Shown here: positions 1-64,000 of the stretch, piece after piece
Numbering within the stretch: position 1 is the stretch's first letter
How the letters are laid out: each line of letters begins with the position of its first letter
Origin: an uncultured Verrucomicrobiae bacterium
GTDB taxonomy: Bacteria; Verrucomicrobiota; Verrucomicrobiia; Limisphaerales; UBA11358
Direction: 5' to 3'
Assembly: GCA_963738225.1 (NCBI GenBank)
Contig: CAVTVR010000007.1
Span: 225,533 to 289,532, forward strand
Length of the DNA: 64,000 bases
Program-made: the position numbers and the translations under genes
Notes under the pieces: generated by a model
What the model saw: only the letters and a program-made list of their open reading frames with translations
Databases searched by the model: none
What the model was told of the DNA's origin: nothing

Positions 1-775
1 CTGAAGAATTCCATTTTTTCAATTTAGGGCGGATAATTTCACCGTCCGTCCAGACTTCGGTTGTCGGCGATGGGTTGTAGATGGTGTCGGCCAGCCATTG
101 CACGCGGCGATTCCCCCACTGCCAATCTTTCAAAAACGAACGATAGACAAAACAATATCCTTTGTGGGTGGAACCATTTAGGTCAAGATAAACCACCCGA
201 AAGCCCGTCGCGCTCCAATAAGACTGCCACGGCAGCCAATATGCCGCCGGCCGCCACCAGATGTGCAAGGGTTGACAGCCCATCTCACCCAAATCTCGTT
301 TGACCTGTTCCCGTTGAAACATCGCAAGGAGAAACGAGACCAATGTGAAGAAACCAGCGATAAATCCAACAATTTTTATCAAATCGTAAACTGGCAAGAA
401 ATCCGGAAAACCGTCTTTCGGCAGTTGAAAAAAACAGAAGAACGCGGTGCCCAAACTTCCCCAACGCAACAAAGCACGCCCAAATCGCAAGACCCAGACG
501 CGATTTTCACCTGACGGATGCCCGTCTGACAGAAATATGAACGAACCAAAACTCAAATACAGCAGGCCGGTCATGACGGCCATTGGCCCGGCAACCGGTT
601 TCAATTCCAGATGGTTATAGACCGCGCCTTTGACATTCAAAGGCATCTTGCCGTGCAAAAACAGAATGCACTTCAGGCCATACAGCATGAGAAAAAGCTG
701 TAGTCCGTTGGCGATGAATTCCTGTAAGACGGTCCAGACTGTCGGTCGTTCCCGGATTTTTGCAAAGTCAATCAT
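1..775 (-). CDS. Integral membrane protein, C-terminally truncated by the window edge (absent from the ORF track because it runs off the window)
   Basis: Own translation of the minus strand from the ATG at 775..773 ([34 protein letters not shown]...) stays open to position 1 (>250 codons). It has several hydrophobic segments. Its ATG overlaps the stop of the upstream gene (ATGA). Confidence 0.6.
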
Positions 776-1590
776 GGACTGTTTGTCGCCCAAAATTCCT
801 CGTGCGGTTGATCGTCACGATTCCAACGTTTTGCGGCGTCATCGTTGAACTCAATCCACTTCCACCAATGCTGCCATTCCACGTGGTCGTCCAGAAAAAC
901 CATGTTCCCGCCTTGATTGTGAACCGTGCCAATCGTTGTATCACGATCAGTAATGTAATGACTATAAATCAACATAAAACGTCCCCACCCAGACCTATAA
1001 AAACCAGATGAATCAGGATGGTCGGTAGTATAACTACTATCGTCACCGATGGCAATCATGTCAGCAGGCGCAAGAACTTCGCTCGGCTTTCTTCCCGTCT
1101 CAATCGGAAAGTGACCATTGGATAATCCAAGCAGTCCACTTGTGTCAGATCCGAGCCCCATCGTGTTCATGGAATAACAGAAATTTTTGGACGCGACAAT
1201 GTTCGTAGGAAAATTGTATCGTCCATCTGCGGTGTTTCTCGTCCACTGAAAAGAAGAAGGAAATGAAGGGCAGTTAAAAATGTTCGGATTATTGCCGACA
1301 TAAGACAGCAAATAAGCCGGCCACAAGAGCAAAGTTGTTCCGGCTGGGTCAACTCTGATTGTCACTCCCTGCCAGTTGATGATACAGGGATAACGCCCGT
1401 GTTCGTCACTATACACGTTCATTGCCAAACCGATTTGTCGAAGATTGTTTTGGCAATAGGCACGGCGGGCTTTTTCTTTGGCCTGACCAATCGCGGGCAA
1501 AAGCAGGGCCGCTAAAATCGCAATGATGGCAATAACCACCAGCAATTCAATCAAAGTAAAGCCTTGCTTCTGACGTAGTGTCATGGTCAA
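772..1590 (-). CDS. Prepilin-type N-terminal cleavage/methylation domain protein with an H-X9-DG-like C-terminus (DUF1559-type pseudopilin)
   Basis: The N-terminus [27 protein letters not shown] is the classical type IV pilin leader and methylation motif. The C-terminus [17 protein letters not shown] matches the H-X9-D(G/D) signature typical of PVC-group bacteria. Confidence 0.85.
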
Positions 1591-4500
1591 TAACCATCAT
1601 ATTCTCCCAAAGGGTATGGCGTGTAAATAGGATAATCCGTTGGCATCAAAGGGGCAAATTCTTGAACAATTTGTTGAATCTGAACAGACAGAATATCCGC
1701 AGCCGCTGTATCCTGATGTAACCTTACGTCCTGTTCATAATCTAAAAAATCTTGCCACAATACTTCTCTTTTTTCATAAGCAGAAAAGGCGCCTGATACA
1801 AGGCCGGCAGCCCCAAGGCAGCGGCCAATCCAATCCAAATTTGGAAATTTGCGAATATATTGAACATCAACCGCCCGTATTATTGTCATCTTGGCATGGA
1901 TAATATTTTCGCACTGTTCAATCTTCAAGATTATACCCGGTAGATTGCCATCAACGGTTTTTAAATAACTCAAGTATTGAAGCTGGCGGAACTCATATTG
2001 GATCTTTAACATTGAAGTAACACGGACATACTCCAAGGTATCAGAATGTAACAATTCCAGCAAAGGCTCATTCACCTCTTCCCATACACCATGGGCTAAA
2101 TCTGGAAGCTTTAATAGAATATCCCGATATAATGTTCCATCCGCCGGGTCCGGCTCTTGAAAATCGTATCCACCGGGTTGGGCTGTCATCGTAAATGGGG
2201 CATATATATTATACATATTATCAAGCGGACAAACTTCAAAATCCATAGTGGCAACTCCGTTGCCGCCGCCCGTGGTGCTGACAGTCATTGCTCCGCTTTC
2301 TCCAAGAGGTCCAGAGGCAAGGCCAACATCCGCAAAATAAGGACTATTTGGGCCATCCGAACTACCATAGTTTACAGTTAATTGAAGCGAGGCAAATTGT
2401 TGCGATTCGTCGCCTGAACCATTTGGTTCATAAGGCGGTAAGTCGGCCCAATAATCCGGATACGCCGGGTCTGTGCCTATGTCGTATTCTACGATATTCG
2501 GCAGTTTGTCGCCGTCGGCATCCCCCCACGGAGTATCCGCAGAGGAGCCCCACTGTTGCGTGATGTAATTATCCAGCCAGTCCGGGAGGCCATTGGCCGG
2601 GCTGGAATCTGTCTCGCTGACGAGGACAAGCGGGTTGAGGCCATACTGCCACTTTCGCTGATTCGATATTCCGTCGTTTTGCGGCGTCGCATCTCCGTCA
2701 GCCACGCCATCGTTTTGCGAACTCGCCGCGCCAACGATGGTGTGAGTTCCCATGATTTCATAGCCATCTTGAAGGCCATCGTAATCGCGGTCTCCGTAAT
2801 CTAAAGCCGCAAATTTGACTGATCCATCATACGGAACAGCCCCCAGCCATCGTGCTACTACAATTTCTCCGCCATTTCCATCTGAATTCCAATCTTCATA
2901 ACCAAATCGGGCCCACATATCCTGCCATACCGAACCGTGGTCACTTGGATCAACTGACGGGGTCTGCATGTAAATATCATATTGAGACCATGGAGCGGGT
3001 CCTGAAATGTCAAAAAAGATATAAGTAAATCCATCAGATTGAAGGCCACCATAAGCTTCTGTATCTACAGTATCTATAGTAATCTGCTCGCGTGTGCCAG
3101 TTTGTCCTGTAACGGTAGTAAGATACCACTGACCATCCTTAAATGTATGAGTTAAGTCTTGGGAATAAGCATTTTTTGGATCGGTGCCTAGTTGAACTTC
3201 CAGTCCATCTGACAATCCATCGCCGTCGGTATCAGGATTGTTTGGGTCAGTGCCTAATTGCACTTCCGCTCCGTCTGAAAGGCCATCATTATCCGTGTCA
3301 GGATTATTAGGGTCGGTATTATTTTGGTATTCCTGTAAATTACTTAATCCGTCATTATCTGGGTCAGCATTTGGATCTACGCCATTATGTCCAAAGTGCT
3401 GTTGTTCCCACCAATCTGGCAGTCCATTCCCGTCCGTATCAATCGGATTGCCGGAGGCATCTGTAGCGATATAATGATAGCCGATGTCCAGTTGGGAATT
3501 CGCTTCTTTGACTTCCAAACCGTTCATCAGGTTGGTGGTTTCTGTATAATAGTAGAGACCCACCTGATCGGCTGTTGTCGTTTGATCGGCATTGATCAAC
3601 TGGCTATTTGCTGCTTGATAATATGAACCTAATGGCCCGGTTTGATAAACCGGCGAACTCGGCAAGACGATGTCCGAGCCAAAAGTTGGCAACAGGCGGT
3701 TGTTGCCCGTTATAAACGCATTGTATCCGCCGATGTAGTTGATGGAATTATTTGGAATCGTCGTCTGATCGAACAGATTGTCCATGACCAAAGCGGTGGA
3801 CACACTCGGCGCAAAATTGAACGTGCCGCCAAAGAAGAGATTGTTGCGGATATACGGCGAGTTGCCATCCGAAGTTGTTAGACTGGCATTGACCCGCTCC
3901 AGCAGACAGTTGGTCAGGTTGATAGTCGGCCGTGAACTGCTCAATAGTCCGCCATGAAATTCACTGTCTTGAAAGGCAATCTGGGCACTGTTGCCTGGGG
4001 CGTTGAACTGGGCCGCGTCCTGAGCCAGCACCGACCACGAGGTGAAGCGAGTGAAGATGCTGTGGGCCGACGTGTTGGCATCCACTGGCCCCACCACTGA
4101 ATTGGCCAACCGTTGCCAGTTCAAATTCGTCCCCTCCTGGACGGTGTTGAAGAGCACAATCCAGTTGGGGAAGTTTGGAGTGCCGATGGAACTGAAGCTG
4201 GAGCCACCACCAAAGCCCAGCCCGTAGGTGCTGTTGTTGGTGCTAAAGGTGGCGATGACCGCGCCGCCGCTGGCCGTGACACTGGCATTGGCCACAGTGA
4301 CATTGCCGAAGGCGTAGTCTATTGGATCATAATGAAAGCCGAGGTCCGGCACATCTGTGTCGCGGTTAACCTGCCGAGGGAGTGCCGTATTTGCCGACAG
4401 TGTTGTGTTAAATGTGACCGTGGGCGGATACGTCGTCCGTTTCGCCAGATCGGCCAGCAGAGCGGCTGGGATTCCGTTTACGGTGCCCGCATCTCGAAGG

Positions 4501-6413
4501 TTCGAGGTAGAGGTTAGATAGTAGTTGCCCGCGCCGACTGTCTGGAATGGAGAATTCGGAAGATTGCCAACTGTAACCTGCGAACTGCCAAAGTTGAACC
4601 CATCGCTATAAAAGGCGTTTTTGGTGCCGCTGGCCGTCACGCCTCCACTGCTGGAAACACTGGCATAGATGGAGTTGGTGGACTGGATGTAAAGATTCAC
4701 GCCGCAGGAGGAAGTGCCAAGCGTAGAAGCGTGATCCACCGTGGCATTCACAAGCGACGCATAGAGAGCCACCGTGCCGCCCAGGCTCGTGCCGAGAATG
4801 GGCTGGGTCACCCGGCTGAACAGACAGTTGTTGACGTTGAAATTATTATTTGGCGAACAGCCGCAGCCGCAGCCGCCCCCTTGTATTTCAATGCCTTTAA
4901 TACAGTTGACAAACTGCGCGTGCGACACCGACCAGGTGAAGCCGCTAAACCCATACACTTTGATCGCCTCTTGTGCATAACGAATCCTCAACCCGGTGAA
5001 TTTCATGGCGCTGGGAGCGTAGAGGGCGGGGTTGGCGTAGCCGGAGGAACTAATGTGGCCCGTGTAGCCGGAGTTATCGACGTGATACATGGTATCACCC
5101 ACCGAGTCATCATCCACCGCCGTGAAGATGGCCGGGCGATATTGGCCCGTTTTGCAGGTCAACGTGCTGTTGAGCGTGATGGAGGTCCCGGTTTTGTATT
5201 TGAAAACCGCTCCGCCTTCAATCGTCGTCGGCCCGTTGCAGAAAACCGCCTGGGAGACCAGATACGTGTAGTCGCCCTGGAATATTTTTGCACTGTTCAT
5301 CGGAGTGTCGACGTTCGCCACGTAATCCACGACCACCCCATGCACCGGGGCATGGCTGGCCCGCGCCATCAGCGGGCCGGCGTAGGGCTTGTTCCCTGGA
5401 CGCGGGATGTTCGCGTAACCTTTGGTGGACTTGATTTTCGTGCTGCCAAACGAGGGATGGCAGGGCGGCAAGTTCGACAAGGCCGCTGCAATCGTCGTGT
5501 AAGGCACTGACTCAAACAGGTAGGTGCCGTCACCGACCTTCTTGTATTCCTTGGCAACCGGAGTTTCCAGGCCGTTTGGGTTGACCACGCTCGGAGCCAC
5601 ATACGCCCTGCCAGTAGTCATCACGAACCGGCCAAAGCCAAGCTGATGGTCAATCAAATCGGGACTCGCCATCTTGGCCCGCACCTTCGCATTGGCTTCC
5701 ACATATAGCGGTCGCGTCAATTCGTCCGGAGTAGGCGCGCCGTAGAACTCGGTGATGATCTGGATTCGCGTGGTGTCACGCGGAAAACCGTAGTCTGCCG
5801 GATCCAAGGGACCGGTGAACACCACGTCCTGATGGAATGTTCCCTGTGATATGGTATAGACCACGCTGGCACAGACGTTTCCACTGAAGGCGTCGGGATA
5901 CAGCACCTGGTTGCTTTCTACAAGCGTAGCCTGACAGTTGGTAACAGTTGCGATGACAGCGAAATTGCCGCTGGCCGCATCATAGAGTGCCACGGCCACC
6001 GGACTGGAACCCAGTATGATTCCTTCCGGTGTCCGCACCGTCACCGCATTGGTCGTATACAAATCACCCGCCAGTTGCACCGGATCTTGGAGTTGGCTGG
6101 CTACGAAGCCATTGGCCACAGGAACAAAGGTTGGATTGCTGGGAACCCATTGCAGGCCGTTCCAATAATTCATGCCGGTGCCGATTTCGACGATCCGACG
6201 CGGCCCGGTTTTGGCGGTTCTCACCGTGGTCCGATGGTTCGGGCCAATCGGTTGGTCCGGCTGGTCCCATGCGTCGTAGCTGGCTTGCGCGGCTGCAATT
6301 TGCGCCTCTGGATTGAGAGTGGTGCTAACGGTGCTTTGCGTTTGCGCCGACAACGTTTGAATGCCGACCAAACCGGCAACAACAAGCAACGAATACAATG
6401 GAAGTTTTTTCAT
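1587..6413 (-). CDS. Giant secreted protein (1608 aa) with thrombospondin-type-3-like calcium-binding repeats and probable beta-helix regions
   Basis: Signal peptide [24 protein letters not shown]. Repeated D-x-D-x-D-G-x-x-D motifs ([48 protein letters not shown]). Uninterrupted 4.8-kb ORF with a 4-nt overlap onto the downstream gene. Confidence 0.8.
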
Positions 6414-6828
6414 ACAACATTCTCCTTGGGGTAAACCGACGATGTGACGAAGTTAAACGAACCGAAAAGCGGGCCAATCACGGAGGAGTCATTGGGGTAT
6501 AGTCTTGCTTTAGCCCTGGATTTCCAACCCAGGCTTTTGCCAATCTGCACCTTGCTTCTGTTTTTTCCAGCCATAACCCAAGCTCCTAACCAATTATTCG
6601 CACCCGATCACAACGCCTCGCCCAGGCAGTTAAGCAATCCGAGTTGAAATTGATGCGTTGATTTATCCATAAGGTCACCGGCAATGTCAAGAAAGATTTT
6701 GATATTTTTTGTGGTCTTCTTCATCAACCCTATCTTGCCCTCTATTTAGCAAGAGAAGGTTGGTTTAAAGGAACAGAGTCGTTTTTACGAACGATGATAC
6801 AACGAGGCTTGATGTCGGCGAAGATAGA

Positions 6829-8073
6829 TCAACGTGCCGCCTGCTTGATAACCGATTTGAGCGCATACAACTGGTGTTCATTGTCCTGATACACCATCCG
6901 ATACTCCGCTTGCAGCAGGTCTTGATAAGGCAGTTCATACGTTTGATTGGGGATGAGGATCAGCCCCGGCTTCACCGCCGACAGTTCGGCGGCGATCTTG
7001 GCATTCGTCATGTCCCCCGACCAGAGCCGTTTCAGGGATAATTCCGCCAGATGCGGCGGCGGCGGGATGCCGGCATGGAACGTATAGACTTCCTCGCTGG
7101 TGAACAGATATTGCGTGAACGGTTTATATCGCTTGATCTCGGTCAGCAGGGGCGAATTGAACACCCGGGGCGACTGGCGCATGGATTCGACTTCCAAATA
7201 GCTCCGCATCCCCATCCATGCGCCGGCTCCTAAAAGATATACTGCGACCAGCGCGATTCGGACCGGTCGGGAACTTGCCCAGGTCAGGGCCGCATCCAGC
7301 GCAATTGCGGCGCACCAGCCGAGCGGCACGACGTTGTGCAGATAATAACAGGCCCACCACGGACGATGGGCCGAGATGACCGCCAGTGAGAGGACGAGCC
7401 ACCCCACTGGAAACAGGAGCAAGCTCCGCGACCGGATCCGGGCCAAGAGCACGCCGGCGCAGACGAACGCCGGCACCGCCACATCCCAATTCCGCGCCAG
7501 CAACAGCGGATCAAACTTGTGCTCGGACGGGGTGCCGTATTCAAAGGATGTGGCATGGGCAAAGTGGGACTCCCACTGCAACCGCAACTGCAGGGCCAGC
7601 GACAAGCCGGTCAATTCATTCAGGAGGACATACCCCAGTCCTGCCACACTCCCGATGGTGAGCGCGGACACGATCAGTTGTTTGAAGTTCAGCCGGTGTT
7701 GCAACCACAAGAGGAGCACGGTCAACGGCAGGTAGGGCAGCGCAATCAGCTTCATTTGCAGGGCGAAGCCGAACACAAGGCCCGCCCCGATTTCAAACCA
7801 GCGCCGCCGCCTGTCATCGGCACAGCTCAACACGGCCAGTGACGCCACGACAAAGGAAAGGGTGGGCACTTCGACCATGCACGACGAGGCCAGTTCGAGA
7901 AAGCCGGGGGCGGCGATCACCAGCAGGACGGCCAAAACCGCCGTCCGCAGGTTGCTGATGTTCAGGCACAGGCGGAACAGCGAGCCCAAAAGCAGCAGGG
8001 CCAGACTCACCGAGAGCAACCGCATCCAGAGGACGGACATTCCCATGATCCGGACAATCTCGGCCAGTTGCAC
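6829..8073 (-). CDS. Polytopic membrane protein, possibly a GT-C (ArnT/PMT-like) glycosyltransferase; start uncertain (GTG 8073 or ATG near 8046)
   Basis: About 9 hydrophobic helices followed by a soluble C-terminal domain of about 120 aa. The loop pattern (ADDRRRRWFEIGAGLVFGFALQMK) resembles GT39/GT83 proteins. No diagnostic motif was verified. Confidence 0.4.
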   Translation of the reverse strand: MQLAEIVRIMGMSVLWMRLLSVSLALLLLGSLFRLCLNISNLRTAVLAVLLVIAAPGFLELASSCMVEVPTLSFVVASLAVLSCADDRRRRWFEIGAGLVFGFALQMKLIALPYLPLTVLLLWLQHRLNFKQLIVSALTIGSVAGLGYVLLNELTGLSLALQLRLQWESHFAHATSFEYGTPSEHKFDPLLLARNWDVAVPAFVCAGVLLARIRSRSLLLFPVGWLVLSLAVISAHRPWWACYYLHNVVPLGWCAAIALDAALTWASSRPVRIALVAVYLLGAGAWMGMRSYLEVESMRQSPRVFNSPLLTEIKRYKPFTQYLFTSEEVYTFHAGIPPPPHLAELSLKRLWSGDMTNAKIAAELSAVKPGLILIPNQTYELPYQDLLQAEYRMVYQDNEHQLYALKSVIKQAAR

Positions 8074-8267
8074 GGTTCGATGGTCTTTACGTCCACGCCC
8101 TTTTGCACCGGCACGGCCACGTCAATGACCCGCTTGCCGACCAGAATGGAGAATTGCTCCACGGCGAATCCGCTCGCGAAGGACCTCAATTCATACCCTT
8201 GATACGTTCCCACCAGCAGCGACCGCGACGGTTCGGCGGCCAGTTGTCCAATGATGCTCAGTTTCAT
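8007..8267 (-). CDS. Small hypothetical protein (MKLSIIGQLAAEPSRSLLVGTYQGYELRSF...)
   Basis: ORF only. It overlaps the 5' end of the downstream membrane-protein ORF in another frame. Confidence 0.25.
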   Translation of the reverse strand: MKLSIIGQLAAEPSRSLLVGTYQGYELRSFASGFAVEQFSILVGKRVIDVAVPVQKGVDVKTIEPCNWPRLSGSWECPSSGCGCSR

Positions 8268-8341
8268 GTTTTTGTTTTCAGTTTTGTTGATGCCGGGTTT
8301 GGATTGGTGGAACCGCACCGGCGGGCGGTTCCATCGCGTCG

Positions 8342-8686
8342 TCAGACACGACGAGATTCAGAACCGCGCCAGCCTCGGCGCGGGAGCGGTGAGCCGGTAG
8401 CGGCGGGCTGGCACTCGCTCAAAATTTTTGTGATCGGAAAATGCGCCGGCCCCGAAAATTGCCGGCTGGACCGGAGATAGTTCGCCTGGAGGTGGGCCTC
8501 GACTTCGCTCCAGCGGAAGGACACCCGGTGTCCCAGCTTGTAGTAGGGCAAAATTCCCCGGCGCATCCAGTTGCCCACCGTCTTGAGGCTCCGGTTAAGC
8601 CGGCGAGCGACTTCCGTTTTGCCGATGAAATGTTCAGCCGACCCTCTACCGTTCCTGATTTGTGATTCCAGATTTTCCGTTTTCAT
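8342..8686 (-). CDS. Excisionase/MerR-type helix-turn-helix DNA-binding protein
   Basis: IGKTEVARRLNRSLKTVGNWMRRGILPYYKLGHRVSFRWSEVEAHL is the typical excisionase-family HTH pattern. It lies in an integrase module. Confidence 0.7.
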   Translation of the reverse strand: MKTENLESQIRNGRGSAEHFIGKTEVARRLNRSLKTVGNWMRRGILPYYKLGHRVSFRWSEVEAHLQANYLRSSRQFSGPAHFPITKILSECQPAATGSPLPRRGWRGSESRRV

Positions 8687-8807
8687 GTTTTATGGCGTTG
8701 CCACCTGTAAACGGAGCGGCGGTCATTTTGCGCCGCCCCGGAAATGAAAAAACGCCTGTTAATACAGGCGTTGGTTGCAGAAATGACCGGTCATTTTTCG
8801 GTCATTT

Positions 8808-9236
8808 TCAGTCCTCACTTGCAAGTCCCCGGCGGTGGATGTTCCGCGCGCCGCTGGCGTTCAAATCATCGTCCATCTGTTGCAGATGCCCCGACATGGC
8901 GCGGAAATCTTCCGCCTTGGTGTGGGTCACTTCCTCGATAAACCGCAGCCGGCTCATCACGGTCCCTTTGGCGCAGCGACACTTCCGCGCCACCTGTTCC
9001 GCCGAAAATCCGTCCACGCAATAAAGCCGGAACACTGTGAGCGGCGGCGGCGGCTTGTGGATTCCCTGGGCCTCCAATTTCACCAGCAGGGCAAAAGCGG
9101 ACCGGGCCACGTCCTCGGTGACCGGCGCGGGAAGTTCCACCGGGGCCGCCGCCAGAATCTTTTCCACGGCGGCATATTGCTCCGGCGTCGCGTTCGCCAA
9201 ACGCAACAGCAAGTCCGTTGGAATCGCCATTCTCAT
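8808..9236 (-). CDS. HTH protein with a sigma-70 region-4-like motif (start taken at the internal MRMAIPTD)
   Basis: FRLYCVDGFSAEQVARKCRCAKGTVMSRLRFIEE resembles a sigma region 4 / LuxR-type HTH. It sits between the excisionase and the integrase. Confidence 0.45.
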   Translation of the reverse strand: MRMAIPTDLLLRLANATPEQYAAVEKILAAAPVELPAPVTEDVARSAFALLVKLEAQGIHKPPPPLTVFRLYCVDGFSAEQVARKCRCAKGTVMSRLRFIEEVTHTKAEDFRAMSGHLQQMDDDLNASGARNIHRRGLASED

Positions 9237-9697
9237 CCGTTTTTCCGGGCGGTCCGCAGTTGCTAAATTGTTCCATCTGGTTCGTCCCGAATCTTTTGTT
9301 GTATCACACCGCCGGAATCCCGGACAGGAACGGACACGCACCCGCTGTAATCTTTAGCCGTGATCGTTTCGGAATTTATTGTTGGAAAAAAGGTTGACTC
9401 GAAATGAGTCTGAAAAGATGCGGCCATGATGAGTTGTTCACACCACAAGACCAAGAAAATGCCCTTTGTTATTGTCGAAAACCAACCGCCCGTTTGCCCG
9501 GTGCCGGACTTGTTCACAATTCGCAAAAACTCATAAACCCCTTGCAATTGTTACGGATTGATGACAAATTCAAAAATTCAGATTTTCGGTCCCGCGTCCG
9601 CCAAATTCACCTTTGACAATCGCCGTAAAGCATTCGCCAATTTTTGACCATCGCCCCGGCCCAAACCCTTGTTTTGTGCGGCCCCGCTTGCCGCCGG

Positions 9698-11038
9698 TCA
9701 GCTTTCCGGCCCAATCGCAAACCATTCCTTTGCCGCCGCTGGCCGCACCAGTTCACGGTAGTGCTTGAAGATCATTTGCGGACTGTTGCCCGCTTCCAAC
9801 GACACTTGCGCCACATTCTGAATGTCCGCCACCCGGTAGCTGATGAAGGAATGCCGCAGCGCGTTGTGTTTCCAGACGAACGCCGGCCAGCCCTCGATTT
9901 GAGCCTTTTCCGCTCCCGGCGGCATTTTGACTTTGGCCGAATTTTCTTTGGCCTGTTGCTCCGTTGCTTTCAACTGTCTCTCACTCATTCGCCTGGCTTT
10001 CGCCCAAACTGCCCGCCGGGCTTCGTTGATGGTTTGCACCAACGACGGAATCTCATGCTTTGTGTCCAGTCCATCACACACCAACCCGGTTTCTTGACGA
10101 TGGCGCACCAGCCACGACCGCAGGTTGTCCAATATCGGCACCGTCCGCCGGCTCGCCGTCTTCGCCTTCGCCGCCCCTATTTCAATGATGCCCCCATCAA
10201 AATGAATGTCCGTCCATTCCAGCCGTTGAATCTCCGCATGCCGGATGCCCGCAAACGCCCCCAGCGCCAGAAACGGAATCAGCCGCTTGTCCGCGTGCGC
10301 CAGTATTTCCGCCATTTCCTTCGGCGTGAAAATTTCAATCTCGCTCACGGCATTTTTGGCCAGCATCACCGAATCAATCTCATCGTGATCTTTCGGCAAA
10401 TAGCGTTGCGCTTTGGCAAACGCAAACAGCGTTTGCACCGAGGCGCGCAAATTGTTCCGCGTGCGGGGCGACACGCCCAGGCCACGCAGCCACTTGTCTA
10501 TGTCCGGCCCCATCACCGTGCCGATGTTGCCGTGAAAAGCGGCGGCAAACTTTTTCAGGTCATACCGCAAATGCCGGAGATATTCCCCACTCAATCCGTC
10601 GCTTTCCTTGAACTTGAGCATTTCTTCCGCAACCGCCATGACCGGACGCGGGGGAATGCGCGCCGGATGCCGCTTCAGGTAATACTCCGCCGCTTGCAAC
10701 AGCGGCACTTCGCCCAGCACTTGTTTCGCCTGGATCAACTCCGCCGCCGCATTTTCAACCGGGATGCCGAAGGGATCGAGCAATTGGCGGGCGCGGAGAT
10801 AGGCCGAGCGGTCGGCGCTGGTGAGGGTCAGCACATCGGCATCGGAATTGCCAAGGCGATTGGCGATGACGTTGGCTTCATCCCGGGCGGCTTGAAGCCG
10901 GGTAAAAGTGGGACGTTTGCGGACGCCATCCTGATAGTAGGAAAGCGTGTAAGCATCGCAGCCCCGCGTCGGGGTGCGATAGATTTTGACCGTAACCGAA
11001 CCCTGCCTGACCACGATGGGAAATTTGGTTGCTGCCAT
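9698..11038 (-). CDS. Tyrosine recombinase / phage-type integrase
   Basis: C-terminal catalytic-domain motifs: LGAFAGIRHAEIQRL (Arg I region), HNALRHSFISYRVA (H-x-x-R), and NSPQMIFKHYRELV (catalytic Tyr region). It lies 62 nt from the 3' end of a tRNA. Confidence 0.9.
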   Translation of the reverse strand: MAATKFPIVVRQGSVTVKIYRTPTRGCDAYTLSYYQDGVRKRPTFTRLQAARDEANVIANRLGNSDADVLTLTSADRSAYLRARQLLDPFGIPVENAAAELIQAKQVLGEVPLLQAAEYYLKRHPARIPPRPVMAVAEEMLKFKESDGLSGEYLRHLRYDLKKFAAAFHGNIGTVMGPDIDKWLRGLGVSPRTRNNLRASVQTLFAFAKAQRYLPKDHDEIDSVMLAKNAVSEIEIFTPKEMAEILAHADKRLIPFLALGAFAGIRHAEIQRLEWTDIHFDGGIIEIGAAKAKTASRRTVPILDNLRSWLVRHRQETGLVCDGLDTKHEIPSLVQTINEARRAVWAKARRMSERQLKATEQQAKENSAKVKMPPGAEKAQIEGWPAFVWKHNALRHSFISYRVADIQNVAQVSLEAGNSPQMIFKHYRELVRPAAAKEWFAIGPES

Positions 11039-11100
11039 GCCCTATACTGTCAGGATTCCGTCAGGAGTTCAAGCGAAATTCACAAAATGCCAATAAAAAG

Positions 11101-11175
11101 TGGTGCGCGGTGGAGGTTTCGAACCTCCGACCCCTACCGTGTCAAGGTAATGCTCTACCACTGAGCTAACCGCGC
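11101..11175 (-). tRNA. tRNA-Val(GAC): tRNA-Val, anticodon GAC
   Basis: The reverse complement folds by hand into a cloverleaf: GCGCGGT TA GCTC AGTGGTA GAGC A TTACC TTGACAC GGTAG GGGTC GGAGG TTCGAAA CCTCC ACCGCGC A CCA. It has a 7-bp acceptor stem, a GTTCGAAA T-loop and an encoded CCA. Confidence 0.9.
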
Positions 11176-11384
11176 AATCCGCATCAACGCCCATTAACCG
11201 CTTGGATTTGAACGTCAAACATGAAGTCTCCCAAAAAAAATCTCGTCGCGCAATCTGATTTTTGCCCGTTTCATGCTGATCCCAGCGGACTGTCAGTCGG
11301 CAAATAAATTTTGCCGGAATAAATTTGCGATGGACAAGTTCGCTTTTCAGGGAGCACAATGCCTGTATCGTCAGACCCAAAAGT

Positions 11385-11600
11385 ATGAAAATCATCACTC
11401 ACAAACAGATGAAGTCGGCGATAGCGCACCTCGCCGAATTGCTGAAGAGAGACGGGGCATCTCAAACCCTCACCGTGCAAGAATTGCTCGATGCCGCCCA
11501 GTTTCATCCTGCCCAATTCCAATCTTCCCTGCCCGCCTTGGAGATTCTGGGGCTGCTCGGTTTTGGGGATGAAATGGTGCGGCCGGAAGCATTGGGCTAG
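11385..11600 (+). CDS. Small hypothetical protein (71 aa, MKIITHKQMKSAIAHLAELLKRDG...)
   Basis: ORF with a plausible internal ATG. No recognisable motif. Confidence 0.35.
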   Translation: MKIITHKQMKSAIAHLAELLKRDGASQTLTVQELLDAAQFHPAQFQSSLPALEILGLLGFGDEMVRPEALG

Positions 11601-11748
11601 CGGCTGGTTGGTCGGCGGCTGCGAGCGTCGCGGACGCGTTCACGCCTTTGCTTTTCAAAAGACAAAGGCTTGCGCGAAATTATGCAATTGATGTTGGCGG
11701 CTTCGGGGCTGTTTCTGCTAGAATTTTAACCTCTCACACAACAAAAGT

Positions 11749-13013
11749 ATGAACAATTATTTGCCGTTGGGAAAATTTTCATTTGGCATGGGCGACCGTT
11801 TCGGTCAACAGGGCAGGGCGCAATTGCGCGCCTGTGTCCTGGCCGCCGAGTCGGGCGCGGATTTGGTTCCCGTTTGGAACAAATCGAATCGCGAACACAC
11901 GTTCATCGGCACCGAGCCATCCAGCTTGCGCGCCGAAGCCGATGCCGCGGTTAAGGCGCTGGGTTGGAAACAATCTTACCATGTGGACGCCGATCATATC
12001 CGGCTCGAAACGGTGGACCGCTTCATCGCGCCGTCGGATTTTTTCACGATTGACGTGGCCGACAGCATCGGCAAACCGGCCAGCACGGCGGACGTGAAAG
12101 CGTTCACGGACCGGCATCCGGAACTCATCGGCGCCATTTCCATTCCGCACATCAGCCATCCATTTGCCATCACGCGCGCGGAAGTCGAGCGCGTCGCCAA
12201 CAAGTTTTTGCTCGCCACGCAGGACGCCGGGAAAATTTACCAGCACATCGCCAAAGCCAAGGGCGCGGAAAATTTCATCACCGAAATCTCAATGGATGAA
12301 ACCGACAGTCCGCAGACGCCACCGGAACTTTTGATTATTCTCGCGGCCATTGCCGATCAGAAAATCCCGATCCAGACCATCGCGCCCAAATTCACCGGCC
12401 GTTTCAACAAAGGCGTGGATTATGTCGGCGACGTTAAACAGTTTGAAAAGGAATTCAACGAAGACCTCGCCGTCATCGCTTTTGCGATTCAAAAATACGG
12501 CCTGCCGCCGTCGCTCAAGTTGAGCGTCCATTCCGGCAGCGACAAGTTTTCGATCTACGAGCCGATGCGCCGCGCGCTGAAGAAATTCGACGCCGGCGTC
12601 CATATCAAAACCGCCGGCACGACCTGGCTGGAAGAACTCATCGGCCTCGCTGAGGCCGGCGGCGACGGTCTGGAAATCGCCAGGGAAATTTACGCCTACG
12701 CGCTGGATCATGTGGACGAATTCTGCGCGCCCTACGCCAGCGTCATTGACATTGATAAAACCAAACTGCCCGGCGCGGCGGCGGTGAACGGCTGGAGTTC
12801 AAAACAATTTGTTTCCGCGCTGCGCCACGACCAGAAAAATCCGGCGTTCAATCCGAGCTTCCGCCAATTGCTGCACGTCAGCTTCAAAGTCGCGGCCAAA
12901 ATGAGCGGACCGTTACCTCGGATGCGCTGAAAAAGCATGAGACGATGGTCGCCAAAAACGTCACGGAAAATCTTTTCGAACGGCACATGAAACCATTATT
13001 TTTGGAAAAATAA
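11749..13013 (+). pseudogene. uxaE: Tagaturonate/fructuronate epimerase (UxaE-like), with two frame breaks near the 3' end
   Basis: The N-terminus LGKFSFGMGDRFGQQGRAQL and overall composition fit the UxaE family, and the gene sits directly upstream of uxaC. Removing one base near 12904 and one near 12921 restores ...KVAAKMADRYLDALKKHETMVAKNVTENLFERHMKPLFLEK*, ending at 13013. Confidence 0.7.
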
Positions 13014-13016
13014 TCT

Positions 13017-14427
13017 ATGGCCTTCATCCACGAAGATTTTCTGCTTAGGCAACAAGCCTGCGCGCCGGCTGTATCACAAGTTCGCCGAGGCGGAGCCGAT
13101 TTTTGACTATCACTGCCATATTCCGCCGAAAGACATCGCGGAAAACCGGCAGTTCAAAAACCTGTTTGAAATCTGGCTGGAGGGCGACCATTACAAATGG
13201 CGCGCGATGCGCAGCAACGGCGTCGCCGAAAAATTCTGCACCGGCGGCGCCACGCCGGAGGAAAAATTCAAGGCGTGGGCCAAAACCGTGCCGCACACGC
13301 TGCGCAATCCGCTCTATCATTGGACGCATCTGGAATTGAAACGCTATTTCGGCATCAGCGATTTGCTGAACGAAAAGACCGGCGCGAAAATCTGGAAGCG
13401 GGCCAACGAGAAGCTGGCCACGCCCGCGCTCACGACGCAGGGCATCCTGAAAAAATTCAAGGTCAAAGTGGTCTGCACCACGGATGACCCGGCGGATAAT
13501 CTGGAATATCATCGCGCGTTCACGAAATCCGGGCATCCGACAAAAATGCTGCCCGCGTTCCGGCCCGACAAGGCGCTGACGGTGAATCAGCCCGCCGGTT
13601 TCAACCAATGGGTCGAGCGGCTCGCCGCCGCCGCGAATACGGACATCAACGGTTTCAGCGCCTTCATCAGCGCGCTGGAAAAGCGGCACGAGTTTTTTCA
13701 TTCGCAGAACTGCCGCTTGTCCGACCACGGCTTGAACCATTGTTTCGCGGATTTTTGTTCGGAGAAAGTGGCGGCGGAAATTTTTGACAAGGCGCGCAAG
13801 GGCGAGGCGGTTTCGCCGCTGGAACATTCGCAGTTCGCCTCGTTCATGATGGTGTTCTTCGGCCAGCTTGACGCGAAACGCGGCTGGACGAAACAGCTTC
13901 ACCTCGGCGCGCTGCGCAACAACAACACGCGCCTGCTCGCGCAGCTTGGGCCGGACACGGGCTTCGATTCCATCGGCGATTTTCCGCAGGCACAGACGCT
14001 TGCGGCCTATCTGAACCGGTTGGACTCCGACAATCCGCTGCCGAAAACGATCATCTACAATTTGAATCCGGCGGACAATTACGTCTTCGCCACGATGATC
14101 GGGAATTTTCAGGACGGCACGATTCCCGGCAAGATCCAATACGGCTCCGGCTGGTGGTTTTTGGACCAGAAGGAAGGAATGGAATGGCAGCTCAACGCGC
14201 TCTCCAATCTCGGCCTGCTCTCGCGCTTCGTCGGCATGATCACCGACTCGCGGTCGTTCATGAGCTATCCGCGCCACGAGTATTTCCGCCGCACGCTTTG
14301 CAACCTCATCGGGCGCGACATCAAAAACGGCTTGATTCCCAACGACGACAAGCTCGTCGGCCCGATGATTAAAAATATCTGCTACGCCAACGCAAAAAAT
14401 TACCTGGCGTTTCCAGGCGTGAAATGA
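13017..14427 (+). pseudogene. uxaC: Uronate (glucuronate) isomerase UxaC, with one frame break near 13047
   Basis: MAFIHEDFLL (frame from the ATG at 13017) joins GNKPARRLYHKFAEAEPIFDYHCHIPPKDIAENRQFKNLFEIWLEGDHYKWRAMRSNGV once one base is skipped. DYHCH and GDHYKWRAMR are UxaC hallmarks. Confidence 0.9.
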
Positions 14428-15313
14428 AAGACGTGATGCGTGGCCAGAACCAAACCTGCCGCAGCGCACTGGTTTTCCAGGTCACGCATCGCGTTTCACT
14501 TCGCGCTGGACCGGTCTTGACGTCTCTGCGGTGACGTCTCTTTTTTTCTTTGGGCACGAACGGGCGTTGCGCCCATTTTTCCAGTTGCAATTCCGGTGTC
14601 ATTTTGAAACCAAATTCTCTCAGAAACAATTCCGCCGGCGCGAGGATGTTCACCGGCCGGCGCGTGAACGTGTCCCGGTAAGCCAGCCGCACCGCGCGCA
14701 GGCCGAGGCGAAAGCCTTTTTCCACCCGGCCGTAAAGTTCATCGCACATGATCGGGCTGCCCGATTGCGCCAGATGCACACGGATTTGATGCGTGCGTCC
14801 CGTCAAAGGACTCGCCTCGATCAACGTGAAGCGCTCGTTGCCCGCCAGCACGCGGAAATGTGTTTCCGCTTCCTTGCCTTCTTCCGAATCGTCCACGCGC
14901 ATTCGACCAAAATTTTTCGGGTCCGGTCCCAGTGGCAGTTCGCACGTCCATTCTTTTTCCAGCGGCACGCCTTCGACGACCGCGAGATAATTTTTTCCCA
15001 TCCGGCGCGACTCGAACATCTCGCCCATCGCGCGCATCGCGCCCTCGCTTTTGGCGAAGAGCATCACGCCGCTCGTGTCCGCATCCAGCCGGTGAACGTG
15101 CCGGAGGTAACGCAGATTGCGCGAGCGCGCCCAGAAATCATCCGCGCGGATGGACGAATCAATCGCCGTCTGCAAATTCCAGTTCGTCCGGCGCCATGAA
15201 TCCGGCACGAGCATCCAGCCGCGCGGCTTGTCAATCGCGATGACCGAGCGATCCTCAAACAGGATGTTGATCGGCTCGCAGCCCGGGAGTTCGATGAAAT
15301 TAGGTTTGGCCAT
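14369..15313 (-). CDS. RluA-family pseudouridine synthase (C-terminal tail suspiciously long)
   Basis: HRLDADTSGVMLFAKS (catalytic Asp motif) and GRTHQIRVHLA. A GGGCGTTGCGCCC+T-run hairpin (about 14561-14580) lies inside the 3' tail, so the true stop may be upstream of it. Confidence 0.8.
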   Translation of the reverse strand: MAKPNFIELPGCEPINILFEDRSVIAIDKPRGWMLVPDSWRRTNWNLQTAIDSSIRADDFWARSRNLRYLRHVHRLDADTSGVMLFAKSEGAMRAMGEMFESRRMGKNYLAVVEGVPLEKEWTCELPLGPDPKNFGRMRVDDSEEGKEAETHFRVLAGNERFTLIEASPLTGRTHQIRVHLAQSGSPIMCDELYGRVEKGFRLGLRAVRLAYRDTFTRRPVNILAPAELFLREFGFKMTPELQLEKWAQRPFVPKEKKRRHRRDVKTGPARSETRCVTWKTSALRQVWFWPRITSFISRLETPGNFLRWRSRYF

Positions 15314-15430
15314 TCGCAAGTTTAACGGAAGAAAATCCGTCCGCAAGTTGGCAACGAAGTTGATGGTCGCATCGCATTTTCAAGCAAACGGATTCCCGCC
15401 CAAATCCAAGATTTCGTATGCTCGATTAGA

Positions 15431-15742
15431 ATGGGAACTAGACGAACGCCGTGGTTTTGCTATGTTTCAGCCGTGCCGAACCACACCGAACGCGCGGGCC
15501 AAAACAGTCCCGCCAGAAAACCTTCGTTCGAAGAAGCGCTGCAAAAGCTCGAATCCGTCGTGGAAGCGATGGAGGCGGACGATTTGCCGCTGGAAACGTT
15601 GCTGGCGAAATATGAGGAAGGCGCGAAGCTCGTGAAAACCTGCCAGGAAAAACTGGCCGAGGCGGAATTGAAAATCCAGCAGCTCGACAAAACCGCGGCG
15701 GGCGAAATCAAATTGAAACCGTTTGAAGTGCCGGAAGAATAA
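15431..15742 (+). CDS. xseB: Exodeoxyribonuclease VII small subunit (start may be the GTG near 15473)
   Basis: SFEEALQKLESVVEAMEADDLPLETLLAKYEEGAKLVKTCQEKLAEAELKIQQL is the canonical XseB helical hairpin. The gene is adjacent to dxs, a common arrangement. Confidence 0.8.
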   Translation: MGTRRTPWFCYVSAVPNHTERAGQNSPARKPSFEEALQKLESVVEAMEADDLPLETLLAKYEEGAKLVKTCQEKLAEAELKIQQLDKTAAGEIKLKPFEVPEE

Positions 15743-15745
15743 TTC

Positions 15746-15887
15746 AGCCACAGATTTTCACAGATGAAACACAGATTTGGATTTATGTCAGGCGAAGATG
15801 CATGGCAGCGGGGAGCGTTTCTTGTTGCGGCAATTGACTGCCCGGACGAACTTTTTATCTGTGTTTCATTTGTGTTCATCTGTGGCT
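15746..15887. repeat. MITE/REP-like element with 31-nt imperfect terminal inverted repeats built from CACAGAT units
   Basis: Left arm AGCCACAGATTTTCACAGATGAAACACAGAT (15746-15776). The reverse complement of the right arm is AGCCACAGATGAACACAAATGAAACACAGAT (15857-15887). About 27 of 31 positions match. The element lies in the xseB-dxs intergenic region. Confidence 0.7.
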
Positions 15888-15898
15888 AACAAATAAAT

Positions 15899-17884
15899 AT
15901 GAGTCGTTATCTCGACATGGTGGACGCGCCGGAGCACGTCAAAAAGCTCACGATGCCGCAGTTGCAGGAACTCGCCGGCGAAATCCGCACCGAGCTGATC
16001 GAAGGTCTCGCCAAAGGCGGTGGCCATCTCGGTCCGAACCTTGGCGTGGTCGAGCTGACCATCGCGCTGCACAAGGTTTTCACCACGCCCAAGGACAAGT
16101 TCATCTGGGACGTGAGTCATCAGGTTTATGTCCACAAGATTCTTACCGGCCGCAAAAACCGTTTCCGCACGATTCGCCAGACGGACGGCTTGAACGGTTT
16201 TGCTTTGCGCACGGAGAGCGAACACGATTGCTTTGGCGCCGGCCACGCGGGCACGGCGCTGTCGGCCGCGCTCGGCATGGCGGCGGCGCGCGACAAACGC
16301 GGCACGAACGAAAACATCGTCTGCATCTTCGGCGACGCCGCGTTGACGAACGGCATTTCGTTCGAGGCGATGAATAATTTGGCGCACACGACGAAAAAAT
16401 TCATCGGCATTCTCAACGACAACGAATGGAGCATCGCCAAAAACGTCGGTGCGATTTCCGGTTACCTCAACAAGCTCATCACGAACCCGCGCTACAACCA
16501 GCTCTCGAAGGATTTTGAAAGTTTTGTGCGCCGTCTGCCGAAAGGCGAACTCGCGCTCAAGCTCGCGCATCGCGCCGAAGGCGGTTTCAAAGGCGCGCTG
16601 ACCAATGTCGGTTTGCAGCCCGTCGCCCGCGTGCCGGACGGCGATGGCCGCGGCGGTTACGGTTCGCCGGTGCTGTTCGAGGAAATGGGCCTCCGTTATC
16701 TCGGCCCGATTGACGGACACAATTTGCCGCTGCTCATCAGCACGCTGGAATTTGCCAAGCAGTGTGATCATCCGATCGTCATTCACATTTTGACGCAAAA
16801 GGGCAAGGGCTTTGAGGCCGCGCTGAAACAGCCGGAAAAATTTCACGGTCTCGGACCTTACAACGCGCAGACCGGCGAAACGCCCGCGGCCAAACCCGGC
16901 ACGCCGCCCGCCTATCAGGACGTGATGGGCCAGACGCTGGTCAAGCTCTGCCAGAGCAACGGCAACCTCGTCGGCATCACCGCCGCGATGCCCACCGGCA
17001 CCGGCATGAAACATTTGGAGAAGGCCATGCCCGACCGCTATTTCGATGTCGGCATTGCCGAGGAACACGCCGTCATCTTTGCCGCCGGCATGGCGACGAT
17101 GGGTTACCGGCCCGTCGTGGCGATTTATTCCACGTTTCTCCAGCGCGCCTACGACTGCATTCACCACGACGTTTGTTTGCAGGATTTGCCGGTGATTTTC
17201 TGCATGGATCGCGCCGGGCTTTCCGCGAACGACGGCCCGACGCACCACGGCCTGTTTGACATTTCTTATTTGCGCTGCTTCCCGAACGTCATCGCGATGG
17301 CGCCGGCCAACGAGGACGAACTGGCCGACATGATGTTCACGGCCACGAAACAAAATCATCCGGCGTTCATCCGCTATCCGCGCGGCGCGGCGGAAGGTGT
17401 GCCGGTGAAAACCGAACCGCAGTTGCTCGAAGTCGGCAAGGCGCAGGTCGTCCAGGATTTTGCCAATAACGGCCAGCGCAAGATCGCGCTGTTCGGGCTT
17501 GGCCCGATGAACGCTATCGCGTGCAAGGCCGCCGCGCAGCTCGCGACGGAAGGATTTGATGTCGCGGTCATCAACCCGCGCTTCACCAAGCCGATTGACG
17601 CCGAAGTCCACGAAAAATTGGGCCGCGAAGCGGAACTGGTCGTGACATTGGAAGACCATGTGCTGATGGGCGGCTACGGTTCTGCGGTGCTGGAACTGTT
17701 CAGCGAAAAAGCCGTGACCACGCCTGTCATCCGCATCGGCTGGCCGGATCAATTCATCGAGCACGCCACCACGCAGGACGAACTCCGCGCGAAATACGGG
17801 CTGTCCGTCGAAAACACCGTCGCCAAGGTGAAAACCCATTTTGGCGACACGACTTCCATGACGAAGCTCGTCGGTGGGGCGTAA
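15899..17884 (+). CDS. dxs: 1-deoxy-D-xylulose-5-phosphate synthase
   Basis: Full-length 661-aa protein carrying the HLGPNLGVVELTIALH motif, GHAGTALSAALGMA, the GDAALTNG thiamine-diphosphate motif, and DRAGL..NDGPTHHG. Confidence 0.97.
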   Translation: MSRYLDMVDAPEHVKKLTMPQLQELAGEIRTELIEGLAKGGGHLGPNLGVVELTIALHKVFTTPKDKFIWDVSHQVYVHKILTGRKNRFRTIRQTDGLNGFALRTESEHDCFGAGHAGTALSAALGMAAARDKRGTNENIVCIFGDAALTNGISFEAMNNLAHTTKKFIGILNDNEWSIAKNVGAISGYLNKLITNPRYNQLSKDFESFVRRLPKGELALKLAHRAEGGFKGALTNVGLQPVARVPDGDGRGGYGSPVLFEEMGLRYLGPIDGHNLPLLISTLEFAKQCDHPIVIHILTQKGKGFEAALKQPEKFHGLGPYNAQTGETPAAKPGTPPAYQDVMGQTLVKLCQSNGNLVGITAAMPTGTGMKHLEKAMPDRYFDVGIAEEHAVIFAAGMATMGYRPVVAIYSTFLQRAYDCIHHDVCLQDLPVIFCMDRAGLSANDGPTHHGLFDISYLRCFPNVIAMAPANEDELADMMFTATKQNHPAFIRYPRGAAEGVPVKTEPQLLEVGKAQVVQDFANNGQRKIALFGLGPMNAIACKAAAQLATEGFDVAVINPRFTKPIDAEVHEKLGREAELVVTLEDHVLMGGYGSAVLELFSEKAVTTPVIRIGWPDQFIEHATTQDELRAKYGLSVENTVAKVKTHFGDTTSMTKLVGGA

Positions 17885-17894
17885 AAAGTTAAAC

Positions 17895-18707
17895 ATGAAA
17901 ACATACTATTGCTTAACGGCGCTTCTTTATTTGTTGTCAGTATCGGGTTGCAAAGCAAAGGAAACCACGCTTTCAGGACAAGCGTTCATTGTCACGCGCG
18001 GAGGAAAAAATATAAAACTAGGCTTGATCGAAGTGCAATTGATTGAAAAGGATGCGGTGCGAGAATTCCTCAAAAAACGACAAGTTTCAATTGATTCAGC
18101 AATTGTGTCTCGGCAACACGAAATCGAAGTTGCGACGGCTGCTCTTCAAAAGGCGGAAAAAGCTTTTGAGTTACTCAAAACGAATGCCCCTTTGGATAAT
18201 CCTGAATACATTAAGATGCGGCTTAAAGCAGATTCGATTTTTAGGCAAAATAATTTTTCAAGCTCTCCAGAAGAACAAGTTATCCGTCAAAAACTAGGAG
18301 ATATTTCACATCAATACTCTGAACAATACATGAAATTAGGCGATAACAAGGAATATACCAAATGGGATTTAATCCATGCTCAAACAAGTTTTGACCGATT
18401 TCCAGTCGCTAATGATTACTTAAGTGACTTTATATTTCCTACCTCCCAAAGAACACTTACCGACGCCGATGGAAAATTTTCCTTTTCATATCCACAGGAC
18501 AAAACCCTCACCATTTTTGCAAAGACTGAACGCCTTGTTGGTGACAAAACTGAAAAATACTGCTGGCTGGTCAACGCGCCGGCTGGAGTTGAAAAGGGGC
18601 AAATTTTTTTGAGCAACAACAACCTCGTTTTCATAGACCCCGATAGCTATTTCAAGATAAAGCCAAAATCGGAACTCGGAGAATCCAACTCTAAAAAATC
18701 AGAATGA
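17895..18707 (+). CDS. Lipoprotein, function unknown
   Basis: MKTYYCLTALLYLLSVSGC carries a lipobox. The segment TLTDADGKFSFSYPQDKTLTIFAK resembles a carboxypeptidase-regulatory-like beta-sandwich. The sequence is AT-richer than its flanks. Confidence 0.55.
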   Translation: MKTYYCLTALLYLLSVSGCKAKETTLSGQAFIVTRGGKNIKLGLIEVQLIEKDAVREFLKKRQVSIDSAIVSRQHEIEVATAALQKAEKAFELLKTNAPLDNPEYIKMRLKADSIFRQNNFSSSPEEQVIRQKLGDISHQYSEQYMKLGDNKEYTKWDLIHAQTSFDRFPVANDYLSDFIFPTSQRTLTDADGKFSFSYPQDKTLTIFAKTERLVGDKTEKYCWLVNAPAGVEKGQIFLSNNNLVFIDPDSYFKIKPKSELGESNSKKSE

Positions 18708-18721
18708 GGGGTTGAACACGT

Positions 18722-19474
18722 ATGCGCTACAAAGACCTTTGCGACCAGATGGGCAATGCGGGTTGGTTGTCACACACCATTGCCGCCAGCAAAACAAACT
18801 ACCATGAAGGAAGCGGCGCGAAGCACTTCACAACAAAGCTGCTTCTTGAGACGCGCACTGGCCAAGCATTTCAGGCTTTGCAGTCCGTTCCAAACTTCAA
18901 TTCCGTTGGAGCTGTAAGTGCCATCATTCGCTATAACGATGAACATGGCAAACTAGAGGAGTCTGTTTTGATTGACCGCATCAACGGGCTTGTGTTGGGT
19001 CTGGATCGCAATCCAAACCTGATCGCATATCTGGATGATTTTCCTTCTGACTGCATCACTTATATTTCCACTCCGTCGTCATCTAAATCCTCAATCCCGG
19101 TTTTTCAATTTCCCGACATTGACGCTTTTGAGAATTCAGCACGAGAAGGCGCTGCCTCATTTCGGCAACATCTATATCGCGAGCGCAACCTAAAGATTGT
19201 TGTTGCCAAGCGCAAACAGGTGCTTGCAACTACTGGGCGACTTGCCTGTTCTGTGTGCGGATTCGACTTTCAGAAATTTTACGGCGCACTTGGTGCCGAA
19301 TTTTGTGAGGTTCATCATCTTTGTCCGCTCGCCGATGCCAAGGATGAGGTCGCGACCGAATTCAAAGATTTGGCCGTTGTCTGCTCCAACTGCCATCGGA
19401 TGATTCACCGAAGCAATCCATTTCTGACAATCGAACAACTTAAATCCCGGATCCAAAGCGCAGGAAATCGTTGA
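18722..19474 (+). CDS. HNH endonuclease with an uncharacterised N-terminal domain (McrA/ScoMcrA-style architecture)
   Basis: C-terminal CSVCGFDFQKFYGALGAEFCEVHHLCPLADAKD...VVCSNCHRMIH is an HNH / CxxC...CxxH zinc-finger nuclease motif. Confidence 0.8.
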   Translation: MRYKDLCDQMGNAGWLSHTIAASKTNYHEGSGAKHFTTKLLLETRTGQAFQALQSVPNFNSVGAVSAIIRYNDEHGKLEESVLIDRINGLVLGLDRNPNLIAYLDDFPSDCITYISTPSSSKSSIPVFQFPDIDAFENSAREGAASFRQHLYRERNLKIVVAKRKQVLATTGRLACSVCGFDFQKFYGALGAEFCEVHHLCPLADAKDEVATEFKDLAVVCSNCHRMIHRSNPFLTIEQLKSRIQSAGNR

Positions 19475-19810
19475 ATCGCCGCCGTTGACCTTTCTGTTTG
19501 CCGACACCCGCGCCGCCGCGCTGTGCTGCTGGAACCGCGACCACCAGCCCCACCGCGAACGCCTGGCTCCATGATTTTATCCGTCTGAAGCTGCGGAGCA
19601 GCACCCGATAGTAGCCCACAGCGCGAGCTGTGGGTTTAAGGTTCACGACGGAAAAAGCTCCGGCAGGAGCGGCAGAAAAATCACGTCCGCAAAATATTCT
19701 TCCGCCCCGTCCGGGGCTTGATTCGCTTGACGATAGTTCCCACAGTTGCACTGTGGGCTACTGTCGTCCGCCACTCCGTGGCTGACAAGGAACTGGCTTT
19801 TACGGACGCT

Positions 19811-21425
19811 TCAGGCCTTTGCCGCAGGCGCGCCGGGATAATCCATGCCCACGAGGCAAACGTCGTCGTCAAATTCGCCGTTGACGGCAAAGGCGCGGAT
19901 GACTTCGAGCAGTTCGATCGAACAGGATGCCGGGCGGATGGGTGAGGAAGTTTTTCACGTCCAGCATCAGCCGTTCCTGCGAGTAAAGCTCCTCGTTCTG
20001 GCCTTGCACTTCGTAAAGCCCGTCGGTGAACAGCATCAAAAAATCGCCGGGCGTCAGTCGTCGTTTCGGAAGTTTGATACGGCGGGTCGTCAAACAGTCC
20101 GAGCGCCGGCTGGCTGCGGCCGGTGGCGTTGGCGAGCGGTTCCACGAGCTTGGCGGAACGGCGCACCAGCAGCGGCTTGGGATGGCCGGCGTTGGCAAAG
20201 CGCAGCCGTCCGGTGCGGCAGTCGGCCACGGCGTAAAACCCGGTGGTGAGCATCGGCGAACCGGTGTTTTTCAGGATGCTGCACAAATCGAAGTTCAGCT
20301 TGCGGAGAAAATTTCCCGGATCGCGCGCCAGCGGTTTCAATTCCTCGGACAAGCGCCCGGATCATGGCCGTCACCAGCGCGGCGCGGACGCCGTGGCCGG
20401 TCACGTCGCAGATGAACACGCCGACCTCGGTGTCGGAAATGGCGGAGATGCTGAAGAAATCGCCGCTGACGGATTCCGCCGGCTCGTAGCGGTGGACAAA
20501 TTGAAAGGCGCTTTGTTCCGGCGGCGACGTTTGGCGGAAAGGTGGGATACTGCTGCGGCAGCATGGTGAGCTGGATTTCGCGCGCGGTGCGGAGGTTTTC
20601 CTCCATGAGCGAATTTTTGGTGCGCAGTTCCTCGCGGCTGCGGGACAGTTCGCCGGTGGCGCGGCGGATTTGTTCCTCGGCGCGCTTGCGTTCGGTGATG
20701 TCCTCGACCGTGCCTTCGTAGTAAAGCAGCCTGCCCTGGGCGTCGCGGACGGCGCGGCAGTTTTCCGCAATCCAGATGATGCTGCCATCCTTGCGGTAAA
20801 TTCTCGACTCGAAGCCGCTCAACGTGTCGTTCTCCTGCATGAGCCGCACAAACTCCTCGCGGCGGCCGTGCTCGACGTAAAGGCTGTCGGCGATGTCCTT
20901 GATGCTCGCCATCAGTTGCACCGGCGAGTCGTAACCGTAAATCCGCGCCAGCGCGATGTTCGCCAGCAGATAATGGCCGTTGATCGTGGTGCGGAAAATG
21001 CCTTCCACCAGATGGTCGAAGATGCCGTAGTAATTATTTTTTTCCTCGATCAGCGCCAGCCGTTCCTGCTGGCGGGCGATGGAGCAATAAATCGCGTGGC
21101 CCAGCGTCGCGGCGGACAGCTGTTCGCGGCCCAGATATTCCTGCGCGCCGCTGAACACCGCCTCGGCCAGATAATTTTCATCCTCGCCCGGCCCGATGAC
21201 CAACACCGGCAGTTGCGGCGCCTGGGTGGTGAGCGAGGTGATTTGGAACAGCGCGGAGGCGTTCGCCTGCGGCACTTCGAACAGCAGCGCGTCAAAATTA
21301 TTGGTCGCCACCATCGCCAGGCCGGCGTCCGCCGTCGGCTCGATGGTGACCTCCGCCGCCGCCACTGCCGCGCACACCAGCTCGCCGATGCGCCGGGCGG
21401 AAGTTTCATCGCCGCTGATCAGCAA
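19811..21425 (-). pseudogene. Receiver-like domain + PAS + PP2C/SpoIIE-type phosphatase (RsbU-like), with four frame breaks
   Basis: PAS segment: YGIFDHLVEGIFRTTINGHYLLANIALARIYGYD...YRKDGSIIWIAENCRAVRDAQGRLLYYEGTVEDITERKRAEE. PP2C motifs are spread over four frames (SGDFFSI, VFICDVTGHGVRAALVTAM, RFANAGHPKPLL, PGDFLMLFTDGLYEV, DDDVCLVGMDY). Junctions are near 20533, 20347, 20062 and 19920. Confidence 0.8.
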
Positions 21426-21624
21426 AATTTTGTGCGGACAGTTTCCATGTCGTTAATCCATGTCGTCAACGATTCGGGAAAAATACAATTTTCGCGCCCG
21501 CCCGCAAGCGCGTTGCGAGCGTGTCATGTAAATTTGGTCTTGCCAAACGCCGGCGTTTGGGTTTGAAATGCTTCCAGCCATAAACCCCGTTTGGAAACCA
21601 ACAACCGCATTGTGAATCCGGCTT

Positions 21625-23730
21625 ATGAAAAATTATCCTCCCGCTGAAATCCGCAACTTCGCCATCGTCGGCCACGCCTCGTCCGGCAAAACCCTGTTGA
21701 GCGAGGCGATGCTTCGCTGCGCCGGGGTGATCACGCGCATGGGAAGCATCGCCGACGGCACGACCGTTTCCGATTATCATGTCAGCGAAAAGCAGCGGCA
21801 GATTTCCGTCTCCGCCACGCTGATGCACGCCGAATGGGCGGGCAAAAAATTCAACCTCATTGACACGCCCGGCTATCTGGACTTCATCAGCGAAGGCCTG
21901 GGCGCGCTGCGCGTCGGCGATTTCGCGCTCGTCGTCATCCACGCGCAACACGGCCTCGGCGTGGGCACCGACCGCGTGTGGAATTACGCGACCGAATTAC
22001 GGCATCCCGAAAATGATCGTCGTCAACGCGCTCGACCGGGAAAACGTGGATTTCGACGCGGCGGTGAAGTCCGCGCAGGAACATTTCGGGCGGCACGTTT
22101 TTCCGTTGAGCGTGCCGGTGAACGCCGGTCCCGGCTTCAATCGCACGCTGGATGTCTTGCGCAACGAAGTCGTCACCTACGCCACCGACGGCTCCGGCAA
22201 ATACACCGAGGAGCCCGCCACCGGCGAGCTCGGCGAACGCGTGAAGCAACTGCACAACGAACTCATCGAGCACATCGCCGAATCCGACGACGGCCTGATG
22301 AACAAATATTTCGAGCAAGGCGGTTTGTCCGAGGAGGAATTCCGCGCCGGCATCCACGCGGCGGTGCAAAAGGAATTGTTCATCCCGCTCTTCGCCGTCT
22401 CGGCGGAGAAAAATATCGGCGTCGCGCGCCTGATGGATTTCATCGCCAAATACGGCTCGTCGCCGGTGGACCGCAAGAACGTCCCGGCGATTGACGCCAA
22501 CGGCAATGAAACCGAGGTCAAGCTCGACAGCGCCGAAACCGTGGCCTACGTCTTCAAGCACATGACCGAGGCGCAATTCGGCGAGCTGTCTTTCTTCCGC
22601 GTCTATTCCGGCACGCGTCACCACCGGCACCGATTTGTTCAACAGCGACCGCAAGATCACCGAGCGCGTCGGCCAGATTTTTCTGCTCAACGGCCAGAAC
22701 CGCGAGGCCGTCCACTCGCTCGGCGCGGGCGACATCGGCGCGGTCGTGAAGCTCAAGGACACGCACACCGGCAACACGCTCTGCGCGCCGAAGCATCCGT
22801 TGACGTTGCCGAAAGTGGTTTATCCCAAGCCGAACATCCACGCCGCGCTCATCGCTAAAGTGAAAGGCGAGGAAGACAAAATCGCCACCGGCCTCGCCGC
22901 GCTGCACGAGGAAGACCCGACATTTCTCTACGTCGTGGATCGGCGAACTGCACCAGACCATTTTGTCGGCACAAGGCGAGTTGCACCTGGAAGTCATCGC
23001 CGACCGTTTGCGCCGCCGGCACAATGTCCACGTCGAACTCGCCGAGCCGCGCGTGAAATACCGCGAGACGATCAAGGGCCGGGGCGAATCCAAATATCGC
23101 CATAAAAAACAAACCGGCGGCGCGGGCCAGTTCGCCGAAGTCTGGATGCGCATCGAACCGAAGCCGCGCGACAGCGGCGTGGAATTCACCCAATCGCTCG
23201 TCGGCCAGAACGTGGACCGCAATTTCGTGCCGTCCGTCGAGAAAGGCGTCAATCAAGTTTGCACCGAAGGCGTCATCGCCGGCTGCCGCGTGACCGATGT
23301 GAAGATAGATTTCTACGACGGCAAAATGCACCCGGTGGATTCAAAGGACATCGCGTTTCAGATCGCCGGTTACTTCGCGTTCAAAGAAGCGTTCGCCGCC
23401 GCCAAGCCGTGTTTGCTGGAGCCGATTGAGATCGTGGAGATTCGCGTGCCGGAAGACTTCATGGGCAAAGTCATGGGCGACCTGTCCTCACGGCGCGGAA
23501 AAATCATGGGCATCGAGGCCGAAGGCGCGTTTCAGGTCATCAAGGCCAGCGTGCCGACGGCGGAACTGTATCACTACTCCAGCACACTGCGTTCGCTGAC
23601 CGGCGGGGCGGGCGTCCACACCGAGACTTTCAGCCACTACGAGGAAATGCCGCGCGAAGCCTCGGAAAAAGTAGTCGCCGAGGCCGCGAAACGCAAGGCG
23701 AACCACGACAGCGGCAACAGTCCGCACTGA
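21625..23730 (+). pseudogene. Elongation factor G paralogue (EF-G-like GTPase), with three frame breaks
   Basis: G1 motif AIVGHASSGKTLL, G3 motif DTPGYLDF, G4 region VVNALD, and the domain IV/V motifs GELHLEVIADRL and HPVDSKDIAFQIAG. The pieces lie in frames 1, 2, 0 and 1, with junctions near 21994, 22616 and 22942. Confidence 0.9.
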
Positions 23731-23834
23731 AGTAGCTGCGACGCCCCCTCGCAAAAAGTAGCTGCGACGCCTCGTCGCAAAAAGTAGCTGCGACGGCTCG
23801 TCGCATAAAGTGGCTGCGACGCCCCGTCGCACAC
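23731..23834. repeat. Four tandem 26-bp units, each containing a GCGACG-n-CGTCGC hairpin
   Basis: The units AGTAGCTGCGACGCCCCCTCGCAAAA, AGTAGCTGCGACGCCTCGTCGCAAAA, AGTAGCTGCGACGGCTCGTCGCATAA and AGTGGCTGCGACGCCCCGTCGCACAC start directly after the EF-G-like stop codon. Confidence 0.85.
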
Positions 23835-23935
23835 CGTAGCAATTCCCGGCAGAAAGCCGGTAACCGAAAATCATTCGGAAACAATGCGGCCGTCTGCCGA
23901 AACGCCGCTTCGGGAAAATCCAGGCTGCGTGACGG

Positions 23936-24250
23936 CTTGCCGGATGCCAGTTTCCGATCACCGGAAGGTCATGCAAAATAGCCGGACGTTTGCGGACGAT
24001 AGGCGAATAGTCGTGGCCGATAGCCCGAAGGCGGAAGCGGATAGCCGGATGCCTGTGGAACATAGCCGGACGGTCGTGGCGGATAGCCAGACGGTCGAGG
24101 AAAATAGCTGGATCAAGGTGGCGGATAGTCCGAGCAAGGAAGAACATAGTCTGAAGGCCGAAGCGGACAGTCAGGAGCCAGTGGAAAATAGCCGGAAGCC
24201 CGTGCCTGATAGCCGGAAGGCCGAATAAAATAGTCCAATGGCCTAATTTT
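23936..24250. repeat. Array of about 15 tandem units with an exact 21-bp period, core ATAGCCGGA
   Basis: The ATAG core recurs at 23978, 23999, 24020, 24041, 24062, 24083, 24104, 24125, 24146, (ACAG) 24167, 24188, 24209 and 24230. Degenerate units lie at 23936 and 23957. The first 9 nt of each unit are conserved and the remaining 12 nt vary. Confidence 0.85.
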
Positions 24251-24279
24251 CAATGATTTAGGTTTAAAACGAGGATTTT

Positions 24280-24310
24280 AGCCACAGATGGACACAGATG
24301 AAACACAGAT
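24280..24310 (+). repeat. Solo copy of the CACAGAT-type repeat arm
   Basis: AGCCACAGATGGACACAGATGAAACACAGAT is nearly identical to the arms at 15746 and 15887. Confidence 0.6.
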
Positions 24311-24662
24311 TCATTGGCCACAAAAGAACACAAAACGCGCAAAACTTTCTCCCTCTCCGCCAACGGAGTTGGGGGAAGAGGGCCGGGGTGAGGTGGCGCG
24401 TTAAACTTATTTCCTGGAATTTTCAGCCTCCAGGTCTTTTTTTAAGCGGGCGAAGGCGGATTCAAAGGCGTCAATGGTGGCCGTCTGCAAAGACTTCCAG
24501 TTGGAAAAGTCGGGGATGAAATACTCGCGCACTTCCACGGCCAAATCCATTCGGCATCGAAACAAGTCCAGTCGCGCAAAGATTTTCTCCCTCTCCGCGC
24601 TGGGGAGAGTAGCTCTGCTGGGTATTGCACAACGACGAATTTCCATAAAATTCAGCCATAAA

Positions 24663-24914
24663 TTGAGAAAAAAGAATCATTATAAACCATTGCCGGAGAG
24701 CATAAAGACGATAGGCGTTTGGATTCAAGTCAAACGCCAAAAGAAAAACCTAACACACAGCCACTTGGCGGTTAAAATGGGTATTGCAACGGCTTTGGTT
24801 CATTCATGGGAAGACGGCACCAGCCAGCCCGACAGCGTGCAAATGAAAGTTTTGGCAAGCCTTTTGGGATGCAACACTGATTTTGACCCGACAAAAGAGG
24901 ACATGTTTTCGTAA
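24663..24914 (+). CDS. XRE-family helix-turn-helix regulator (start tentative, TTG at 24663)
   Basis: IKTIGVWIQVKRQKKNLTHSHLAVKMGIATALVHSWEDGTSQPDSVQMKVLASLLG fits the Cro/C1-type HTH pattern. Confidence 0.55.
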   Translation: MRKKNHYKPLPESIKTIGVWIQVKRQKKNLTHSHLAVKMGIATALVHSWEDGTSQPDSVQMKVLASLLGCNTDFDPTKEDMFS

Positions 24915-24943
24915 GATGACGTGATCCTTGACGCCGCCGGATT

Positions 24944-25250
24944 TCAGCTTTTGCCTTGCGACAAGTGTTTTGCCCATAGGCCGGAAACAGTGCCCGCGAC
25001 AAGACCGACGAATAATCCAGCGCCATGAGCGATTTGGCCAAGGGGTCCGAAAACCCCAAAACTGCTCGCGACGGCCCAAAATATCGCCCAGATCAAGACC
25101 GTCCGGTCAAGACGCAGGCCCGCAGTGGGGTCGAGCATGTCGCGTGTCCAAATGTAACCCAGAAGTCCGCACATTACTCCCGAAATCCCCCCAAATGCCG
25201 GCCCGCGCACCGCGTATTGCGCGAGATCGGACACCCGAAGGTTGCCTGAT
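24944..25250 (-). pseudogene. Rhomboid-family intramembrane serine protease, 3' fragment only
   Basis: DLAQYAVRGPAFGGISGVMCGLLGYIW (GxSG active-site helix) and GQIAHGAGLFVGLVAG (catalytic His helix) are present. No rhomboid-like sequence continues upstream in any frame past about 25250. Confidence 0.65.
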
Positions 25251-25415
25251 GCGGATGCGCCCAGATGTTTATTCGTGCGGTTCCCCGGCATTGCGCCGCT
25301 CGCGGAAATTCGTGCGGTCGGCCACAATGATGGCACTCCGCAAAAATGGTGGCTGTCCACAAGGACTGGTGGCGCCAGCTTGCATCATTAAACCGATTCG
25401 ACGACCCTTTGCCCG

Positions 25416-26000
25416 GTGCAACCGCCCCGCCAACTTGAATCGCTGGATGACCTGCTCGCGCAGGCCGAGCATTACGCCGGATTTTGTATGCGCAACAGTG
25501 GAATGATGTCTCCCACGCTTTTCCTGATTGGCGCGGACGGGCCGCTCATGTTCGTCCCGGCTTCTCTGGTGGATGCCGATGAAAAGGACACTTTCGCCAC
25601 CACCGCCCGGCTGGTGTGCATCGCCCATGCCGCCACCATTATCGTCATGGCGCTTGAAGCCTGGATGAAGACCGCCACGCCCGGCGAGAAGATGGACATG
25701 ACCGAACCACCGTCCGAGGCGTTCGACCGGCAGGAAGTCATCGTGCTCATGGGCGAATCGCACAGCGGCCAGAAACAAAAATTCCTGCCCATCATCCGCC
25801 ACGGCAACGGAAATTTTTTCAATCTTGGCGAAACCACCGTTCCCGGCATGGACAAGATGGAAGGCCGTTTCGCGCAAATCCTGCCGCCGAAATTGGCCGA
25901 TGACCAAATGCGTCTGCTTGCAAAAAGCATGCTGAAAGTCAAAGGCGTCAACATTACCAAACCCGGCACCACGGTTCGCCTCACGCCGCCCCGGCGCTGA
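25416..26000 (+). CDS. Hypothetical protein (194 aa)
   Basis: ORF with non-repetitive, balanced composition (…TLFLIGADGPLMFVPASLVDADEKDTFATTARLVCIAHAATIIVMALEAWM…). No motif recognised. Confidence 0.45.
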   Translation: MQPPRQLESLDDLLAQAEHYAGFCMRNSGMMSPTLFLIGADGPLMFVPASLVDADEKDTFATTARLVCIAHAATIIVMALEAWMKTATPGEKMDMTEPPSEAFDRQEVIVLMGESHSGQKQKFLPIIRHGNGNFFNLGETTVPGMDKMEGRFAQILPPKLADDQMRLLAKSMLKVKGVNITKPGTTVRLTPPRR

Positions 26001-26142
26001 CTTTTGCCCGTATTCCCCGCCTCTTGAACAGCCTTTGTCCCACCCGTGGTGAAAAAATTCGCGCCGTTTTCAGATTTCGCTTTTCGTCTGGTTTCATTTA
26101 CAAATCCGGTTCACACTCACGGGAAATTTTTCAAGGCATAAT

Positions 26143-27159
26143 ATGGCAAAAATAAATTCAACTGTTTGGGGCATCCACGCCGGCAGAACCGGTGACGCCG
26201 ACGAACTTTTCCTGAAACACAATGTCATTGCGCTCGGCTGGCCGAAGGCGGGCGATATTTCAAAACTCGCCAACGACCGGGAGGCATTCAAGGCGCACTT
26301 GAAAAAAGTTTATCCCGACGAAAAAGAGGGATGGTATCCGGTCGCCGCAGGTCAGCTTTTCCGGTTCCTTCACGAGATCAAAGTTGGCGATTATGTTACG
26401 TATCCGTCCAAACAAGACCGCACGGTTCACATCGGCGAAATTACCGGCGCGTTCCAGTATGACCCGAAAACCCAGCCGGGTTATCCGCAGCAGCGGTCCG
26501 TCAAATGGTTGAAAGCCATCCCGCGCACACAATTTACCCAGGGCGCGCTTTACGAAATCGGTTCTGCCTTGAGCTTCTTTCAGGTCAAAAATTTCACCGA
26601 TGAATTTCTCGCCGTCCTCACTGGCGAACCGATTGCGCCCACGCTGGCCAAGCAGGATGAATCCATTTCCTACGTCGCGGAGGAAATCGCGCAAAATACC
26701 CGCGATTTTATTCTCAAAACTCTCGCGCAGGAGATCAAGGGGCACGCCTTCTCGCATTTCATCGCCCACCTGATGGGAACCATGAGCTACCGTTGCCGGG
26801 TGTCGCCGGAGGGCCCGGATGGCGGCGTGGACATCATCGCCCACAAGGACGAACTCGGATTTGAACCGCCGATCATCAAGGTGCAGGTCAAAAGCACCGA
26901 GGGCAGCATCGGCGAGCCGGTGGTTTCACAGCTAAACGGCAAAGTGGACCGGACGGAATTCGGCATGGTCGTCACGCTCGGCACGTTCACAAATCAGGCC
27001 GTCACGTTCGCCCGGAACAAAAGCAACTTGCGCCTCATTGATGGCGACGAGTTGGTTTCGCTCATCCTCCAGCACTACGAACAATTTGATTCGCGTTACA
27101 AGGCGCTGCTCCCGTTGAAGCGGGTTTATGTGCCGGAGCCGCTGGACGAAGCGGAATGA
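26143..27159 (+). CDS. mrr: Mrr-like (Mrr_cat, PD-(D/E)xK) restriction endonuclease with an uncharacterised ~150-aa N-terminal domain
   Basis: The C-terminal half GPDGGVDIIAHKDELGFEPPIIKVQVKSTEGSIGEPVVSQLNGKV...VVTLGTFTNQAVTFA...LRLIDGDELVSLILQH matches the Mrr catalytic-domain pattern (D...D-x-VQVK). Confidence 0.8.
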   Translation: MAKINSTVWGIHAGRTGDADELFLKHNVIALGWPKAGDISKLANDREAFKAHLKKVYPDEKEGWYPVAAGQLFRFLHEIKVGDYVTYPSKQDRTVHIGEITGAFQYDPKTQPGYPQQRSVKWLKAIPRTQFTQGALYEIGSALSFFQVKNFTDEFLAVLTGEPIAPTLAKQDESISYVAEEIAQNTRDFILKTLAQEIKGHAFSHFIAHLMGTMSYRCRVSPEGPDGGVDIIAHKDELGFEPPIIKVQVKSTEGSIGEPVVSQLNGKVDRTEFGMVVTLGTFTNQAVTFARNKSNLRLIDGDELVSLILQHYEQFDSRYKALLPLKRVYVPEPLDEAE

Positions 27160-27192
27160 TTTTTCGGTCCGAAAAAAACAAAAAAGAAAATT

Positions 27193-28035
27193 ATGAAACT
27201 GATGCAACTGATTAAATTAGTTCTGGATGACGCTTACGCAGGAATTAAAGCTAACAGTGAAGCCGAAAAGGATGAGCTGATAAAAATAGAGCTTGGGGCT
27301 TTGACTACATGTTACGGAAACCTTTCTAACAAGGCTATCAAGCCAATTGACTACAGCAACCCGTTAAAACGGTTTGCTTATATTTATAAATACACCGTCG
27401 CTCACGCGGATTACATCATGCAATTGATAAGCGGAGAAAAACAATTGCGCGATATGCTGAAAGGCAAAAGTGTTGAAGTTGCCTGCCTTGGCGGAGGGCC
27501 GGGCAGCGACCTTCTTGGCATTTTGAAATACATGATGAATGCGGGCATCAAAGACACAAAGTTGACCTGCTACATTTTTGACAAAGAACGCGCCTGGGGG
27601 GATTCATGGAGTGATGTAGCAATTCAGTTGACCCCGGACTTTCAACTGAATCCAGTATTCCAACAGTTGGACGTGACGGAACCAAATACATGGAAAAGCT
27701 ACCAAAAGTTTCTGCGGGCTGATTTGTTCACATTGAGCTTTTTCCTTTCGGAAGTTTGGAAAATCAAAAACGAAGCTCAACCGTTTTTCGATTATTGCCT
27801 TTCTCAAATGAAGCCGGGTGCAATGATTCTTTTTGTAGATAACAATTCACCAATATTCTACGAGTGGTTCGATACATTAGCCAAAAAACACAATCTGAAA
27901 CCCGTGTATGTAGTTAGCAAAGATTTGGTGTTTTCAAATAACGAAGAAAAAACCGATTTGGGAAAATATCTGAAAAAATTCGGTTGGCCCAAGCGCAAAA
28001 GCGACGCTGCCATCCGCATCATGAAAAAAGCCTGA
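27193..28035 (+). CDS. SAM-dependent methyltransferase-like protein (Rossmann motif I only)
   Basis: VEVACLGGGPGSDLLGILKY is a GxGxG-type SAM-binding motif. The gene is visibly AT-richer than its neighbours. Its stop lies 3 nt before the next gene's start. Confidence 0.55.
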   Translation: MKLMQLIKLVLDDAYAGIKANSEAEKDELIKIELGALTTCYGNLSNKAIKPIDYSNPLKRFAYIYKYTVAHADYIMQLISGEKQLRDMLKGKSVEVACLGGGPGSDLLGILKYMMNAGIKDTKLTCYIFDKERAWGDSWSDVAIQLTPDFQLNPVFQQLDVTEPNTWKSYQKFLRADLFTLSFFLSEVWKIKNEAQPFFDYCLSQMKPGAMILFVDNNSPIFYEWFDTLAKKHNLKPVYVVSKDLVFSNNEEKTDLGKYLKKFGWPKRKSDAAIRIMKKA

Positions 28036-28038
28036 CGC

Positions 28039-28992
28039 ATGATCATCTCTGCCAGCTACAAAACCGACATCCCCACTTTCTACGGCGAGTGGTTTATGAA
28101 TCGGTTGCGCGCCGGCTATTGCAAGATGGTCAATCCCTACAACCGGCGCGTAATCCGCGTGCCGTTGAACCGCGAGGCAGTGGACGGCATCGTATTCTGG
28201 ACGAAAAACGTCGGCCCGTTTGTGCATCATCTGGCCGAGGTCAAGGATCGCGGCTATCCGTTCGTCGTGCAGCACACCATCAATGGCTATCCGCGCGAGT
28301 TGGAACACGCCGTTGTCAATGCTGGCCGTGCCGTGGAAAATTTCCGCCGCGTTGCCGACCAGTTTGGCCCGCAGGTTTGCGTGTGGCGTTATGACACGAT
28401 CATTAATTCATCGCTCACGCCCCGCGAGTTCCATGTCGAGTCGTTTGCGCGGCTGGCGAAATCGTTGGCGGGTGCCACCGATGAAGTGGTGATTTCATTC
28501 GCGCATCTTTACCGGAAAACGCTGCGCAACATGGAGCGCGCGGCGGAGGATCAAAAATTCACCTGGTCAGACCCGCCGGACGATTGGAAACGCGCGCTCA
28601 CTGCCGAGTTGTCATCCATCGCCGCAGCCAATCAAATCCGACTCACGGTTTGCAGCCAGCCGCAATTCGTCGTGCCCGGTTGCGGCGAGGCGCGTTGCGT
28701 GGATGCCATCCGGTTCAACAACATCACCGGCAAACCGCTTCAATCCTGTTTGAAGGGCAACCGCAAGGAGTGCGGCTGCTATGAATCACGCGACATCGGC
28801 GAGTATGACACTTGCCCGCATGGGTGCGTCTATTGTTACGCCGTGCAGAACCATGACCTAGCCAAGTCGCGTTTCCAACAGCACGACCCGCAGGGCGAAT
28901 CACTTTTCCCGCTGCCGGCGGATGCGGTTGACGTGCCGCTGGACGTTAATCAGCTTGGACTTTTTGAAATTCACGGCGGCAAACGCCCGTAA
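28039..28992 (+). CDS. DUF1848-family protein (Cys-rich, Fe-S / radical-SAM-related)
   Basis: N-terminus MIISASYKTDIPTFYGEWFMNRL and the C-terminal cluster ECGCYESRDIGEYDTCPHGCVYCYA, as I recall for Pfam DUF1848. Confidence 0.8.
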   Translation: MIISASYKTDIPTFYGEWFMNRLRAGYCKMVNPYNRRVIRVPLNREAVDGIVFWTKNVGPFVHHLAEVKDRGYPFVVQHTINGYPRELEHAVVNAGRAVENFRRVADQFGPQVCVWRYDTIINSSLTPREFHVESFARLAKSLAGATDEVVISFAHLYRKTLRNMERAAEDQKFTWSDPPDDWKRALTAELSSIAAANQIRLTVCSQPQFVVPGCGEARCVDAIRFNNITGKPLQSCLKGNRKECGCYESRDIGEYDTCPHGCVYCYAVQNHDLAKSRFQQHDPQGESLFPLPADAVDVPLDVNQLGLFEIHGGKRP

Positions 28993-29040
28993 ATTCCATG
29001 CCCGCAAAATTTCCCCCAATACGGTGAAATACTGATAACA

Positions 29041-29731
29041 ATGCACCGACAAGTCGTCTCCAAAGAACGGGTGGCGGACCACGGCGAGGTTTATACCGCG
29101 CCGCGCGAGGTCAACGCCATGCTCGACTTGGTGAAAACGGAAACGGAGCGCATTGATTCCCGGTTCCTTGAACCCGCCTGTGGCAACGGAAATTTTCTGG
29201 CCGAGATTTTGCGCCGCAAACTTGGCATCGTCGAAAAACGCTACGCCAAGTCGCAACTGGAATACGAACGCTATGCCGTTCTCGCGGTCACTTCAATTTA
29301 CGGCATTGATATTCTGCAGGACAACGTCCAGGCCTGCCGGCAGCGGCTTTTGGGAATCTTCGATGAAAACTACCGCCGGTTGTTCAAGGACCAGACCAAG
29401 GACGGTTGCCGCCACGCCGTCCGGTTTATCCTGGAACGGAATATCATTTGGGGCGACGCGCTGACGCTCAAGACCGTTGGCGACCATGCCGGGCTACATC
29501 GTGTTTTCCGAATGGTCGCCGGTCAACGGCAACCAGCTCAAGCGGCGGGATTTCACTTTTCACGCACTGCTGCGGCATGAGGAAACGAGAGAAGCATTGC
29601 TCTTTCCTGATTTGGACAAGGAAAACGCCGAACAGATGCCGCTTTTTTCAGACCTTGGCGACGAGGTTTTTATTCCGACGCCGACAAAGGAATTTCCGCC
29701 GACGCATTTCATGGAGGTTGCTCATGCTTAA
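29041..29731 (+). pseudogene. DNA-methyltransferase-like protein with SAM motif I but no NPPY motif; one frame break near 29476
   Basis: GEVYTAPREVNAMLDLV, FLEPACGNGNFLAEIL (motif I), YGIDILQDNV and NIIWGDALT are present. After the break the sequence reads LATMPGYIVFSEWSPVNGNQLKRRDF... No (N/D)PP(Y/F) occurs in any frame of this gene. Confidence 0.65.
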
Positions 29732-31240
29732 CACCGGTAGCTACAACCCGGACATCCTGACGTGTCTCGCGAATCTCAGCAGCGACGAGGTTTTCACGCC
29801 GCCGAAAGTGGCCAACGAAATTCTGGACCGGTTGCCGCCGGAAATCTGGAAAGACAAGAACGCCCGTTTCCTGGACCCGTTTTGCAAATCCGGCGTGTTC
29901 CCGCGCGAGATTGCGCGGCGATTGATGAAGGGTTTGGAAAAGAAATTCCCGAACCAGCAGAAACGGGCGAATCACATTTTCACCAAGCAGATTTTCGCCA
30001 TCGCCAATCACGGAATTGACGGCGCACATTGCCCGCCGGTCGGCATATTGTTCCAAAACCGCCAACGGCAAGTATTCCGTGTGCGATGCGTTTGACGACA
30101 ATCAAGGCAACATCCGTTTCAAACGCATCCAGCACACTTGGGAGGATGAACGCTGCGTGTTCTGCGGAGCCGCCCAGCAGGAATATGACCGTGGCAACGA
30201 ACTGGAAACTCACGCCTACCAATTTATCCACACTGAAAATCCAGAGGAGATATTCAATATGAAATTTGACGTCATCGTCGGCAATCCACCCTACCAATTG
30301 GGCTCGGATGGCGGCACGCGCGACATTCCCATCTACAACAAATTTGTGGATCAGGCCAAGAAGATGAATCCGCGCTATCTGTCCATGATTATCCCTTCGC
30401 GCTGGATGGCCGGCGGATTGGGTTTGTCCGATTTCCGCCGTTCAATGCTGGAAGATCGCCGGATGCGAAAGTTGGTGGACTACGAGCGCATGGATCTGGT
30501 CTTTCCTGGTGTGGATTTTGAAGGAGGCATCTGCTTTTTCCTATGGGACCGCGAGAATGAAGGCCCGTGCGAAGTTACCACGGTTTGCGGTGACGAGACA
30601 ACTGGTCCAGTCGAACGCAACTTGAGCGAGCATGACGTTCTCGTCCGAGACATCCGCGCACTGAAGATACTGAAAAAGGTTTTGAGCGCAGGCGAGCCAT
30701 CCATCACCGAGATTTTGTCGGTGGATAAGGAATTCGGTTGGACATCCAACTTTGACGGCTTCCACGATAAGCAAAAAGCAAATGATGTCGCCTTGCATTA
30801 CAATCGGAAAGGCAAGCGGCTAATCGGCTATATCAACCGTAAGGAAGTTGGTAAGAGTCCGCATTTAATTGATAAATGGAAGGTGATGGTCCCGAAGGCA
30901 TACGGAGAACGAGGAATTCGTCCAGCAATGGTGCTTGGCCCAAGCTTGATCGCTGGTCCGCCGTCGGTTTGCACACAGACATACCTATTCTTCTTCGTTG
31001 AATCGAAGAAAGCGGCCACAAGTCTTACCAGCTACATGCGGACGCAGATTTTTCCGGTTTCTTGTCTCGCTACGCAAGATCACCCAGGATGCCACTCGCT
31101 CGACATACACCTGGGTGCCACAGCAGAAATGGGATCGCACTTGGACGGATGAAGCGCTCTATAAAAAATACAAGCTGTCGAAGGACGACATTGCGTTCAT
31201 AGAGTCTCGCGTTAGGCCGATGGAGGCAAAAGATGAGTAA
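29724..31240 (+). pseudogene. N6-adenine DNA methyltransferase (Eco57I-like methylase-domain family), with two frame breaks
   Basis: SDEVFTPPKVANEILDRLP, FLDPFCKSGVFPREI (degenerate motif I), FDVIVGNPPYQ (motif IV), PSRWMAGGLGLSDFR, and the tail FFRFLVSLRKITQDATRSTYTWVPQQKWDRTWTDEALYKKYKLS. Junctions are near 30006 and 31045. The start overlaps the previous stop (ATGCTTAA). Confidence 0.85.
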
Positions 31241-33762
31241 GGATTTTTTCCCGCCCCGGCCCGAACCAAGGCCCACCATCTACGCTTACGAGGATACGAA
31301 TCCGCAATATGCCGAGCTTTTGAAAGTGGGCTACACCACGGTGGACGCCCAGAGCCGCGTCGCCGCTGCAATATCCCACCTTGCGCCCCGGCAAATTGCC
31401 CTATCGCATCGTGCTCGAAGAACCGGCCATGCGGAATGACGGCTCGGTGTTCACCGACCATGACGTTCACCGGATGTTGCGGATCAATGGGGTGAAAAAT
31501 CCCGAGGGCGAATGGTTTCGCTGCTCCGTGGCCCAGGTAAAAGCCGCGATCATCGCCGTGCGCAGCGGCCAGTTGAACGAGGAAAACCGCTCGCTGGATT
31601 TCAAGATGCGGCCGGAGCAGTCAGCGGCGGTGGTCAAGACCGCAGACTATTTCAAGAGCTTCAAAAAAGAAAATTCCGGCAAGCCGCCGCATTTTCTCTG
31701 GAACGCCAAGATGCGTTTCGGCAAAACCTTCGCCGCGTATCAGCTCGCGCTGAAGATGGGCTGGCGCAAGTTGCTGGTGCTCACCTTCAAACCGGCGGTG
31801 CAAAGCGCGTGGGAGGAAGATTTGAAATGCCATGTGGATTTCAAAGGCTGGCAGTTCATCAAGCCCGGCGGCCTGACCTATGAGGAGGCGGACAAGAAAA
31901 AGCCGCTCGTGTGCTTCGGCTCGTTTCAGGATTATCTGGGCCGCAATCCCAGCACCGGCGGCATCAAGACCAAGAACGAATGGGTTCACGCGACCAATTG
32001 GGATTGCGTCATCCTGGACGAATACCATTACGGCGCCTGGCGGGCCAACGCGAAGGAGTTGTTTGAGGCGGAAGATGAAAAAGAACTGGATTTCGCCGAG
32101 AGCAAGGAAATGCGGGAATTTGATGAAGACATCATGCCCATCACCACGGGCGGTTTCCTGTATTTGTCCGGCACGCCGTTCCGCGCCATCGCCACCGGCG
32201 AGTTCATCGAAGAGCAGATTTTTAACTGGACGTATTCCGACGAGCAGCGCGCCAAGCAGGATTGGAAAGGTGAAAACAATCCCTACGCCGCGTTGCCGCG
32301 CATGGTGCTGCTGACGTATCAATTGCCGGAGGCCATCCGCGAGATTGCCTTGCAGGGCGAGTTCAACGAGTTCGATCTGAACGTCTTTTTCTCCGCCACC
32401 GGCATCGGCGACAAGGCAAAATTCGCCTACGAAGACGAAGTCCAGAAATGGCTGGATTTGATTCGCGGCGCGTTCCAGGCCACGAGTGTTGACAATCTGA
32501 AGCTCGGCGCGCAAAAACCGCCGATGCCGTTCTCGGATGCGCGGCTGTTGAATTTGCTGTCGCACACATTTTGGTTTCTGCCCAGCGTCGCCTCGTGTCA
32601 CGCCATGCGGAATCTGCTCGCGAAAAAGCAAAACGCGTTTTATCAGGATTATCGCGTCATCGTCGCCGCTGGCAGTCAGGCCGGCATCGGCGCGGACGCA
32701 CTGCCGCCGGTGTTGGAAATCATGGACGACCCCATGAAGACCAAGACCATCACCCTGTCGTGCGGAAAACTGACCACAGGCGTCACGGTCAAACCCTGGA
32801 CGGGAATCTTCATGCTGCGCAATTCGTCCAGCCCGGAAACGTATTTTCAGGCGGCGTTCCGCGTGCAGTCGCCGTGGTCCATCAAGAATCCCGACAGCAC
32901 GTCACCCAACCAGGAGCAAATCATCAAGGAAGAATGTTACGTCTTCGATTTCGCGCCCGACCGCGCCTTGCGGCAGATCGCCGAATACAGTTGCCGCCTG
33001 AATGTGGACGAATCCAACATCGAAAAGAAGGTGGAGGAATTCATCCATTTCCTGCCGGTGCTGGCCTACGACGGCAGTTCCATGAAGCAGATTGACGCCG
33101 CCGGCGTGTTGGACATGGCCACGAGCGGCACGACGGCGACGTTGCTGGCGAAGCGTTGGGAAAGCGCGTTGCTGGTGAACGTGGACAACGGCACGCTGCA
33201 ACGCCTCATGGATAACAAGGCCGCGATGGATGCCTTGATGAGCATCGAGGGTTTCCGCAATTTGAATCAGGAAATTGAAACCATCATCAATAAATCCAAC
33301 GCCGTGAAGAAGGCCCGCAAGGAGGCCAACGACCAGGAACTTTCCGCAAAAGAGAAAAAGGAACTGACCGAGCAGGAAAAGGAATACAAGCATTTGCGCA
33401 GACAGATTCAGGAAAAACTCATCAAATTTGCGACGCGGGTGCCGATTTTCATGTATCTAACGGATTATCGGGAGCGGTGTTTGAAGGACATCATCACGCA
33501 GTTGGAACCAGGGTTGTTCAAAAAAGTGACGGGACTTGCCATCAAGGATTTTGAATTGCTGGTCAGCCTCGACGTTTTCAACAGCGCCATGATGAATGAT
33601 GCCGTTTTCAAATTTAAGCGGTATGAAGATGCCAGCCTGATCTACACCGGCATCATCAAACACGACCCGAAGGACATTGGCGGCTATGATACGGTGATCA
33701 CGACGAAAGAATTTCAGGAATCATTTGTGAACCGGCCGGTAGTGAACCCTCTTAAAAACTAA
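31233..33762 (+). pseudogene. GIY-YIG/T5orf172-like N-terminal domain fused to an SF2 (DEAD/Res-type) helicase; one frame break near 31365
   Basis: N-terminus TIYAYEDTNPQYAELLKVGYTTVDAQSRV...EWFRCSVAQVKAAI. Helicase motif I AKMRFGKTFAAYQLA and motif II WDCVILDEYHYG, plus a long C-terminal region. The start overlaps the methyltransferase stop (ATGAGTAA). Confidence 0.8.
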
Positions 33763-34700
33763 TGAGCCTGACCCTCGATCTCCGCCAAAGTCGCCATCCC
33801 CAATGTCAGGTTTGCGACCGCACCGAGCGGGATGACATTGACGCTGATGGACTTTGCACCAAGACCATGTCCACGCTGGACAACCTGCCAGTGCGATGCG
33901 TCGGCGAATGGGCCTACGATAAAATTTATCGGCTCGTCCAATACTTCGGCATCTTTGCCGGCGGCATGAGCAATCGCTGGCACGGCTTGAATTACGTCGA
34001 GATTTGCAGCGGCCCCGGTCGTTGCATCACCCGTAATGACCGCACGGAAATGGATGGCACCGCGTTGGCCGTCATTCGTTCCAAGCAATTTTCCAAGTTA
34101 AAAAAAGGCATCTTCATTGATGCCAGTCCGCGTGTGGTGAACATCCTCAATCAGCGCATAAAGGCTTTGGGAAAATCTGACATTGCCGAGGCGGTGGAAG
34201 GTGATTACAGCGACGCGCCGGGATTGGCCCGCATCCTTGGACGCCTCCCGGATAGCTGTTTGAACCTCGTTTTCATTGACCCGACGGAATGCGACGTCCC
34301 GTTCACCACCATCAAACGCATTGTGGATCATCTGCAAAACGCTGACCTGCTGATCAATGTCGCCCTTGGCACGGACGTAACCCGCAACATCGTTCCCGCA
34401 ATTCTTCATTCCAGCCATAAGATCGCGCGTGAAAAATACGAAAGTTTTCTTGGATCCCCCGGTTTCTGTGCCCGGCCAGATGTGGTTGCGTTGGCGAAGT
34501 TGGCAGACCACGATGATTTAAGGCGAAAATTTGCCGAAACCTACCACCAGAAATTGCGCGGCGAAGGGTATCATTTCACCGATGTTTGCAGCGTAAAACA
34601 TTACTATTATCTGTTGTTTGCCTCGCGCAGCGCCAAAGGCTTGGAATTCTGGAAAAAAGCGTGCACATATTCGCCAGACAATCAGAAAAATTTGTTGTAA
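33762..34700 (+). CDS. tcmP: Three-Cys-motif partner protein TcmP (methyltransferase-fold-like)
   Basis: EWAYDKIYRLVQYFGIFAGGM, NYVEICSGPGRC (motif-I-like) and LVFIDPTECDVPF (motif-IV-like). It lies immediately upstream of a Gp37/Gp68 protein, which is the defining context of TIGR04474 as I recall it. Its ATG shares a base with the helicase stop (TAATG). Confidence 0.75.
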   Translation: MSLTLDLRQSRHPQCQVCDRTERDDIDADGLCTKTMSTLDNLPVRCVGEWAYDKIYRLVQYFGIFAGGMSNRWHGLNYVEICSGPGRCITRNDRTEMDGTALAVIRSKQFSKLKKGIFIDASPRVVNILNQRIKALGKSDIAEAVEGDYSDAPGLARILGRLPDSCLNLVFIDPTECDVPFTTIKRIVDHLQNADLLINVALGTDVTRNIVPAILHSSHKIAREKYESFLGSPGFCARPDVVALAKLADHDDLRRKFAETYHQKLRGEGYHFTDVCSVKHYYYLLFASRSAKGLEFWKKACTYSPDNQKNLL

Positions 34701-34712
34701 TTTTCACCGTTC

Positions 34713-35441
34713 ATGGCACTGAAATCGTCAATTGAGTGGACCGAGGCAACCTGGAACCCCGTTACCGGTTGTTCCAAAATCAGTCCCGGCTGCAAGCATT
34801 GCTACGCCGAACGCATGGCGTTTCGGTTGCAGGCGATGGGCAATCCCAATTACCGCAATGGCTTCAAAGTCACGCTTCAAGATGAAATGCTCGACTTGCC
34901 GATTCGTTGGAAAAAACCGCAGACCATTTTCGTAAACTCGATGAGCGACCTGTTTCATCGCGAAGTGCCGTTGTCGTTCATCCAAAAAATATTCACTACG
35001 ATGCACCGTGCCGACTGGCATCGGTATCAGATTCTCACCAAGCGCCCGGAACGGTTGGTCGAGCTTGATGACAAGTTGGCTTGGGCGCCGCATATCTGGC
35101 AGGGCGTCACCGTCGAGCACCCGGACTATTACGACCGGATTGATTTGCTCCGCAAATCCGGCGCGCACGTCAAATTTCTGTCCCTTGAACCGTTGCTCGC
35201 GCCCATGCCCAAGTTAAAACTGCGCGGCATTGATTGGGTGATCGTCGGCGGCGAATCTGGCCCCGGCGCGCGACCGATGGCCGAGGAATGGGTGACGGAA
35301 ATTCGCGACCAGTGCCTGAAGCAAGGCGTTGCTTTTTATTTCAAGCAATGGGGCGGTGTGTTCAAAAAGCGCAATGGCCGCGACTTGGAAGGCCGCACCT
35401 GGAATGAAATGCCAGCCGTTAGTGAACTGGCTTTCGCCTGA
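34713..35441 (+). CDS. Phage Gp37/Gp68-family protein (DUF5131), three-Cys Fe-S enzyme
   Basis: [30 protein letters not shown] carries the family's signature CxxxxxxCxxC. [25 protein letters not shown] and [15 protein letters not shown] are also present. Confidence 0.85.
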
Positions 35442-35446
35442 CCGAA

Positions 35447-36203
35447 TTAACTGTCCCCCCACCATTGCCGTTCAAACATATCCCGGTCAATCCGCACCGG
35501 CTCGATGCAGTGCGGGTCATCCGTCTTGGGGCTGTTGACCAGATTGCTGACCGGATAAATCTTGAGCGGCGAGTTTTCGGGAAAAGCCATCGCCGATTTG
35601 TGCATTTCACTGCGCAGATCGTCCGTTTTCAGCCACCAGTCATAGTGCCGCGACTGGAGGATGACCGGCATCCGGTCGTGCAGTGGCGCAATCGCCTCGT
35701 TCGCCGGCTGCGTGATGATGGTAAATGATTCAATCGTCTCGCTTGGCGGCGCTTCGTCCAGATCCGTGTCGGCGTTGTCCCGCGACGGCGGCTTAACCCA
35801 CCTGTCCCACAGGCCGGCAAAATAAAATGGCTCGCCGCTTTTGAACATCACCCGGAACGATTGCCGTTTCCCGTCGCGCTCCTGCCACTCGAAAAAACTG
35901 TCGGCCGGAATCAGGCAGCGGCGGCTTTTGAACGCCTCACGAAAAGCATTTCGGCTGGCGAGCGTTTCCGACCGCGCATTGATAAGCGCGTTGCCCATGC
36001 TTTCATCTTTCGCCCAGGATGGAATCAGACCCCAGCGCATTAGCTTCACCGCCGGCTGGTGGTGTTCGTGGTAAATCACCGGAGCGAGTCTGCGTCGGCG
36101 CGATGTTGTAGCGCGGCGAAAAAAACGGCACCCGCGCCATGACGACGCCGACCAGTTTGATCAGCTCGCTAAAATCTTTCGCCGCCGTATATCGCCCGCA
36201 CAT
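35447..36203 (-). pseudogene. SOS-response-associated peptidase (SRAP/YedK, abasic-site processing protein); one frame break near 36084
   Basis: MCGRY (catalytic Cys2), RYNIAPTQ, then after the break MRWGLIPSWAKD, NARSETL and RCLIPADSFFEWQ. Confidence 0.9.
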
Positions 36204-36261
36204 GACGGCAAAATATCACACTCCACGGTCAATGCTTGAGAAAATTTTAAAGTCCAATATG

Positions 36262-36777
36262 TTAAACCGCTCGCTTTGCCCTCTTCATCCAAAACACCGC
36301 AGCCAGACCCACCGCATCAAACATGTCCATCCGGCCATCTTCGTTTTCCCATGCGCGGCGTTTTCGCGGCATTCTTGCAGCAAGTTCCGCAGGAAATTTT
36401 TGGGCAAGCAATTCTGCCATTTCGTGCTTTGTTCCCTTGACATCGCCGAGCAGTGCGCCGCGCAAGTAGCTTCCTGAAAAAAGCTTCACCTTGCACTGGT
36501 AGGTCGTTGCTAATCTAGCAATCTTCCGGTGCAACGCTTTGATTCGGGGCGCACGACGAGAACCTTTGGCATTCACGTCTTGCAACACCACCACATCAGG
36601 CAAAAATTGCTTCATTAGCCTTTCGATCTTGGAAACGACCTTGAAATTTTTATTTCCCCTGGCCCCCTTGTATCCACATTCGATCATCACCTGGTCCTCC
36701 ATGACGGAATACCCGAAACCTCTGGCCGTAGGCGCGATTGCAAGAATGCGAACTTGTATTGAACTTGATTGATTCAT
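36262..36777 (-). CDS. RNase-H/RuvC-fold-like protein of unknown function
   Basis: VRILAIAPTARGFGYSVME resembles the first RuvC-like strand but has A in place of the usual catalytic D. It forms an operon with the upstream XRE gene. Confidence 0.4.
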   Translation of the reverse strand: MNQSSSIQVRILAIAPTARGFGYSVMEDQVMIECGYKGARGNKNFKVVSKIERLMKQFLPDVVVLQDVNAKGSRRAPRIKALHRKIARLATTYQCKVKLFSGSYLRGALLGDVKGTKHEMAELLAQKFPAELAARMPRKRRAWENEDGRMDMFDAVGLAAVFWMKRAKRAV

Positions 36778-36789
36778 GTGTGTAGTTAA

Positions 36790-37152
36790 TTAAGCGACTG
36801 ATTTGTAATGGCGAAGGGCAAGCTCCGAAAGTGTTTGGCTTTTCTTTGGATCAGGCAGCTTCGTTTTCCGATAGGAAAGAAACTTTGCGCGAGAAGAAAC
36901 ATCCAGCGCGATCCGCTCATAGAGGCCGGCAAACAATTCACGAATCGGCTTGCCGTAAATTGCCTCATACGCCAGGGCAGATTCCAAGGTCGGTATGCGC
37001 GAATAGTTTTCGTCGCGAGAGACTTTGTTGCCCTTGTCCATTCCTTTGATGCCCAGCATAAAAGCCACTTCCTCCTGTGAAAGTGAAGAATGCTTTCTAT
37101 TTGAGCGCAAATAGTTTGGAAGCGATGTCATATAACTTAACAACGAACTCAT
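36790..37152 (-). CDS. XRE-family HTH regulator (start taken at MSSLLSYM, downstream of the operator-like motif)
   Basis: LRSNRKHSSLSQEEVAFMLGIKGMDKGNKVSRDENYSRIPTLESALAYEAIYGKPIRELFAG is a Cro/C1-type HTH. Confidence 0.7.
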   Translation of the reverse strand: MSSLLSYMTSLPNYLRSNRKHSSLSQEEVAFMLGIKGMDKGNKVSRDENYSRIPTLESALAYEAIYGKPIRELFAGLYERIALDVSSRAKFLSYRKTKLPDPKKSQTLSELALRHYKSVA

Positions 37153-37195
37153 CGTGAGTTCAGAGCCAAAGAATAGACGTGCGGCGAGGTTTGTC

Positions 37196-37224
37196 GTAGG
37201 GGGGCAAACTTGCCAGAATTGGCA
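37196..37224 (-). promoter_or_regulatory. Copy 1 of the dispersed motif TTGCCA-N5-TGGCAAG-N3-GCCCCCC(TAC) (reverse orientation)
   Basis: GTAGGGGGGCAAACTTGCCAGAATTGGCA lies upstream of the minus-strand XRE gene. Confidence 0.55.
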
Positions 37225-37320
37225 TGTTTGCGAAAACATCGGGCCGGCCTAGCCACGTTGTTATTGGCGATACTAGAACATACTTTACTATTTTAGTCAA
37301 TGTTAGGGTATTAACTAGAC

Positions 37321-37351
37321 TTGCCAATCCTGGCAAGTTTGCCCCCCTTTG
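37321..37351 (+). promoter_or_regulatory. Copy 2 of the same motif (forward orientation)
   Basis: TTGCCAATCCTGGCAAGTTTGCCCCCCTTTG ends 32 nt upstream of the small ORF at 37383 and the recombinase gene. Confidence 0.55.
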
Positions 37352-37382
37352 TCCGGCAGCTATAAGCCCGTAAAGTGGCGAC

Positions 37383-37532
37383 ATGAAAACACCAAACCAA
37401 TTGAGCCGCGAGGCCATAGACGAGTTCAAAGCCATTTATCAGGAGGAATTCGGCGAGATACTGTCAGACGATGAAGTGCAGGAGATCGCCATGCGCCTGC
37501 TTCGTTTCTTTGGGATTTTGAACAAGGCGTAA
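37383..37532 (+). CDS. Small acidic protein, 49 aa (below the ORF-track length cut-off)
   Basis: Own translation: MKTPNQLSREAIDEFKAIYQEEFGEILSDDEVQEIAMRLLRFFGILNKA*. It lies between the motif copy and the recombinase. Confidence 0.35.
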   Translation: MKTPNQLSREAIDEFKAIYQEEFGEILSDDEVQEIAMRLLRFFGILNKA

Positions 37533-37626
37533 CACAGGCTTCGTTGACGCTTACATATTGGCGGGTTAGCATTGCCTTGTATCCTTCAATGGTTGCTTGT
37601 CTCCCCTTCGTAAATAACACACTTCA

Positions 37627-39414
37627 ATGCCAGGATATTTTATTTATTGCCGCAAATCATCTGAAGCCGAAGACCGGCAGGTTCTTTCTATTGAATCGCA
37701 AACCCGCGAACTGCAACAGTTGGCCGCAAAACTCAATCTGCCCATTGCCGAGATTTTGACTGAATCAAAATCTGCCAAAGACCCGGGCCGTCCGATATTT
37801 AATCGAATGATGCAACGGCTCTACCGGGGCGAAGCCGCCGGCATCATTTGCTGGAAACTGGATCGTCTCGCCCGCAACCCGGTGGACGGCGGTTCCATCA
37901 TCTGGGCTATCAAGCAACATGGCATCCGGGTAATGACACCCGCCCAAAGCTATGCCCGCGAGGATGACAACATCATCCTCATGTATATCGAATTCGGCAT
38001 GGCTCAAAAGTATGTTGATGACTTGAGTAAAAACGTTAAGCGCGGGATGAAAACAAAAATGGAGAACGGTTGGTTTCCGGGTAAAGCCTTGCCAGGCTAT
38101 TTGAATCACACCGACAAGTTGACAGGTGAAAACACCTTGGTTAGAGACCCGGAAAGGTTCCCATTGATCCGACGAATGTGGGATTTGATGTTGACCGGCC
38201 AATACACTCCGCCAAAAATCATTGAGATTGCAGACAAAGAATGGGGCTTGCGAACACGAACAACGCGACGAGCAGGTGGTAAACCGTTTGTCCGAAGCAC
38301 CATCTATAAGATATTCACAAAGCCGTTCTATTACGGCTGGTTTGAATTCCCCAATGGAAGCGGCCAATGGTATCAAGGAAAACATGAGCCAATGATCACG
38401 GAGGCGGAATATGACCGTGTGCAGACATTACTAGGCCGCAATGGAAATCCCCGCCCGCAATTGAATCTCGAATTTGCCTTCACTGGGATGATCTTGTGCG
38501 GAGACTGTGGACGGGCGGTGACAGCCGAGGAAAAACATCAGGCGATATGCGGCAACTGCAAATTCAAATTTGCATATCGCAAGCAGAATATTTGTCCGCG
38601 TTGTGAAACACCCATTGAAAAAATGGTGAATCCGAAGTTTCTAAAATACACCTATTACCACTGCTCAAAAAGCAAACGTCCAATGTGCTTTCAAAAATGC
38701 GTGACTGGACGGGAACTGGAAAAACAAATCAATGAGAGCCTTGCCCGCATCTGCATTTCCAAGCAATTCAAGGAATGGGCTTTCAAATTCCTGCATGAAT
38801 TGCATGAAGTAGAAAAGGCTTCATTGCATGAAATAATTCAATCACAGCAGAAGGCATATAAGGAATGTGTGCAGGAAATTGATAATCTGGTGAAGCTGAA
38901 AACCGCACCCTCTAATGCAGACGGAAGCCGCCTGTCAGACGAGGAATATGGCCGTCGGCGCGTTGAACTCCTGAAAATGAAAAAGAGCCTTGAGGAGCTG
39001 CTCAACGACGCCGGGCATCGTGTGGAACAACAGTTAAAGCTGTCTGAACAGACCTTTGAATTCGCCTGTGCCGTGCAGGAACGGTTCGCCAAGGGCGATC
39101 CAAAAACCAAAAAGGAGATTTTGATGACGATGGGATCGAACCTAATTTTGAAGGACAAAAAGCTGTTAATTGAAGCCAGAAAACCGTTCTTTATTCTCGG
39201 AAACTTGCTATCCCCTGAAACACCGATAATTTCACCAATCGAACCTGAAAAAACACAGGCGGCATATGGGCAGAAAATCCCATCTTTGTATCTTCGTCCT
39301 TGTGTGCGGGGGCAAAGAGACGATGTTCGAACCTATCTACAAAAAGCGGAGCGTGCAGCCGCACTCATATACGCTCACTTCAAAACAGAGTTTGGGGTTC
39401 CTGACAATCGGTGA
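37627..39414 (+). CDS. Large serine recombinase
   Basis: Resolvase catalytic domain YCRKSSEAEDRQVLSIESQ (catalytic Ser), DRLARN, a recombinase domain, the zinc ribbon CGDCGRAVT...CGNC...CPRCE, and a coiled-coil C-terminus. Confidence 0.95.
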   Translation: MPGYFIYCRKSSEAEDRQVLSIESQTRELQQLAAKLNLPIAEILTESKSAKDPGRPIFNRMMQRLYRGEAAGIICWKLDRLARNPVDGGSIIWAIKQHGIRVMTPAQSYAREDDNIILMYIEFGMAQKYVDDLSKNVKRGMKTKMENGWFPGKALPGYLNHTDKLTGENTLVRDPERFPLIRRMWDLMLTGQYTPPKIIEIADKEWGLRTRTTRRAGGKPFVRSTIYKIFTKPFYYGWFEFPNGSGQWYQGKHEPMITEAEYDRVQTLLGRNGNPRPQLNLEFAFTGMILCGDCGRAVTAEEKHQAICGNCKFKFAYRKQNICPRCETPIEKMVNPKFLKYTYYHCSKSKRPMCFQKCVTGRELEKQINESLARICISKQFKEWAFKFLHELHEVEKASLHEIIQSQQKAYKECVQEIDNLVKLKTAPSNADGSRLSDEEYGRRRVELLKMKKSLEELLNDAGHRVEQQLKLSEQTFEFACAVQERFAKGDPKTKKEILMTMGSNLILKDKKLLIEARKPFFILGNLLSPETPIISPIEPEKTQAAYGQKIPSLYLRPCVRGQRDDVRTYLQKAERAAALIYAHFKTEFGVPDNR

Positions 39415-39480
39415 TGAATGATATATTTAAATCATGGTGACACTATGGATGATTCGCAAATTGAGTATAGGAGTGTAAAT

Positions 39481-39502
39481 GTGCCAGATTTGGCAAGTAT
39501 CG
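39481..39502 (+). promoter_or_regulatory. Partial copy 3 of the TGCCA-N5-TGGCAAG motif (lacks the C-run)
   Basis: GTGCCAGATTTGGCAAGTATCG. Confidence 0.3.
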
Positions 39503-39992
39503 AGATACACGGGTATAAAAAGCGCCAGCCGGAGCCGACGCTTTGTGATTTATTTCCGATCATTTGATCTGGACAAGTTTACTGGTGCGGGCAGTGTCAC
39601 CCGTCACAGTATAAACACCATTTGTATCAGCCGTTACCGATAATAAGAACTCAATCGGAGCGATATTCCCATTCGCATCGCGTAGGATTACAAGCGTTGT
39701 TTCATCGGTCGGTATCCGTCGGCGTTCGTGGACGACCCGTTGCGCGGCGACTTTCCGAAGGCGCTGCTCAATACGCCGCCACCGCCGCGTGCCGCGCTGG
39801 TGAGATACCGGCAGTGGGGCGAAGGTCTCGAACACGACGCGGTGAAGCAGTGGATCGTGGCCGGCAGCAGCCAGCTTAATAAAACCTTGCCGTTGATGCC
39901 CAAAGTTCTCGCGCTCCTGTCGGGATTGACTCCGGGACAAGTCGCCATCATCAGTTAATAAACTCGATCTGGTAGTTGCGCGAGGAAAAACC

Positions 39993-42900
39993 TTGTTCAT
40001 GCACCGATGTTTTGCAAGCATTATGGCAATGGCGAGAACCGTTACATGGTTGCACCTGTCGGACCTGCATTCCTGCAAGACCAAAACGGGCTGGGACGCA
40101 GATCGCATACTGACAGCACTCCGGCGCGATTTGCAGTTAATGCGCGAAAAACACGATATACGTCCTGACCTGATCTTTTTCACTGGAGATGCGGCCTATG
40201 GACAAAAAACGGACGAGGGACTTTTCATTCAAGAACAGTTTGATGATGCCACTTTGTTTCTCGCCGAAATTTGCAGTATTTGCTCGGTGCCAACACAGAA
40301 CCTTTTCCTCGTTCCCGGCAACCACGACGTGAACAGAGAAACGTGTTCCATTTCCGCCGACTCTCTGCTGAAGGCTGACAATAAACCAAAGCAGGTGAAC
40401 CAGCTAATCAACGACTGCGGATCAGATTGGCGTGTGCAGATGTCGAGGCTCGCAGAGTATTGCAAGTTTTTACATAGCATCGGCAATGGCGACTTACTGA
40501 AGAATCCGGAGCGTCTGGTTTTTGCCACCAAACGCGATGTTAATGGAATCACAGTGGGCATAGCTGGACTAAACTCGGCATGGTCCTGTTTCGGTAATCA
40601 ACCAAAGGGGTCGCTTTGGCTTGGCGGCGAATGGCAAATTCAGGAATTGATGAAACAACTCCGGGACGCAGAGTTGAGGATTGGTTTGATACACCATCCG
40701 CCATCGTGGTTTGCGGAAGAGGAATCAACATTGTGGAAGCAGTTTCCGGCAAACTTTCATTTTCTCTTGCATGGCCATGAGCATGATGCTTGGGTCTCCA
40801 ATGTTGACCAGATGTGCCGTATCGCTGCCGGTGCTTGTTACGGTAAGTCACCAGCAGAGAGCGGTTATAGTTTTGTCCGCCTAGATTTGGACAAACCGTG
40901 CGCGGAGATATGGGTTCGGCGATACGGAGATAAAGTTGATAAATGGCTTCCGGAGCCTCACCGAAATTCTGGAGATGATGGAAAATCCACGCTCGAAACC
41001 TTGCCGTGGTTGCCTGTTTCCCAAATTGGAAATAGTAATGCTCAAGGCCCAGAAAGCCGGGGCATCTTTGGCAGAGCTGAAGAGATTAGAAAACTAAGAG
41101 CGCTCATTGATCGGAAGCGTGTCGTCACGGTCTTTGGATTGTCAGGCATCGGAAAAACAAAATTGATCGAGGAAGTTCGACGCGAGCAAATACAGCAGGG
41201 CTGCAGCAGCCACCAGATTATCCTCGGAGAGCGCCCGACATACGAGAGTCTTTTCCGCGAACTTGCGCCAGCGCTTGGATGCCATGATGAAGATCCAAAA
41301 GTGCCTGAAAAGTTATTCGACAAAATTGACTTTTCTGTTCTTAAGAAATTTGCAAAGCACGCACAGCCGACTCTGGTGTTCATTTCGAATGCACAGAAAA
41401 TATTTACTGCTGACGGCTTCCAATCGCTCGACGTAGCCGGCATGTTCAAGGCCATCATCGAATTTACGCCTCAAGCCCGTGTGATACTGGAGAGTCGTGA
41501 GCGGCCTCCGGATAACATTTTCCCGGCAGAGGTCTATGAAAGCTTTCGTGTTCGTGGGTTGACGATTGATGCAGTCCAAGAATACTTCCGACGCCCATTT
41601 GTTGAGCATCCAGAAATTGGTTGGCAACTGGCCCAAGCCGACGCCGAGGAAATTTGGCAGCGGCTTGGCGGAAGAGCGGGAAAAGGCGGAGACGGCGCGC
41701 ATCCGATGGGCATGTTCATTCTGGCCAGCGTCGCGAACGGTATGAATGAAACCCCAATGCACGCGCTTGAACGTCACCGCGAAACCGTATTTTACGAATT
41801 GGAGGAACAGCTGTTTAACGATCTTTATCTTCATGTTCTTGATCCGCGCGAACGACGATTGCTTCAGCTTGCATCAATGTATCGCCTGCCAATACCTCAC
41901 ACGCATATTGGCAGCTTGAACGCTGCTGTCGCCAGCCAAGATGCGTTCGATAAGCTCGTGCGGCGGTGTCTGCTTATGCCCGATGAGCAGTCGGAGCATT
42001 ACGAGGTGCACTCGCTAATTTCCGAATTGACGCTCCGGCAAATAGATTTCAAATCGGCTCAATTTCTTTCAGACCATGAAGCAATTGCCGATGCTTGGAT
42101 GAACCTATTCAAAACAGGGCGGCATGTTTCGAGACCATTTATTATTGCCGCAGCGGAAGCTGCATATCATCTAATTCAGGCCGAATGTCCTCATCGTCTT
42201 AAAGAATTGCAGACGCAGCTATTGGCGCGTCGACCAGACATTGTGGAATTTCTTGATGAATGGTCGAGGCGGTTACATGCAAATCGCAATTACGAGGACA
42301 ATTTGAGTGTGCTACAAGTCCTAGTCGCGATTGAACCCAGAAGCCACAAACACCACCGGTTTTTGGGTGAATCTATAGACCACCTTCGCGGCAAAGGCAC
42401 GGATGAGGCGTTTGAACACCACAATCAGGCTTTCCGCATAGCACCTGCGCGTCCTGAATACGCGGCAAATCTTGGAAGCGCGCTTGTTGCCTGCGGCAAA
42501 CCGCAAGCATTTCTGGATGCAATTTCAGAATTGTCCCCGGAGACACGAAGTCAGGCGATGAATGACGCTGTCGTGTCTGTCTATTGCACTTGTTTGGGCC
42601 GGTTGGGCCGGACAGATGAAGCATCGCAACTCCGCCAAGCTCGAATTCGTGACGGCTGCCGACATGCGCCCATTTTTTACGAGGAGATTATGTTCCAAGC
42701 GCACGCTGGTAATCATAAAGAATCTTTACGGCTGTTTGACATAGCTGAGAAAGTCGGCGCCATTGATGATCAATTGGAAGCAGCGAAGGCTGGAGTGCTT
42801 TCGAGAAAGGGAGACACGCAAGCTGCGACTGAACTCAGAAATCAGTTAATCAAGCGAAACATTCGAGTTGCTTCGGTTTATAACGACGAGGCATCCACAA

Positions 42901-44036
42901 TGCTGGCAAAGGGTCGGACTAGCGAGGCTCTTGCGATGGTTGAAAGAGCCAAAACCCTCGGTTGCTTGGACGACGCGACGGTTCTCATTCATGCGGGAAT
43001 CTTGCAGGCTGGCGGGCAATCTGACGAAGCCTCCAACCTGCGAAAAGAGCGATTGGCAGAGCCTGGACTACATGAACCCATCCTCTTCAACGCGGAAGCA
43101 GTATATCTGCGCAATTCAAAACGCTACGCAGATGCACTCACGCTTCTTGACCGCGCTGAAAAATTGCGATGCTCTAACTTGCATCTTTTAACGACAAAAG
43201 CGTCCGTATTGGAACTGATTGGGCGCGGTCCAGAAGCTTCGGCGATACGCCAAGCCGAGATACAACGGGGGGCACGCGATCCATTTCTCTATAATGAGGA
43301 AGCTGCCTACCTCTGCCACTGCGCTCGTCCCCAAGAAGCGTTGGACATTGTTGAACTGGCTGAAGCAAATCTCTGTGCCAATGATTTTACGCAAAGAATC
43401 AAAGCTGATATTCAGCAATCAGGCGGTGATACTGAACAAGCGAGCAGAATGCGTCGTGAACTGATCCAGCAAGGCACGGCGAATCCCGCTGTCTATGCGG
43501 ATGAAGCGATGGCGCTGGCCAGGAGGAAGGAATTCACAGAGGCATTCCAAATTCTACAACTTGCTGCAAAAACCGGAGCCGCGGATGACTACACTCTTAT
43601 CGCTAAAGCTACGATTCTCGATATGGCAGGGATGATGGAGGATGCTTCAAGGTTCCGACGGAAAGTTATTGATGCCGGAAGACGGAATGTCGTTTTCTAC
43701 AACGACGAGGCGGTCAACTTGCGCGATACGGGAGATCTCAATGGTGCCATTGTGCTTTTGAATAAGGCGGAACAGTTGGGCATTAGTAACGAATACAGCG
43801 CCACGATTCGAGCTAATATCCTATCGCGAATGGGTCATGCGGATGCGGCTTCCAAAATTCGTTCTGAATGGATCGCAAAGGGTTCACATCATGCGGCCTT
43901 TTATCACATGGAAGCAATCCACCTCAACGAAACGGGCCATTCAGTAGATGGTTTGGCTCTTTTGGACAAAGCAGTCAAAATGGGAATTGCAAATCGATAC
44001 ACCGAAACAATTCGACGCAAGCTGAAAGGTTCCTAG
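39993..44036 (+). CDS. Calcineurin-like metallophosphoesterase + STAND (NB-ARC-like) P-loop NTPase + long TPR array, 1347 aa
   Basis: Phosphoesterase motifs WLHLSDLH, FFTGDAAYG, LVPGNHDVN, IGLIHHPPSWF and LLHGHEHDAW. Walker A is VVTVFGLSGIGKTKLIEEV. The C-terminal ~650 aa contain about nine ~68-70-aa tandem units (..Y N/A DEA..L......EAL..L..AE.LG......I.A.IL...G...EAS..R.E.I..G). The true start may be the MAMARTV at about 40023. Confidence 0.85.
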   Translation: MFMHRCFASIMAMARTVTWLHLSDLHSCKTKTGWDADRILTALRRDLQLMREKHDIRPDLIFFTGDAAYGQKTDEGLFIQEQFDDATLFLAEICSICSVPTQNLFLVPGNHDVNRETCSISADSLLKADNKPKQVNQLINDCGSDWRVQMSRLAEYCKFLHSIGNGDLLKNPERLVFATKRDVNGITVGIAGLNSAWSCFGNQPKGSLWLGGEWQIQELMKQLRDAELRIGLIHHPPSWFAEEESTLWKQFPANFHFLLHGHEHDAWVSNVDQMCRIAAGACYGKSPAESGYSFVRLDLDKPCAEIWVRRYGDKVDKWLPEPHRNSGDDGKSTLETLPWLPVSQIGNSNAQGPESRGIFGRAEEIRKLRALIDRKRVVTVFGLSGIGKTKLIEEVRREQIQQGCSSHQIILGERPTYESLFRELAPALGCHDEDPKVPEKLFDKIDFSVLKKFAKHAQPTLVFISNAQKIFTADGFQSLDVAGMFKAIIEFTPQARVILESRERPPDNIFPAEVYESFRVRGLTIDAVQEYFRRPFVEHPEIGWQLAQADAEEIWQRLGGRAGKGGDGAHPMGMFILASVANGMNETPMHALERHRETVFYELEEQLFNDLYLHVLDPRERRLLQLASMYRLPIPHTHIGSLNAAVASQDAFDKLVRRCLLMPDEQSEHYEVHSLISELTLRQIDFKSAQFLSDHEAIADAWMNLFKTGRHVSRPFIIAAAEAAYHLIQAECPHRLKELQTQLLARRPDIVEFLDEWSRRLHANRNYEDNLSVLQVLVAIEPRSHKHHRFLGESIDHLRGKGTDEAFEHHNQAFRIAPARPEYAANLGSALVACGKPQAFLDAISELSPETRSQAMNDAVVSVYCTCLGRLGRTDEASQLRQARIRDGCRHAPIFYEEIMFQAHAGNHKESLRLFDIAEKVGAIDDQLEAAKAGVLSRKGDTQAATELRNQLIKRNIRVASVYNDEASTMLAKGRTSEALAMVERAKTLGCLDDATVLIHAGILQAGGQSDEASNLRKERLAEPGLHEPILFNAEAVYLRNSKRYADALTLLDRAEKLRCSNLHLLTTKASVLELIGRGPEASAIRQAEIQRGARDPFLYNEEAAYLCHCARPQEALDIVELAEANLCANDFTQRIKADIQQSGGDTEQASRMRRELIQQGTANPAVYADEAMALARRKEFTEAFQILQLAAKTGAADDYTLIAKATILDMAGMMEDASRFRRKVIDAGRRNVVFYNDEAVNLRDTGDLNGAIVLLNKAEQLGISNEYSATIRANILSRMGHADAASKIRSEWIAKGSHHAAFYHMEAIHLNETGHSVDGLALLDKAVKMGIANRYTETIRRKLKGS

Positions 44037-44119
44037 TGTCTGGTTATCTTCATCGTGGTTCAACTCCGTAATTCAATTCAATTCGCCTGAGCGATTGGCA
44101 CCATCGGTAGCCGGAAATT

Positions 44120-44330
44120 TACTGGCAACATTTTTGGTTGCCCGCTACGTTTCGGATTTTCCTGCCAATCCTTTTCCTAATCCGCCAGCGACGGCACGGT
44201 GACTTCCGCGTGTTTCGCATACGCCCGATGCACCGCCTTGGAGTTGTGCCCCAACGCCTGTTGCGCGAACCGCTCCGGGAATCCACATTTGAAATTACGG
44301 CAAAAAACACGGTTCGCGTCTTCAGCCTTT
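44120..44330 (-). pseudogene. Tyrosine-integrase 3' remnant (copy 1)
   Basis: It encodes ...CGFPERFAQQALGHNSKAVHRAYAKHAEVTVPSLAD..., the C-terminal LGH...Y segment of phage-type integrases. No upstream catalytic domain is present. Confidence 0.6.
44153..44265. repeat. 113-bp direct repeat, copy 1 (pairs with 45737-45849)
   Basis: CGGATTTTCCTGCCAATCCTTTTCC.AATCCGC.AGCGA.GGCACGGTGACTTCCGCGTGTTTCGCATACGCCCGATGCAC.GCCT..GAGTTGTG.CCCAACGCCTGTTGCG. I count about 7 mismatches between the copies by eye. Weaker similarity extends about 35 nt further left. Confidence 0.85.
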
Positions 44331-45578
44331 GTTTGATCTAGCCGAACGTAACTTTCCCACACCTTCAACCTTATCCTCGACATTCGCGCGTGGCAATGCC
44401 TCGCGACCGAGAACCGCAAGCAATCGTTTTCGGAGAAGATCCTTGAGGTGCGATATGTTTCGATAGTCGGGGACGTTGTGAACTGATAAATCAAAGTGTA
44501 GCTTTGTGCCTTCCTTTCGATACAGAATAGGTCGCTTGCCTAGCGAATGAGCATAGCCAATTTCATAATACACGTTCGGTCGCTCGCCAGTAAGATCAGC
44601 AATCAAAAACTCGGATTCTCTAATCTGCTTCAAAATTAAGTCAGTAATCCGATCTTGATGCTCCACATCGTCTGCGCGTAAAGCGTGGATTCCGAATTCT
44701 GTGCATACCTCTTTAATCGCATTGGAAATATCGTCCAGTTCCGGGTGGGCCTTGTCCATCCACATCATAATAAAGGCTGTGTTTGGCACACTGCGTATTT
44801 CCGAGGTTCCCTTTTGCATATTGTCTTTTCTAAACGGAGCCTGCCGCAGCATTTTCATGGCTTGCGAGGCGAGGTCAGCCGAAACCCTCTTAAGCTGTCC
44901 ATGTAATTGAGCATAGTCTTGGACATGTCGTGTGCGGTTCAGCACATCGCGAGGCGAAACACACATTGACCGGACAATATTGAGTGGAGCGTCCCCTTCC
45001 AACTCAAATCCCAGGGCAGTCGCAAAGCGACTTGCCATCGCGGCAAACTCCCCTTCGGAATATGGTGCCATCTCCTCAATTATCTCGAAACTAGACATGA
45101 AGGCAGTAGGGATTCGCTCTGTGCGCGTTGCCGTCGCGATGACTGTAAACCGTGGGAGATTAAGTGTAACTATTCGAGCTTTAGGCCCTCTGTCAATGGT
45201 GATGCTCACCTTAAAATCCTTCATCGCTTGAGCGAGGAACTCCGCTAGGCTCTTGTCGAGCATATGAACGTCTTCAATCAGAAGAAAATCACCCTCTTCA
45301 AACGAGGTGAGCACCCCAAGAAAATCACCCATGTCTTCTGACGCCAGGCCGTTCGTTTGCAGAACTCTGGCTTTCATGTGTTGCGATACAATCTTAGCCA
45401 AAGTGGACTTGCCCGAGTCAGGCTGCCCAACAAGAAGTATGTGGCCCAATGTTTCGCCTCTGCGCTGGGCACCCTTGATAGCGACTTCGAGCCGAGCCTT
45501 GAGCCTTTCCTGGCCAATAAAGTCTTCCAGCGTCTGCGGGACAGTTTTTTCCGATTCAGATAATTTTGTATCGTTCAT
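44322..45578 (-). CDS. RuvB-like AAA+ ATPase fused to a C-terminal nucleoside 2-deoxyribosyltransferase/TIR-like (flavodoxin-fold) domain
   Basis: RuvB-like N-terminal region: [66 protein letters not shown] and [17 protein letters not shown]-terminal region: TAFIMMWMD...[30 protein letters not shown]. Confidence 0.8.
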
Positions 45579-45736
45579 GGCTTTGTCTAGTTGATGCGAA
45601 TTTATTGCTGGTGGTCAAGGCTATTTTGACACCAAAACTCAATCGCAGTTGCCTATCAATCTCAATTTGATTGCGTGATAGCAATAGATGATGACCGGAA
45701 AACCACCGGCAGCAATTTGGGTTGTGCGCTGCGTTG

Positions 45737-45849
45737 CGGATTTTCCTGCCAATCCTTTTCCCAATCCGCGAGCGATGGCACGGTGACTTCCGCGTGTTTC
45801 GCATACGCCCGATGCACGGCCTTTGAGTTGTGGCCCAACGCCTGTTGCG
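45737..45849. repeat. 113-bp direct repeat, copy 2 (second integrase 3' remnant)
   Basis: See copy 1. It encodes QQALGHNSKAVHRAYAKHAEVTVPSLADWEKDWQENP on the minus strand, with no integrase body upstream. Confidence 0.85.
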
Positions 45850-46100
45850 TAATCTATGTGGTAGCCGTGGATGATTTCCTTTTTGTAAGTCCCAACCATT
45901 TGCATTGCGGTCAATCCCGCCAGTTCTAATTTTGACCCAGGAGGCACAATCTTTGCCTGCTTCTTTAGCAACTGTTCAAATTCAAAAAACAAGTTTTCTA
46001 TTTCACCATAAGTGAACTGGGTAGGAACATTTGGTTTCTCTGCAATAAAAGATAATTACTCCAAAGTATTTTGTTGCAGTTGATTCTTCTGTTCAGTTTT

Positions 46101-47153
46101 TCACACGACGAATGCAACGCTATATTTTGCGCGCGTTACTGCCACATATAATTTATTGCGATCTCCCGCTTTGTCAATGTTAAATGATACAAGATACTCC
46201 TTCATTGGTTTCGTTGGAAATATCAAAACCCTCTCGTATGTTCTACCCTTTGCCGCGCCTATATTGATAGCTGGCAATTGCAGCGTGTTAGCGCTTTTGT
46301 TCCATCGAAGCACCGTTGGATTGTGGTCAGCCACGTATTTGCCAACATCGGCCGCTTTAATTTGGAAAACACCATCATGTCCTGTGACCTTCGTATTCAT
46401 TGATTTAGTTTTCCCGTATTCAGGAAATAACTTGTCAGCAAAATCGCATATTTGCTGATTGCACCGGTAACAATCATTTTTTTCTTCCATTACGATTAGC
46501 CCGGACTTTGCATGTTGAGCAAACCATTCGATGACTGCACTCTTTTTATATTGTTTGTTTTTCCCAGAATTATTAGTGCTGAAAGTTCCCTGCCGTGGGT
46601 CACCTACCGCTGTTACTGATATGGATGAATGAAAAAGCCGTTCGAGAATGTTGAGATCATAGCCCGCCAAATCTTGAACCTCATCAATAAAAATATCGTT
46701 ATACACTTTTTGAAGCCTATTAAGGACTAGACCACCAGATATTTCCTCACACGAGCATACAAATTCTGATACTCGATCTCGATAAATATTGTTCGCAGCA
46801 GTCAAATAATACTTGTCGGCATTTTTCTTTGGAGTGTATCGGTTCCAATCTGCGAGTTCTTCAAAGAGGATAGAATTAACCCGGCGATTATCCGACGTTA
46901 CGCAAGCCTGATATGGTCGGATGCCGTCTTGCAAAAGAAAGCTGAACCATGAAAGCAAGGTGATATGAACTGGAATACATCCGCACCGCGCAGTTATGAA
47001 ATCCCTAATCTGGTCAAGATTCTCGTTTGTGTATGTCGTTATCAGCACCCGGCGTGCGGTCAATTTTACCGCCGTCTCAACTACTAGAGTTGTTTTCCTT
47101 GATCCAGCACTCGCAACCACAACCCTATTTTTAGTTGATAGCGGCTTGGACAT
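46101..47153 (-). CDS. gajB: UvrD-like SF1 helicase, Gabija GajB-like
   Basis: VVVASAGSRKTT (Walker A), IFIDEVQDLAGYD (motif II), VGDPRQGTF (motif III), AAKGRTYERVLIFP and LYVAVTRAKYSVAFV (motif VI). It lies immediately downstream of an OLD-family gene. Confidence 0.75.
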   Translation of the reverse strand: MSKPLSTKNRVVVASAGSRKTTLVVETAVKLTARRVLITTYTNENLDQIRDFITARCGCIPVHITLLSWFSFLLQDGIRPYQACVTSDNRRVNSILFEELADWNRYTPKKNADKYYLTAANNIYRDRVSEFVCSCEEISGGLVLNRLQKVYNDIFIDEVQDLAGYDLNILERLFHSSISVTAVGDPRQGTFSTNNSGKNKQYKKSAVIEWFAQHAKSGLIVMEEKNDCYRCNQQICDFADKLFPEYGKTKSMNTKVTGHDGVFQIKAADVGKYVADHNPTVLRWNKSANTLQLPAINIGAAKGRTYERVLIFPTKPMKEYLVSFNIDKAGDRNKLYVAVTRAKYSVAFVV

Positions 47154-48735
47154 ATTGCGGGAAAGTAACTCTTTCTTTTGTTTCAAAAAGGATCAGTGCG
47201 CTTTCAGTTTTGTTCTCAACCATAAAAGCACTCATCTCCGCCGGTGTTTTGCAGGCTGTTCCCATGACTTTATTTAAGACTTTCAAGTCGTTTACAGCCA
47301 CTATTTGCGGCTCCAAGGTGGGAAGCAAATCGTTGTTATCAGCATAAATCTTGATCGTGCCGATTCCAGCATAAGGCGCGTATTTCTTCACAATCTTGTT
47401 TTGGTAATCACCATCGTTATCAGTCACAACGGCCACGTCGTTTGAAAGCTCCTTGGCAATATCAAGGAAACGTGTGAAGGATAGGCCACGGACATTTACG
47501 ACATCTACCCCAGCCTCGATTGGCAACTTGCCGTATTTAACCAAAAAGGCTTTCTGTATTATCAGTTCATCAGATGGCCCTTCAACCAAGATGACTTTCT
47601 TTGCCAAAATCAGACGCAACGTGTCATAACCAGACAACCGCTTGAAATATGACTGCGTATCTTTGGGCAGGTGTTTTAGGACAGAGTGTTTTGTATCATG
47701 CAAGAAAATCACTTTATCAATGCCTAATTTGTTTAGGACGTAGGCACTGTGCGTCACGATCACAATCTGCTTTCCAGCGCACTTTTCCCGAATTTTATTT
47801 ATCAGCATACTCATCGAAGAATATGAGAGGTGGTTTTCGGGTTCCTCGATAAGAATGATGTTTGCTTCCTTTGCCTGACGTTCGAGCGCCAACATGATTT
47901 TCAAGGCACTTTGTTCACCTTTGCCAATAAATTGAAATGGTAATTCGTCTAAATGCGGAGTGAGGGCATTTTCCCAATTAGTCTTTTGAGAGGTGTCGAT
48001 TGAAATCGCCAGCTTCTTACTGGTGATCGCGCCTTGTTTTTGTGTGAGCTTGGCATTGATGCCAACGATGGCTGCTTCCGCAGAAAACTGCTCTTTCAGT
48101 TTTCGGTAGGCGATGGCGAGAGAAACCTTTTCTTTAGCATCAAGGCTGCCATTGATAATCTCCTGCAAGAAATAATCTGTGCCGCTTTGCAAACGAATCG
48201 TCGTTGCGTCTATGTTCGATACTGCTATTGGGAGACTTCGCGATGTAATGGCGTGATTTGCAAACGAATACCAGGTTGATTTGTAGTATTCGGTCGGGAT
48301 CGTTTTAATTTGCGCCCTGTTTTCGAGCAGCTTCGTGTATTCCTCAGCATATTCGTCATCAAACGCAATAATCAATTTAAGCCCGACACAATCCGTCTTT
48401 TGCGAGTTGTTATTGCCGCGAAGCCGCTCCAATTCCGCAGATTCTTTCAAATATAATTCAATCAGGATTTCTGGCGGCAACGGATTTTTATCAGCCACAA
48501 CTTCTTTCAAATAACTATCTACGCATGTCTTGTTGAACAAGTGCGACGTAATCTCATAGTCAATTACCTTGCCGTTGATTCGCTTCGTTAGGGCCAAAGC
48601 GATAGCTTCAATGATCGTTGATTTTCCAGCCTCATTGTTGCCTACAATGATATTGAGATCATCATTGAGTGATAATGTTAAAGATTGAAAAATCTTAAAG
48701 TTTTTTATGTAAATCTGGTTTATCATAGTCATCAC
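47131..48735 (-). CDS. gajA: OLD-family ABC-ATPase + TOPRIM nuclease, Gabija GajA-like
   Basis: IKNFKIFQSLTLSLNDDLNIIVGNNEAGKSTIIEAIALAL (Walker A), ILIEEPENHLSY (Walker B / D-loop), and the C-terminal TOPRIM KVILVEGPSDELIIQ...AVVTDNDGD. Confidence 0.85.
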   Translation of the reverse strand: MMTMINQIYIKNFKIFQSLTLSLNDDLNIIVGNNEAGKSTIIEAIALALTKRINGKVIDYEITSHLFNKTCVDSYLKEVVADKNPLPPEILIELYLKESAELERLRGNNNSQKTDCVGLKLIIAFDDEYAEEYTKLLENRAQIKTIPTEYYKSTWYSFANHAITSRSLPIAVSNIDATTIRLQSGTDYFLQEIINGSLDAKEKVSLAIAYRKLKEQFSAEAAIVGINAKLTQKQGAITSKKLAISIDTSQKTNWENALTPHLDELPFQFIGKGEQSALKIMLALERQAKEANIILIEEPENHLSYSSMSMLINKIREKCAGKQIVIVTHSAYVLNKLGIDKVIFLHDTKHSVLKHLPKDTQSYFKRLSGYDTLRLILAKKVILVEGPSDELIIQKAFLVKYGKLPIEAGVDVVNVRGLSFTRFLDIAKELSNDVAVVTDNDGDYQNKIVKKYAPYAGIGTIKIYADNNDLLPTLEPQIVAVNDLKVLNKVMGTACKTPAEMSAFMVENKTESALILFETKERVTFPQYVQAAIN

Positions 48736-48878
48736 CTGCTGCGTATAGTTCCGCGCAAAATCACGAAATCAATTGAAGCGGGTCAGTTGAAAAATTATAC
48801 AACGCCAACCACTCACAGGTCAACCTAATTGGCTGCACGCTCGCTTCAAAGCATACAAAACCGCACGACTTTACGGGC

Positions 48879-49283
48879 TACATACATGGTATGTAGGGGC
48901 AATCTGCCCAACGATTTAATGGCACGGCTTAACCGCCGCACCACTGGCTCCCAACGTGTCGTCGGCTATCGCCCGACTTCTCGCTTTCTCCCTTCGGGCT
49001 ATCCGGGTGCAGTCCACTAGCCGTTGTCCTTTACCAAAAAGCGAGAAGTCGGCCGTCATCCGCCGACACGTTGGGGACTGGTTTTAAGATAAGGTGCTAC
49101 CGCACCGACGACCGGAGCGCGCTATCGCGACCGGTTCGCCCTGAAGGCGGAGGACGACGGGTGAACGGGTGGCACGGGGAGACCGGTCAAGACACTACGT
49201 TTTGCCACCCCCAGGGAGAAAGCATCGCCCGACTGGGCGCTTTTAAATTTCAGCCGCGCCGAAATCGCGGCTGTTTTTTCGGG
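48879..49283 (+). other. Hairpin-rich ~400-nt non-coding element (candidate structured RNA or transfer-origin-type DNA structure) ending in an intrinsic terminator
   Basis: Nested long-range pairings: CCCAACGTGTC..CGGC (48950-48966) with GCCGACACGTTGGG(G) (about 49062-49076), and CCGACTTCTCGCTTT (48973-48987) with AAAGCGAGAAGTCGG (49038-49052). Local hairpins: CTACATAC-ATG-GTATGTAG (48879-48897), GGTGC-TACC-GCACC, ACCGG..CGCG-CTAT-CGCG..CCGGT, and GGGTGGCA...TGCCACCC (49167-49210). Confidence 0.4.
49251..49283 (+). terminator. Rho-independent terminator
   Basis: CAGCCGCG-CCGAAAT-CGCGGCTG followed by TTTTTT. Confidence 0.7.
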
Positions 49284-49436
49284 CTGCTGGTATGATGACA
49301 ACCCCGTTCGGATTCCAGAACCAGCCGCTATTACCCCGCCAGCGTGCGCCCAGCACTACTGCCGGCGGTAACTACCGGCAAAATCTACCACAACCGGGAT
49401 TTTCCGGTAGCAGGAGTGGCGGCTGATTCTGGCACC

Positions 49437-50732
49437 ATGAATGACCAACCACACATCACCATCGGCGAGCGGCACGGCTGGGGCGACCCCCAGCCCTTTG
49501 GCATTGCCACCATTGACGAGCGCCAGCACATCTACATCATCGGCAAGACCGGATCAGGAAAAACGACGTTGCTGCGAAATATGATTTTGCAGCACATCGC
49601 TCTTGGCCACGGGGTTGGCGTCATTGACCCACATGGAGACTTGGCCGAGGAATTGTTGAATCACATTCCGCCCAAGCGGGCGGATCATCTGGTGTATTTC
49701 AATCCGGGCGACCTGGAATTCCCCATCGGATTGAACGTCATCGGCCATGTGGCACCGGATGCCCGGCACCTGGCCGCTTCCGGCATTGTGAGCGCGTTTA
49801 AGGCCATCTGGCGTGATTCCTGGGGACCACGGCTTGAATACATCCTCTACAGCGCCGTTTCTGCCTTGCTCGAATGCCGGAACCAGACCCTTTTGGGCGT
49901 GAACCGCCTTTTGGTTGATGATGACTACCGCGCCAAAATAATTCGGCAAGTCAAAGACCCGTTCATCCGGGCATTTTGGGCGGAGGAATACGAGAATTAC
50001 GACGACCGTTTCAAACGCGAGGCCATCGCCCCGATTCAAAACAAGCTTGGCCAGTTCCTGTTGAATCCGGTGATACGAAACATATTGGGGCAGATCAAAA
50101 AGAAGGTGGATATTCCCTTCGTCATGGACAATGGACGATTGTTCATCGCCAATCTGTCCAAAGGCCAGCTTGGACATGACAAGGCGAATTTGCTCGGTTC
50201 ACTGTTGGTGACACAGTTTCAATTGGGCGCGATGGCCCGGTCAAACCGGCCGGAATCCGAACGGCGCGACTTTTATTTGTTCATAGACGAATTCCAGAAC
50301 TTCTCGACGGATGCTTTCGCCTCGATTCTGGCGGAAGCCCGCAAGTATCGGCTCTGTCTCACGTTGTCGCATCAATACATTGACCAGCTTCCGCTCCCCA
50401 TCCGGCAGGCGGTATTCGGCAACGTGGGAACGCTCATTGCGTTCCGCATCGGCTACACGGACGCCGAGGTGATGGCAAAAGAGTTTGGCAACACTATCCC
50501 CGCCATTGCCATTGCCGATCTTGAGCGGTATGAAGCCGTCGTAAAGCTGCTTGTGGACAGTTCCAACCTTGAGCCGTTCCGGGCGAAAATGTTGCCGCCC
50601 CTTGAAAACCGTATTGGCCGGAAAGACAAGCTGATTGCTCTGTCTCGCGAACGATTTGCCATGCCGCGAAGTTTGATCGAGGACAAACTAAAGCGGTGGA
50701 TGAGCAGGGCCAAATTGCAGGATGACGGGTAG
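49437..50732 (+). CDS. Type IV coupling-protein-like ATPase (TraD/VirD4/TraG-D_C type, no N-terminal TM segment)
   Basis: HIYIIGKTGSGKTTLLRNMI (Walker A), VGVIDPHGDLAEELL, and FYLFIDEFQNFSTDAFASILAEARKYRLCLTLSHQYIDQL (Walker B plus a TraG-D_C-like segment). Start taken at MNDQPHITIGER. Confidence 0.75.
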   Translation: MNDQPHITIGERHGWGDPQPFGIATIDERQHIYIIGKTGSGKTTLLRNMILQHIALGHGVGVIDPHGDLAEELLNHIPPKRADHLVYFNPGDLEFPIGLNVIGHVAPDARHLAASGIVSAFKAIWRDSWGPRLEYILYSAVSALLECRNQTLLGVNRLLVDDDYRAKIIRQVKDPFIRAFWAEEYENYDDRFKREAIAPIQNKLGQFLLNPVIRNILGQIKKKVDIPFVMDNGRLFIANLSKGQLGHDKANLLGSLLVTQFQLGAMARSNRPESERRDFYLFIDEFQNFSTDAFASILAEARKYRLCLTLSHQYIDQLPLPIRQAVFGNVGTLIAFRIGYTDAEVMAKEFGNTIPAIAIADLERYEAVVKLLVDSSNLEPFRAKMLPPLENRIGRKDKLIALSRERFAMPRSLIEDKLKRWMSRAKLQDDG

Positions 50733-50752
50733 CAAACTTGCCAGAATTGGCT
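50727..50752 (-). promoter_or_regulatory. Copy 4 of the TTGCCA-N5-TGGC motif (reverse orientation, degenerate C-run)
   Basis: GGGTAGCAAACTTGCCAGAATTGGCT spans the T4CP-like stop codon. Confidence 0.4.
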
Positions 50753-50850
50753 AATCCACTCCCCTACATCGTTTCTTCCGCTCGCGGCAATCTGCAAGGA
50801 TGCCAAACAAACGATCTCCCCGTTTCATACGGGCTTCCACAGTTGCCGCG

Positions 50851-51703
50851 ATGCAGCTTACAAAACGCGACCGCGAGATTATTCGGCTTGTCCACCGTCA
50901 CCAGTTCTTACGCTCACATCAGATTGTCGCCTTGCTTGCAGGGAGTTCACAACAGGTGTTGCGGACGGCTAAAAATGCTCTACCATCACGGATATTTGGA
51001 ACGGCCACGCGCCCAGCTTGAATACTACGAGCGCGGCGGCGCACGCCCGATGGTCTATGGCTTGAGCAACAAAGGCGGAAAACTTTTGGAACAAGAGCTT
51101 GGCATCACTGGTTCGTGGAACAAACACAATCAGGACATTGGCCGGATGTTCCTTGAACACGCAATCCTTGTTTCCGACGTGATGGTGTCCATTGAACTCG
51201 CCTGTCGAAAATCTGGCAACATCCGATTGCTATACGAAGACCAGCTTGCACTTCAATCAGAACGAAGTCAGTTCCAATGGCAAGTGAAGGTTCACGATCA
51301 CGGGGTAACGCTTGGCGTTGTTCCCGACCGCGTGTTCGCATTGGAATACGCGGATCATGCCGGAGCAATGCAGCGAGTATATTTTTTCCTTGAGGCCGAC
51401 CGGGGAACCATGCCGGTTGTGCGAAGCGGATTAACACAAACATCTTTTTACCGGAAACTTCTCGCATACGAGGCCACATGGACGCAAAAAATCCATCAGC
51501 GAAAACTTGGCATCCATCGCTTCCGTGTGCTGACCGTCACCACGAACGCCATGCGTGTCACCACGCTTCTTGACGCCTGTTCCCGGTTGAAGCGTGGCCA
51601 TGGGCTGTTTCTCTTTGCTGACCAGACGGTCTTGGAAAAAGACCCGTTCTCCACTGTCTGGCAGTGCGGCAAATCTGCCAAAGTATCGGCTCTGCTGGAC
51701 TAG
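50851..51703 (+). pseudogene. Replication-relaxation family protein (Replic_Relax); one frame break near 50965
   Basis: MQLTKRDREIIRLVHRHQFLRSHQIVALLAGSSQQVL joins RLKMLYHHGYLERPRAQLEYYERGG...VPDRVFALEY...VYFFLEADRGTMP when one base is skipped. This is the typical family pattern. Confidence 0.75.
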
Positions 51704-51704
51704 C

Positions 51705-51742
51705 CAGAAGCAGATGCTCCTTTCATGAAGGATGTTATGCCA
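51705..51742 (+). repeat. 38-bp dispersed repeat, copy 1 (diverged)
   Basis: CAGAAGCAGATGCTCCTTTCATGAAGGATGTTATGCCA lies directly after the Replic_Relax stop. Confidence 0.8.
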
Positions 51743-51792
51743 CGTTTTGAGAAGTCTATCCCCCAATACCCATTCTAGTATCATAACATAGA

Positions 51793-52194
51793 ATGTGGTA
51801 TGATTACATCATGCTGGTTTCAATGAGTGCAAAAACTATTGTTATTCACATTTCCCGCGGATTGGCCTATGCCACTTTCCCAATCGGAGCATTTTTATTC
51901 TCACTTTTTGTGCTTACAGCTTCAGAGCATAGTTTAGATTTCTCGACATTCGCGAATGTTTTATTGAATATCTCTGCTATTTTCCTCTTTTTTATTCCGC
52001 CAATCATCATTCTTTTCCTTCATCCAGTCTCGAAGCATTCAAATGCAGGCATCCAGCAAAGCACAGATCAAGCACGGGTTGCAAAAATCGAAAAATACCT
52101 TCCGCACGTCTTTATTATCATAATCTTAGCGGGAATTGGGGTTGTTGCATTCTTTCTTTCGGTGATTTTTATGGGAGCGGTGTCCGGTGCGTAG
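51793..52194 (+). CDS. Small membrane protein (about 4 TM helices)
   Basis: Hydrophobic segments (FPIGAFLFSLFVLTA, ISAIFLFFIPPIIILFL, VFIIIILAGIGVVAFFLSVIFMGAV). AT-rich. Confidence 0.45.
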   Translation: MWYDYIMLVSMSAKTIVIHISRGLAYATFPIGAFLFSLFVLTASEHSLDFSTFANVLLNISAIFLFFIPPIIILFLHPVSKHSNAGIQQSTDQARVAKIEKYLPHVFIIIILAGIGVVAFFLSVIFMGAVSGA

Positions 52195-52214
52195 AGTCAA
52201 AATTATTATCAATG

Positions 52215-54212
52215 CTATGGCTGATTTGCCAAGCGGAAGAACTGTTTTGCTGAATAGACTCCATTTGTGACTATGTATCCTAAATTCACGATGGCCGGAA
52301 CGTTCGTCAATGTCACCCAAGAATTTGGATCGGAAAGGTTGGTGGTAATTTGCAGGTTAAAAGCCTGCGCCGAAACCGGCCACGACAAAACCAAATTATC
52401 GCCGCTGGCCTTCGCCCGCAACTCCGGTGGTGTTGGAATGGTGAAAGTCAGATTTTCCACCATCACCTGTGCGTTGGTCGAGGTGCCGCCGACGATGCCA
52501 ATAAAAAATTCGTTCGTTTGTCCAGCGAATACTGAAACATCAATTGGCCCGCTGCTGAAAACGATGTTCGTTTCAATTTCATTTCCAGGTAAAAACAAAA
52601 AATTCGTGCCATTCAACGCTGCTGCCAACGAATCACTTTGCCAGTCACCTTCAATCATGTAATCGAATGACATCGAAACGGCTTTCGCCGGAACTACTAA
52701 TTGCGCCCACGCATACGTTGGGGTGTTGGTAGCATTTTCATCCTTCGGGTTGCCGAGCGGATGCACACTGGATTGTAACATGGGCAAGTTAGACGAACCG
52801 GTGTAAAGATTAATTAGCCATTCAACTGTATTTGCATCCCATATTGCCTGGCCAAGCACTGTTCCGTTGGCGATGACAGTGTTTTCAGCAAATTGAGCGA
52901 CTGAATTGCCAAATCCTCCGCGAAACTCCTGAAATCGTTGGCCAAGCAAATTTGTTCCATAATCCCAAGTCGTCACCATCAGATTCCATTGCGAATTGGT
53001 GTAGGCTTGCATATAAACCGACCCTGCTTTCGGCGCTTGCGAGAACCATCCGCCCGTTTCAAATGACCACCGAAAGCCCATTAACGACGCTCCATCATCC
53101 TGAATCGTCTCTTCATACCACGGCATCGGATAGCCGTGAAATGCCCCCAAATCATTTAACCAACTTTCCGGGCTTGAGGCATTCGCTGGAAATCCGTTTG
53201 TCAAAATGACGTTTGCCGCACCGGATTGCAGCAAGCCAAAAGCCGAAACATAATTATCCGCCCACTCAAATTGTTTTGGTAGCGCATGATAATATGGTGA
53301 AGATGTCAAAAGATTGGCGTTCGCATCCGCCAGCGCCTCCAAGTCCTGCGAATGCAAAGTGAAATTTTTATCCGCGCCAACTTCCGCTTCATCAAACAAC
53401 GTCATTTGCATATTTGCTGGCGGCCACGGCGTTGGAGAAACAACTTCATTCGCAAAATTTGCCCCTTGCAAATAATTCGCGGTGTAAGCGTTCACCAATG
53501 TTCCAAAACTATGGCCGATGAAATGAATCGGCTGGGAATAATTCGGCCCTAATGCGTTCAAGAATGCTTGCCCCAACAAGATTCCTTGATATGGGGTTTG
53601 GCTGCCCGCTTGTTTTGGATCAGTAAGCGAGGATGTTGCTGCGTTTGTCCAATTCCAAGCAACAATGTTTGCGCTGGTGATACCATTGGAGCGCAATTGC
53701 GCCGCTATGTCCGTTGGCCAGCCAACAACACCGCCATTTGGAATTACCGACCCAATCAAAGGCAAAGTTGGTATCCAGCCGTGCGTCAGAACGATGGTCA
53801 TTTGGTTGGGATCAATCGAAGCGAGATTTGCCGTGAAAATTCCGCCGTGATACGCCATGAGTTGCGACGGTGGCGGTGGCGAAATCAAATATACTGGAGT
53901 GCTTTCAGCGGTTGTTGGCGTGCGACTCGTTGAAATGATGTTCAACACCGGCGCGTCGAGAAACTGGTAATAATAACTCACCGTCGGGCTGTATTGCAGC
54001 TTCAGGATGTCGTTGCCCGGCCACTCGTAATACTGGTAGCTGACAATCGGCGACACGATGCCGCCGTTGGTCAAGGCTGCGCTGCTGAAATTCTCCGGGT
54101 ATTGATAGCTAACAATCGGCGACATGATGTTCGTGATTATGTTATCAGCTTTGGCCGGCAACAACGACAGAAGCAGTGTCGTGAGAACCCCCATAAGCCA
54201 GAAAGATTTCAT
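52215..54212 (-). CDS. Secreted alpha/beta-hydrolase (lipase-like) protein with a C-terminal beta-rich domain
   Basis: Signal peptide MKSFWLMGVLTTLLLSLLPAKA. IVLTHGW and the nucleophile elbow HFIGHSFGT (GxSxG). An N-terminal SPIVSYQY duplication. Confidence 0.65.
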   Translation of the reverse strand: MKSFWLMGVLTTLLLSLLPAKADNIITNIMSPIVSYQYPENFSSAALTNGGIVSPIVSYQYYEWPGNDILKLQYSPTVSYYYQFLDAPVLNIISTSRTPTTAESTPVYLISPPPPSQLMAYHGGIFTANLASIDPNQMTIVLTHGWIPTLPLIGSVIPNGGVVGWPTDIAAQLRSNGITSANIVAWNWTNAATSSLTDPKQAGSQTPYQGILLGQAFLNALGPNYSQPIHFIGHSFGTLVNAYTANYLQGANFANEVVSPTPWPPANMQMTLFDEAEVGADKNFTLHSQDLEALADANANLLTSSPYYHALPKQFEWADNYVSAFGLLQSGAANVILTNGFPANASSPESWLNDLGAFHGYPMPWYEETIQDDGASLMGFRWSFETGGWFSQAPKAGSVYMQAYTNSQWNLMVTTWDYGTNLLGQRFQEFRGGFGNSVAQFAENTVIANGTVLGQAIWDANTVEWLINLYTGSSNLPMLQSSVHPLGNPKDENATNTPTYAWAQLVVPAKAVSMSFDYMIEGDWQSDSLAAALNGTNFLFLPGNEIETNIVFSSGPIDVSVFAGQTNEFFIGIVGGTSTNAQVMVENLTFTIPTPPELRAKASGDNLVLSWPVSAQAFNLQITTNLSDPNSWVTLTNVPAIVNLGYIVTNGVYSAKQFFRLANQP

Positions 54213-54221
54213 AACACGTGG

Positions 54222-55364
54222 TTAATTTGAAGTTGTTGCCGTGGCATAGATGAGACCGCCTCCGCGCGGGATGACGATGGAAATGGTGGCCGTGCTGGTT
54301 GCCAGCGTGCCGGTGGTGTTGTAGCCCGTGGCGCTGACCATCGCGCCGTTTGCCGGCTTCACGCTCACGGTGATTTGCGAGTTCAAAGGCAGGTTCGCGC
54401 AATTCACGACAATGGGAATGGGATTATTTTGCTGTGCGGAAAGGTTGGCATCCGGTGTGAACAACGCGCCCGTGGGCGACGCAGAAATAACAACTCCGCC
54501 AACGCTCGCGACAGTCAATTGAGGAATCTGGCCAACTGATGGAGTGATAACAAACTGCGATCCTTGAGTGAAATTGCCTCCAATATTCCCAGCAAACGGA
54601 ACATCGTAGGCGTCAAATCGAACTCGGCCCTCGCCACTGTATTGTGCTGCTGTCGTGAGGACATTCCCTGATCCAATTATTCGAGAGGCAACGATACGGA
54701 TTGCGCCTCCGCTCCCGCTGCCACTACCTCCGCTGCCCCACACTCCGAGCTTACCACTTCCTCCGTTGGCATATATCGCACCAGCGATGTTGACCATGTT
54801 TGACGCAGCAATGAGAATTGCGCCACCACCACCCCCGCCTCCCACACTGTTTGCAACACCAGCTCCTCCTGAGCCTCCAAGCAGAGGAATTAAGAAGATG
54901 TTCCCATAAGGGTTGGGACTCCAATTTTGTTCCGGCGATCCATAGTTCCCACCCGCGTAGCCATTAGCAAATCCACCACCAGGACCTTGGCCATCGGTTG
55001 GTTTTGAAGCCCCATCTGGACCATTTCCACCCCGCCAACCGCCCGGACCTCCCAATCCTCCTTGCGATCCCAGGAAGGTTTGCCCCGACACATCCACCGT
55101 TCCATTGATTACGACATTACTTTGCACAAGCCAAATCACTGGCGAGTTGTTCGCGTTCGGAACGAACGTCACGGTTACGCTGCTGGGAATGTTGACAGAT
55201 GTGTATTGGTAAATGCCGTTCGGATGGCTGGCCATGTTGATGACGGTATTCACCGTAGGATTGAACGCGCCATCACTGCCATTGCTGCCGGTGTTGACCT
55301 GTGCCAGGCAAACCGTCGGCAACGATGCAATTGCCAACAAAATCAGTCCAGTGATTGTTTTCAT
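54222..55364 (-). CDS. Secreted Gly-rich beta-helix-like protein, paralogue A
   Basis: A signal peptide, the shared N-terminus QVNTGSNGSDGAFNPTVNTVINMASHPNGIYQYTSVNIPSSVTVTFVPNANNSPVIWLVQSNVVI, and GGSGG runs. Confidence 0.65.
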   Translation of the reverse strand: MKTITGLILLAIASLPTVCLAQVNTGSNGSDGAFNPTVNTVINMASHPNGIYQYTSVNIPSSVTVTFVPNANNSPVIWLVQSNVVINGTVDVSGQTFLGSQGGLGGPGGWRGGNGPDGASKPTDGQGPGGGFANGYAGGNYGSPEQNWSPNPYGNIFLIPLLGGSGGAGVANSVGGGGGGGAILIAASNMVNIAGAIYANGGSGKLGVWGSGGSGSGSGGAIRIVASRIIGSGNVLTTAAQYSGEGRVRFDAYDVPFAGNIGGNFTQGSQFVITPSVGQIPQLTVASVGGVVISASPTGALFTPDANLSAQQNNPIPIVVNCANLPLNSQITVSVKPANGAMVSATGYNTTGTLATSTATISIVIPRGGGLIYATATTSN

Positions 55365-55376
55365 ACGAGGTTTTTG

Positions 55377-56558
55377 CTATTTCCCCGTGGCAGCCGTCGC
55401 GTAAATGAGACCGCCGCCACGCGGGATGTTGATCGAAATTGTCGCGGTGCTGGATGCCAGTGTCCCGGTGTTGTTGCCACCAACAGCGCTAACAGCGGAG
55501 CCGCTCATGGGTTTGATGGTCACGGTAATGGGTGTTCCTAAAGGTAGATTCGCACAATTTACCACGACGGGCATTGGACTGGATTGTTGCGCAGAAATTA
55601 CCGCATCAGGCGTGGACAAAACACCCGTCGGCGATGCGGAAACGGGAACTCCGCCAACGCTCGCGACAGTCAATTGAGGAATCTGGCCTGATGTCGGAAT
55701 GACAATGAACTGCGAACCTTGTGTGTATGTTCCTCCGATGCCTCCGCCAAAATCATTTTCATAAGCGTCGAAACGAATCCAGCCACTTCCTCCGCTGCAC
55801 GGCGCTATACCGCCACCTGTATTTACACTTCCTCCTCCAACTATTTTTGAAGCCACTAACCTTATTGCACCCCCACTTCCTCCACCGCCCCAGTTTGAAG
55901 AAGCGCTTGGGTCGGGATAATACGTCGCGTTACCCCCATTCGCGGATACCTGTCCGTTTAGGGTTATTTGCCCTGAAGCAGCAATGAGAATCGCCCCACC
56001 GCCACCACCACCCCTTGCCAAACTCGAACTTGCTCCGCCACCAGAACCACCCAAAAGCGGAATTAGAAACGAGTTACCATAAACTGTGCCCACACAGCTC
56101 GCGGTTGCATATGAGCCACCTCCAGCGGAAATACCGCCCCATGCTGAATTTGTCGAAGCAAAAGCAACACCACCACCCGGGCCAAAACCAAACGACCCAT
56201 TTGGACTGCCGCTCCCTCCTTGATAACCGTCGGGGCCACCTGCTCCGCCAGATCCCCCGCTCCCGCCTGTTGCATTTTGTCCAGAGACAATCACCGTTCC
56301 ACTGATTACGACATTACTTTGCACAAGCCAAATCACTGGCGAGTTGTTCGCGTTCGGAACGAACGTCACGGTTACGCTGCTGGGAATGTTGACAGATGTG
56401 TATTGGTAAATGCCGTTCGGATGGCTGGCCATGTTGATGACGGTATTCACCGTAGGATTGAACGCGCCATCACTGCCATTGCTGCCGGTGTTCACTTGGG
56501 CATTTGCACTCGCACACACGAACGCCGCAAGCATTGTTTGAAGAATATTTTGTTTCAT
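55377..56558 (-). CDS. Secreted Gly-rich beta-helix-like protein, paralogue B
   Basis: Same architecture as 54222..55364. The stretch 56304-56492 looks identical by eye to 55107-55295. Confidence 0.65.
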   Translation of the reverse strand: MKQNILQTMLAAFVCASANAQVNTGSNGSDGAFNPTVNTVINMASHPNGIYQYTSVNIPSSVTVTFVPNANNSPVIWLVQSNVVISGTVIVSGQNATGGSGGSGGAGGPDGYQGGSGSPNGSFGFGPGGGVAFASTNSAWGGISAGGGSYATASCVGTVYGNSFLIPLLGGSGGGASSSLARGGGGGGAILIAASGQITLNGQVSANGGNATYYPDPSASSNWGGGGSGGAIRLVASKIVGGGSVNTGGGIAPCSGGSGWIRFDAYENDFGGGIGGTYTQGSQFIVIPTSGQIPQLTVASVGGVPVSASPTGVLSTPDAVISAQQSSPMPVVVNCANLPLGTPITVTIKPMSGSAVSAVGGNNTGTLASSTATISINIPRGGGLIYATAATGK

Positions 56559-56619
56559 AGGCTTACTTTTATGATGCCTCCATTGCTATCCTCATTTGGC
56601 ATTAAATGCGAGCGGAAAA

Positions 56620-56877
56620 TCACACGTTTTCTGGAATGTCCCGCTTGGCATTTACCAAAAGATTTCGCGGCAGGCACACAATTCGTTCATCCGGCTCGCA
56701 ACCGGCAGTCGGCGGCAATTTCACCATCGCCGACGCCGTGATGTCTATGCCGATAATGGCAAAATCGCCATTTGCGAGTTTCCAAATGTCAGGACAACCA
56801 TCACATCCAGCGCTGTTTGCGCCGTTGGCGTGCGGATCAGGCCCGATTCTGCGGCGGAATTCAATTGGTATATTCAT
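56620..56877 (-). CDS. Small Cys-containing hypothetical protein, divergent from an XRE gene
   Basis: MNIPIEFRRRIGPDPHANGANSAGCDGCPDIWKLANGDFAIIGIDIT... ORF only; start uncertain. Confidence 0.3.
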   Translation of the reverse strand: MNIPIEFRRRIGPDPHANGANSAGCDGCPDIWKLANGDFAIIGIDITASAMVKLPPTAGCEPDERIVCLPRNLLVNAKRDIPENV

Positions 56878-56970
56878 TGTGCCGCAACAATCGGTGCAGC
56901 CCGGCACGAATGCAAGCAGAAAATACCAGCATGTTGCTGGTGTAAGCATTAAGCTGGTATTGCCAATCTT

Positions 56971-57219
56971 TTGGACGTGGCAAAACCGAAGAAAAAACGC
57001 AAACCGATTTTACAGCATCGGAAAAAGATTGGCGACGCCATTCGTGCCTACCGAAAAAAGGCCGCTTTCACACAAGAAAAGCTGGCTGAAATCGTGGAAT
57101 TGAATCCAAAATATATTGGCGAGATTGAGCGTGGAGAGAAAATTATTTCAATCGAAGCGTTGTTGCGAATCGCCAAAGCGGTAAAAATTCCAATTCGTGA
57201 TTTTTTTCGTGGAGTCTGA
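56971..57219 (+). CDS. XRE-family HTH regulator
   Basis: IGDAIRAYRKKAAFTQEKLAEIVELNPKYIGEIERGEKIISIEALLRIAKAV is a classic Cro/C1 HTH. Confidence 0.8.
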   Translation: MDVAKPKKKRKPILQHRKKIGDAIRAYRKKAAFTQEKLAEIVELNPKYIGEIERGEKIISIEALLRIAKAVKIPIRDFFRGV

Positions 57220-57345
57220 TAAGCCGCAAAAAAACGCGACCTCTTTCGAGATCGCGTGCGCTTCATGGAGTGAAGCTGTTTTTTAATTGTTCAGCCGATA
57301 AATCCGTTGGCTGTTTGCCGTCTGCCATTTTCACCCACCGCACAA

Positions 57346-57383
57346 AGAAGCAGATGCTCCTCTCACGAAGGAGATTATGCAGG
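57346..57383 (+). repeat. 38-bp dispersed repeat, copy 2
   Basis: AGAAGCAGATGCTCCTCTCACGAAGGAGATTATGCAGG is identical to copy 3. Confidence 0.85.
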
Positions 57384-57397
57384 ACTTGAAAACTCGC

Positions 57398-57425
57398 ATG
57401 TCCGTGAAGATTCACGGACATTTTC
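57398..57425. terminator. Bidirectional-looking hairpin terminator
   Basis: ATGTCCGTGAAGATTCACGGACAT is followed by TTTT on the + strand. It lies directly downstream of the def stop on the - strand. Confidence 0.55.
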
Positions 57426-57952
57426 TATTCAAGAACTGAAGGAATTTCTGAAGGCTCGAGTCCGTCAATGCTCGGCATCCGATCAATGTAGAGAATTCCA
57501 TCCAGATGATCTATTTCGTGCTGTATAACACGTGCAAGAAAGCCATCTGCCTTAATTGTCTGCGGTTTTCCGAACTCGTCTTGATACGATATGTCAATCT
57601 CCTTGTGACGATTGACTTTTCCCCGACACAGCGGCAATGACATGCAAGACTCAAATTTTTCTTCCGATATGTCGCTGCTGTTAACAATTCGAGGATTGAC
57701 CAAAATTGTGTGCGGGTGAGGCTTTCCTTTTTGCGCGTTAACTACCGTCGCTCTAATTTGGATTCCAATTTGGGGAGCAGCCAATCCGACTGCGATTTCA
57801 TGTGTCTCAAATGTGTCAACCAAATCTTTGATTTTGCTTCGCAATTCGTCGTCAAATTTTTCCACGAAAACACTCGGCTTTCGGAGTGAAGTTTCGCGAC
57901 TCGAAAAGTCTTCCCGTTTAAGCTGGATGATCTTGCGAATACTCATGGCCAT
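57425..57952 (-). CDS. def: Peptide deformylase homologue carried on the accessory element
   Basis: The three PDF motifs are present: GLAAPQIG (motif 1), ESCMSLP (EGCLS-type motif 2) and QHEIDHLDG (HExxH motif 3). Confidence 0.85.
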   Translation of the reverse strand: MAMSIRKIIQLKREDFSSRETSLRKPSVFVEKFDDELRSKIKDLVDTFETHEIAVGLAAPQIGIQIRATVVNAQKGKPHPHTILVNPRIVNSSDISEEKFESCMSLPLCRGKVNRHKEIDISYQDEFGKPQTIKADGFLARVIQHEIDHLDGILYIDRMPSIDGLEPSEIPSVLE

Positions 57953-58748
57953 TAGGATGTGTCGTTGGGCGCAATGTTTCAGGCCAGTCCCAACGTATCT
58001 CGTAATGATACTTGTCCTTTAATGGTTTATCTGGCGACCATTCGCATTTGCCGTTATTGACTGGCTTGTAATTGGCATCAATATTTCGCTTTGCGCCTGC
58101 TGATGGAGTCTCCCACGTAGAAACCTTGTCAATGTTCCATGTCGCCGGCAACTGCAACTGCATGACGAGTTCTTCTGTCGGCTCGTAAATCGAGCGGGAA
58201 ATGAAAGGACGTGACTTACAATTGAGATCATCCAATTCCCAAATTACCTCTGTTTCGATTACTTGCCCTTTGCGACAAGGAAGATTGAAACAAATTTCAA
58301 ACGAGTCATACAAGCTGTTCGGACTGTGCTGTGCGATTAGATGACCTGCCACGGTGGTTTTCATTTCGAGTCTGCCATTCGCGGACCACCGAAACCTGTC
58401 AGGAAACCGGTCAACATCGTTTTTGAGAGCGCGCAATCGGTATCGTCTGGAATAAATGATTTCTTGAGGTGATTTCCATTCATAACGGATTTCCAATTTT
58501 TCGAGCAAAAAATCATTCCCGCTATATTTTTTCCTCCTTTGAAAATAGATCACAACGGCCACGATGATGCCGACCCCAATCCCCAATATCCACAGCAATG
58601 ATTTGAACGGGGCGAGTGCCGGATTATTTGAAATGAGCTTCAGGCCACCCCAAATAGCACCTGCCGCGAAAATAATTGCCGCGCCAATTGCTTCACCAAT
58701 GGTTTTTACAATTGCTTCTTCGGTGACTTTCTTGGACAGGTCTTTCAT
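57918..58748 (-). CDS. Two-TM membrane protein with a ~190-aa C-terminal soluble domain, co-transcribed with def
   Basis: AIGAAIIFAAGAIWGGL and SLLWILGIGVGIIVAVVIYF form the two helices. The gene overlaps the def start by 35 nt. Confidence 0.55.
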   Translation of the reverse strand: MKDLSKKVTEEAIVKTIGEAIGAAIIFAAGAIWGGLKLISNNPALAPFKSLLWILGIGVGIIVAVVIYFQRRKKYSGNDFLLEKLEIRYEWKSPQEIIYSRRYRLRALKNDVDRFPDRFRWSANGRLEMKTTVAGHLIAQHSPNSLYDSFEICFNLPCRKGQVIETEVIWELDDLNCKSRPFISRSIYEPTEELVMQLQLPATWNIDKVSTWETPSAGAKRNIDANYKPVNNGKCEWSPDKPLKDKYHYEIRWDWPETLRPTTHPNGHEYSQDHPA

Positions 58749-59169
58749 AACGTCCCATCACGGCAGGGCCATTCAAGGCATTTGCCTTTTAACTCGTGAT
58801 GAGAACCCGACGAACACCAAGAATGGCCGTTTTTTATTATCCTTCCATGCGATTATTGTATCAGATTTCTCAAAATTTTGCAAAGATTAACAGCCGTCGA
58901 AACGGGCGCAAGCGAAATTTTTCGCTCAAAAAATGGCAAATTGCGCGTTTCATGGCAATCACAAGTTGTTCGTTGCGCCAGTCGCCTGCCCGATTTTCTT
59001 CGTCACCATCCGCACGCCGACCCGGATTTGTTCCTCATACGCCGGAGTCATTTGAATCCGGCTCGGATGCAGCGGAATCCACTCGTTCGGATTGCCGGCG
59101 TTGATCGTATTCAAATTGACCCAATTGACCATCACCCCGATCTTGCGCTGATATTCCAGCAACTTGAAC

Positions 59170-59207
59170 AGAAGCAGATGCTCCTCTCACGAAGGAGATT
59201 ATGCAGG
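59170..59207 (+). repeat. 38-bp dispersed repeat, copy 3
   Basis: AGAAGCAGATGCTCCTCTCACGAAGGAGATTATGCAGG. Confidence 0.85.
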
Positions 59208-59213
59208 CAGTGG

Positions 59214-59244
59214 GTGCCAGAATTGGCAAGTCTGCCCCCCTACC
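59214..59244 (+). promoter_or_regulatory. Copy 5 of the TGCCA-N5-TGGCAAG-N3-GCCCCCCTAC motif
   Basis: GTGCCAGAATTGGCAAGTCTGCCCCCCTACC ends 95 nt upstream of the primase ATG. Confidence 0.55.
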
Positions 59245-59338
59245 GATTTTTCTGGCGGTAGATAGGATTCGATTCGGATGCAGTTCGATTCACGAGCCGC
59301 ACCGTTCTTCACAAACCAATAACCACAGGAGCATAAAT

Positions 59339-60367
59339 ATGCCAAAATCACAGTTCGTTGACTTCAAGGCCGTCAAAGCGGCCATCAACATGGAGCAGGT
59401 GCTAGAGCACTATGGCATCCTCGACAAGTTCAAGCGCGGCACCGACAGCCTGAATGGGCCGTGTCCCATCCACGGCGGCAGCAACCCGACACAATTCCGG
59501 GTGAGCATCAGCAAAAACGTCTGGAATTGCTTTTCCGAATGCAAACATGGCGGGAATGTCTTGGACTTCATCGCCAAGATGGAGGACGTGAGCATTCATG
59601 CAGCGGCCTTGAAAGCGATTGAATGGTTCAAACTCGATCCGCAGGAAATGTCGGCTGATACCAATCAGGAAGCCGAAGAAAAGGGCGAGACACCGAAGAC
59701 CGAGGCCGCACCACGAACCAGACCAGTTGCAAAAACGGCCCCGGTCGTGGAAAACGCTACCCCGAACACGCCCTTGAAATTCCGGCTGGACAAGCTGGAG
59801 CGCGAGCATCCATATCTCACCCAGGAACGCGGCCTGACGCTCGAAACCATCGTGGATTTCGGCATTGGCTTTTGCTCCAAGGGCATGATGGCCGACCGCA
59901 TCGCCATCCCCATCCACAACGCCAAGGGCGAGGTCGTGGCGTATGCGGGACGATTCCCCGGCGAGCCGGGCGAAGACACGCCCAAATACAAACTGCCCCA
60001 GGGATTCAGAAAATCGCTGGAGTTGTTCAACATTGACCGCGCCGGCAAGGAACCGTCAGACCAACCGCTCATCATCGTCGAAGGCTTCTTTGGCTGCATG
60101 AAGTTTCACCAGTTCGGTTTTCGCAAAGTGGTTGCCCTCATGGGCAGCACCATGTCAGTCGCACAGGAGGAATTGATCAAACAGCACACCGACCGGCACA
60201 GCCAGGTCATCGTCATGTTGGACGAGGACGAGTCTGGACGGGCGGGGCGAGAGGACATTGCCGTGCGTCTGGCAAAATTCGTCTTCGTGAAGGTTCACAC
60301 CTTTGCCGAGGAAGGACAGCAGCCGGACAACATGAGCGCCGAGGAAGTGCAACAACTGTTCATCTGA
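59339..60367 (+). CDS. DNA primase (CHC2 zinc finger + TOPRIM)
   Basis: GPCPIHGGSNPTQFRVSISKNVWNCFSECKHGGNVLDF (CHC2 finger) and IIVEGFFGCM...VIVMLDEDESGRAG (TOPRIM). AGGAG lies 7 nt upstream of the ATG at 59339. Confidence 0.85.
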   Translation: MPKSQFVDFKAVKAAINMEQVLEHYGILDKFKRGTDSLNGPCPIHGGSNPTQFRVSISKNVWNCFSECKHGGNVLDFIAKMEDVSIHAAALKAIEWFKLDPQEMSADTNQEAEEKGETPKTEAAPRTRPVAKTAPVVENATPNTPLKFRLDKLEREHPYLTQERGLTLETIVDFGIGFCSKGMMADRIAIPIHNAKGEVVAYAGRFPGEPGEDTPKYKLPQGFRKSLELFNIDRAGKEPSDQPLIIVEGFFGCMKFHQFGFRKVVALMGSTMSVAQEELIKQHTDRHSQVIVMLDEDESGRAGREDIAVRLAKFVFVKVHTFAEEGQQPDNMSAEEVQQLFI

Positions 60368-60379
60368 AAGGAGATCATC

Positions 60380-60709
60380 ATGGATGTTCATTGTTCCACC
60401 TGCGGAGAACCATGGGATGTATATCACCTCTGGCATGATGCCGTGTTTGAAACGGGATTAAGCCACGAGGAAGCAGCGGCATGGTGTTCACTGCCCCACG
60501 CCCAAAAGTTATCCGACCGTTACCGGAAGGAATTCCGGGCGGCGGGCTGGGAATTCGGGCAAGGCGTCATCAATGTCGTCCGCTGCCCGTGCTGTCCCAA
60601 GGACGCCAAGCCCGACCTTGAGCGCGTGCAGACCAAAGCCGCCATTGAGGAATTGCTTGGCGACGACGAGGACGGACTGGCGGCCACCTTTGAAGATTAT
60701 CGCCTATGA
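60380..60709 (+). CDS. Hypothetical Cys-pair protein (109 aa)
   Basis: The CSTCGEPW...RCPCCPK pairs suggest a zinc ribbon. The gene overlaps the next gene by 4 nt. Confidence 0.45.
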   Translation: MDVHCSTCGEPWDVYHLWHDAVFETGLSHEEAAAWCSLPHAQKLSDRYRKEFRAAGWEFGQGVINVVRCPCCPKDAKPDLERVQTKAAIEELLGDDEDGLAATFEDYRL

Positions 60710-60993
60710 GTGCCACCGCCGTTTTTGCCGCCAAGTTTCCACTTGGCCAAATCGTAGCAACACCCAACGCCCTCAATCACCTGACCCAGGACGACATCTT
60801 TGCCGGGATCAGCCGCCATCAGGCGGGCGATTGGGGCGACCTCGACGCAGACGACCAAAAAGAGAACGACCTGTCCCTTGAAAAAGGCTTTCGGCTCCTG
60901 TCGGTATATCACGCCAGTAATGGCGTGAAGTTCTGGATCATCACCGAGGCGGATAAAAGTTCGACCACGGTGCTTCTTCCCGAAGACTACTAA
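60706..60993 (+). CDS. Conserved plasmid/ICE-associated small protein (function unknown)
   Basis: RHQAGDWGDLDADDQKENDLSLEKGFRLLSVYHASNGVKFWIITEADKSSTTVLLPEDY is a pattern I recognise from plasmid-borne hypothetical proteins. Confidence 0.55.
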   Translation: MSATAVFAAKFPLGQIVATPNALNHLTQDDIFAGISRHQAGDWGDLDADDQKENDLSLEKGFRLLSVYHASNGVKFWIITEADKSSTTVLLPEDY

Positions 60994-61048
60994 CCGGCGT
61001 GGCCTCACGTTGAGTGAGGTCGCGTCCAACACAGAAAGGAGAAAAACT

Positions 61049-61399
61049 ATGCCAAACAGGTATGGCAATAAAGATGAGAAACAGTATGAAGGACGCCGGC
61101 AAGGTTACGCCGTCATCGTCACGGTGGACGGCCACCCGCTCAATCCACGGCTGGACTTGTGGAATCACAGTCCGACCGGGTTTGAGTGGGGCTATTGCGG
61201 CAGTGGTCCGGCCCAACTGGCGCTGGCCATCCTGGCCGACCATTGCAAGGACGACGAACGCGCGTTGAACTTCCATCAACGCTTCAAATGGGCGGTGATT
61301 GCCGAACTGCCCCGTCACTGGACACTGACCAGCGATGAGGTTGAGCAAATGCTCCGAATCCTGCGAGATCGGGAACCGCTTCTGGAGGGCGTGACATGA
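61049..61399 (+). CDS. Hypothetical protein (possibly DUF6166-like)
   Basis: NHSPTGFEWGYCGSGPAQLALAILADH. AAGGAG lies upstream of the ATG at 61049. Confidence 0.45.
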   Translation: MPNRYGNKDEKQYEGRRQGYAVIVTVDGHPLNPRLDLWNHSPTGFEWGYCGSGPAQLALAILADHCKDDERALNFHQRFKWAVIAELPRHWTLTSDEVEQMLRILRDREPLLEGVT

Positions 61400-61716
61400 G
61401 TGCAAATAAGTCGCCACCCGGAATGATGCGGCGCAAGCAACGCAGCTTCATTGACCCGAATCAAATTGAGTTCGGCATCATCTGGCAGCCATTGAACCAC
61501 CCGTTCAGGCTCCGTGCCGGTGATGTCTTTCGTTTCAATGACCGGTTGTGTCGCGTTGTCCGTGTGAACGAGTGCGCGGCGGTTATCATTATGAATCGGC
61601 CGGTGCGTGTTTTCAAAACACGTTTTGACAAGCCGGTTCGTTTCCAGCCTCCACCCGTATTGTTCCGTATCTCGCCACAATCCGAAGTCCCGGTTCTTAA
61701 CCGCAAGAAAGCATAA
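61396..61716 (+). CDS. Hypothetical protein (106 aa)
   Basis: ORF with a 4-nt overlap onto the upstream gene, followed by a terminator. Confidence 0.4.
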   Translation: MSANKSPPGMMRRKQRSFIDPNQIEFGIIWQPLNHPFRLRAGDVFRFNDRLCRVVRVNECAAVIIMNRPVRVFKTRFDKPVRFQPPPVLFRISPQSEVPVLNRKKA

Positions 61717-61724
61717 CCAACACA

Positions 61725-61751
61725 GGGCGATCCATCGGGTCGCCCTTTTTT
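61725..61751 (+). terminator. Rho-independent terminator
   Basis: GGGCGATCC-ATC-GGGTCGCCC followed by TTTTTT. Confidence 0.7.
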
Positions 61752-61754
61752 ATA

Positions 61755-61785
61755 CCTGCCAGTTCTGGCAAGAATGCCCCCCTAC
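61755..61785 (+). promoter_or_regulatory. Copy 6 of the TGCCA-N5-TGGCAAG-N3-GCCCCCCTAC motif
   Basis: CCTGCCAGTTCTGGCAAGAATGCCCCCCTAC ends 80 nt upstream of the ardC-like ATG. Confidence 0.55.
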
Positions 61786-61864
61786 TTTGATTTTTCGTCG
61801 CGTTATACGCTTCACAGTGGGTTCACAGGGTTCTTTCACAAACAAATAACCAAAGGAAAAGTAT

Positions 61865-62719
61865 ATGAACATCAAAGCGTATGAACGCATCACCGAACGG
61901 ATCGAAACCTTGCTGGCAGCGGGCGTTGTCCCCTGGCACAAGCCGTGGAAGGCCAGCACCGGCCTGCCACGAAACCTCATCACCCAGAAGCCTTATCGCG
62001 GGATCAATGTGTTCCTGCTCATGGCCATGGGGTATGAATCGCCGAACTGGCTTACGTTCCGTCAGGCCATTCAGCTTGGCGGCAGCGTGAAGAAGGGCGA
62101 GAAGTCCTGCCCCGTCGTCTTCTGGAAACAGTTTAAGATTGAGGACGAAGAATCCGGCGAAGCAAAGAAAATCCCGATGCTCCGCATTTATCACGTCTTC
62201 AACACCGTGCAGTGCGAGGGGTTGAAGACCGTGCCGGCACCGGCAGAAGTTCCGCTCGCCGTGACCAGTGCGGCGGAGATTGTGGCAAAGATGCCACAAC
62301 CGCCAAAAATCAAGAGTGGCATGTCTCATGCCTTCTATCAGCCGGTGAATGACACCGTGGGAATGCCGGAACGGAAACGGTTCGAGACCGAGGACGCCTA
62401 TCACGCGACCATTTTTCATGAACTCATTCATTCGACCGGCCACGAATCGCGGTTGAAGCGCAAAAGCATCATGGAGAAAAACGGCTTCGGCTCCATGCCC
62501 TATTGCAAAGAGGAACTGGTGGCCGAGCTTGGCAGCGCGTTTCTATGCGGGCAGGCGGAGATCGTTGACCGGACGATTGATAATTCCGCCGCCTACATCG
62601 AAGGCTGGCTGGATTCCCTGAAGAACGATCCGACGCTCATTGTGTATGCGGCGGCGCAGGCACAGAAGGCGGCGGACTTCATCCTGGGGCGGACACTGGA
62701 AAGCGAGGTAGCGGCATGA
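61865..62719 (+). CDS. ardC: ArdC-like antirestriction protein (N-terminal ssDNA-binding domain + zincin metallopeptidase domain)
   Basis: VPWHKPW, PYRGINVFLL, NWLTFRQA, and the C-terminal FHELIHSTGHESRL (HExxH). Confidence 0.88.
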   Translation: MNIKAYERITERIETLLAAGVVPWHKPWKASTGLPRNLITQKPYRGINVFLLMAMGYESPNWLTFRQAIQLGGSVKKGEKSCPVVFWKQFKIEDEESGEAKKIPMLRIYHVFNTVQCEGLKTVPAPAEVPLAVTSAAEIVAKMPQPPKIKSGMSHAFYQPVNDTVGMPERKRFETEDAYHATIFHELIHSTGHESRLKRKSIMEKNGFGSMPYCKEELVAELGSAFLCGQAEIVDRTIDNSAAYIEGWLDSLKNDPTLIVYAAAQAQKAADFILGRTLESEVAA

Positions 62720-62913
62720 CAGCCAAAACGCGCAGCTTAAAAATCGAAGCCGTTGGCGACTTTGCCTACCGGAAAATAAAGCCACGGATTCGGTTGAGCG
62801 GACAGTGGCTGGAAAAGGCTGGATTCAAGCCCGGACATCGGGTGGAAATCAATTCGCTAAAAACAGGTCAATTGACGATTCAGTTCAAGGAACACGCACT
62901 GGCAAGCTGCTGA
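62716..62913 (+). CDS. symE: SymE-family (AbrB/SpoVT-fold) type I toxin-like protein
   Basis: KPRIRLSGQWLEKAGFKPGHRVEINSLKTGQLTIQF matches the SymE core pattern. Confidence 0.65.
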   Translation: MTAKTRSLKIEAVGDFAYRKIKPRIRLSGQWLEKAGFKPGHRVEINSLKTGQLTIQFKEHALASC

Positions 62914-63096
62914 AAATCTAGAACACAGAGCATGACATCATGGGACAAGCCATTATTATTGTTCTATGCGTTAACTTGGCTACTACGCAGTTTAAGTATA
63001 ACTAAATTCACAGCCTCATCCAAATTGGGTGAGGTGTTTTTATTAAACGGTTTTTAATTTGCAAAACAATCCTTGTAATTATAACATTCGCAAGTT

Positions 63097-63598
63097 GTGA
63101 AAGCTCAATTTGAAACGCCAAAAGAAATGAATCAAGAGCTTCTGAAATCTGCTTTTCACCTTATAGGAAAAGGAGGAGAAGTGCGAAAGGAAACGCTTTG
63201 GAACCGCCTGCTGCAAGCCGCCTTGCTTGGTTATGTGACGAACGCCGGCAACATTATTGCTACAGCGGCTATTAAAAGGCCTTTGGACGAATACGCCGAT
63301 AGTGTTTTTGCAAAGGCAGCGTCCGAATATAACTATGACGATTTCCATCATGAATTAGGATATGTTGTGGTTGATCCGTCGTTTAGAAATAACAAACTAG
63401 CCACGCTGCTTTGCGAACAGATTTGCGGAAATATTTTCAAACCATAATCTATATGCAACCGTTAGGGTAAACAATGCCCACATGCTCTCAATTCTTCACA
63501 AAAACAAATTCACAGATTCAGGGAAGCATTTCAATGGTAGAAACAACATAGACCAGCTAAGACTTTTAATTCGACCTAAACGCGCCTCGGTTCCATAA
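63097..63598 (+). pseudogene. GNAT-family acetyltransferase-like gene; one frame break near 63430
   Basis: GYVVVDPSFRNNKLATLLCEQI (the motif A region of GNATs) continues, after a one-base skip, as ...NHNLYATVRVNNAHMLSILHKNKFTDSGKHF... Confidence 0.5.
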
Positions 63599-63623
63599 TC
63601 GCACCCTACACAACCGAATCAGA

Positions 63624-64000
63624 ATGATTGGGGAAAATAAATTAGAACACACGACGCCAACACTTCTGGCTCTGGCGACTGTTACGCGTCGCGCTGCCCA
63701 AAGACGTATGGATTTTAGTGAGATAGCACGCTTCACATCGTGTATTCTCTGCCTCTCGGCATTTTATTATAGTTTCACAACTGCTTGGATAGCTGTGATG
63801 ATTGGCCTTATATGCAAAATAGCTTCTTCTTTACTTAATTGGCAAGGCAAGCGTTTGCACCGTGTATCCAGAGAGGTTCAGAGACTTGCGTTATTGGAAG
63901 ACTCATTTGGAAAAACTGCTGAAAACTTCCAACTAGTAGAATTAAAACGAAGGATTGGCCCGAAGTTTGAAAAAGCTGCTAGGATTGCAAGTTTTGAGCA
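63624..64000 (+). CDS. Two-TM hypothetical protein, C-terminally truncated by the window end (not in the ORF track)
   Basis: Own translation: MIGENKLEHTTPTLLALATVTRRAAQRRMDFSEIARFTSCILCLSAFYYSFTTAWIAVMIGLICKIASSLLNWQGKRLHRVSREVQRLALLEDSF... It stays open to position 64000. Confidence 0.5.
   Translation, partial: MIGENKLEHTTPTLLALATVTRRAAQRRMDFSEIARFTSCILCLSAFYYSFTTAWIAVMIGLICKIASSLLNWQGKRLHRVSREVQRLALLEDSFGKTAENFQLVELKRRIGPKFEKAARIASFE

What the first reader, a model, noticed from the sequence alone, without database searches (positions are those of the whole stretch)
33762..35441. TcmP + DUF5131 (Gp37/Gp68) pair translationally coupled to a helicase-nuclease
The DUF5131 protein carries the [11 protein letters not shown] three-Cys motif. 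Its upstream partner has methyltransferase-like motifs (VEICSGPGRC and LVFIDP). To my knowledge the pair is known only as a computationally defined gene couple without an assigned function.

Here the TcmP ATG shares a base with the stop codon of the GIY-YIG-like helicase (TAATG). That places the pair in the same translational unit as a restriction-type motor, which argues for a role in DNA transactions or immunity rather than a phage-morphogenesis role.
Basis: partly seen in the sequence, partly recalled or inferred. Interest (0 to 1): 0.7.

Follow-up and report, generated by a model that had tools for sequence, protein, structure and literature searches.

The report
Radical-SAM/TcmP pair behind broken restriction operon
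Two intact genes, a radical-SAM-type iron-sulfur enzyme and its methyltransferase-shaped partner, form a widespread mobile cassette of untested function that often sits at the end of restriction-modification operons; here the restriction genes in front of it are all frameshifted.

Summary
ORF 33762-34700 is a TcmP (TIGR04474). ORF 34713-35441 is a DUF5131 with [11 protein letters not shown]. The TcmP ATG overlaps the upstream stop (TAATG).

- The pair is already listed as a defence candidate: PADLOC PDC-M41/M30. No experiment on it turned up in the paper library.
- Against an intact 88%-identical relative, the window has four +1 insertions. They break the small MTase-like gene, the Eco57I methylase (twice) and the T5orf172-helicase. 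The "translational unit" with the motor is therefore disrupted in this sequence.

Across 63 non-redundant loci from many phyla:
- TcmP is always followed by DUF5131 or by a canonical CX3CX2C radical SAM protein of the spore-photoproduct-lyase clade.
- A natural TcmP-SPL fusion exists.
- At least 10 loci carry a different restriction or defence enzyme directly upstream on the same strand.
- No third gene is conserved.

The window locus lies in a defence island (Mrr-like, DUF1848, STAND NTPase, Gabija-like pair).

Best reading: an autonomous, mobile, two-protein SAM-dependent DNA-modifying module that rides with R-M operons. The chemistry is inferred, not shown. It is a new member of a known but uncharacterised kind.

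The parts
33762..34700 (+). tcmP: three-Cys-motif partner protein, 312 aa. Class I SAM-methyltransferase fold with an N-terminal CxxC..C..C module (C15, C18, C32, C46).
   Evidence: TIGR04474 at 91.1 bits. PADLOC PDC-M41A at 1e-7. AF2 model pLDDT 90; Foldseek top hits are class I SAM MTases at E about 1e-7. Motif I G84-P85-G86, D/E120, D148 and D173 are invariant across 95 family representatives.
34713..35441 (+). DUF5131 (Gp37/Gp68) protein, 242 aa. Radical-SAM-superfamily partial TIM barrel with a CX6CX2C motif (C20, C27, C30).
   Evidence: PF07505 at 328.7 bits. PDC-M41B at 1.5e-118 and PDC-M30B at 3.9e-115. TIGR04471 rSAM_mob_pairA at 73 bits, below cutoff. hhalign to canonical CX3CX2C radical SAM partners of TcmP gives prob 94%, E 1e-7, with the Cys motifs aligned. 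The AF2 core is confident; best radical SAM structural matches are SPL and LipA.
33760..33764 (+). TAATG: the helicase stop and the tcmP start share one base.
   Evidence: Read directly. The L003 orthologue has an ATGA overlap; L022 and L023 have a 28-nt spacer.
31233..33762 (+). T5orf172 (GIY-YIG-like) + ResIII helicase gene of the R-M module. It is disrupted by a +1 insertion at 31367.
   Evidence: Three-frame reading. Alignment to the intact 843-aa orthologue in L003. Pfam on orthologue L022. PADLOC REase_MTase_IIG at 8e-31.
29724..31240 (+). Eco57I-type N6-adenine DNA methyltransferase gene, disrupted by +1 insertions at 30006 and 31046.
   Evidence: Pfam Eco57I at 2.3e-32 on the middle fragment. 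Frames. The intact orthologue in L003 is 504 aa.
29041..29731 (+). Small MmeI_Mtase-like gene (233 aa when intact), disrupted by a +1 insertion at 29488.
28039..28992 (+). DUF1848 protein with a C-terminal CPHGCVYC (CX3CX2C) motif. It is the conserved left edge of the block shared with relatives.
   Evidence: PF08902 at 294 bits. PADLOC RTasDUF1848. 95% and 85% identical to the L003 and L004 copies. The DNA block 28038-35439 is 88% identical to L003.
27193..28035 (+). Methyltransf_34-like Rossmann protein paired with DUF1848. Whether it belongs to the system is uncertain.
   Evidence: Pfam at 27.5 bits. The same gene order occurs in L003 and L004, but at only 23% and 42% identity.
35447..36079 (-). 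SRAP (YedK-like) gene, convergent, with its stop 5 nt from the DUF5131 stop. Its 3' end recurs as fragments next to the pair in relatives, which suggests an integration junction.
   Evidence: PF02586 at 193 bits. Fragments in L085, L013, L009 and L003.

Best explanation
The two genes form a self-contained, horizontally mobile, two-protein SAM-dependent enzyme that most likely acts on DNA.

**Proposed mechanism**
- DUF5131 is a radical-SAM-superfamily enzyme. C20, C27 and C30 (CX6CX2C) would hold a [4Fe-4S] cluster that cleaves SAM to a 5'-deoxyadenosyl radical, which abstracts a hydrogen from a flipped-out nucleotide.
- TcmP is a class I methyltransferase-fold protein with intact SAM-binding motifs. 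In this subfamily it also has an N-terminal four-Cys module. It would bind DUF5131 and supply either a second SAM-dependent step or target recognition.
- The product would be a non-canonical DNA mark, or the processing of one. Mobile elements and defence islands would carry it alongside ordinary restriction-modification modules. The cassette is frequently attached to the 3' end of such operons.

**This window**
The pair is the last cargo of an island that abuts the 3' end of an SRAP gene. It is fused by stop/start overlap to a T5orf172-helicase / Eco57I-methylase R-M operon. All three R-M genes are frameshifted, so any activity of the pair here must be independent of that motor.

**Shown**
- Family membership, folds, invariant motifs and pairing.
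- The natural fusion.
- The genomic associations.
- The frameshifts.

**Inferred**
- The Fe-S cluster and radical chemistry.
- DNA as the substrate.
- The biological role.
For: **Pairing is obligate and physical**
- In 66 loci from many phyla, TcmP is followed on the same strand by DUF5131 (34 loci) or by a canonical Radical_SAM protein (19 of 22 of the remaining downstream ORFs).
- P0326 is a natural fusion of TcmP with a Pfam SPL domain (1.9e-16).
- Gene order can be reversed on plasmids.

**DUF5131 is a radical SAM relative**
- hhalign against the canonical partners gives prob 94%, with the Cys motifs superposed.
- It hits rSAM_mob_pairA.
- RadicalSAM.org places DUF5131 in Megacluster-5-2, next to SPL in 5-3 (PMC9477430).
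- The predicted structure is a partial TIM barrel whose best radical SAM matches are SPL and lipoyl synthase.

**TcmP binds SAM**
- Class I MTase fold and invariant motifs I-IV.

**DNA as substrate**
- The alternative partners belong to the SPL / PA0069 / Rv2578c clade.
- Both proteins are basic, with pI 8.4 and 9.2.
- Long TcmPs show weak wHTH hits.

**Link to R-M**
- At positions -1/-2, Pfam finds Eco57I 6, N6_Mtase 5, N6_N4 2, EcoRI_methylase 1, Type_ISP_C 2, ResIII 2 and GmrSD_N 2.
- The amino-MTase motif occurs in 9/117 proteins at -1/-2 against 7/786 elsewhere (Fisher p = 4e-5).
- At least 10 of 63 loci have a restriction or defence enzyme directly upstream on the same strand, of seven different kinds.
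- The T5orf172-helicase/Eco57I/TcmP/DUF5131 operon is kept in four genomes, down to 50-54% TcmP identity.

**Autonomy**
- No conserved third gene.
- The pair is intact while the R-M genes are broken.

**Expression in lysogeny**
- In Gordonia phage Angelique, the TcmP homologue overlaps the immunity repressor gene by 4 bp.

**Co-regulation**
- In S. meliloti, TcmP (SMa2243) is grouped with hna as a putative transcriptional unit and is up-regulated with it (PMC12445080).
Against: - No biochemical or genetic test of any member was found.
- The DUF5131 Cys spacing is non-canonical. The cluster loop is modelled with low confidence, and the Foldseek hits to radical SAM structures are weak (E 8e-3 to 4e-2).
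- TcmP's closest solved folds are small-molecule methyltransferases, not DNA methyltransferases.
- Its motif IV is DP(T)(E/G), not (D/N)PP(Y/F), so it may not methylate an exocyclic amine. It may not methylate at all.
- Many loci show no R-M neighbour. One pair sits directly after ftsZ; others follow metabolic genes.
- The wHTH hits are below threshold.
- The survey used a crude ORF caller and only one TcmP subfamily as bait.
Confidence: 0.5

Rival explanations
1. Small-molecule route. The pair makes an antiviral or signalling nucleotide analogue, as prokaryotic viperins do. DUF5131 would perform radical chemistry on a free nucleotide and TcmP would methylate the product. DNA would not be the substrate.
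For: Radical SAM enzymes that act on small molecules are established or proposed defence effectors; Ophion is an example (bioRxiv 10.1101/2025.09.30.679545). TcmP's top structural matches are small-molecule methyltransferases. The pair is a PADLOC defence candidate.
Against: DUF5131 and the alternative TcmP partners are related to the SPL-like DNA-acting clade, not to viperins. No nucleotide kinase or other recurrent third gene lies nearby. Both proteins are basic. The recurrent upstream neighbours are DNA methylases and nucleases.
Confidence: 0.15
2. DNA repair or damage tolerance. The pair is an SPL-like lesion-reversal enzyme carried by mobile elements. It would repair damage, including damage caused by neighbouring nucleases, rather than mark DNA.
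For: The nearest characterised relatives are spore photoproduct lyases. An SRAP gene (abasic-site crosslinking peptidase) lies beside the pair in the window and in L085, and within a few kb of a DUF5131 gene or the pair in L004 and phage phi1026b. IMS/Y-family polymerase and DnaE-type genes occur near some loci.
Against: The SRAP adjacency is better explained by its 3' end being an integration junction, since repeated 32-112-nt fragments are found there. The distribution on plasmids, in prophage immunity regions and behind R-M operons fits immunity or counter-immunity better. A SAM-MTase-fold partner is not needed by SPL.
Confidence: 0.12
3. Hitch-hiker. The link to restriction genes has no functional meaning. 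The pair is selfish or neutral cargo that accumulates at the same integration hot spots as defence genes, and the TAATG overlap is incidental.
For: Contexts are heterogeneous, including ftsZ and metabolic neighbours. The pair stays intact beside a dead R-M operon. The SRAP 3' end behaves like an att junction. The R-M cassette between DUF1848 and TcmP has been swapped in L004.
Against: Same-strand placement with 0-130-nt gaps recurs behind seven kinds of restriction or defence enzyme. The enrichment is polar: it is found upstream and not downstream. The five-gene operon has been retained to about 50% TcmP identity. There are two independent PADLOC candidate-system entries.
Confidence: 0.18

Closest known systems
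TcmP / three-Cys-motif pair (TIGR04474 + PF07505); PADLOC candidate systems PDC-M41 and PDC-M30
   Same: Both window proteins pass the family models. They have the defining adjacency (12-nt gap), the CX6CX2C motif and a defence-island context.
   Different: This TcmP subfamily has an extra N-terminal four-Cys module that lies outside the TIGR04474 core. Here the pair is fused to the end of a T5orf172-helicase/Eco57I R-M operon, and that operon is frameshifted. The kind itself has no demonstrated activity.
Spore photoproduct lyase and the SPL-like 'DNA repair photolyase' radical SAM clade (PA0069, Rv2578c, radical SAM mobile pair protein B)
   Same: In other genomes these are the alternative partners of TcmP, and one is fused to it. 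DUF5131 aligns with them, including the cluster Cys, and shares the partial TIM barrel.
   Different: DUF5131 has CX6CX2C rather than CX3CX2C. It gives no Pfam SPL or Radical_SAM hit. It is about 100 residues shorter than SPL and needs a methyltransferase-fold partner.
Split type IIG / type ISP-like ATP-dependent R-M enzymes (PADLOC REase_MTase_IIG PDLC03626)
   Same: The upstream helicase and methylase ORFs match the N-terminal and C-terminal parts of one 1359-position profile. Their orthologues carry a T5orf172 nuclease-type domain.
   Different: The enzyme is split into separate genes in the reverse order. All of them are inactivated by +1 insertions in this window. No such system is known to need a radical SAM accessory.
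R-M-linked accessory modules such as PrrC in the EcoprrI locus (from my own knowledge, not tested here)
   Same: A second, unrelated activity is embedded in, or appended to, a restriction operon.
   Different: The pair has no recognisable toxin or nuclease domain. It also occurs alone.

Membership tests
TIGR04474 TcmP | Whole-protein score above the curated cutoff | tested here: met
   91.1 bits against a cutoff of 53, covering residues 49-301.
TIGR04474 TcmP | Encoded next to a three-Cys-motif (PF07505 or radical SAM) protein | tested here: met
   DUF5131 starts 12 nt after the TcmP stop. The same adjacency holds in 34 + 19 other loci.
TIGR04474 TcmP | Class I SAM-methyltransferase-like fold with SAM-binding motifs | tested here: met
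   AF2 model with pLDDT 90; Foldseek hits to class I MTases at E about 1e-7. G84-P85-G86, D120, D148 and D173 are conserved family-wide.
TIGR04474 TcmP | Actual SAM binding, and complex formation with the partner | not testable with these tools
   Only indirect evidence: a natural TcmP-SPL fusion, P0326.
PF07505 DUF5131 (Gp37/Gp68) | Whole-protein score above the gathering threshold, full-length match | tested here: met
   328.7 bits against 28.9; profile positions 1-243 of 243.
PF07505 DUF5131 (Gp37/Gp68) | Conserved N-terminal CX6CX2C motif | tested here: met
   C20, C27 and C30 are invariant in 49 sequences.
Radical SAM superfamily | Homology to canonical CX3CX2C enzymes, with the cluster Cys in equivalent positions | tested here: met
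   hhalign A2 vs A4 gives prob 94%, E 1.1e-7 over 147 columns; the motifs align with a 3-residue insertion. SFLD/RadicalSAM.org lists DUF5131 as a subgroup.
Radical SAM superfamily | Partial (beta/alpha)6 TIM barrel | tested here: inconclusive
   The model core (residues 60-210) is confident and barrel-like, but Foldseek hits to SPL and LipA are weak (E 8e-3 to 4e-2) and the Cys loop is below pLDDT 50.
Radical SAM superfamily | [4Fe-4S] cluster and reductive SAM cleavage | not testable with these tools
   Needs anaerobic biochemistry.
PADLOC PDC-M41 candidate defence system | Both component models matched by adjacent genes | tested here: met
   PDC-M41B at 1.5e-118. PDC-M41A at 1e-7, which is a weak match.
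PADLOC PDC-M41 candidate defence system | Demonstrated anti-phage activity | not tested
   No experimental paper was found. Only a correlative P. aeruginosa survey for PDC-M30 exists.
Functional restriction-modification operon (T5orf172-helicase + Eco57I methylase) | Intact reading frames for the methylase and the nuclease-helicase | tested here: not met
   +1 insertions at 29488, 30006, 31046 and 31367 relative to intact L003. Related metagenome contigs lack the insertions at ~29488, ~30006 and 31367; the one at 31046 lay in a stretch those contigs skip and was not assessed.
Spore photoproduct lyase (PF20903) | Match to the SPL model | tested here: not met
   The window DUF5131 gives no SPL hit at E <= 0.01. 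Only the alternative partners and the fusion P0326 hit SPL.

The most novel reading that the evidence does not exclude
TcmP + DUF5131 installs a previously undescribed, radical-SAM-made covalent mark on DNA. The cassette would act as a portable second 'self' label, or as a counter-restriction label on phages and plasmids, that can be bolted onto the 3' end of almost any restriction-modification operon. That would explain why it survives intact after its companion R-M genes decay.
Probability: 0.25. Interest if true: 0.85.

Novelty: new member of a known kind. Interest (0 to 1): 0.55.

Why it matters
DUF5131 is a large family. More than 8000 clusters were scored, and it occurs in 181 cultured-phage records and 418 plasmids. 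Yet it is one of the radical SAM subgroups with no known reaction.

This survey adds the following about the pair:
- It is an obligate two-protein unit, sometimes fused.
- Its radical SAM half is interchangeable with SPL-like enzymes that act on DNA.
- It is attached, in a polar way, to many unrelated restriction systems.

This narrows the search for its chemistry to DNA and provides concrete test operons. L003 is intact. P. aeruginosa and S. meliloti plasmids and Gordonia phage Angelique are culturable sources. If the product is a new DNA modification, it would add a new enzymatic route to bacterial and phage epigenetics. It could also explain unassigned signals in SMRT or nanopore methylomes.

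Tried and rejected
- **Solved structures by sequence.** A profile search of the PDB found nothing for either protein.
- **TcmP in cultured phages and plasmids.** tblastn with the window TcmP found no match. Only a broader HMM recognised Angelique gp43.
- **Viral contigs.** Only 5 IMG/VR loci carry this TcmP subfamily, so a phage-morphogenesis or phage-core role is rejected.
- **Promoters and terminators.** The scan was not above shuffled background.
- **tRNA at the island borders.** None was found; the only tRNA in the window is at 11101.
- **Reads from the window's own sample.** No run holds more than 17% of the sampled words, so I could not decide whether the four frameshifts are real or assembly errors. 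Related contigs only show that relatives are intact.
- **Are the two pairs homologous?** The Methyltransf_34-like protein does not resemble TcmP (hhalign prob 1.3%). DUF1848 resembles the radical SAM partners only over the 20-residue Cys motif. The idea is not supported beyond analogy.
- **Conserved third component.** None was found by Pfam or by all-against-all clustering.
- **Literature.** Searches for DUF5131, TcmP, PDC-M41/M30, Gp37/Gp68 and Rv2578c found no functional study.


Full report
**1. Observation**

- TAA (33760-33762) and ATG (33762-33764) share a base.
[quoted passage not shown] It contains VEICSGPGRC and LVFIDP.
- ORF 34713-35441 (242 aa) is a full-length PF07505/DUF5131 at 328.7 bits, with C20-x6-C27-x2-C30.
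- In alignments of 47 TcmP and 49 DUF5131 homologues, the SAM-type motifs (E80, G84-P85-G86-R87, D120, D173-P174-T175) and the three Cys are invariant.
- Homologues cover the TcmP ORF from the same start.

**2. What lies upstream**

The upstream gene is not what it seems. Reading three frames over 29000-31500 and aligning 28038-35439 to the 88%-identical block in metagenome contig L003 gives this operon:
- a small MmeI_Mtase-like gene (233 aa when intact);
- an Eco57I-type methylase (504 aa);
- a T5orf172-ResIII helicase (843 aa);
- TcmP;
- DUF5131.

Consecutive genes overlap by 8, 8 and 4 nt in L003.

The window differs from L003 by only four indels in coding sequence. All are single-base insertions: 29488, 30006, 31046 and 31367. 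They frameshift every one of the three R-M genes.
- The helicase gene truly begins at ATG 31233, and its T5orf172 domain is split.
- DUF1848, the 2.4-kb helicase body, TcmP and DUF5131 carry no frameshift.
- The insertions are not in long homopolymers.
- Contigs from four unrelated peat and soil runs lack the extra base at three of the four sites (29488, 30006, 31367); the 31046 site lay in a stretch those contigs skip and was not assessed.
- No run from the window's own sample was available. Real pseudogenisation and assembly error therefore cannot be separated.

Either way, in the sequence as given, ribosomes starting on the helicase would terminate near 31439, far from the TAATG.

**3. The two proteins**

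TcmP:
- It models confidently (pLDDT 90) as a class I SAM-methyltransferase fold. The best PDB matches are SAM/SAH-bound small-molecule methyltransferases at E about 1e-7.
- Across 95 representatives down to about 26% identity, D40, W50, K54, G84-P85-G86, D/E120, D148, D173, D195 and R208 are essentially invariant.
- About two-thirds of them also carry an N-terminal CxxC...C...C module.

DUF5131:
- It models less well overall (pLDDT 74). It has a confident (beta/alpha) barrel core and a low-confidence Cys loop.
- Among weak Foldseek hits, the radical SAM enzymes are spore photoproduct lyase and lipoyl synthase.
- It is homologous to canonical radical SAM proteins: hhalign prob 94%, E 1e-7, with the Cys motifs aligned apart from a three-residue insertion.
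- It hits 'radical SAM mobile pair protein A' below cutoff.
- RadicalSAM.org lists it as Megacluster-5-2, next to SPL in 5-3.
- PHROGs calls it phrog_2045, function unknown.

Both proteins are basic.

**4. Comparative genomics**

A scan of one genome per species found 66 loci. They come from Verrucomicrobiota, Bacteroidota, Spirochaetota, Desulfobacterota, Chloroflexota and other phyla.

What follows TcmP:
- Same-strand DUF5131 follows in 34 loci.
- Of 22 other downstream ORFs, 19 are canonical CX3CX2C Radical_SAM proteins. They are of the PA0069 / Rv2578c / mobile-pair-B / SPL type.
- P0326 is a 634-aa natural fusion of TcmP with a Pfam SPL domain.

Cultured sources:
- On plasmids of S. meliloti, P. 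aeruginosa and Hymenobacter, the annotated pair occurs in either gene order, next to integrases or defence-type genes.
- In Gordonia phage Angelique, gp43 is annotated 'methyltransferase' but is a TcmP (E 4e-22). It overlaps the immunity repressor gene by 4 bp and is convergent with DUF5131 gp42.
- In S. meliloti, TcmP (SMa2243) is listed with hna as a putative transcriptional unit and is up-regulated with it.

**5. Neighbourhood**

Upstream (the two ORFs before TcmP, 117 proteins):
- Pfam finds Eco57I in 6, N6_Mtase in 5, N6_N4_Mtase in 2 and EcoRI_methylase in 1.
- It finds Type_ISP_C in 2, ResIII in 2, GmrSD_N in 2 and T5orf172 in 2.
- PADLOC finds mad2-like and type I/II/IIG methylase models.
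- The amino-methylase motif [NDS]PP[YFW] occurs in 9/117 proteins at -1/-2 against 7/786 at all other positions within 12 ORFs (p = 4e-5).
- ORFs of 700 aa or more are enriched at -1 to -4 (24/215 against 23/688, p = 3e-5).

Large upstream genes examined individually:
- Restriction or defence enzymes: a ResIII restriction helicase, an AIPR protein, a type ISP enzyme, DUF499, two type IIG enzymes and the T5orf172 helicase.
- Metabolic enzymes: two cases.

Other points:
- The T5orf172-helicase/Eco57I/TcmP/DUF5131 operon occurs in four genomes. In L022 the proteins are 74%, 54%, 54% and 66% identical to those of L003, and a 28-nt spacer replaces the overlap.
- Downstream there is no recurrent partner. 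Single examples of Fic, RhuM, type I R-M, DarT/NADAR and KAP occur, together with housekeeping genes.
- Further close relatives sit in a DUF1156/DUF499/GmrSD/NERD island, after an AbiEii gene, after a DEAD helicase and, in one case, 20 nt after ftsZ.

The cassette is therefore autonomous. It shows a strong but facultative, polar association with restriction-type operons.

**6. The window island**

The region from 26 to 49 kb is a defence island:
- Mrr-like PDC-S02 (26143-27159);
- a Methyltransf_34-like gene plus DUF1848 (27193-28992);
- the broken R-M genes;
- the pair;
- SRAP (35447-36079, minus strand);
- a large serine recombinase (37627-39414);
- a metallophosphatase-nSTAND6-TPR protein (39993-44036, PDC-S60);
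- a RuvB-like AAA protein (44322-45578, minus strand);
- a Gabija-like UvrD + OLD/TOPRIM pair (46101-48735, minus strand).

The 3' end of the SRAP gene (35445-35556) recurs as 32-112-nt fragments flanking or following the pair in L085 (three copies), L013, L009 and L003. It therefore looks like an integration junction. The DUF5131 stop lies 5 nt from the SRAP stop.

In L004, the segment between DUF1848 and TcmP is replaced by an EcoRI-type methylase plus a GmrSD_N/HNH nuclease. The flanks stay 80-82% identical at the DNA level.

**7. Mechanism**

I commit, at about 50%, to a DNA-directed two-step SAM-dependent modification, or modification-processing, enzyme. DUF5131 would provide radical initiation. 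TcmP would provide a second SAM site or targeting.

The rivals are a viperin-like small-molecule pathway, SPL-like repair, and pure hitch-hiking. Each is listed with its evidence and refutation tests. All catalytic steps are inferred.

**8. Novelty**

- The couple was defined computationally (TIGR04474) and is catalogued by PADLOC as PDC-M41/M30.
- The held literature has no functional study.
- This locus is a new member of that known, uncharacterised kind.

New in this survey:
- the interchangeability of the radical SAM partner;
- the natural TcmP-SPL fusion;
- the polar attachment to many kinds of R-M operon;
- the broken state of the companion operon in this window.

Noticed in passing
window 29488, 30006, 31046, 31367: Four single-base insertions relative to the intact 88%-identical L003 block frameshift all three R-M genes: the small MTase-like gene, the Eco57I methylase (twice) and the T5orf172-helicase. 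The flanking DUF1848, TcmP and DUF5131 stay intact. None lies in a long homopolymer. Related metagenome contigs lack the three that could be assessed (~29488, ~30006, 31367). Real decay and assembly error could not be told apart.
   Followed up: partly
window 35445-35556; L085 7963-8044, 8883-8914, 11696-12445; L013 11688-11798; L009 13518-13591; L003 14231-14285: The 3' end of the SRAP gene recurs as short fragments next to, or flanking, the TcmP-DUF5131 cassette in several relatives. This suggests the SRAP 3' end is an attachment site or integration hot spot for these islands.
   Followed up: partly
window 27193-28992; L003 3371-5235; L004 5735-7515: A second 'Rossmann methyltransferase-like + Cys-motif protein' couple (Methyltransf_34-like + DUF1848, C-terminal CPHGCVYC) forms the left edge of the block. 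DUF1848 is 95% and 85% identical to its relatives, while its partner is only 23% and 42% identical. The literature notes DUF1848 pairing with methylase-fused UG25 reverse transcriptases (PMC9226505).
   Followed up: partly
L004 7556-9912 versus window 29041-33762: Between conserved DUF1848 and TcmP flanks, the Eco57I/T5orf172-helicase module is replaced by an EcoRI-type methylase plus a GmrSD_N/HNH nuclease. This is cassette swapping inside a fixed frame.
   Followed up: partly
window 46101-48735 (minus strand): A UvrD-like helicase lies next to an OLD-family ATPase/TOPRIM protein, which is a Gabija-like gene pair.
   Followed up: no
window 39993-44036 and 44322-45578: A 1347-aa calcineurin-like phosphoesterase + nSTAND6 NTPase + TPR protein (PADLOC PDC-S60), and on the minus strand a RuvB-like AAA protein with a weak nucleoside 2-deoxyribosyltransferase hit.
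   Followed up: no
window 37627-39414 and 26143-27159: A large serine recombinase lies 1.5 kb beyond SRAP. A Mrr_cat restriction endonuclease (PADLOC PDC-S02, 2e-139) is the first gene of the island.
   Followed up: no
window 26012-26065; L004 4037-4090: A 54-nt intergenic stretch just upstream of the first island gene is 80% identical between the window and L004, although the genes that follow differ. It may be a promoter or a left junction.
   Followed up: no
P0326 (634 aa, metagenomic): A natural fusion of a TcmP domain (residues 10-299) with a radical SAM domain that matches Pfam SPL (1.9e-16).
   Followed up: yes
L075 (Gordonia phage Angelique) 3992-7271: gp43, annotated 'methyltransferase', is a TcmP family member. 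It overlaps the immunity repressor gene gp44 by 4 bp and is convergent with DUF5131 gp42. The pair therefore sits in the lysogeny-expressed region next to the integrase.
   Followed up: partly
L086 6485-9545: In one close relative (TcmP 77% identical) the pair lies 20 nt downstream of ftsZ, at the end of a ddl-ftsQ-ftsA-ftsZ cluster. This is a non-defence context.
   Followed up: no

Follow-up and report, generated by a model that had tools for sequence, protein, structure and literature searches.

A RuvB-like ATPase core fused to an NDT/DNPH1-like domain, a candidate single-protein conflict device on a mobile element of soil bacteria

Background

Immune effectors resembling nucleoside 2-deoxyribosyltransferases (NDT) and CMP hydrolases are already known from type II retrons and from ThsI. 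Type II retrons (Retron-Eco1/Ec86, Sen2) possess a toxic arm of the NDT superfamily that is controlled by assembly (PMC7736814; bioRxiv 10.1101/2023.08.16.553469). ThsI of type VIII Thoeris consists of a CMP-hydrolase domain and TPR (bioRxiv 10.64898/2025.12.03.692087), and Swarozyc is a DUF4062 protein with a TIR-like NADase (bioRxiv 10.64898/2026.05.01.722283). In ThsI and TIR-type effectors, a sensor or ligand-binding module is combined with a TIR/NDT-superfamily hydrolase, for which depletion of NAD+ or nucleotides has been predicted or shown (bioRxiv 10.64898/2025.12.03.692087; 10.64898/2026.05.01.722283).

Here we describe a protein encoded in a 64,000-nucleotide stretch of DNA from an uncultured Verrucomicrobiae bacterium (the window), in which a domain of this kind is fused to a RuvB core. 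Such a fusion appears to be undescribed. As the preliminary description of the locus had supposed, neither literature searches on RuvB with TIR, NDT or defence nor PADLOC-DB 2.0 revealed a system that contains it; the latter gave no full-length match to a system protein and returned only a TIR effector domain and a weak mad8 P-loop match (8e-5).

Like ThsI, Cap12/Pycsar TIR and Swarozyc, the fusion joins an N-terminal module to a TIR/NDT-superfamily domain. Unlike ThsI and Cap12/Pycsar TIR, it has no adjacent signal-producing TIR or cyclase gene, and its N-terminal module is RuvB-like, not TPR, SAVED or STING. No cyclase or TIR partner (CD-NTase, pyrimidine cyclase, ThsB) occurs beside the gene in the window or at the homologue loci, and DUF4062 (PF13271), characteristic of Swarozyc, is absent from the Pfam matches of the protein at E<=1. 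From type II retrons the locus differs in lacking a reverse transcriptase and msDNA: no reverse transcriptase ORF lies among its neighbours, a gathering-threshold Rfam scan of the whole window returned tRNA-Val only and no msr/msd, and no retron model is present among the PADLOC matches. The regulator of the fusion is, moreover, provided in cis, in the form of an AAA+ core.

Results

Architecture of the fusion protein

The gene is a complete ORF with an ATG start (44322..45578, minus strand), encoding 418 amino acids arranged as a RuvB-like ATPase core, a linker, an NDT/DNPH1-like domain and a basic tail. The ORF and all motifs quoted in the preliminary description were recovered in this protein: the lead-in at residues 20-30, GQPDSGKST at 51-59, LLIEDVH at 99-105, ATATRT at 148-153, the RuvB-like segment at 208-223 and the C-terminal motif bearing YYEIGYA at 326-352. 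The linker (residues 246-263; 44790..44843, minus strand) is modelled with low confidence, AF2 pLDDT being <50 for residues 248-260. According to the alignment of relatives, the basic C-terminal tail (residues 393-418; 44325..44402, minus strand) is variable, and it diverges even from a relative that is 93% identical (L079).

About 27 full-length homologues of the fusion, sharing 51-98% identity, come from independent metagenomes; the fusion is therefore neither a one-off nor an assembly chimera. Conservation within this family is uneven, the mean pairwise identity reaching 83% in the effector, 56% in the ATPase and 45% in the lid.

The ATPase half keeps the RuvB fold and loses its catalytic features

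The large and small ATPase domains of RuvB correspond to residues 13-246, which phmmer aligns to RuvB chains in the PDB with E=1e-41. The large AAA+ domain (residues 14-169; 45072..45539, minus strand), delimited by Pfam and Foldseek, contains the presensor-1 beta-hairpin as well as sensor 1 (T151) and matches Pfam RuvB_N (PF05496) over its entire length with E=7e-42. The small, or lid, domain (residues 173-245; 44844..45062, minus strand) was delimited by Pfam and alignment; AAA_lid_4 (PF17864) covers residues 173-244 with E=1.3e-4, which is below the cut-off, and the lid fold was confirmed by Foldseek. The AF2 model superposes on RuvB structures with an rmsd of 1.2-2.0 Å over ~233 residues at 31-38% identity (Foldseek). 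The head, or winged-helix, domain (RuvB_C, PF05491) gave no Pfam match even at E<=1, and beyond residue 246 a linker and an NDT-like fold stand in place of the RuvB head. Pfam, phmmer and AF2/Foldseek thus agree on the replacement of the winged helix by an NDT/TIR-like module that had been proposed from the motifs.

The protein misses both NCBIfam cut-offs for RuvB equivalogs, scoring 191.9 against 282 bits for NF000868 and 178.2 against 299 bits for TIGR00635. Compared with canonical RuvB (PDB 7pbl, 8efv, 1hqc, 9dx3), the FxGQ lead-in, the P-loop lysine, the presensor-1 hairpin and the sensor-1 threonine are kept. What sets the fusion apart is the missing head, an ED pair in Walker B, the lack of an arginine finger, a frequent GKA in the P-loop and a variable sensor-2 arginine.

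To read these states, we aligned 24 fusion proteins with 14 RuvB-HNH proteins and 15 canonical RuvB sequences. Lys57 of Walker A (GQPDSGKS, residues 51-58; 45405..45428, minus strand) is invariant in the family, and the residue that follows it, serine in our protein, is alanine (GKA) in 15 of the 24 fusion proteins. The acidic pair of the Walker B-like motif (LLIEDVH, residues 99-105; 45264..45284, minus strand) is E-D in all 24, as opposed to D-E in canonical RuvB. Where RuvB carries its 'R-D-R' arginine finger, phmmer and the alignment place M-S-S (residues 161-163; 45090..45098, minus strand), and serine, glycine or cysteine, never arginine, occupies the finger position throughout the 24 proteins. 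The sensor-2 arginine (Arg210) is present here and in 15/24 proteins overall, with cysteine, serine or asparagine in the other nine. Arg215 is a new invariant, common to the fusion family and the RuvB-HNH clade. An invariant arginine, R155 or R215, could serve as a relocated finger, and the E-D pair of Walker B could permit slow ATP hydrolysis.

Judged from these residues, the machinery of ATP hydrolysis appears degenerate in every family member, which suggests a loss of activity. The preliminary description had pictured a RuvB-like motor or a sensor of branched DNA. Since the ATPase site is degenerate in all 24 proteins and the head domain is gone, this reading is unsupported; much of RuvB's DNA contact resides in the head domain. 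The deviation of the Walker A and B motifs had been noticed and taken merely as divergence from housekeeping RuvB.

After the P-loop, the stretch best conserved relative to canonical RuvB is formed by residues 131-152 (presensor-1 hairpin/LPRFT), which we take to be the region where RuvB contacts domain III of RuvA. This conservation is modest, 0.56-0.58 against 0.35 overall, and includes residues of the structural core.

Relationship to RuvB-HNH proteins

In a neighbour-joining tree of the ATPase (231 columns), the fusion proteins form a clade of their own, apart from canonical RuvB (bootstrap 100/100), and the fusion together with RuvB-HNH proteins is split from canonical RuvB, again with 100/100; the clade support may be inflated because the sample of canonical RuvB is narrow (73% mutual identity). 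The uncharacterised RuvB-HNH proteins (e.g. P0076, P0263-P0272) are the closest relatives of the ATPase, with 44-49% identity as against 35-40% for canonical RuvB. Both groups share the derived states L161, S162 and R215, and both have lost the head and carry an effector-type domain instead. Unlike the fusion, RuvB-HNH proteins have an HNH nuclease at the C-terminus, still possess DE in Walker B and retain the arginine finger in 3 of 14 cases. The two RuvB-HNH loci examined lie, again unlike the fusion, in housekeeping neighbourhoods; a conflict role is therefore not inherent in the RuvB-like module.

A further candidate for an effector swap, 'RuvB-like + Fic/Doc' (P0274), was rejected as a remnant without a P-loop that reads through into a Doc-like ORF. 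In JGI annotations the homologues of the fusion are labelled 'Holliday junction DNA helicase RuvB', and the other annotations in the family read 'hypothetical'.

The C-terminal domain resembles NDT and DNPH1

Residues 264-392 (44403..44789, minus strand) form a Rossmann-like domain of the NDT/DNPH1/CMP-hydrolase type, related to TIR, as judged by Pfam, PADLOC, Foldseek and profile comparison. Pfam Nuc_deoxyrib_tr (PF05014) matches it with E=2.7e-5 and 24.7 bits, under the gathering score of 28.8, and is matched at E<=1e-3 by 113 of 121 relatives (best E=2.2e-7). The same number of relatives (113/121) match the CBASS-type 'Effector TIR' model of PADLOC (PDLC00733), which our domain hits with E=2.7e-13. 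Pfam CAP12-PCTIR_TIR reaches only E=0.05, its 14 bits falling short of the cut-off (24.7), and the profile finds Cap12 in the PDB as a weak sequence match (E=0.17). A profile is required at this distance; phmmer with the domain against PDB sequences returned noise and a weak MilB match only.

A separate AF2 model of the domain (pLDDT 84) gave PDB fold matches with E from 4e-5 to 6e-4. NDT and DNPH1/Rcl account for the best 36 of these (E 4e-5 to 4e-4, TM 0.5-0.63), and TIR-1 follows at rank 37. The best BFVD match is a CMP/hmCMP hydrolase (3e-7), and Cap12/Pycsar TIR is matched as well. The best fold matches in both collections thus belong to the NDT superfamily (DNPH1/Rcl, nucleoside 2-deoxyribosyltransferases, MilB/CMP-hmCMP hydrolases; PF05014, clan Nribosyltransf), with which the domain also shares the motif D-x(2)-G-x(5,6)-[YF]-E-x-G-x-A. 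It differs from the superfamily in being only 12-20% identical to it and in having many family-specific invariant residues.

Glu339 of YYEIGYA (codon 44562..44564, minus strand) is invariant in the family alignment. In the profile comparison it coincides with Glu104 of human DNPH1, the catalytic nucleophile (GVGYELG); we took the number 104 by offset from the D80A/D80N constructs. Glu339 is thus likely the catalytic residue, as had been suspected from the motif, and the domain has an NDT/DNPH1-like fold with an aligned glutamate, not an unrelated fold. Near the position aligned with DNPH1 Asp80, the second catalytic acid of that enzyme, the family has near-invariant D313, offset by two residues. 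The structural matches are of moderate strength (TM ~0.55-0.63), and the domain probably belongs to a large branch, unnamed and extremely conserved, within the NDT/DNPH1/CMP-hydrolase (TIR-related) superfamily.

The effector is widespread and modular, the fusion is rare

At E<=1e-30, the family of the C-terminal domain comprises 271 clusters (50% identity). The domain always occurs at the C-terminus of a multidomain protein, and it remains 60-80% identical across fusions to at least nine unrelated N-terminal families. One of these partners is LON_substr_bdg (E=1.6e-40), present without the Lon ATPase or protease, and one sister protein carries FtsK-gamma; seven further N-terminal families gave no significant Pfam match. 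Such fusion to many N-termini represents a modularity typical of immune effectors.

The RuvB fusion itself is absent from 185,579 species-representative genomes, in which 61 loci have the C-terminal domain alone of the pair. In IMG/VR, the C-terminal domain occurs on two near-identical viral contigs and the fusion on none. The N-terminal profile, run against metagenome contigs, yielded one further close relative among the matches listed (L079, on a 2-kb contig). A megablast of 43800-46200 found no match among the plasmids of PLSDB or in any complete E. coli genome. Sequencing runs sharing k-mers with the locus, and then only partially, were DNA metagenomes of soil, peat and permafrost, with no RNA among them. 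The taxa of the family are mostly soil Verrucomicrobiota, Acidobacteriota and Planctomycetota.

A discrete cassette in a defence island

The gene occupies a discrete cassette of ~1.33 kb (44300..45633, minus strand), 84.6% identical to two homologous loci (L074/L075) over exactly that span; homology to L079 (93%) covers 44392-45656. The flanks of the cassette are unrelated between the window and the homologous loci. A direct repeat of 155 nt occurs once on either side. The upstream copy (45695..45849, minus strand) represents the 3' terminus of a gene for a tyrosine recombinase (…QQALGHNSKAVHRAYAKHAEVTVPSLADWEKDW…), the gene body being absent. The downstream copy (44111..44265, minus strand) is 89% identical, and there the recombinase homology (…KCGFPERFAQQALGH…) continues to ~44300, abutting the cassette end. 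Partition of an integrase of the SSV type was dropped as the origin of these repeats, since the piece on either flank is a C-terminal fragment.

In the window, the cassette sits between Gabija GajAB and a Metallophos-STAND-TPR protein. The mobile element also has a T4CP-like and a relaxase-like gene, a primase, ArdC and a serine recombinase, and the gene belongs to a low-GC island (0.42-0.51 versus 0.55-0.59 in flanking housekeeping genes). The preliminary view of a stand-alone cassette on a mobile element is thereby supported, with the addition that it resides inside a defence island. One homologue (L007) has a type IIG RM, HEC-01, AbiD and a UvrD-like helicase as neighbours, and another (L001) adjoins a PLD-helicase, PDC-S19, recombinases and ParB. 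A compact cassette beside recombinase genes is seen in the window, at L001 and at L074/L075. Of five longer contexts that are independent of each other, two (L002, L004) contain small TA-like genes and no other recognisable defence genes.

Homologues do not reside in recombination operons, neither ruvA nor ruvC being present in the window or at the five homologue loci. Nor does the gene have a conserved partner, as seen from tblastn comparison of the neighbouring ORFs of these five loci with each other and with the window. In this comparison only one pair matched, an integrase-like protein at L001 and a window integrase (9698-11038) located far from the gene.

Discussion

On balance, we lean towards a stand-alone, one-polypeptide conflict protein, most likely acting in anti-phage defence or abortive infection and not as a DNA-repair motor, that travels as cargo of an integrative mobile element. 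The fusion is a rare single gene on a mobile element of soil bacteria, most likely undescribed as a system. As far as can be read from sequence, its N-terminal half has kept the P-loop and the RuvB fold, while the features on which processive, ring-coupled hydrolysis of ATP depends appear to be gone. We infer that this half acts as a nucleotide-binding scaffold for assembly or sensing, not as a branch-migration motor.

The protein might work as follows. At rest, its glycosidase domains would be separated or inactive. A trigger, which might be a nucleotide, a protein of the phage or a complex of DNA and protein, would cause oligomerisation of the RuvB-like ring, by which the NDT-like domains would reach the dimer or trimer-of-dimers arrangement required for activity in the NDT family. 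Once assembled, the enzyme would hydrolyse an essential nucleotide, either NAD+ or a (d)NMP/(d)NTP, at its N-glycosidic bond. Loss of this nucleotide would starve the invader's replication, perhaps along with that of the host.

The decay of the catalytic residues, while the RuvB fold persists at 31-38% identity, would also be expected of an integrated decoy or guard, in which a host protein targeted or used by phages is mimicked by a catalytically dead copy, the RuvB-like core here and the Lon N-domain in sister proteins. We consider this rather unlikely. The dead RuvB core or Lon domain would bait a phage anti-RuvAB or anti-Lon factor, or report RuvA-Holliday-junction complexes arising from phage recombination, a trigger in which we place little confidence; the ring would then assemble and the glycosidase hydrolyse nucleotides or NAD+. 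Preservation of the presumed RuvA contact at residues 131-152 and the presence of LON_substr_bdg, a second housekeeping-derived module, on the same effector fit such a decoy. However, that preservation is modest and partly concerns the structural core, most other N-terminal families are without recognisable housekeeping origin, and the RuvB-HNH sister group shows this degeneracy too yet is found in housekeeping contexts. By analogy with the decoys of plant NLRs, the NDT-like glycosidase might even be a common executioner of bacterial integrated-decoy receptors, a generalisation that is just as tentative.

The mobile element itself could be the beneficiary. The protein would then be an addiction or exclusion toxin, or an anti-defence enzyme acting on nucleotide signals of immunity (of the cADPR type or cyclic oligonucleotides) or on NAD-derived messengers, which it would destroy to help the element become established. 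Such a role would agree with the compact cassette, which was always found beside recombinase genes at the loci named above, with the anti-restriction gene ArdC on the same element and with ADP-ribose-type molecules being substrates of NDT/TIR-like folds. We nevertheless regard it as unlikely: the gene belongs to the defence-cargo part of the element, beside Gabija and ~17 kb from ArdC, it has no conserved antitoxin-like partner, and the finding of the domain on only two IMG/VR contigs and of the fusion on none is unlike typical anti-defence genes.

It is quite doubtful that the enzyme is directed to DNA, with the RuvB-like ring placed on DNA and the NDT-like domain acting as a glycosylase that removes (modified) bases of invading DNA. 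The RuvB ancestry of the module points in this direction, as do the DNA-acting domains of sister proteins (HNH, and FtsK-gamma in one case). The head domain is missing, though, the motor residues are degenerate, the same effector is found on many N-termini lacking a DNA-binding signature, and we know of no NDT-family enzyme that works on polymeric DNA. In a variant that we hold to be similarly improbable, modified dNMPs would be sanitised at recombination intermediates, comparable to the action of DNPH1 on 5hmdUMP; modified pyrimidine nucleotides are substrates of DNPH1 and CMP/hmCMP hydrolases, going by how the matched entries in PDB and BFVD are named. Finally, a housekeeping RuvB paralogue engaged with RuvA and RuvC in ordinary recombination repair, as the strong RuvB_N similarity and the JGI name might imply, is extremely improbable in view of both missed equivalog cut-offs, the absent head and arginine finger, the ED of Walker B, the lack of ruvA/ruvC synteny, the low-GC island and the absence of the fusion from every species-representative genome searched.

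The labelling of fusion proteins as 'Holliday junction DNA helicase RuvB' is a systematic annotation error, to which our results draw attention. If the function of the one-protein conflict device is confirmed, it would add a single-gene immune device of a new sort, one in which a DNA-repair ATPase, repurposed and decayed as an enzyme, serves as the sensor. A confirmed function would also provide a test case for housekeeping-derived decoy domains in bacteria, comparable to those of plant NLRs, and would give a name and an activity to a large conserved family of NDT/DNPH1-like effectors comprising hundreds of clusters at 50% identity.

Domain architecture of the fusion protein

ORF listing of the window recovered an ORF of 418 amino acids at 44322..45578 (minus strand). 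It contains all motifs quoted in the preliminary description, which had proposed a RuvB-like AAA+ ATPase fused to a nucleoside deoxyribosyltransferase (NDT)/TIR-like domain, and this architecture was confirmed by matches from Pfam, PADLOC, NCBIfam and phmmer. Pfam placed RuvB_N at residues 14-169 (E=7e-42, with generic AAA also matched), the RuvB lid at residues 173-244 (sub-threshold) and Nuc_deoxyrib_tr at residues 303-360 (E=2.7e-5, 24.7 bits vs a cut-off of 28.8); a CAP12/Pycsar TIR match was faint. In PADLOC, the CBASS-type "Effector TIR" model PDLC00733 covers residues 265-380 (E=2.7e-13). Two NCBIfam RuvB equivalog models cover residues 8-245 with 192 and 178 bits, against cut-offs of 282 and 299 bits, and phmmer aligned RuvB among PDB sequences with residues 13-246 (E ~1e-41). 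The domain description is correct and the similarity lies far beyond chance.

A degenerate RuvB-like core

The full-length AF2 model (pLDDT 85, linker 248-260 disordered) fits RuvB structures to 1.2-2.0 Å across ~233 residues, at a sequence identity of 31-38%. Pfam detected no RuvB head domain (PF05491) in the protein. Catalytic positions were read from an alignment of 24 fusion proteins, 14 RuvB-HNH proteins (RuvB core joined to an HNH nuclease) and 15 canonical RuvBs, the last being a narrow sample with 73% mutual identity in both alignment and tree. The P-loop Lys is kept throughout (24/24, 14/14 and 15/15, respectively). The next residue, which as Ser or Thr is the Mg2+ ligand, is Thr in 15/15 canonical RuvBs; in the fusion proteins it is Ser (9) or Ala (15), and in RuvB-HNH proteins Ala (10), Ser (2), Thr (1) or Asp (1). 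The Walker B pair, D-E in 15/15 canonical RuvBs and in 13 of the 14 RuvB-HNH proteins (E-E in one), reads E-D in 22/24 fusion proteins, with E-E and E-N once each. At the arginine-finger position, where canonical RuvB has an R-D-R motif, Arg is present in 15/15 canonical RuvBs and only 3/14 RuvB-HNH proteins, and all 24 fusion proteins have S, G or C; the structure of T. maritima R170A RuvB, found among the structural matches, illustrates the importance of this motif. Sensor-2 Arg occurs in 15/15 canonical RuvBs, 0/14 RuvB-HNH proteins and 15/24 fusion proteins (C, S or N in the rest), and is kept in the window protein as R210. New invariant arginines are R155 in the fusion clade and R215 in the fusion and HNH clades. 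After the P-loop, the presensor-1 hairpin/LPRFT region (residues 131-152) is best conserved with canonical RuvB.

In a neighbour-joining tree of 231 ATPase columns, the fusion clade had bootstrap 100/100, as had the split of fusion and HNH proteins from the narrowly sampled canonical RuvBs; RuvB-HNH proteins alone were not monophyletic (5/100).

As read off the alignment, the fusion-family ATPase has lost motifs. Its RuvB-like module probably binds nucleotide, may oligomerise and may bind DNA or RuvA; a ring-coupled translocase is an unlikely role for it. The motor module being degenerate, the basis for reading it as a branch-migration-like sensor of branched DNA is removed; the effector and cassette parts of the earlier interpretation stand. 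Since four defining features of RuvB were tested and none was found, the protein is not a RuvB. Several fusion homologues are labelled "Holliday junction DNA helicase RuvB" or "RuvABC resolvasome subunit" by JGI, which is a systematic mis-annotation because the head domain is missing and the motifs are degenerate.

RuvB-HNH proteins (L070:7001-7927, L072:7001-8128; P0264, P0267 and relatives) are the closest ATPase relatives and resemble the fusion family in having lost the head domain and, for the most part, the arginine finger. Zinc-ribbon/Sel1 domains at the N-terminus or an FtsK-gamma domain are present in some of them, and a 174-aa ORF is conserved downstream of the gene in loci L070/L071. 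Both RuvB-HNH loci that were examined have housekeeping neighbours, which counts against the RuvB-like module as a conflict marker by itself. The homologue P0274 (27-kb contig) was rejected as a true fusion with a Doc/Fic toxin: its P-loop region is missing and it reads through into HPFIDGNKR-motif sequence, so that it looks like a decayed RuvB-like copy beside a toxin-antitoxin gene.

The C-terminal domain and its family

Residues 258-418 modelled alone (AF2, pLDDT 84) had as top PDB fold matches Trypanosoma NDT, human DNPH1, rat Rcl and bacterial NDTs (E 4e-5 to 6e-4, TM 0.5-0.63), with C. elegans TIR-1 at rank 37. The highest-ranking BFVD matches were a CMP/hydroxymethyl-CMP hydrolase (3e-7), a Cap12/Pycsar-TIR protein (6e-6) and many phage NDTs. 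When a profile of 24 trimmed C-terminal domains (A5) was aligned with DNPH1, a 22-residue stretch stood opposite DVVVAEVTQPSLGVGYELGRAV. Invariant E339 lies opposite DNPH1 Glu104 (numbered by reference to the D80A and D80N constructs that were also matched), the covalent nucleophile of that enzyme; near-invariant D313 is two positions off the residue aligned with DNPH1 Asp80. Sequence-level E-values to DNPH1 are weak (0.015-0.06), and the NDT/DNPH1-type assignment is made because fold, motif and profile are taken together. By modelled fold and catalytic motif, the domain belongs to the NDT/TIR superfamily, outside every curated family.

Full-length fusion homologues number ~27 (51-98% identity, all metagenomic), and hundreds of proteins with other N-termini, 200-400 aa long, share 60-80% identity with the last ~130 residues. 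Exhaustive phmmer against 1.84 billion cluster representatives found the domain in 271 clusters at E<=1e-30, 2,770 at 1e-10 and 17,394 at 1e-3, almost always C-terminal. BLASTP clustering of 165 N-terminal regions gave at least nine unrelated families plus singletons. Only two could be recognised: 32 of 121 members have the RuvB-like core and three the Lon substrate-binding domain, and the other families have no Pfam match. The three Lon-type members (P0072, P0087, P0113) join Lon N-domain PF02190 (E=1.6e-40), without Lon ATPase/protease, to the same NDT-like domain, and judging by sequence the Lon N-domain is a second housekeeping-derived module on this effector. Mean identity within the fusion family falls from 83% in the effector to 56% in the ATPase and 45% in the lid. 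The usual anatomy of immune sensor-effectors is a variable N-terminal module with a constant, strongly constrained catalytic module. Among species-representative genomes, carriers of the domain are Verrucomicrobiota, Acidobacteriota, Planctomycetota, Gemmatimonadota, Nitrospirota, a few others and two archaea; none of the genomes scanned encodes the RuvB fusion.

A cassette in a region of defence and mobility genes

The gene is a discrete unit, with homology limited to the cassette span and unrelated flanks: homologue loci L074/L075 match exactly 44300-45633 (84.6%) and L079 matches 44392-45656 (93%). A 155-nt direct repeat brackets the gene (44111-44265 and 45695-45849, 89% identity) and includes a 39-nt exact core, none being expected by chance. 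Both copies correspond to the 3' end of a tyrosine-recombinase gene whose body is absent. At L075:85-1107, a near-complete recombinase gene enters the same cassette and stops immediately ahead of its catalytic Tyr, the last residues reading "…ALGHNSKAVH". These sequences suggest movement or recombination of the cassette at integrase-gene 3' ends.

In the window, a DUF1559/N-methyl protein (772-1590) hints at a host of Planctomycetota or Verrucomicrobiota type. A divergent tyrosine integrase (Phage_integrase, 9698-11038, minus strand, E=1.3e-8) adjoins tRNA-Val(GAC) (11101-11175, minus strand). The integrase is 46% identical to an integrase-like gene flanking the homologue in locus L001; since housekeeping genes uxaE, uxaC and dxs come next at 11.7-17.9 kb (GC 0.55-0.59), it is probably the mark of another element or of a decayed one. 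A lower-GC region follows (0.42-0.51 around the gene), which also holds a serine recombinase. There, a further stretch of defence-type cargo comprises Mrr_cat/NA-iREase1 (26143-27159), DUF1848 (28039-28992), split MmeI/Eco57I-type methylase pieces (29041-31152), a ResIII helicase (31381-33762), DUF5131 (34713-35441) and SRAP (35447-36079, minus strand); a type IIG RM gene there appears split among several ORFs.

Around the gene, the order is Metallophos-nSTAND6-TPR protein, gene under study, GajB/GajA, T4CP-like ATPase, Replic_Relax, primase and ArdC. The first encodes 1347 aa (39993-44036, plus strand; PADLOC PDC-S60-like, E=2.7e-34), in which a calcineurin-like phosphoesterase at the N-terminus is combined with an nSTAND6 NTPase and long TPR arrays. 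Because it is convergent with the gene under study and absent at homologue loci, it probably represents a separate defence gene. Directly upstream of the gene lies a complete Gabija system, GajB (46101-47186, E=1e-117) and GajA (47131-48735, E=9e-208; both minus strand, PADLOC), with ORFs overlapping by 56 nt. Between 49344 and 62719 lie genes for the mobility and establishment of the element: TrwB/TraD-like coupling protein (49344-50732), Replic_Relax (50738-51703), DnaG-type primase (59201-60367) and ArdC anti-restriction protein (61865-62719). This stretch also has three large ORFs with no Pfam match (52215-56558, minus strand) and a peptide deformylase gene (57425-57952, minus strand). The k-mer matches came from soil, peat and permafrost metagenomes.

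Among homologue loci, L001 has a PLD-helicase, PDC-S19, two ParB genes, a serine recombinase and the integrase-like gene as neighbours, and L007 has type IIG RM, HEC-01A/B, AbiD and a UvrD-like helicase. Clear defence genes were found at neither L002 nor L004, ruvA/ruvC at none of L001, L002, L004 and L007, and no neighbour gene is conserved across the loci examined.

Discussion

Architecture, motif states, family modularity and island context of the fusion gene are direct observations, and we infer that its product is a self-contained sensor-effector. Active sites of NDT-family enzymes span dimers, three of which associate in classic NDTs, as noted for the retron Ec86 effector (bioRxiv 10.1101/2023.08.16.553469); a six-fold AAA+ ring would therefore be a natural platform for assembling or separating six glycosidase domains. 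A trigger would alter the assembly state of the RuvB-like core, and the altered assembly would switch on hydrolysis of the N-glycosidic bond in NAD+ or (d)NMP/(d)NTP. An integrated-decoy logic, with the RuvB and Lon fragments serving as bait, seems improbable.

Comparable effectors have been described. NDT-like effectors of type II retrons are used in immunity (PMC7736814), with adenine derivatives reported to be depleted in the case of Ec86 (bioRxiv 10.1101/2023.08.16.553469); ThsI of type VIII Thoeris is a predicted CMP-hydrolase (bioRxiv 10.64898/2025.12.03.692087), and DUF4062 Swarozyc is a TIR-like NADase (bioRxiv 10.64898/2026.05.01.722283). No complete PADLOC 2.0 system (PADLOC-DB of 2023) matches the fusion protein, and no published description of a RuvB-core plus NDT/TIR-like fusion was found in full-text searches of papers outside subscription journals.

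A defence function of the fusion protein is plausible, and we lean slightly towards it. By its sequence and model, the protein would belong to a known kind, single-chain sensor-effectors with a nucleotide-hydrolase effector. Two elements would be new: a decayed RuvB core serving as the regulatory module and, as far as sequence comparison indicates, an unnamed, very conserved effector subfamily.
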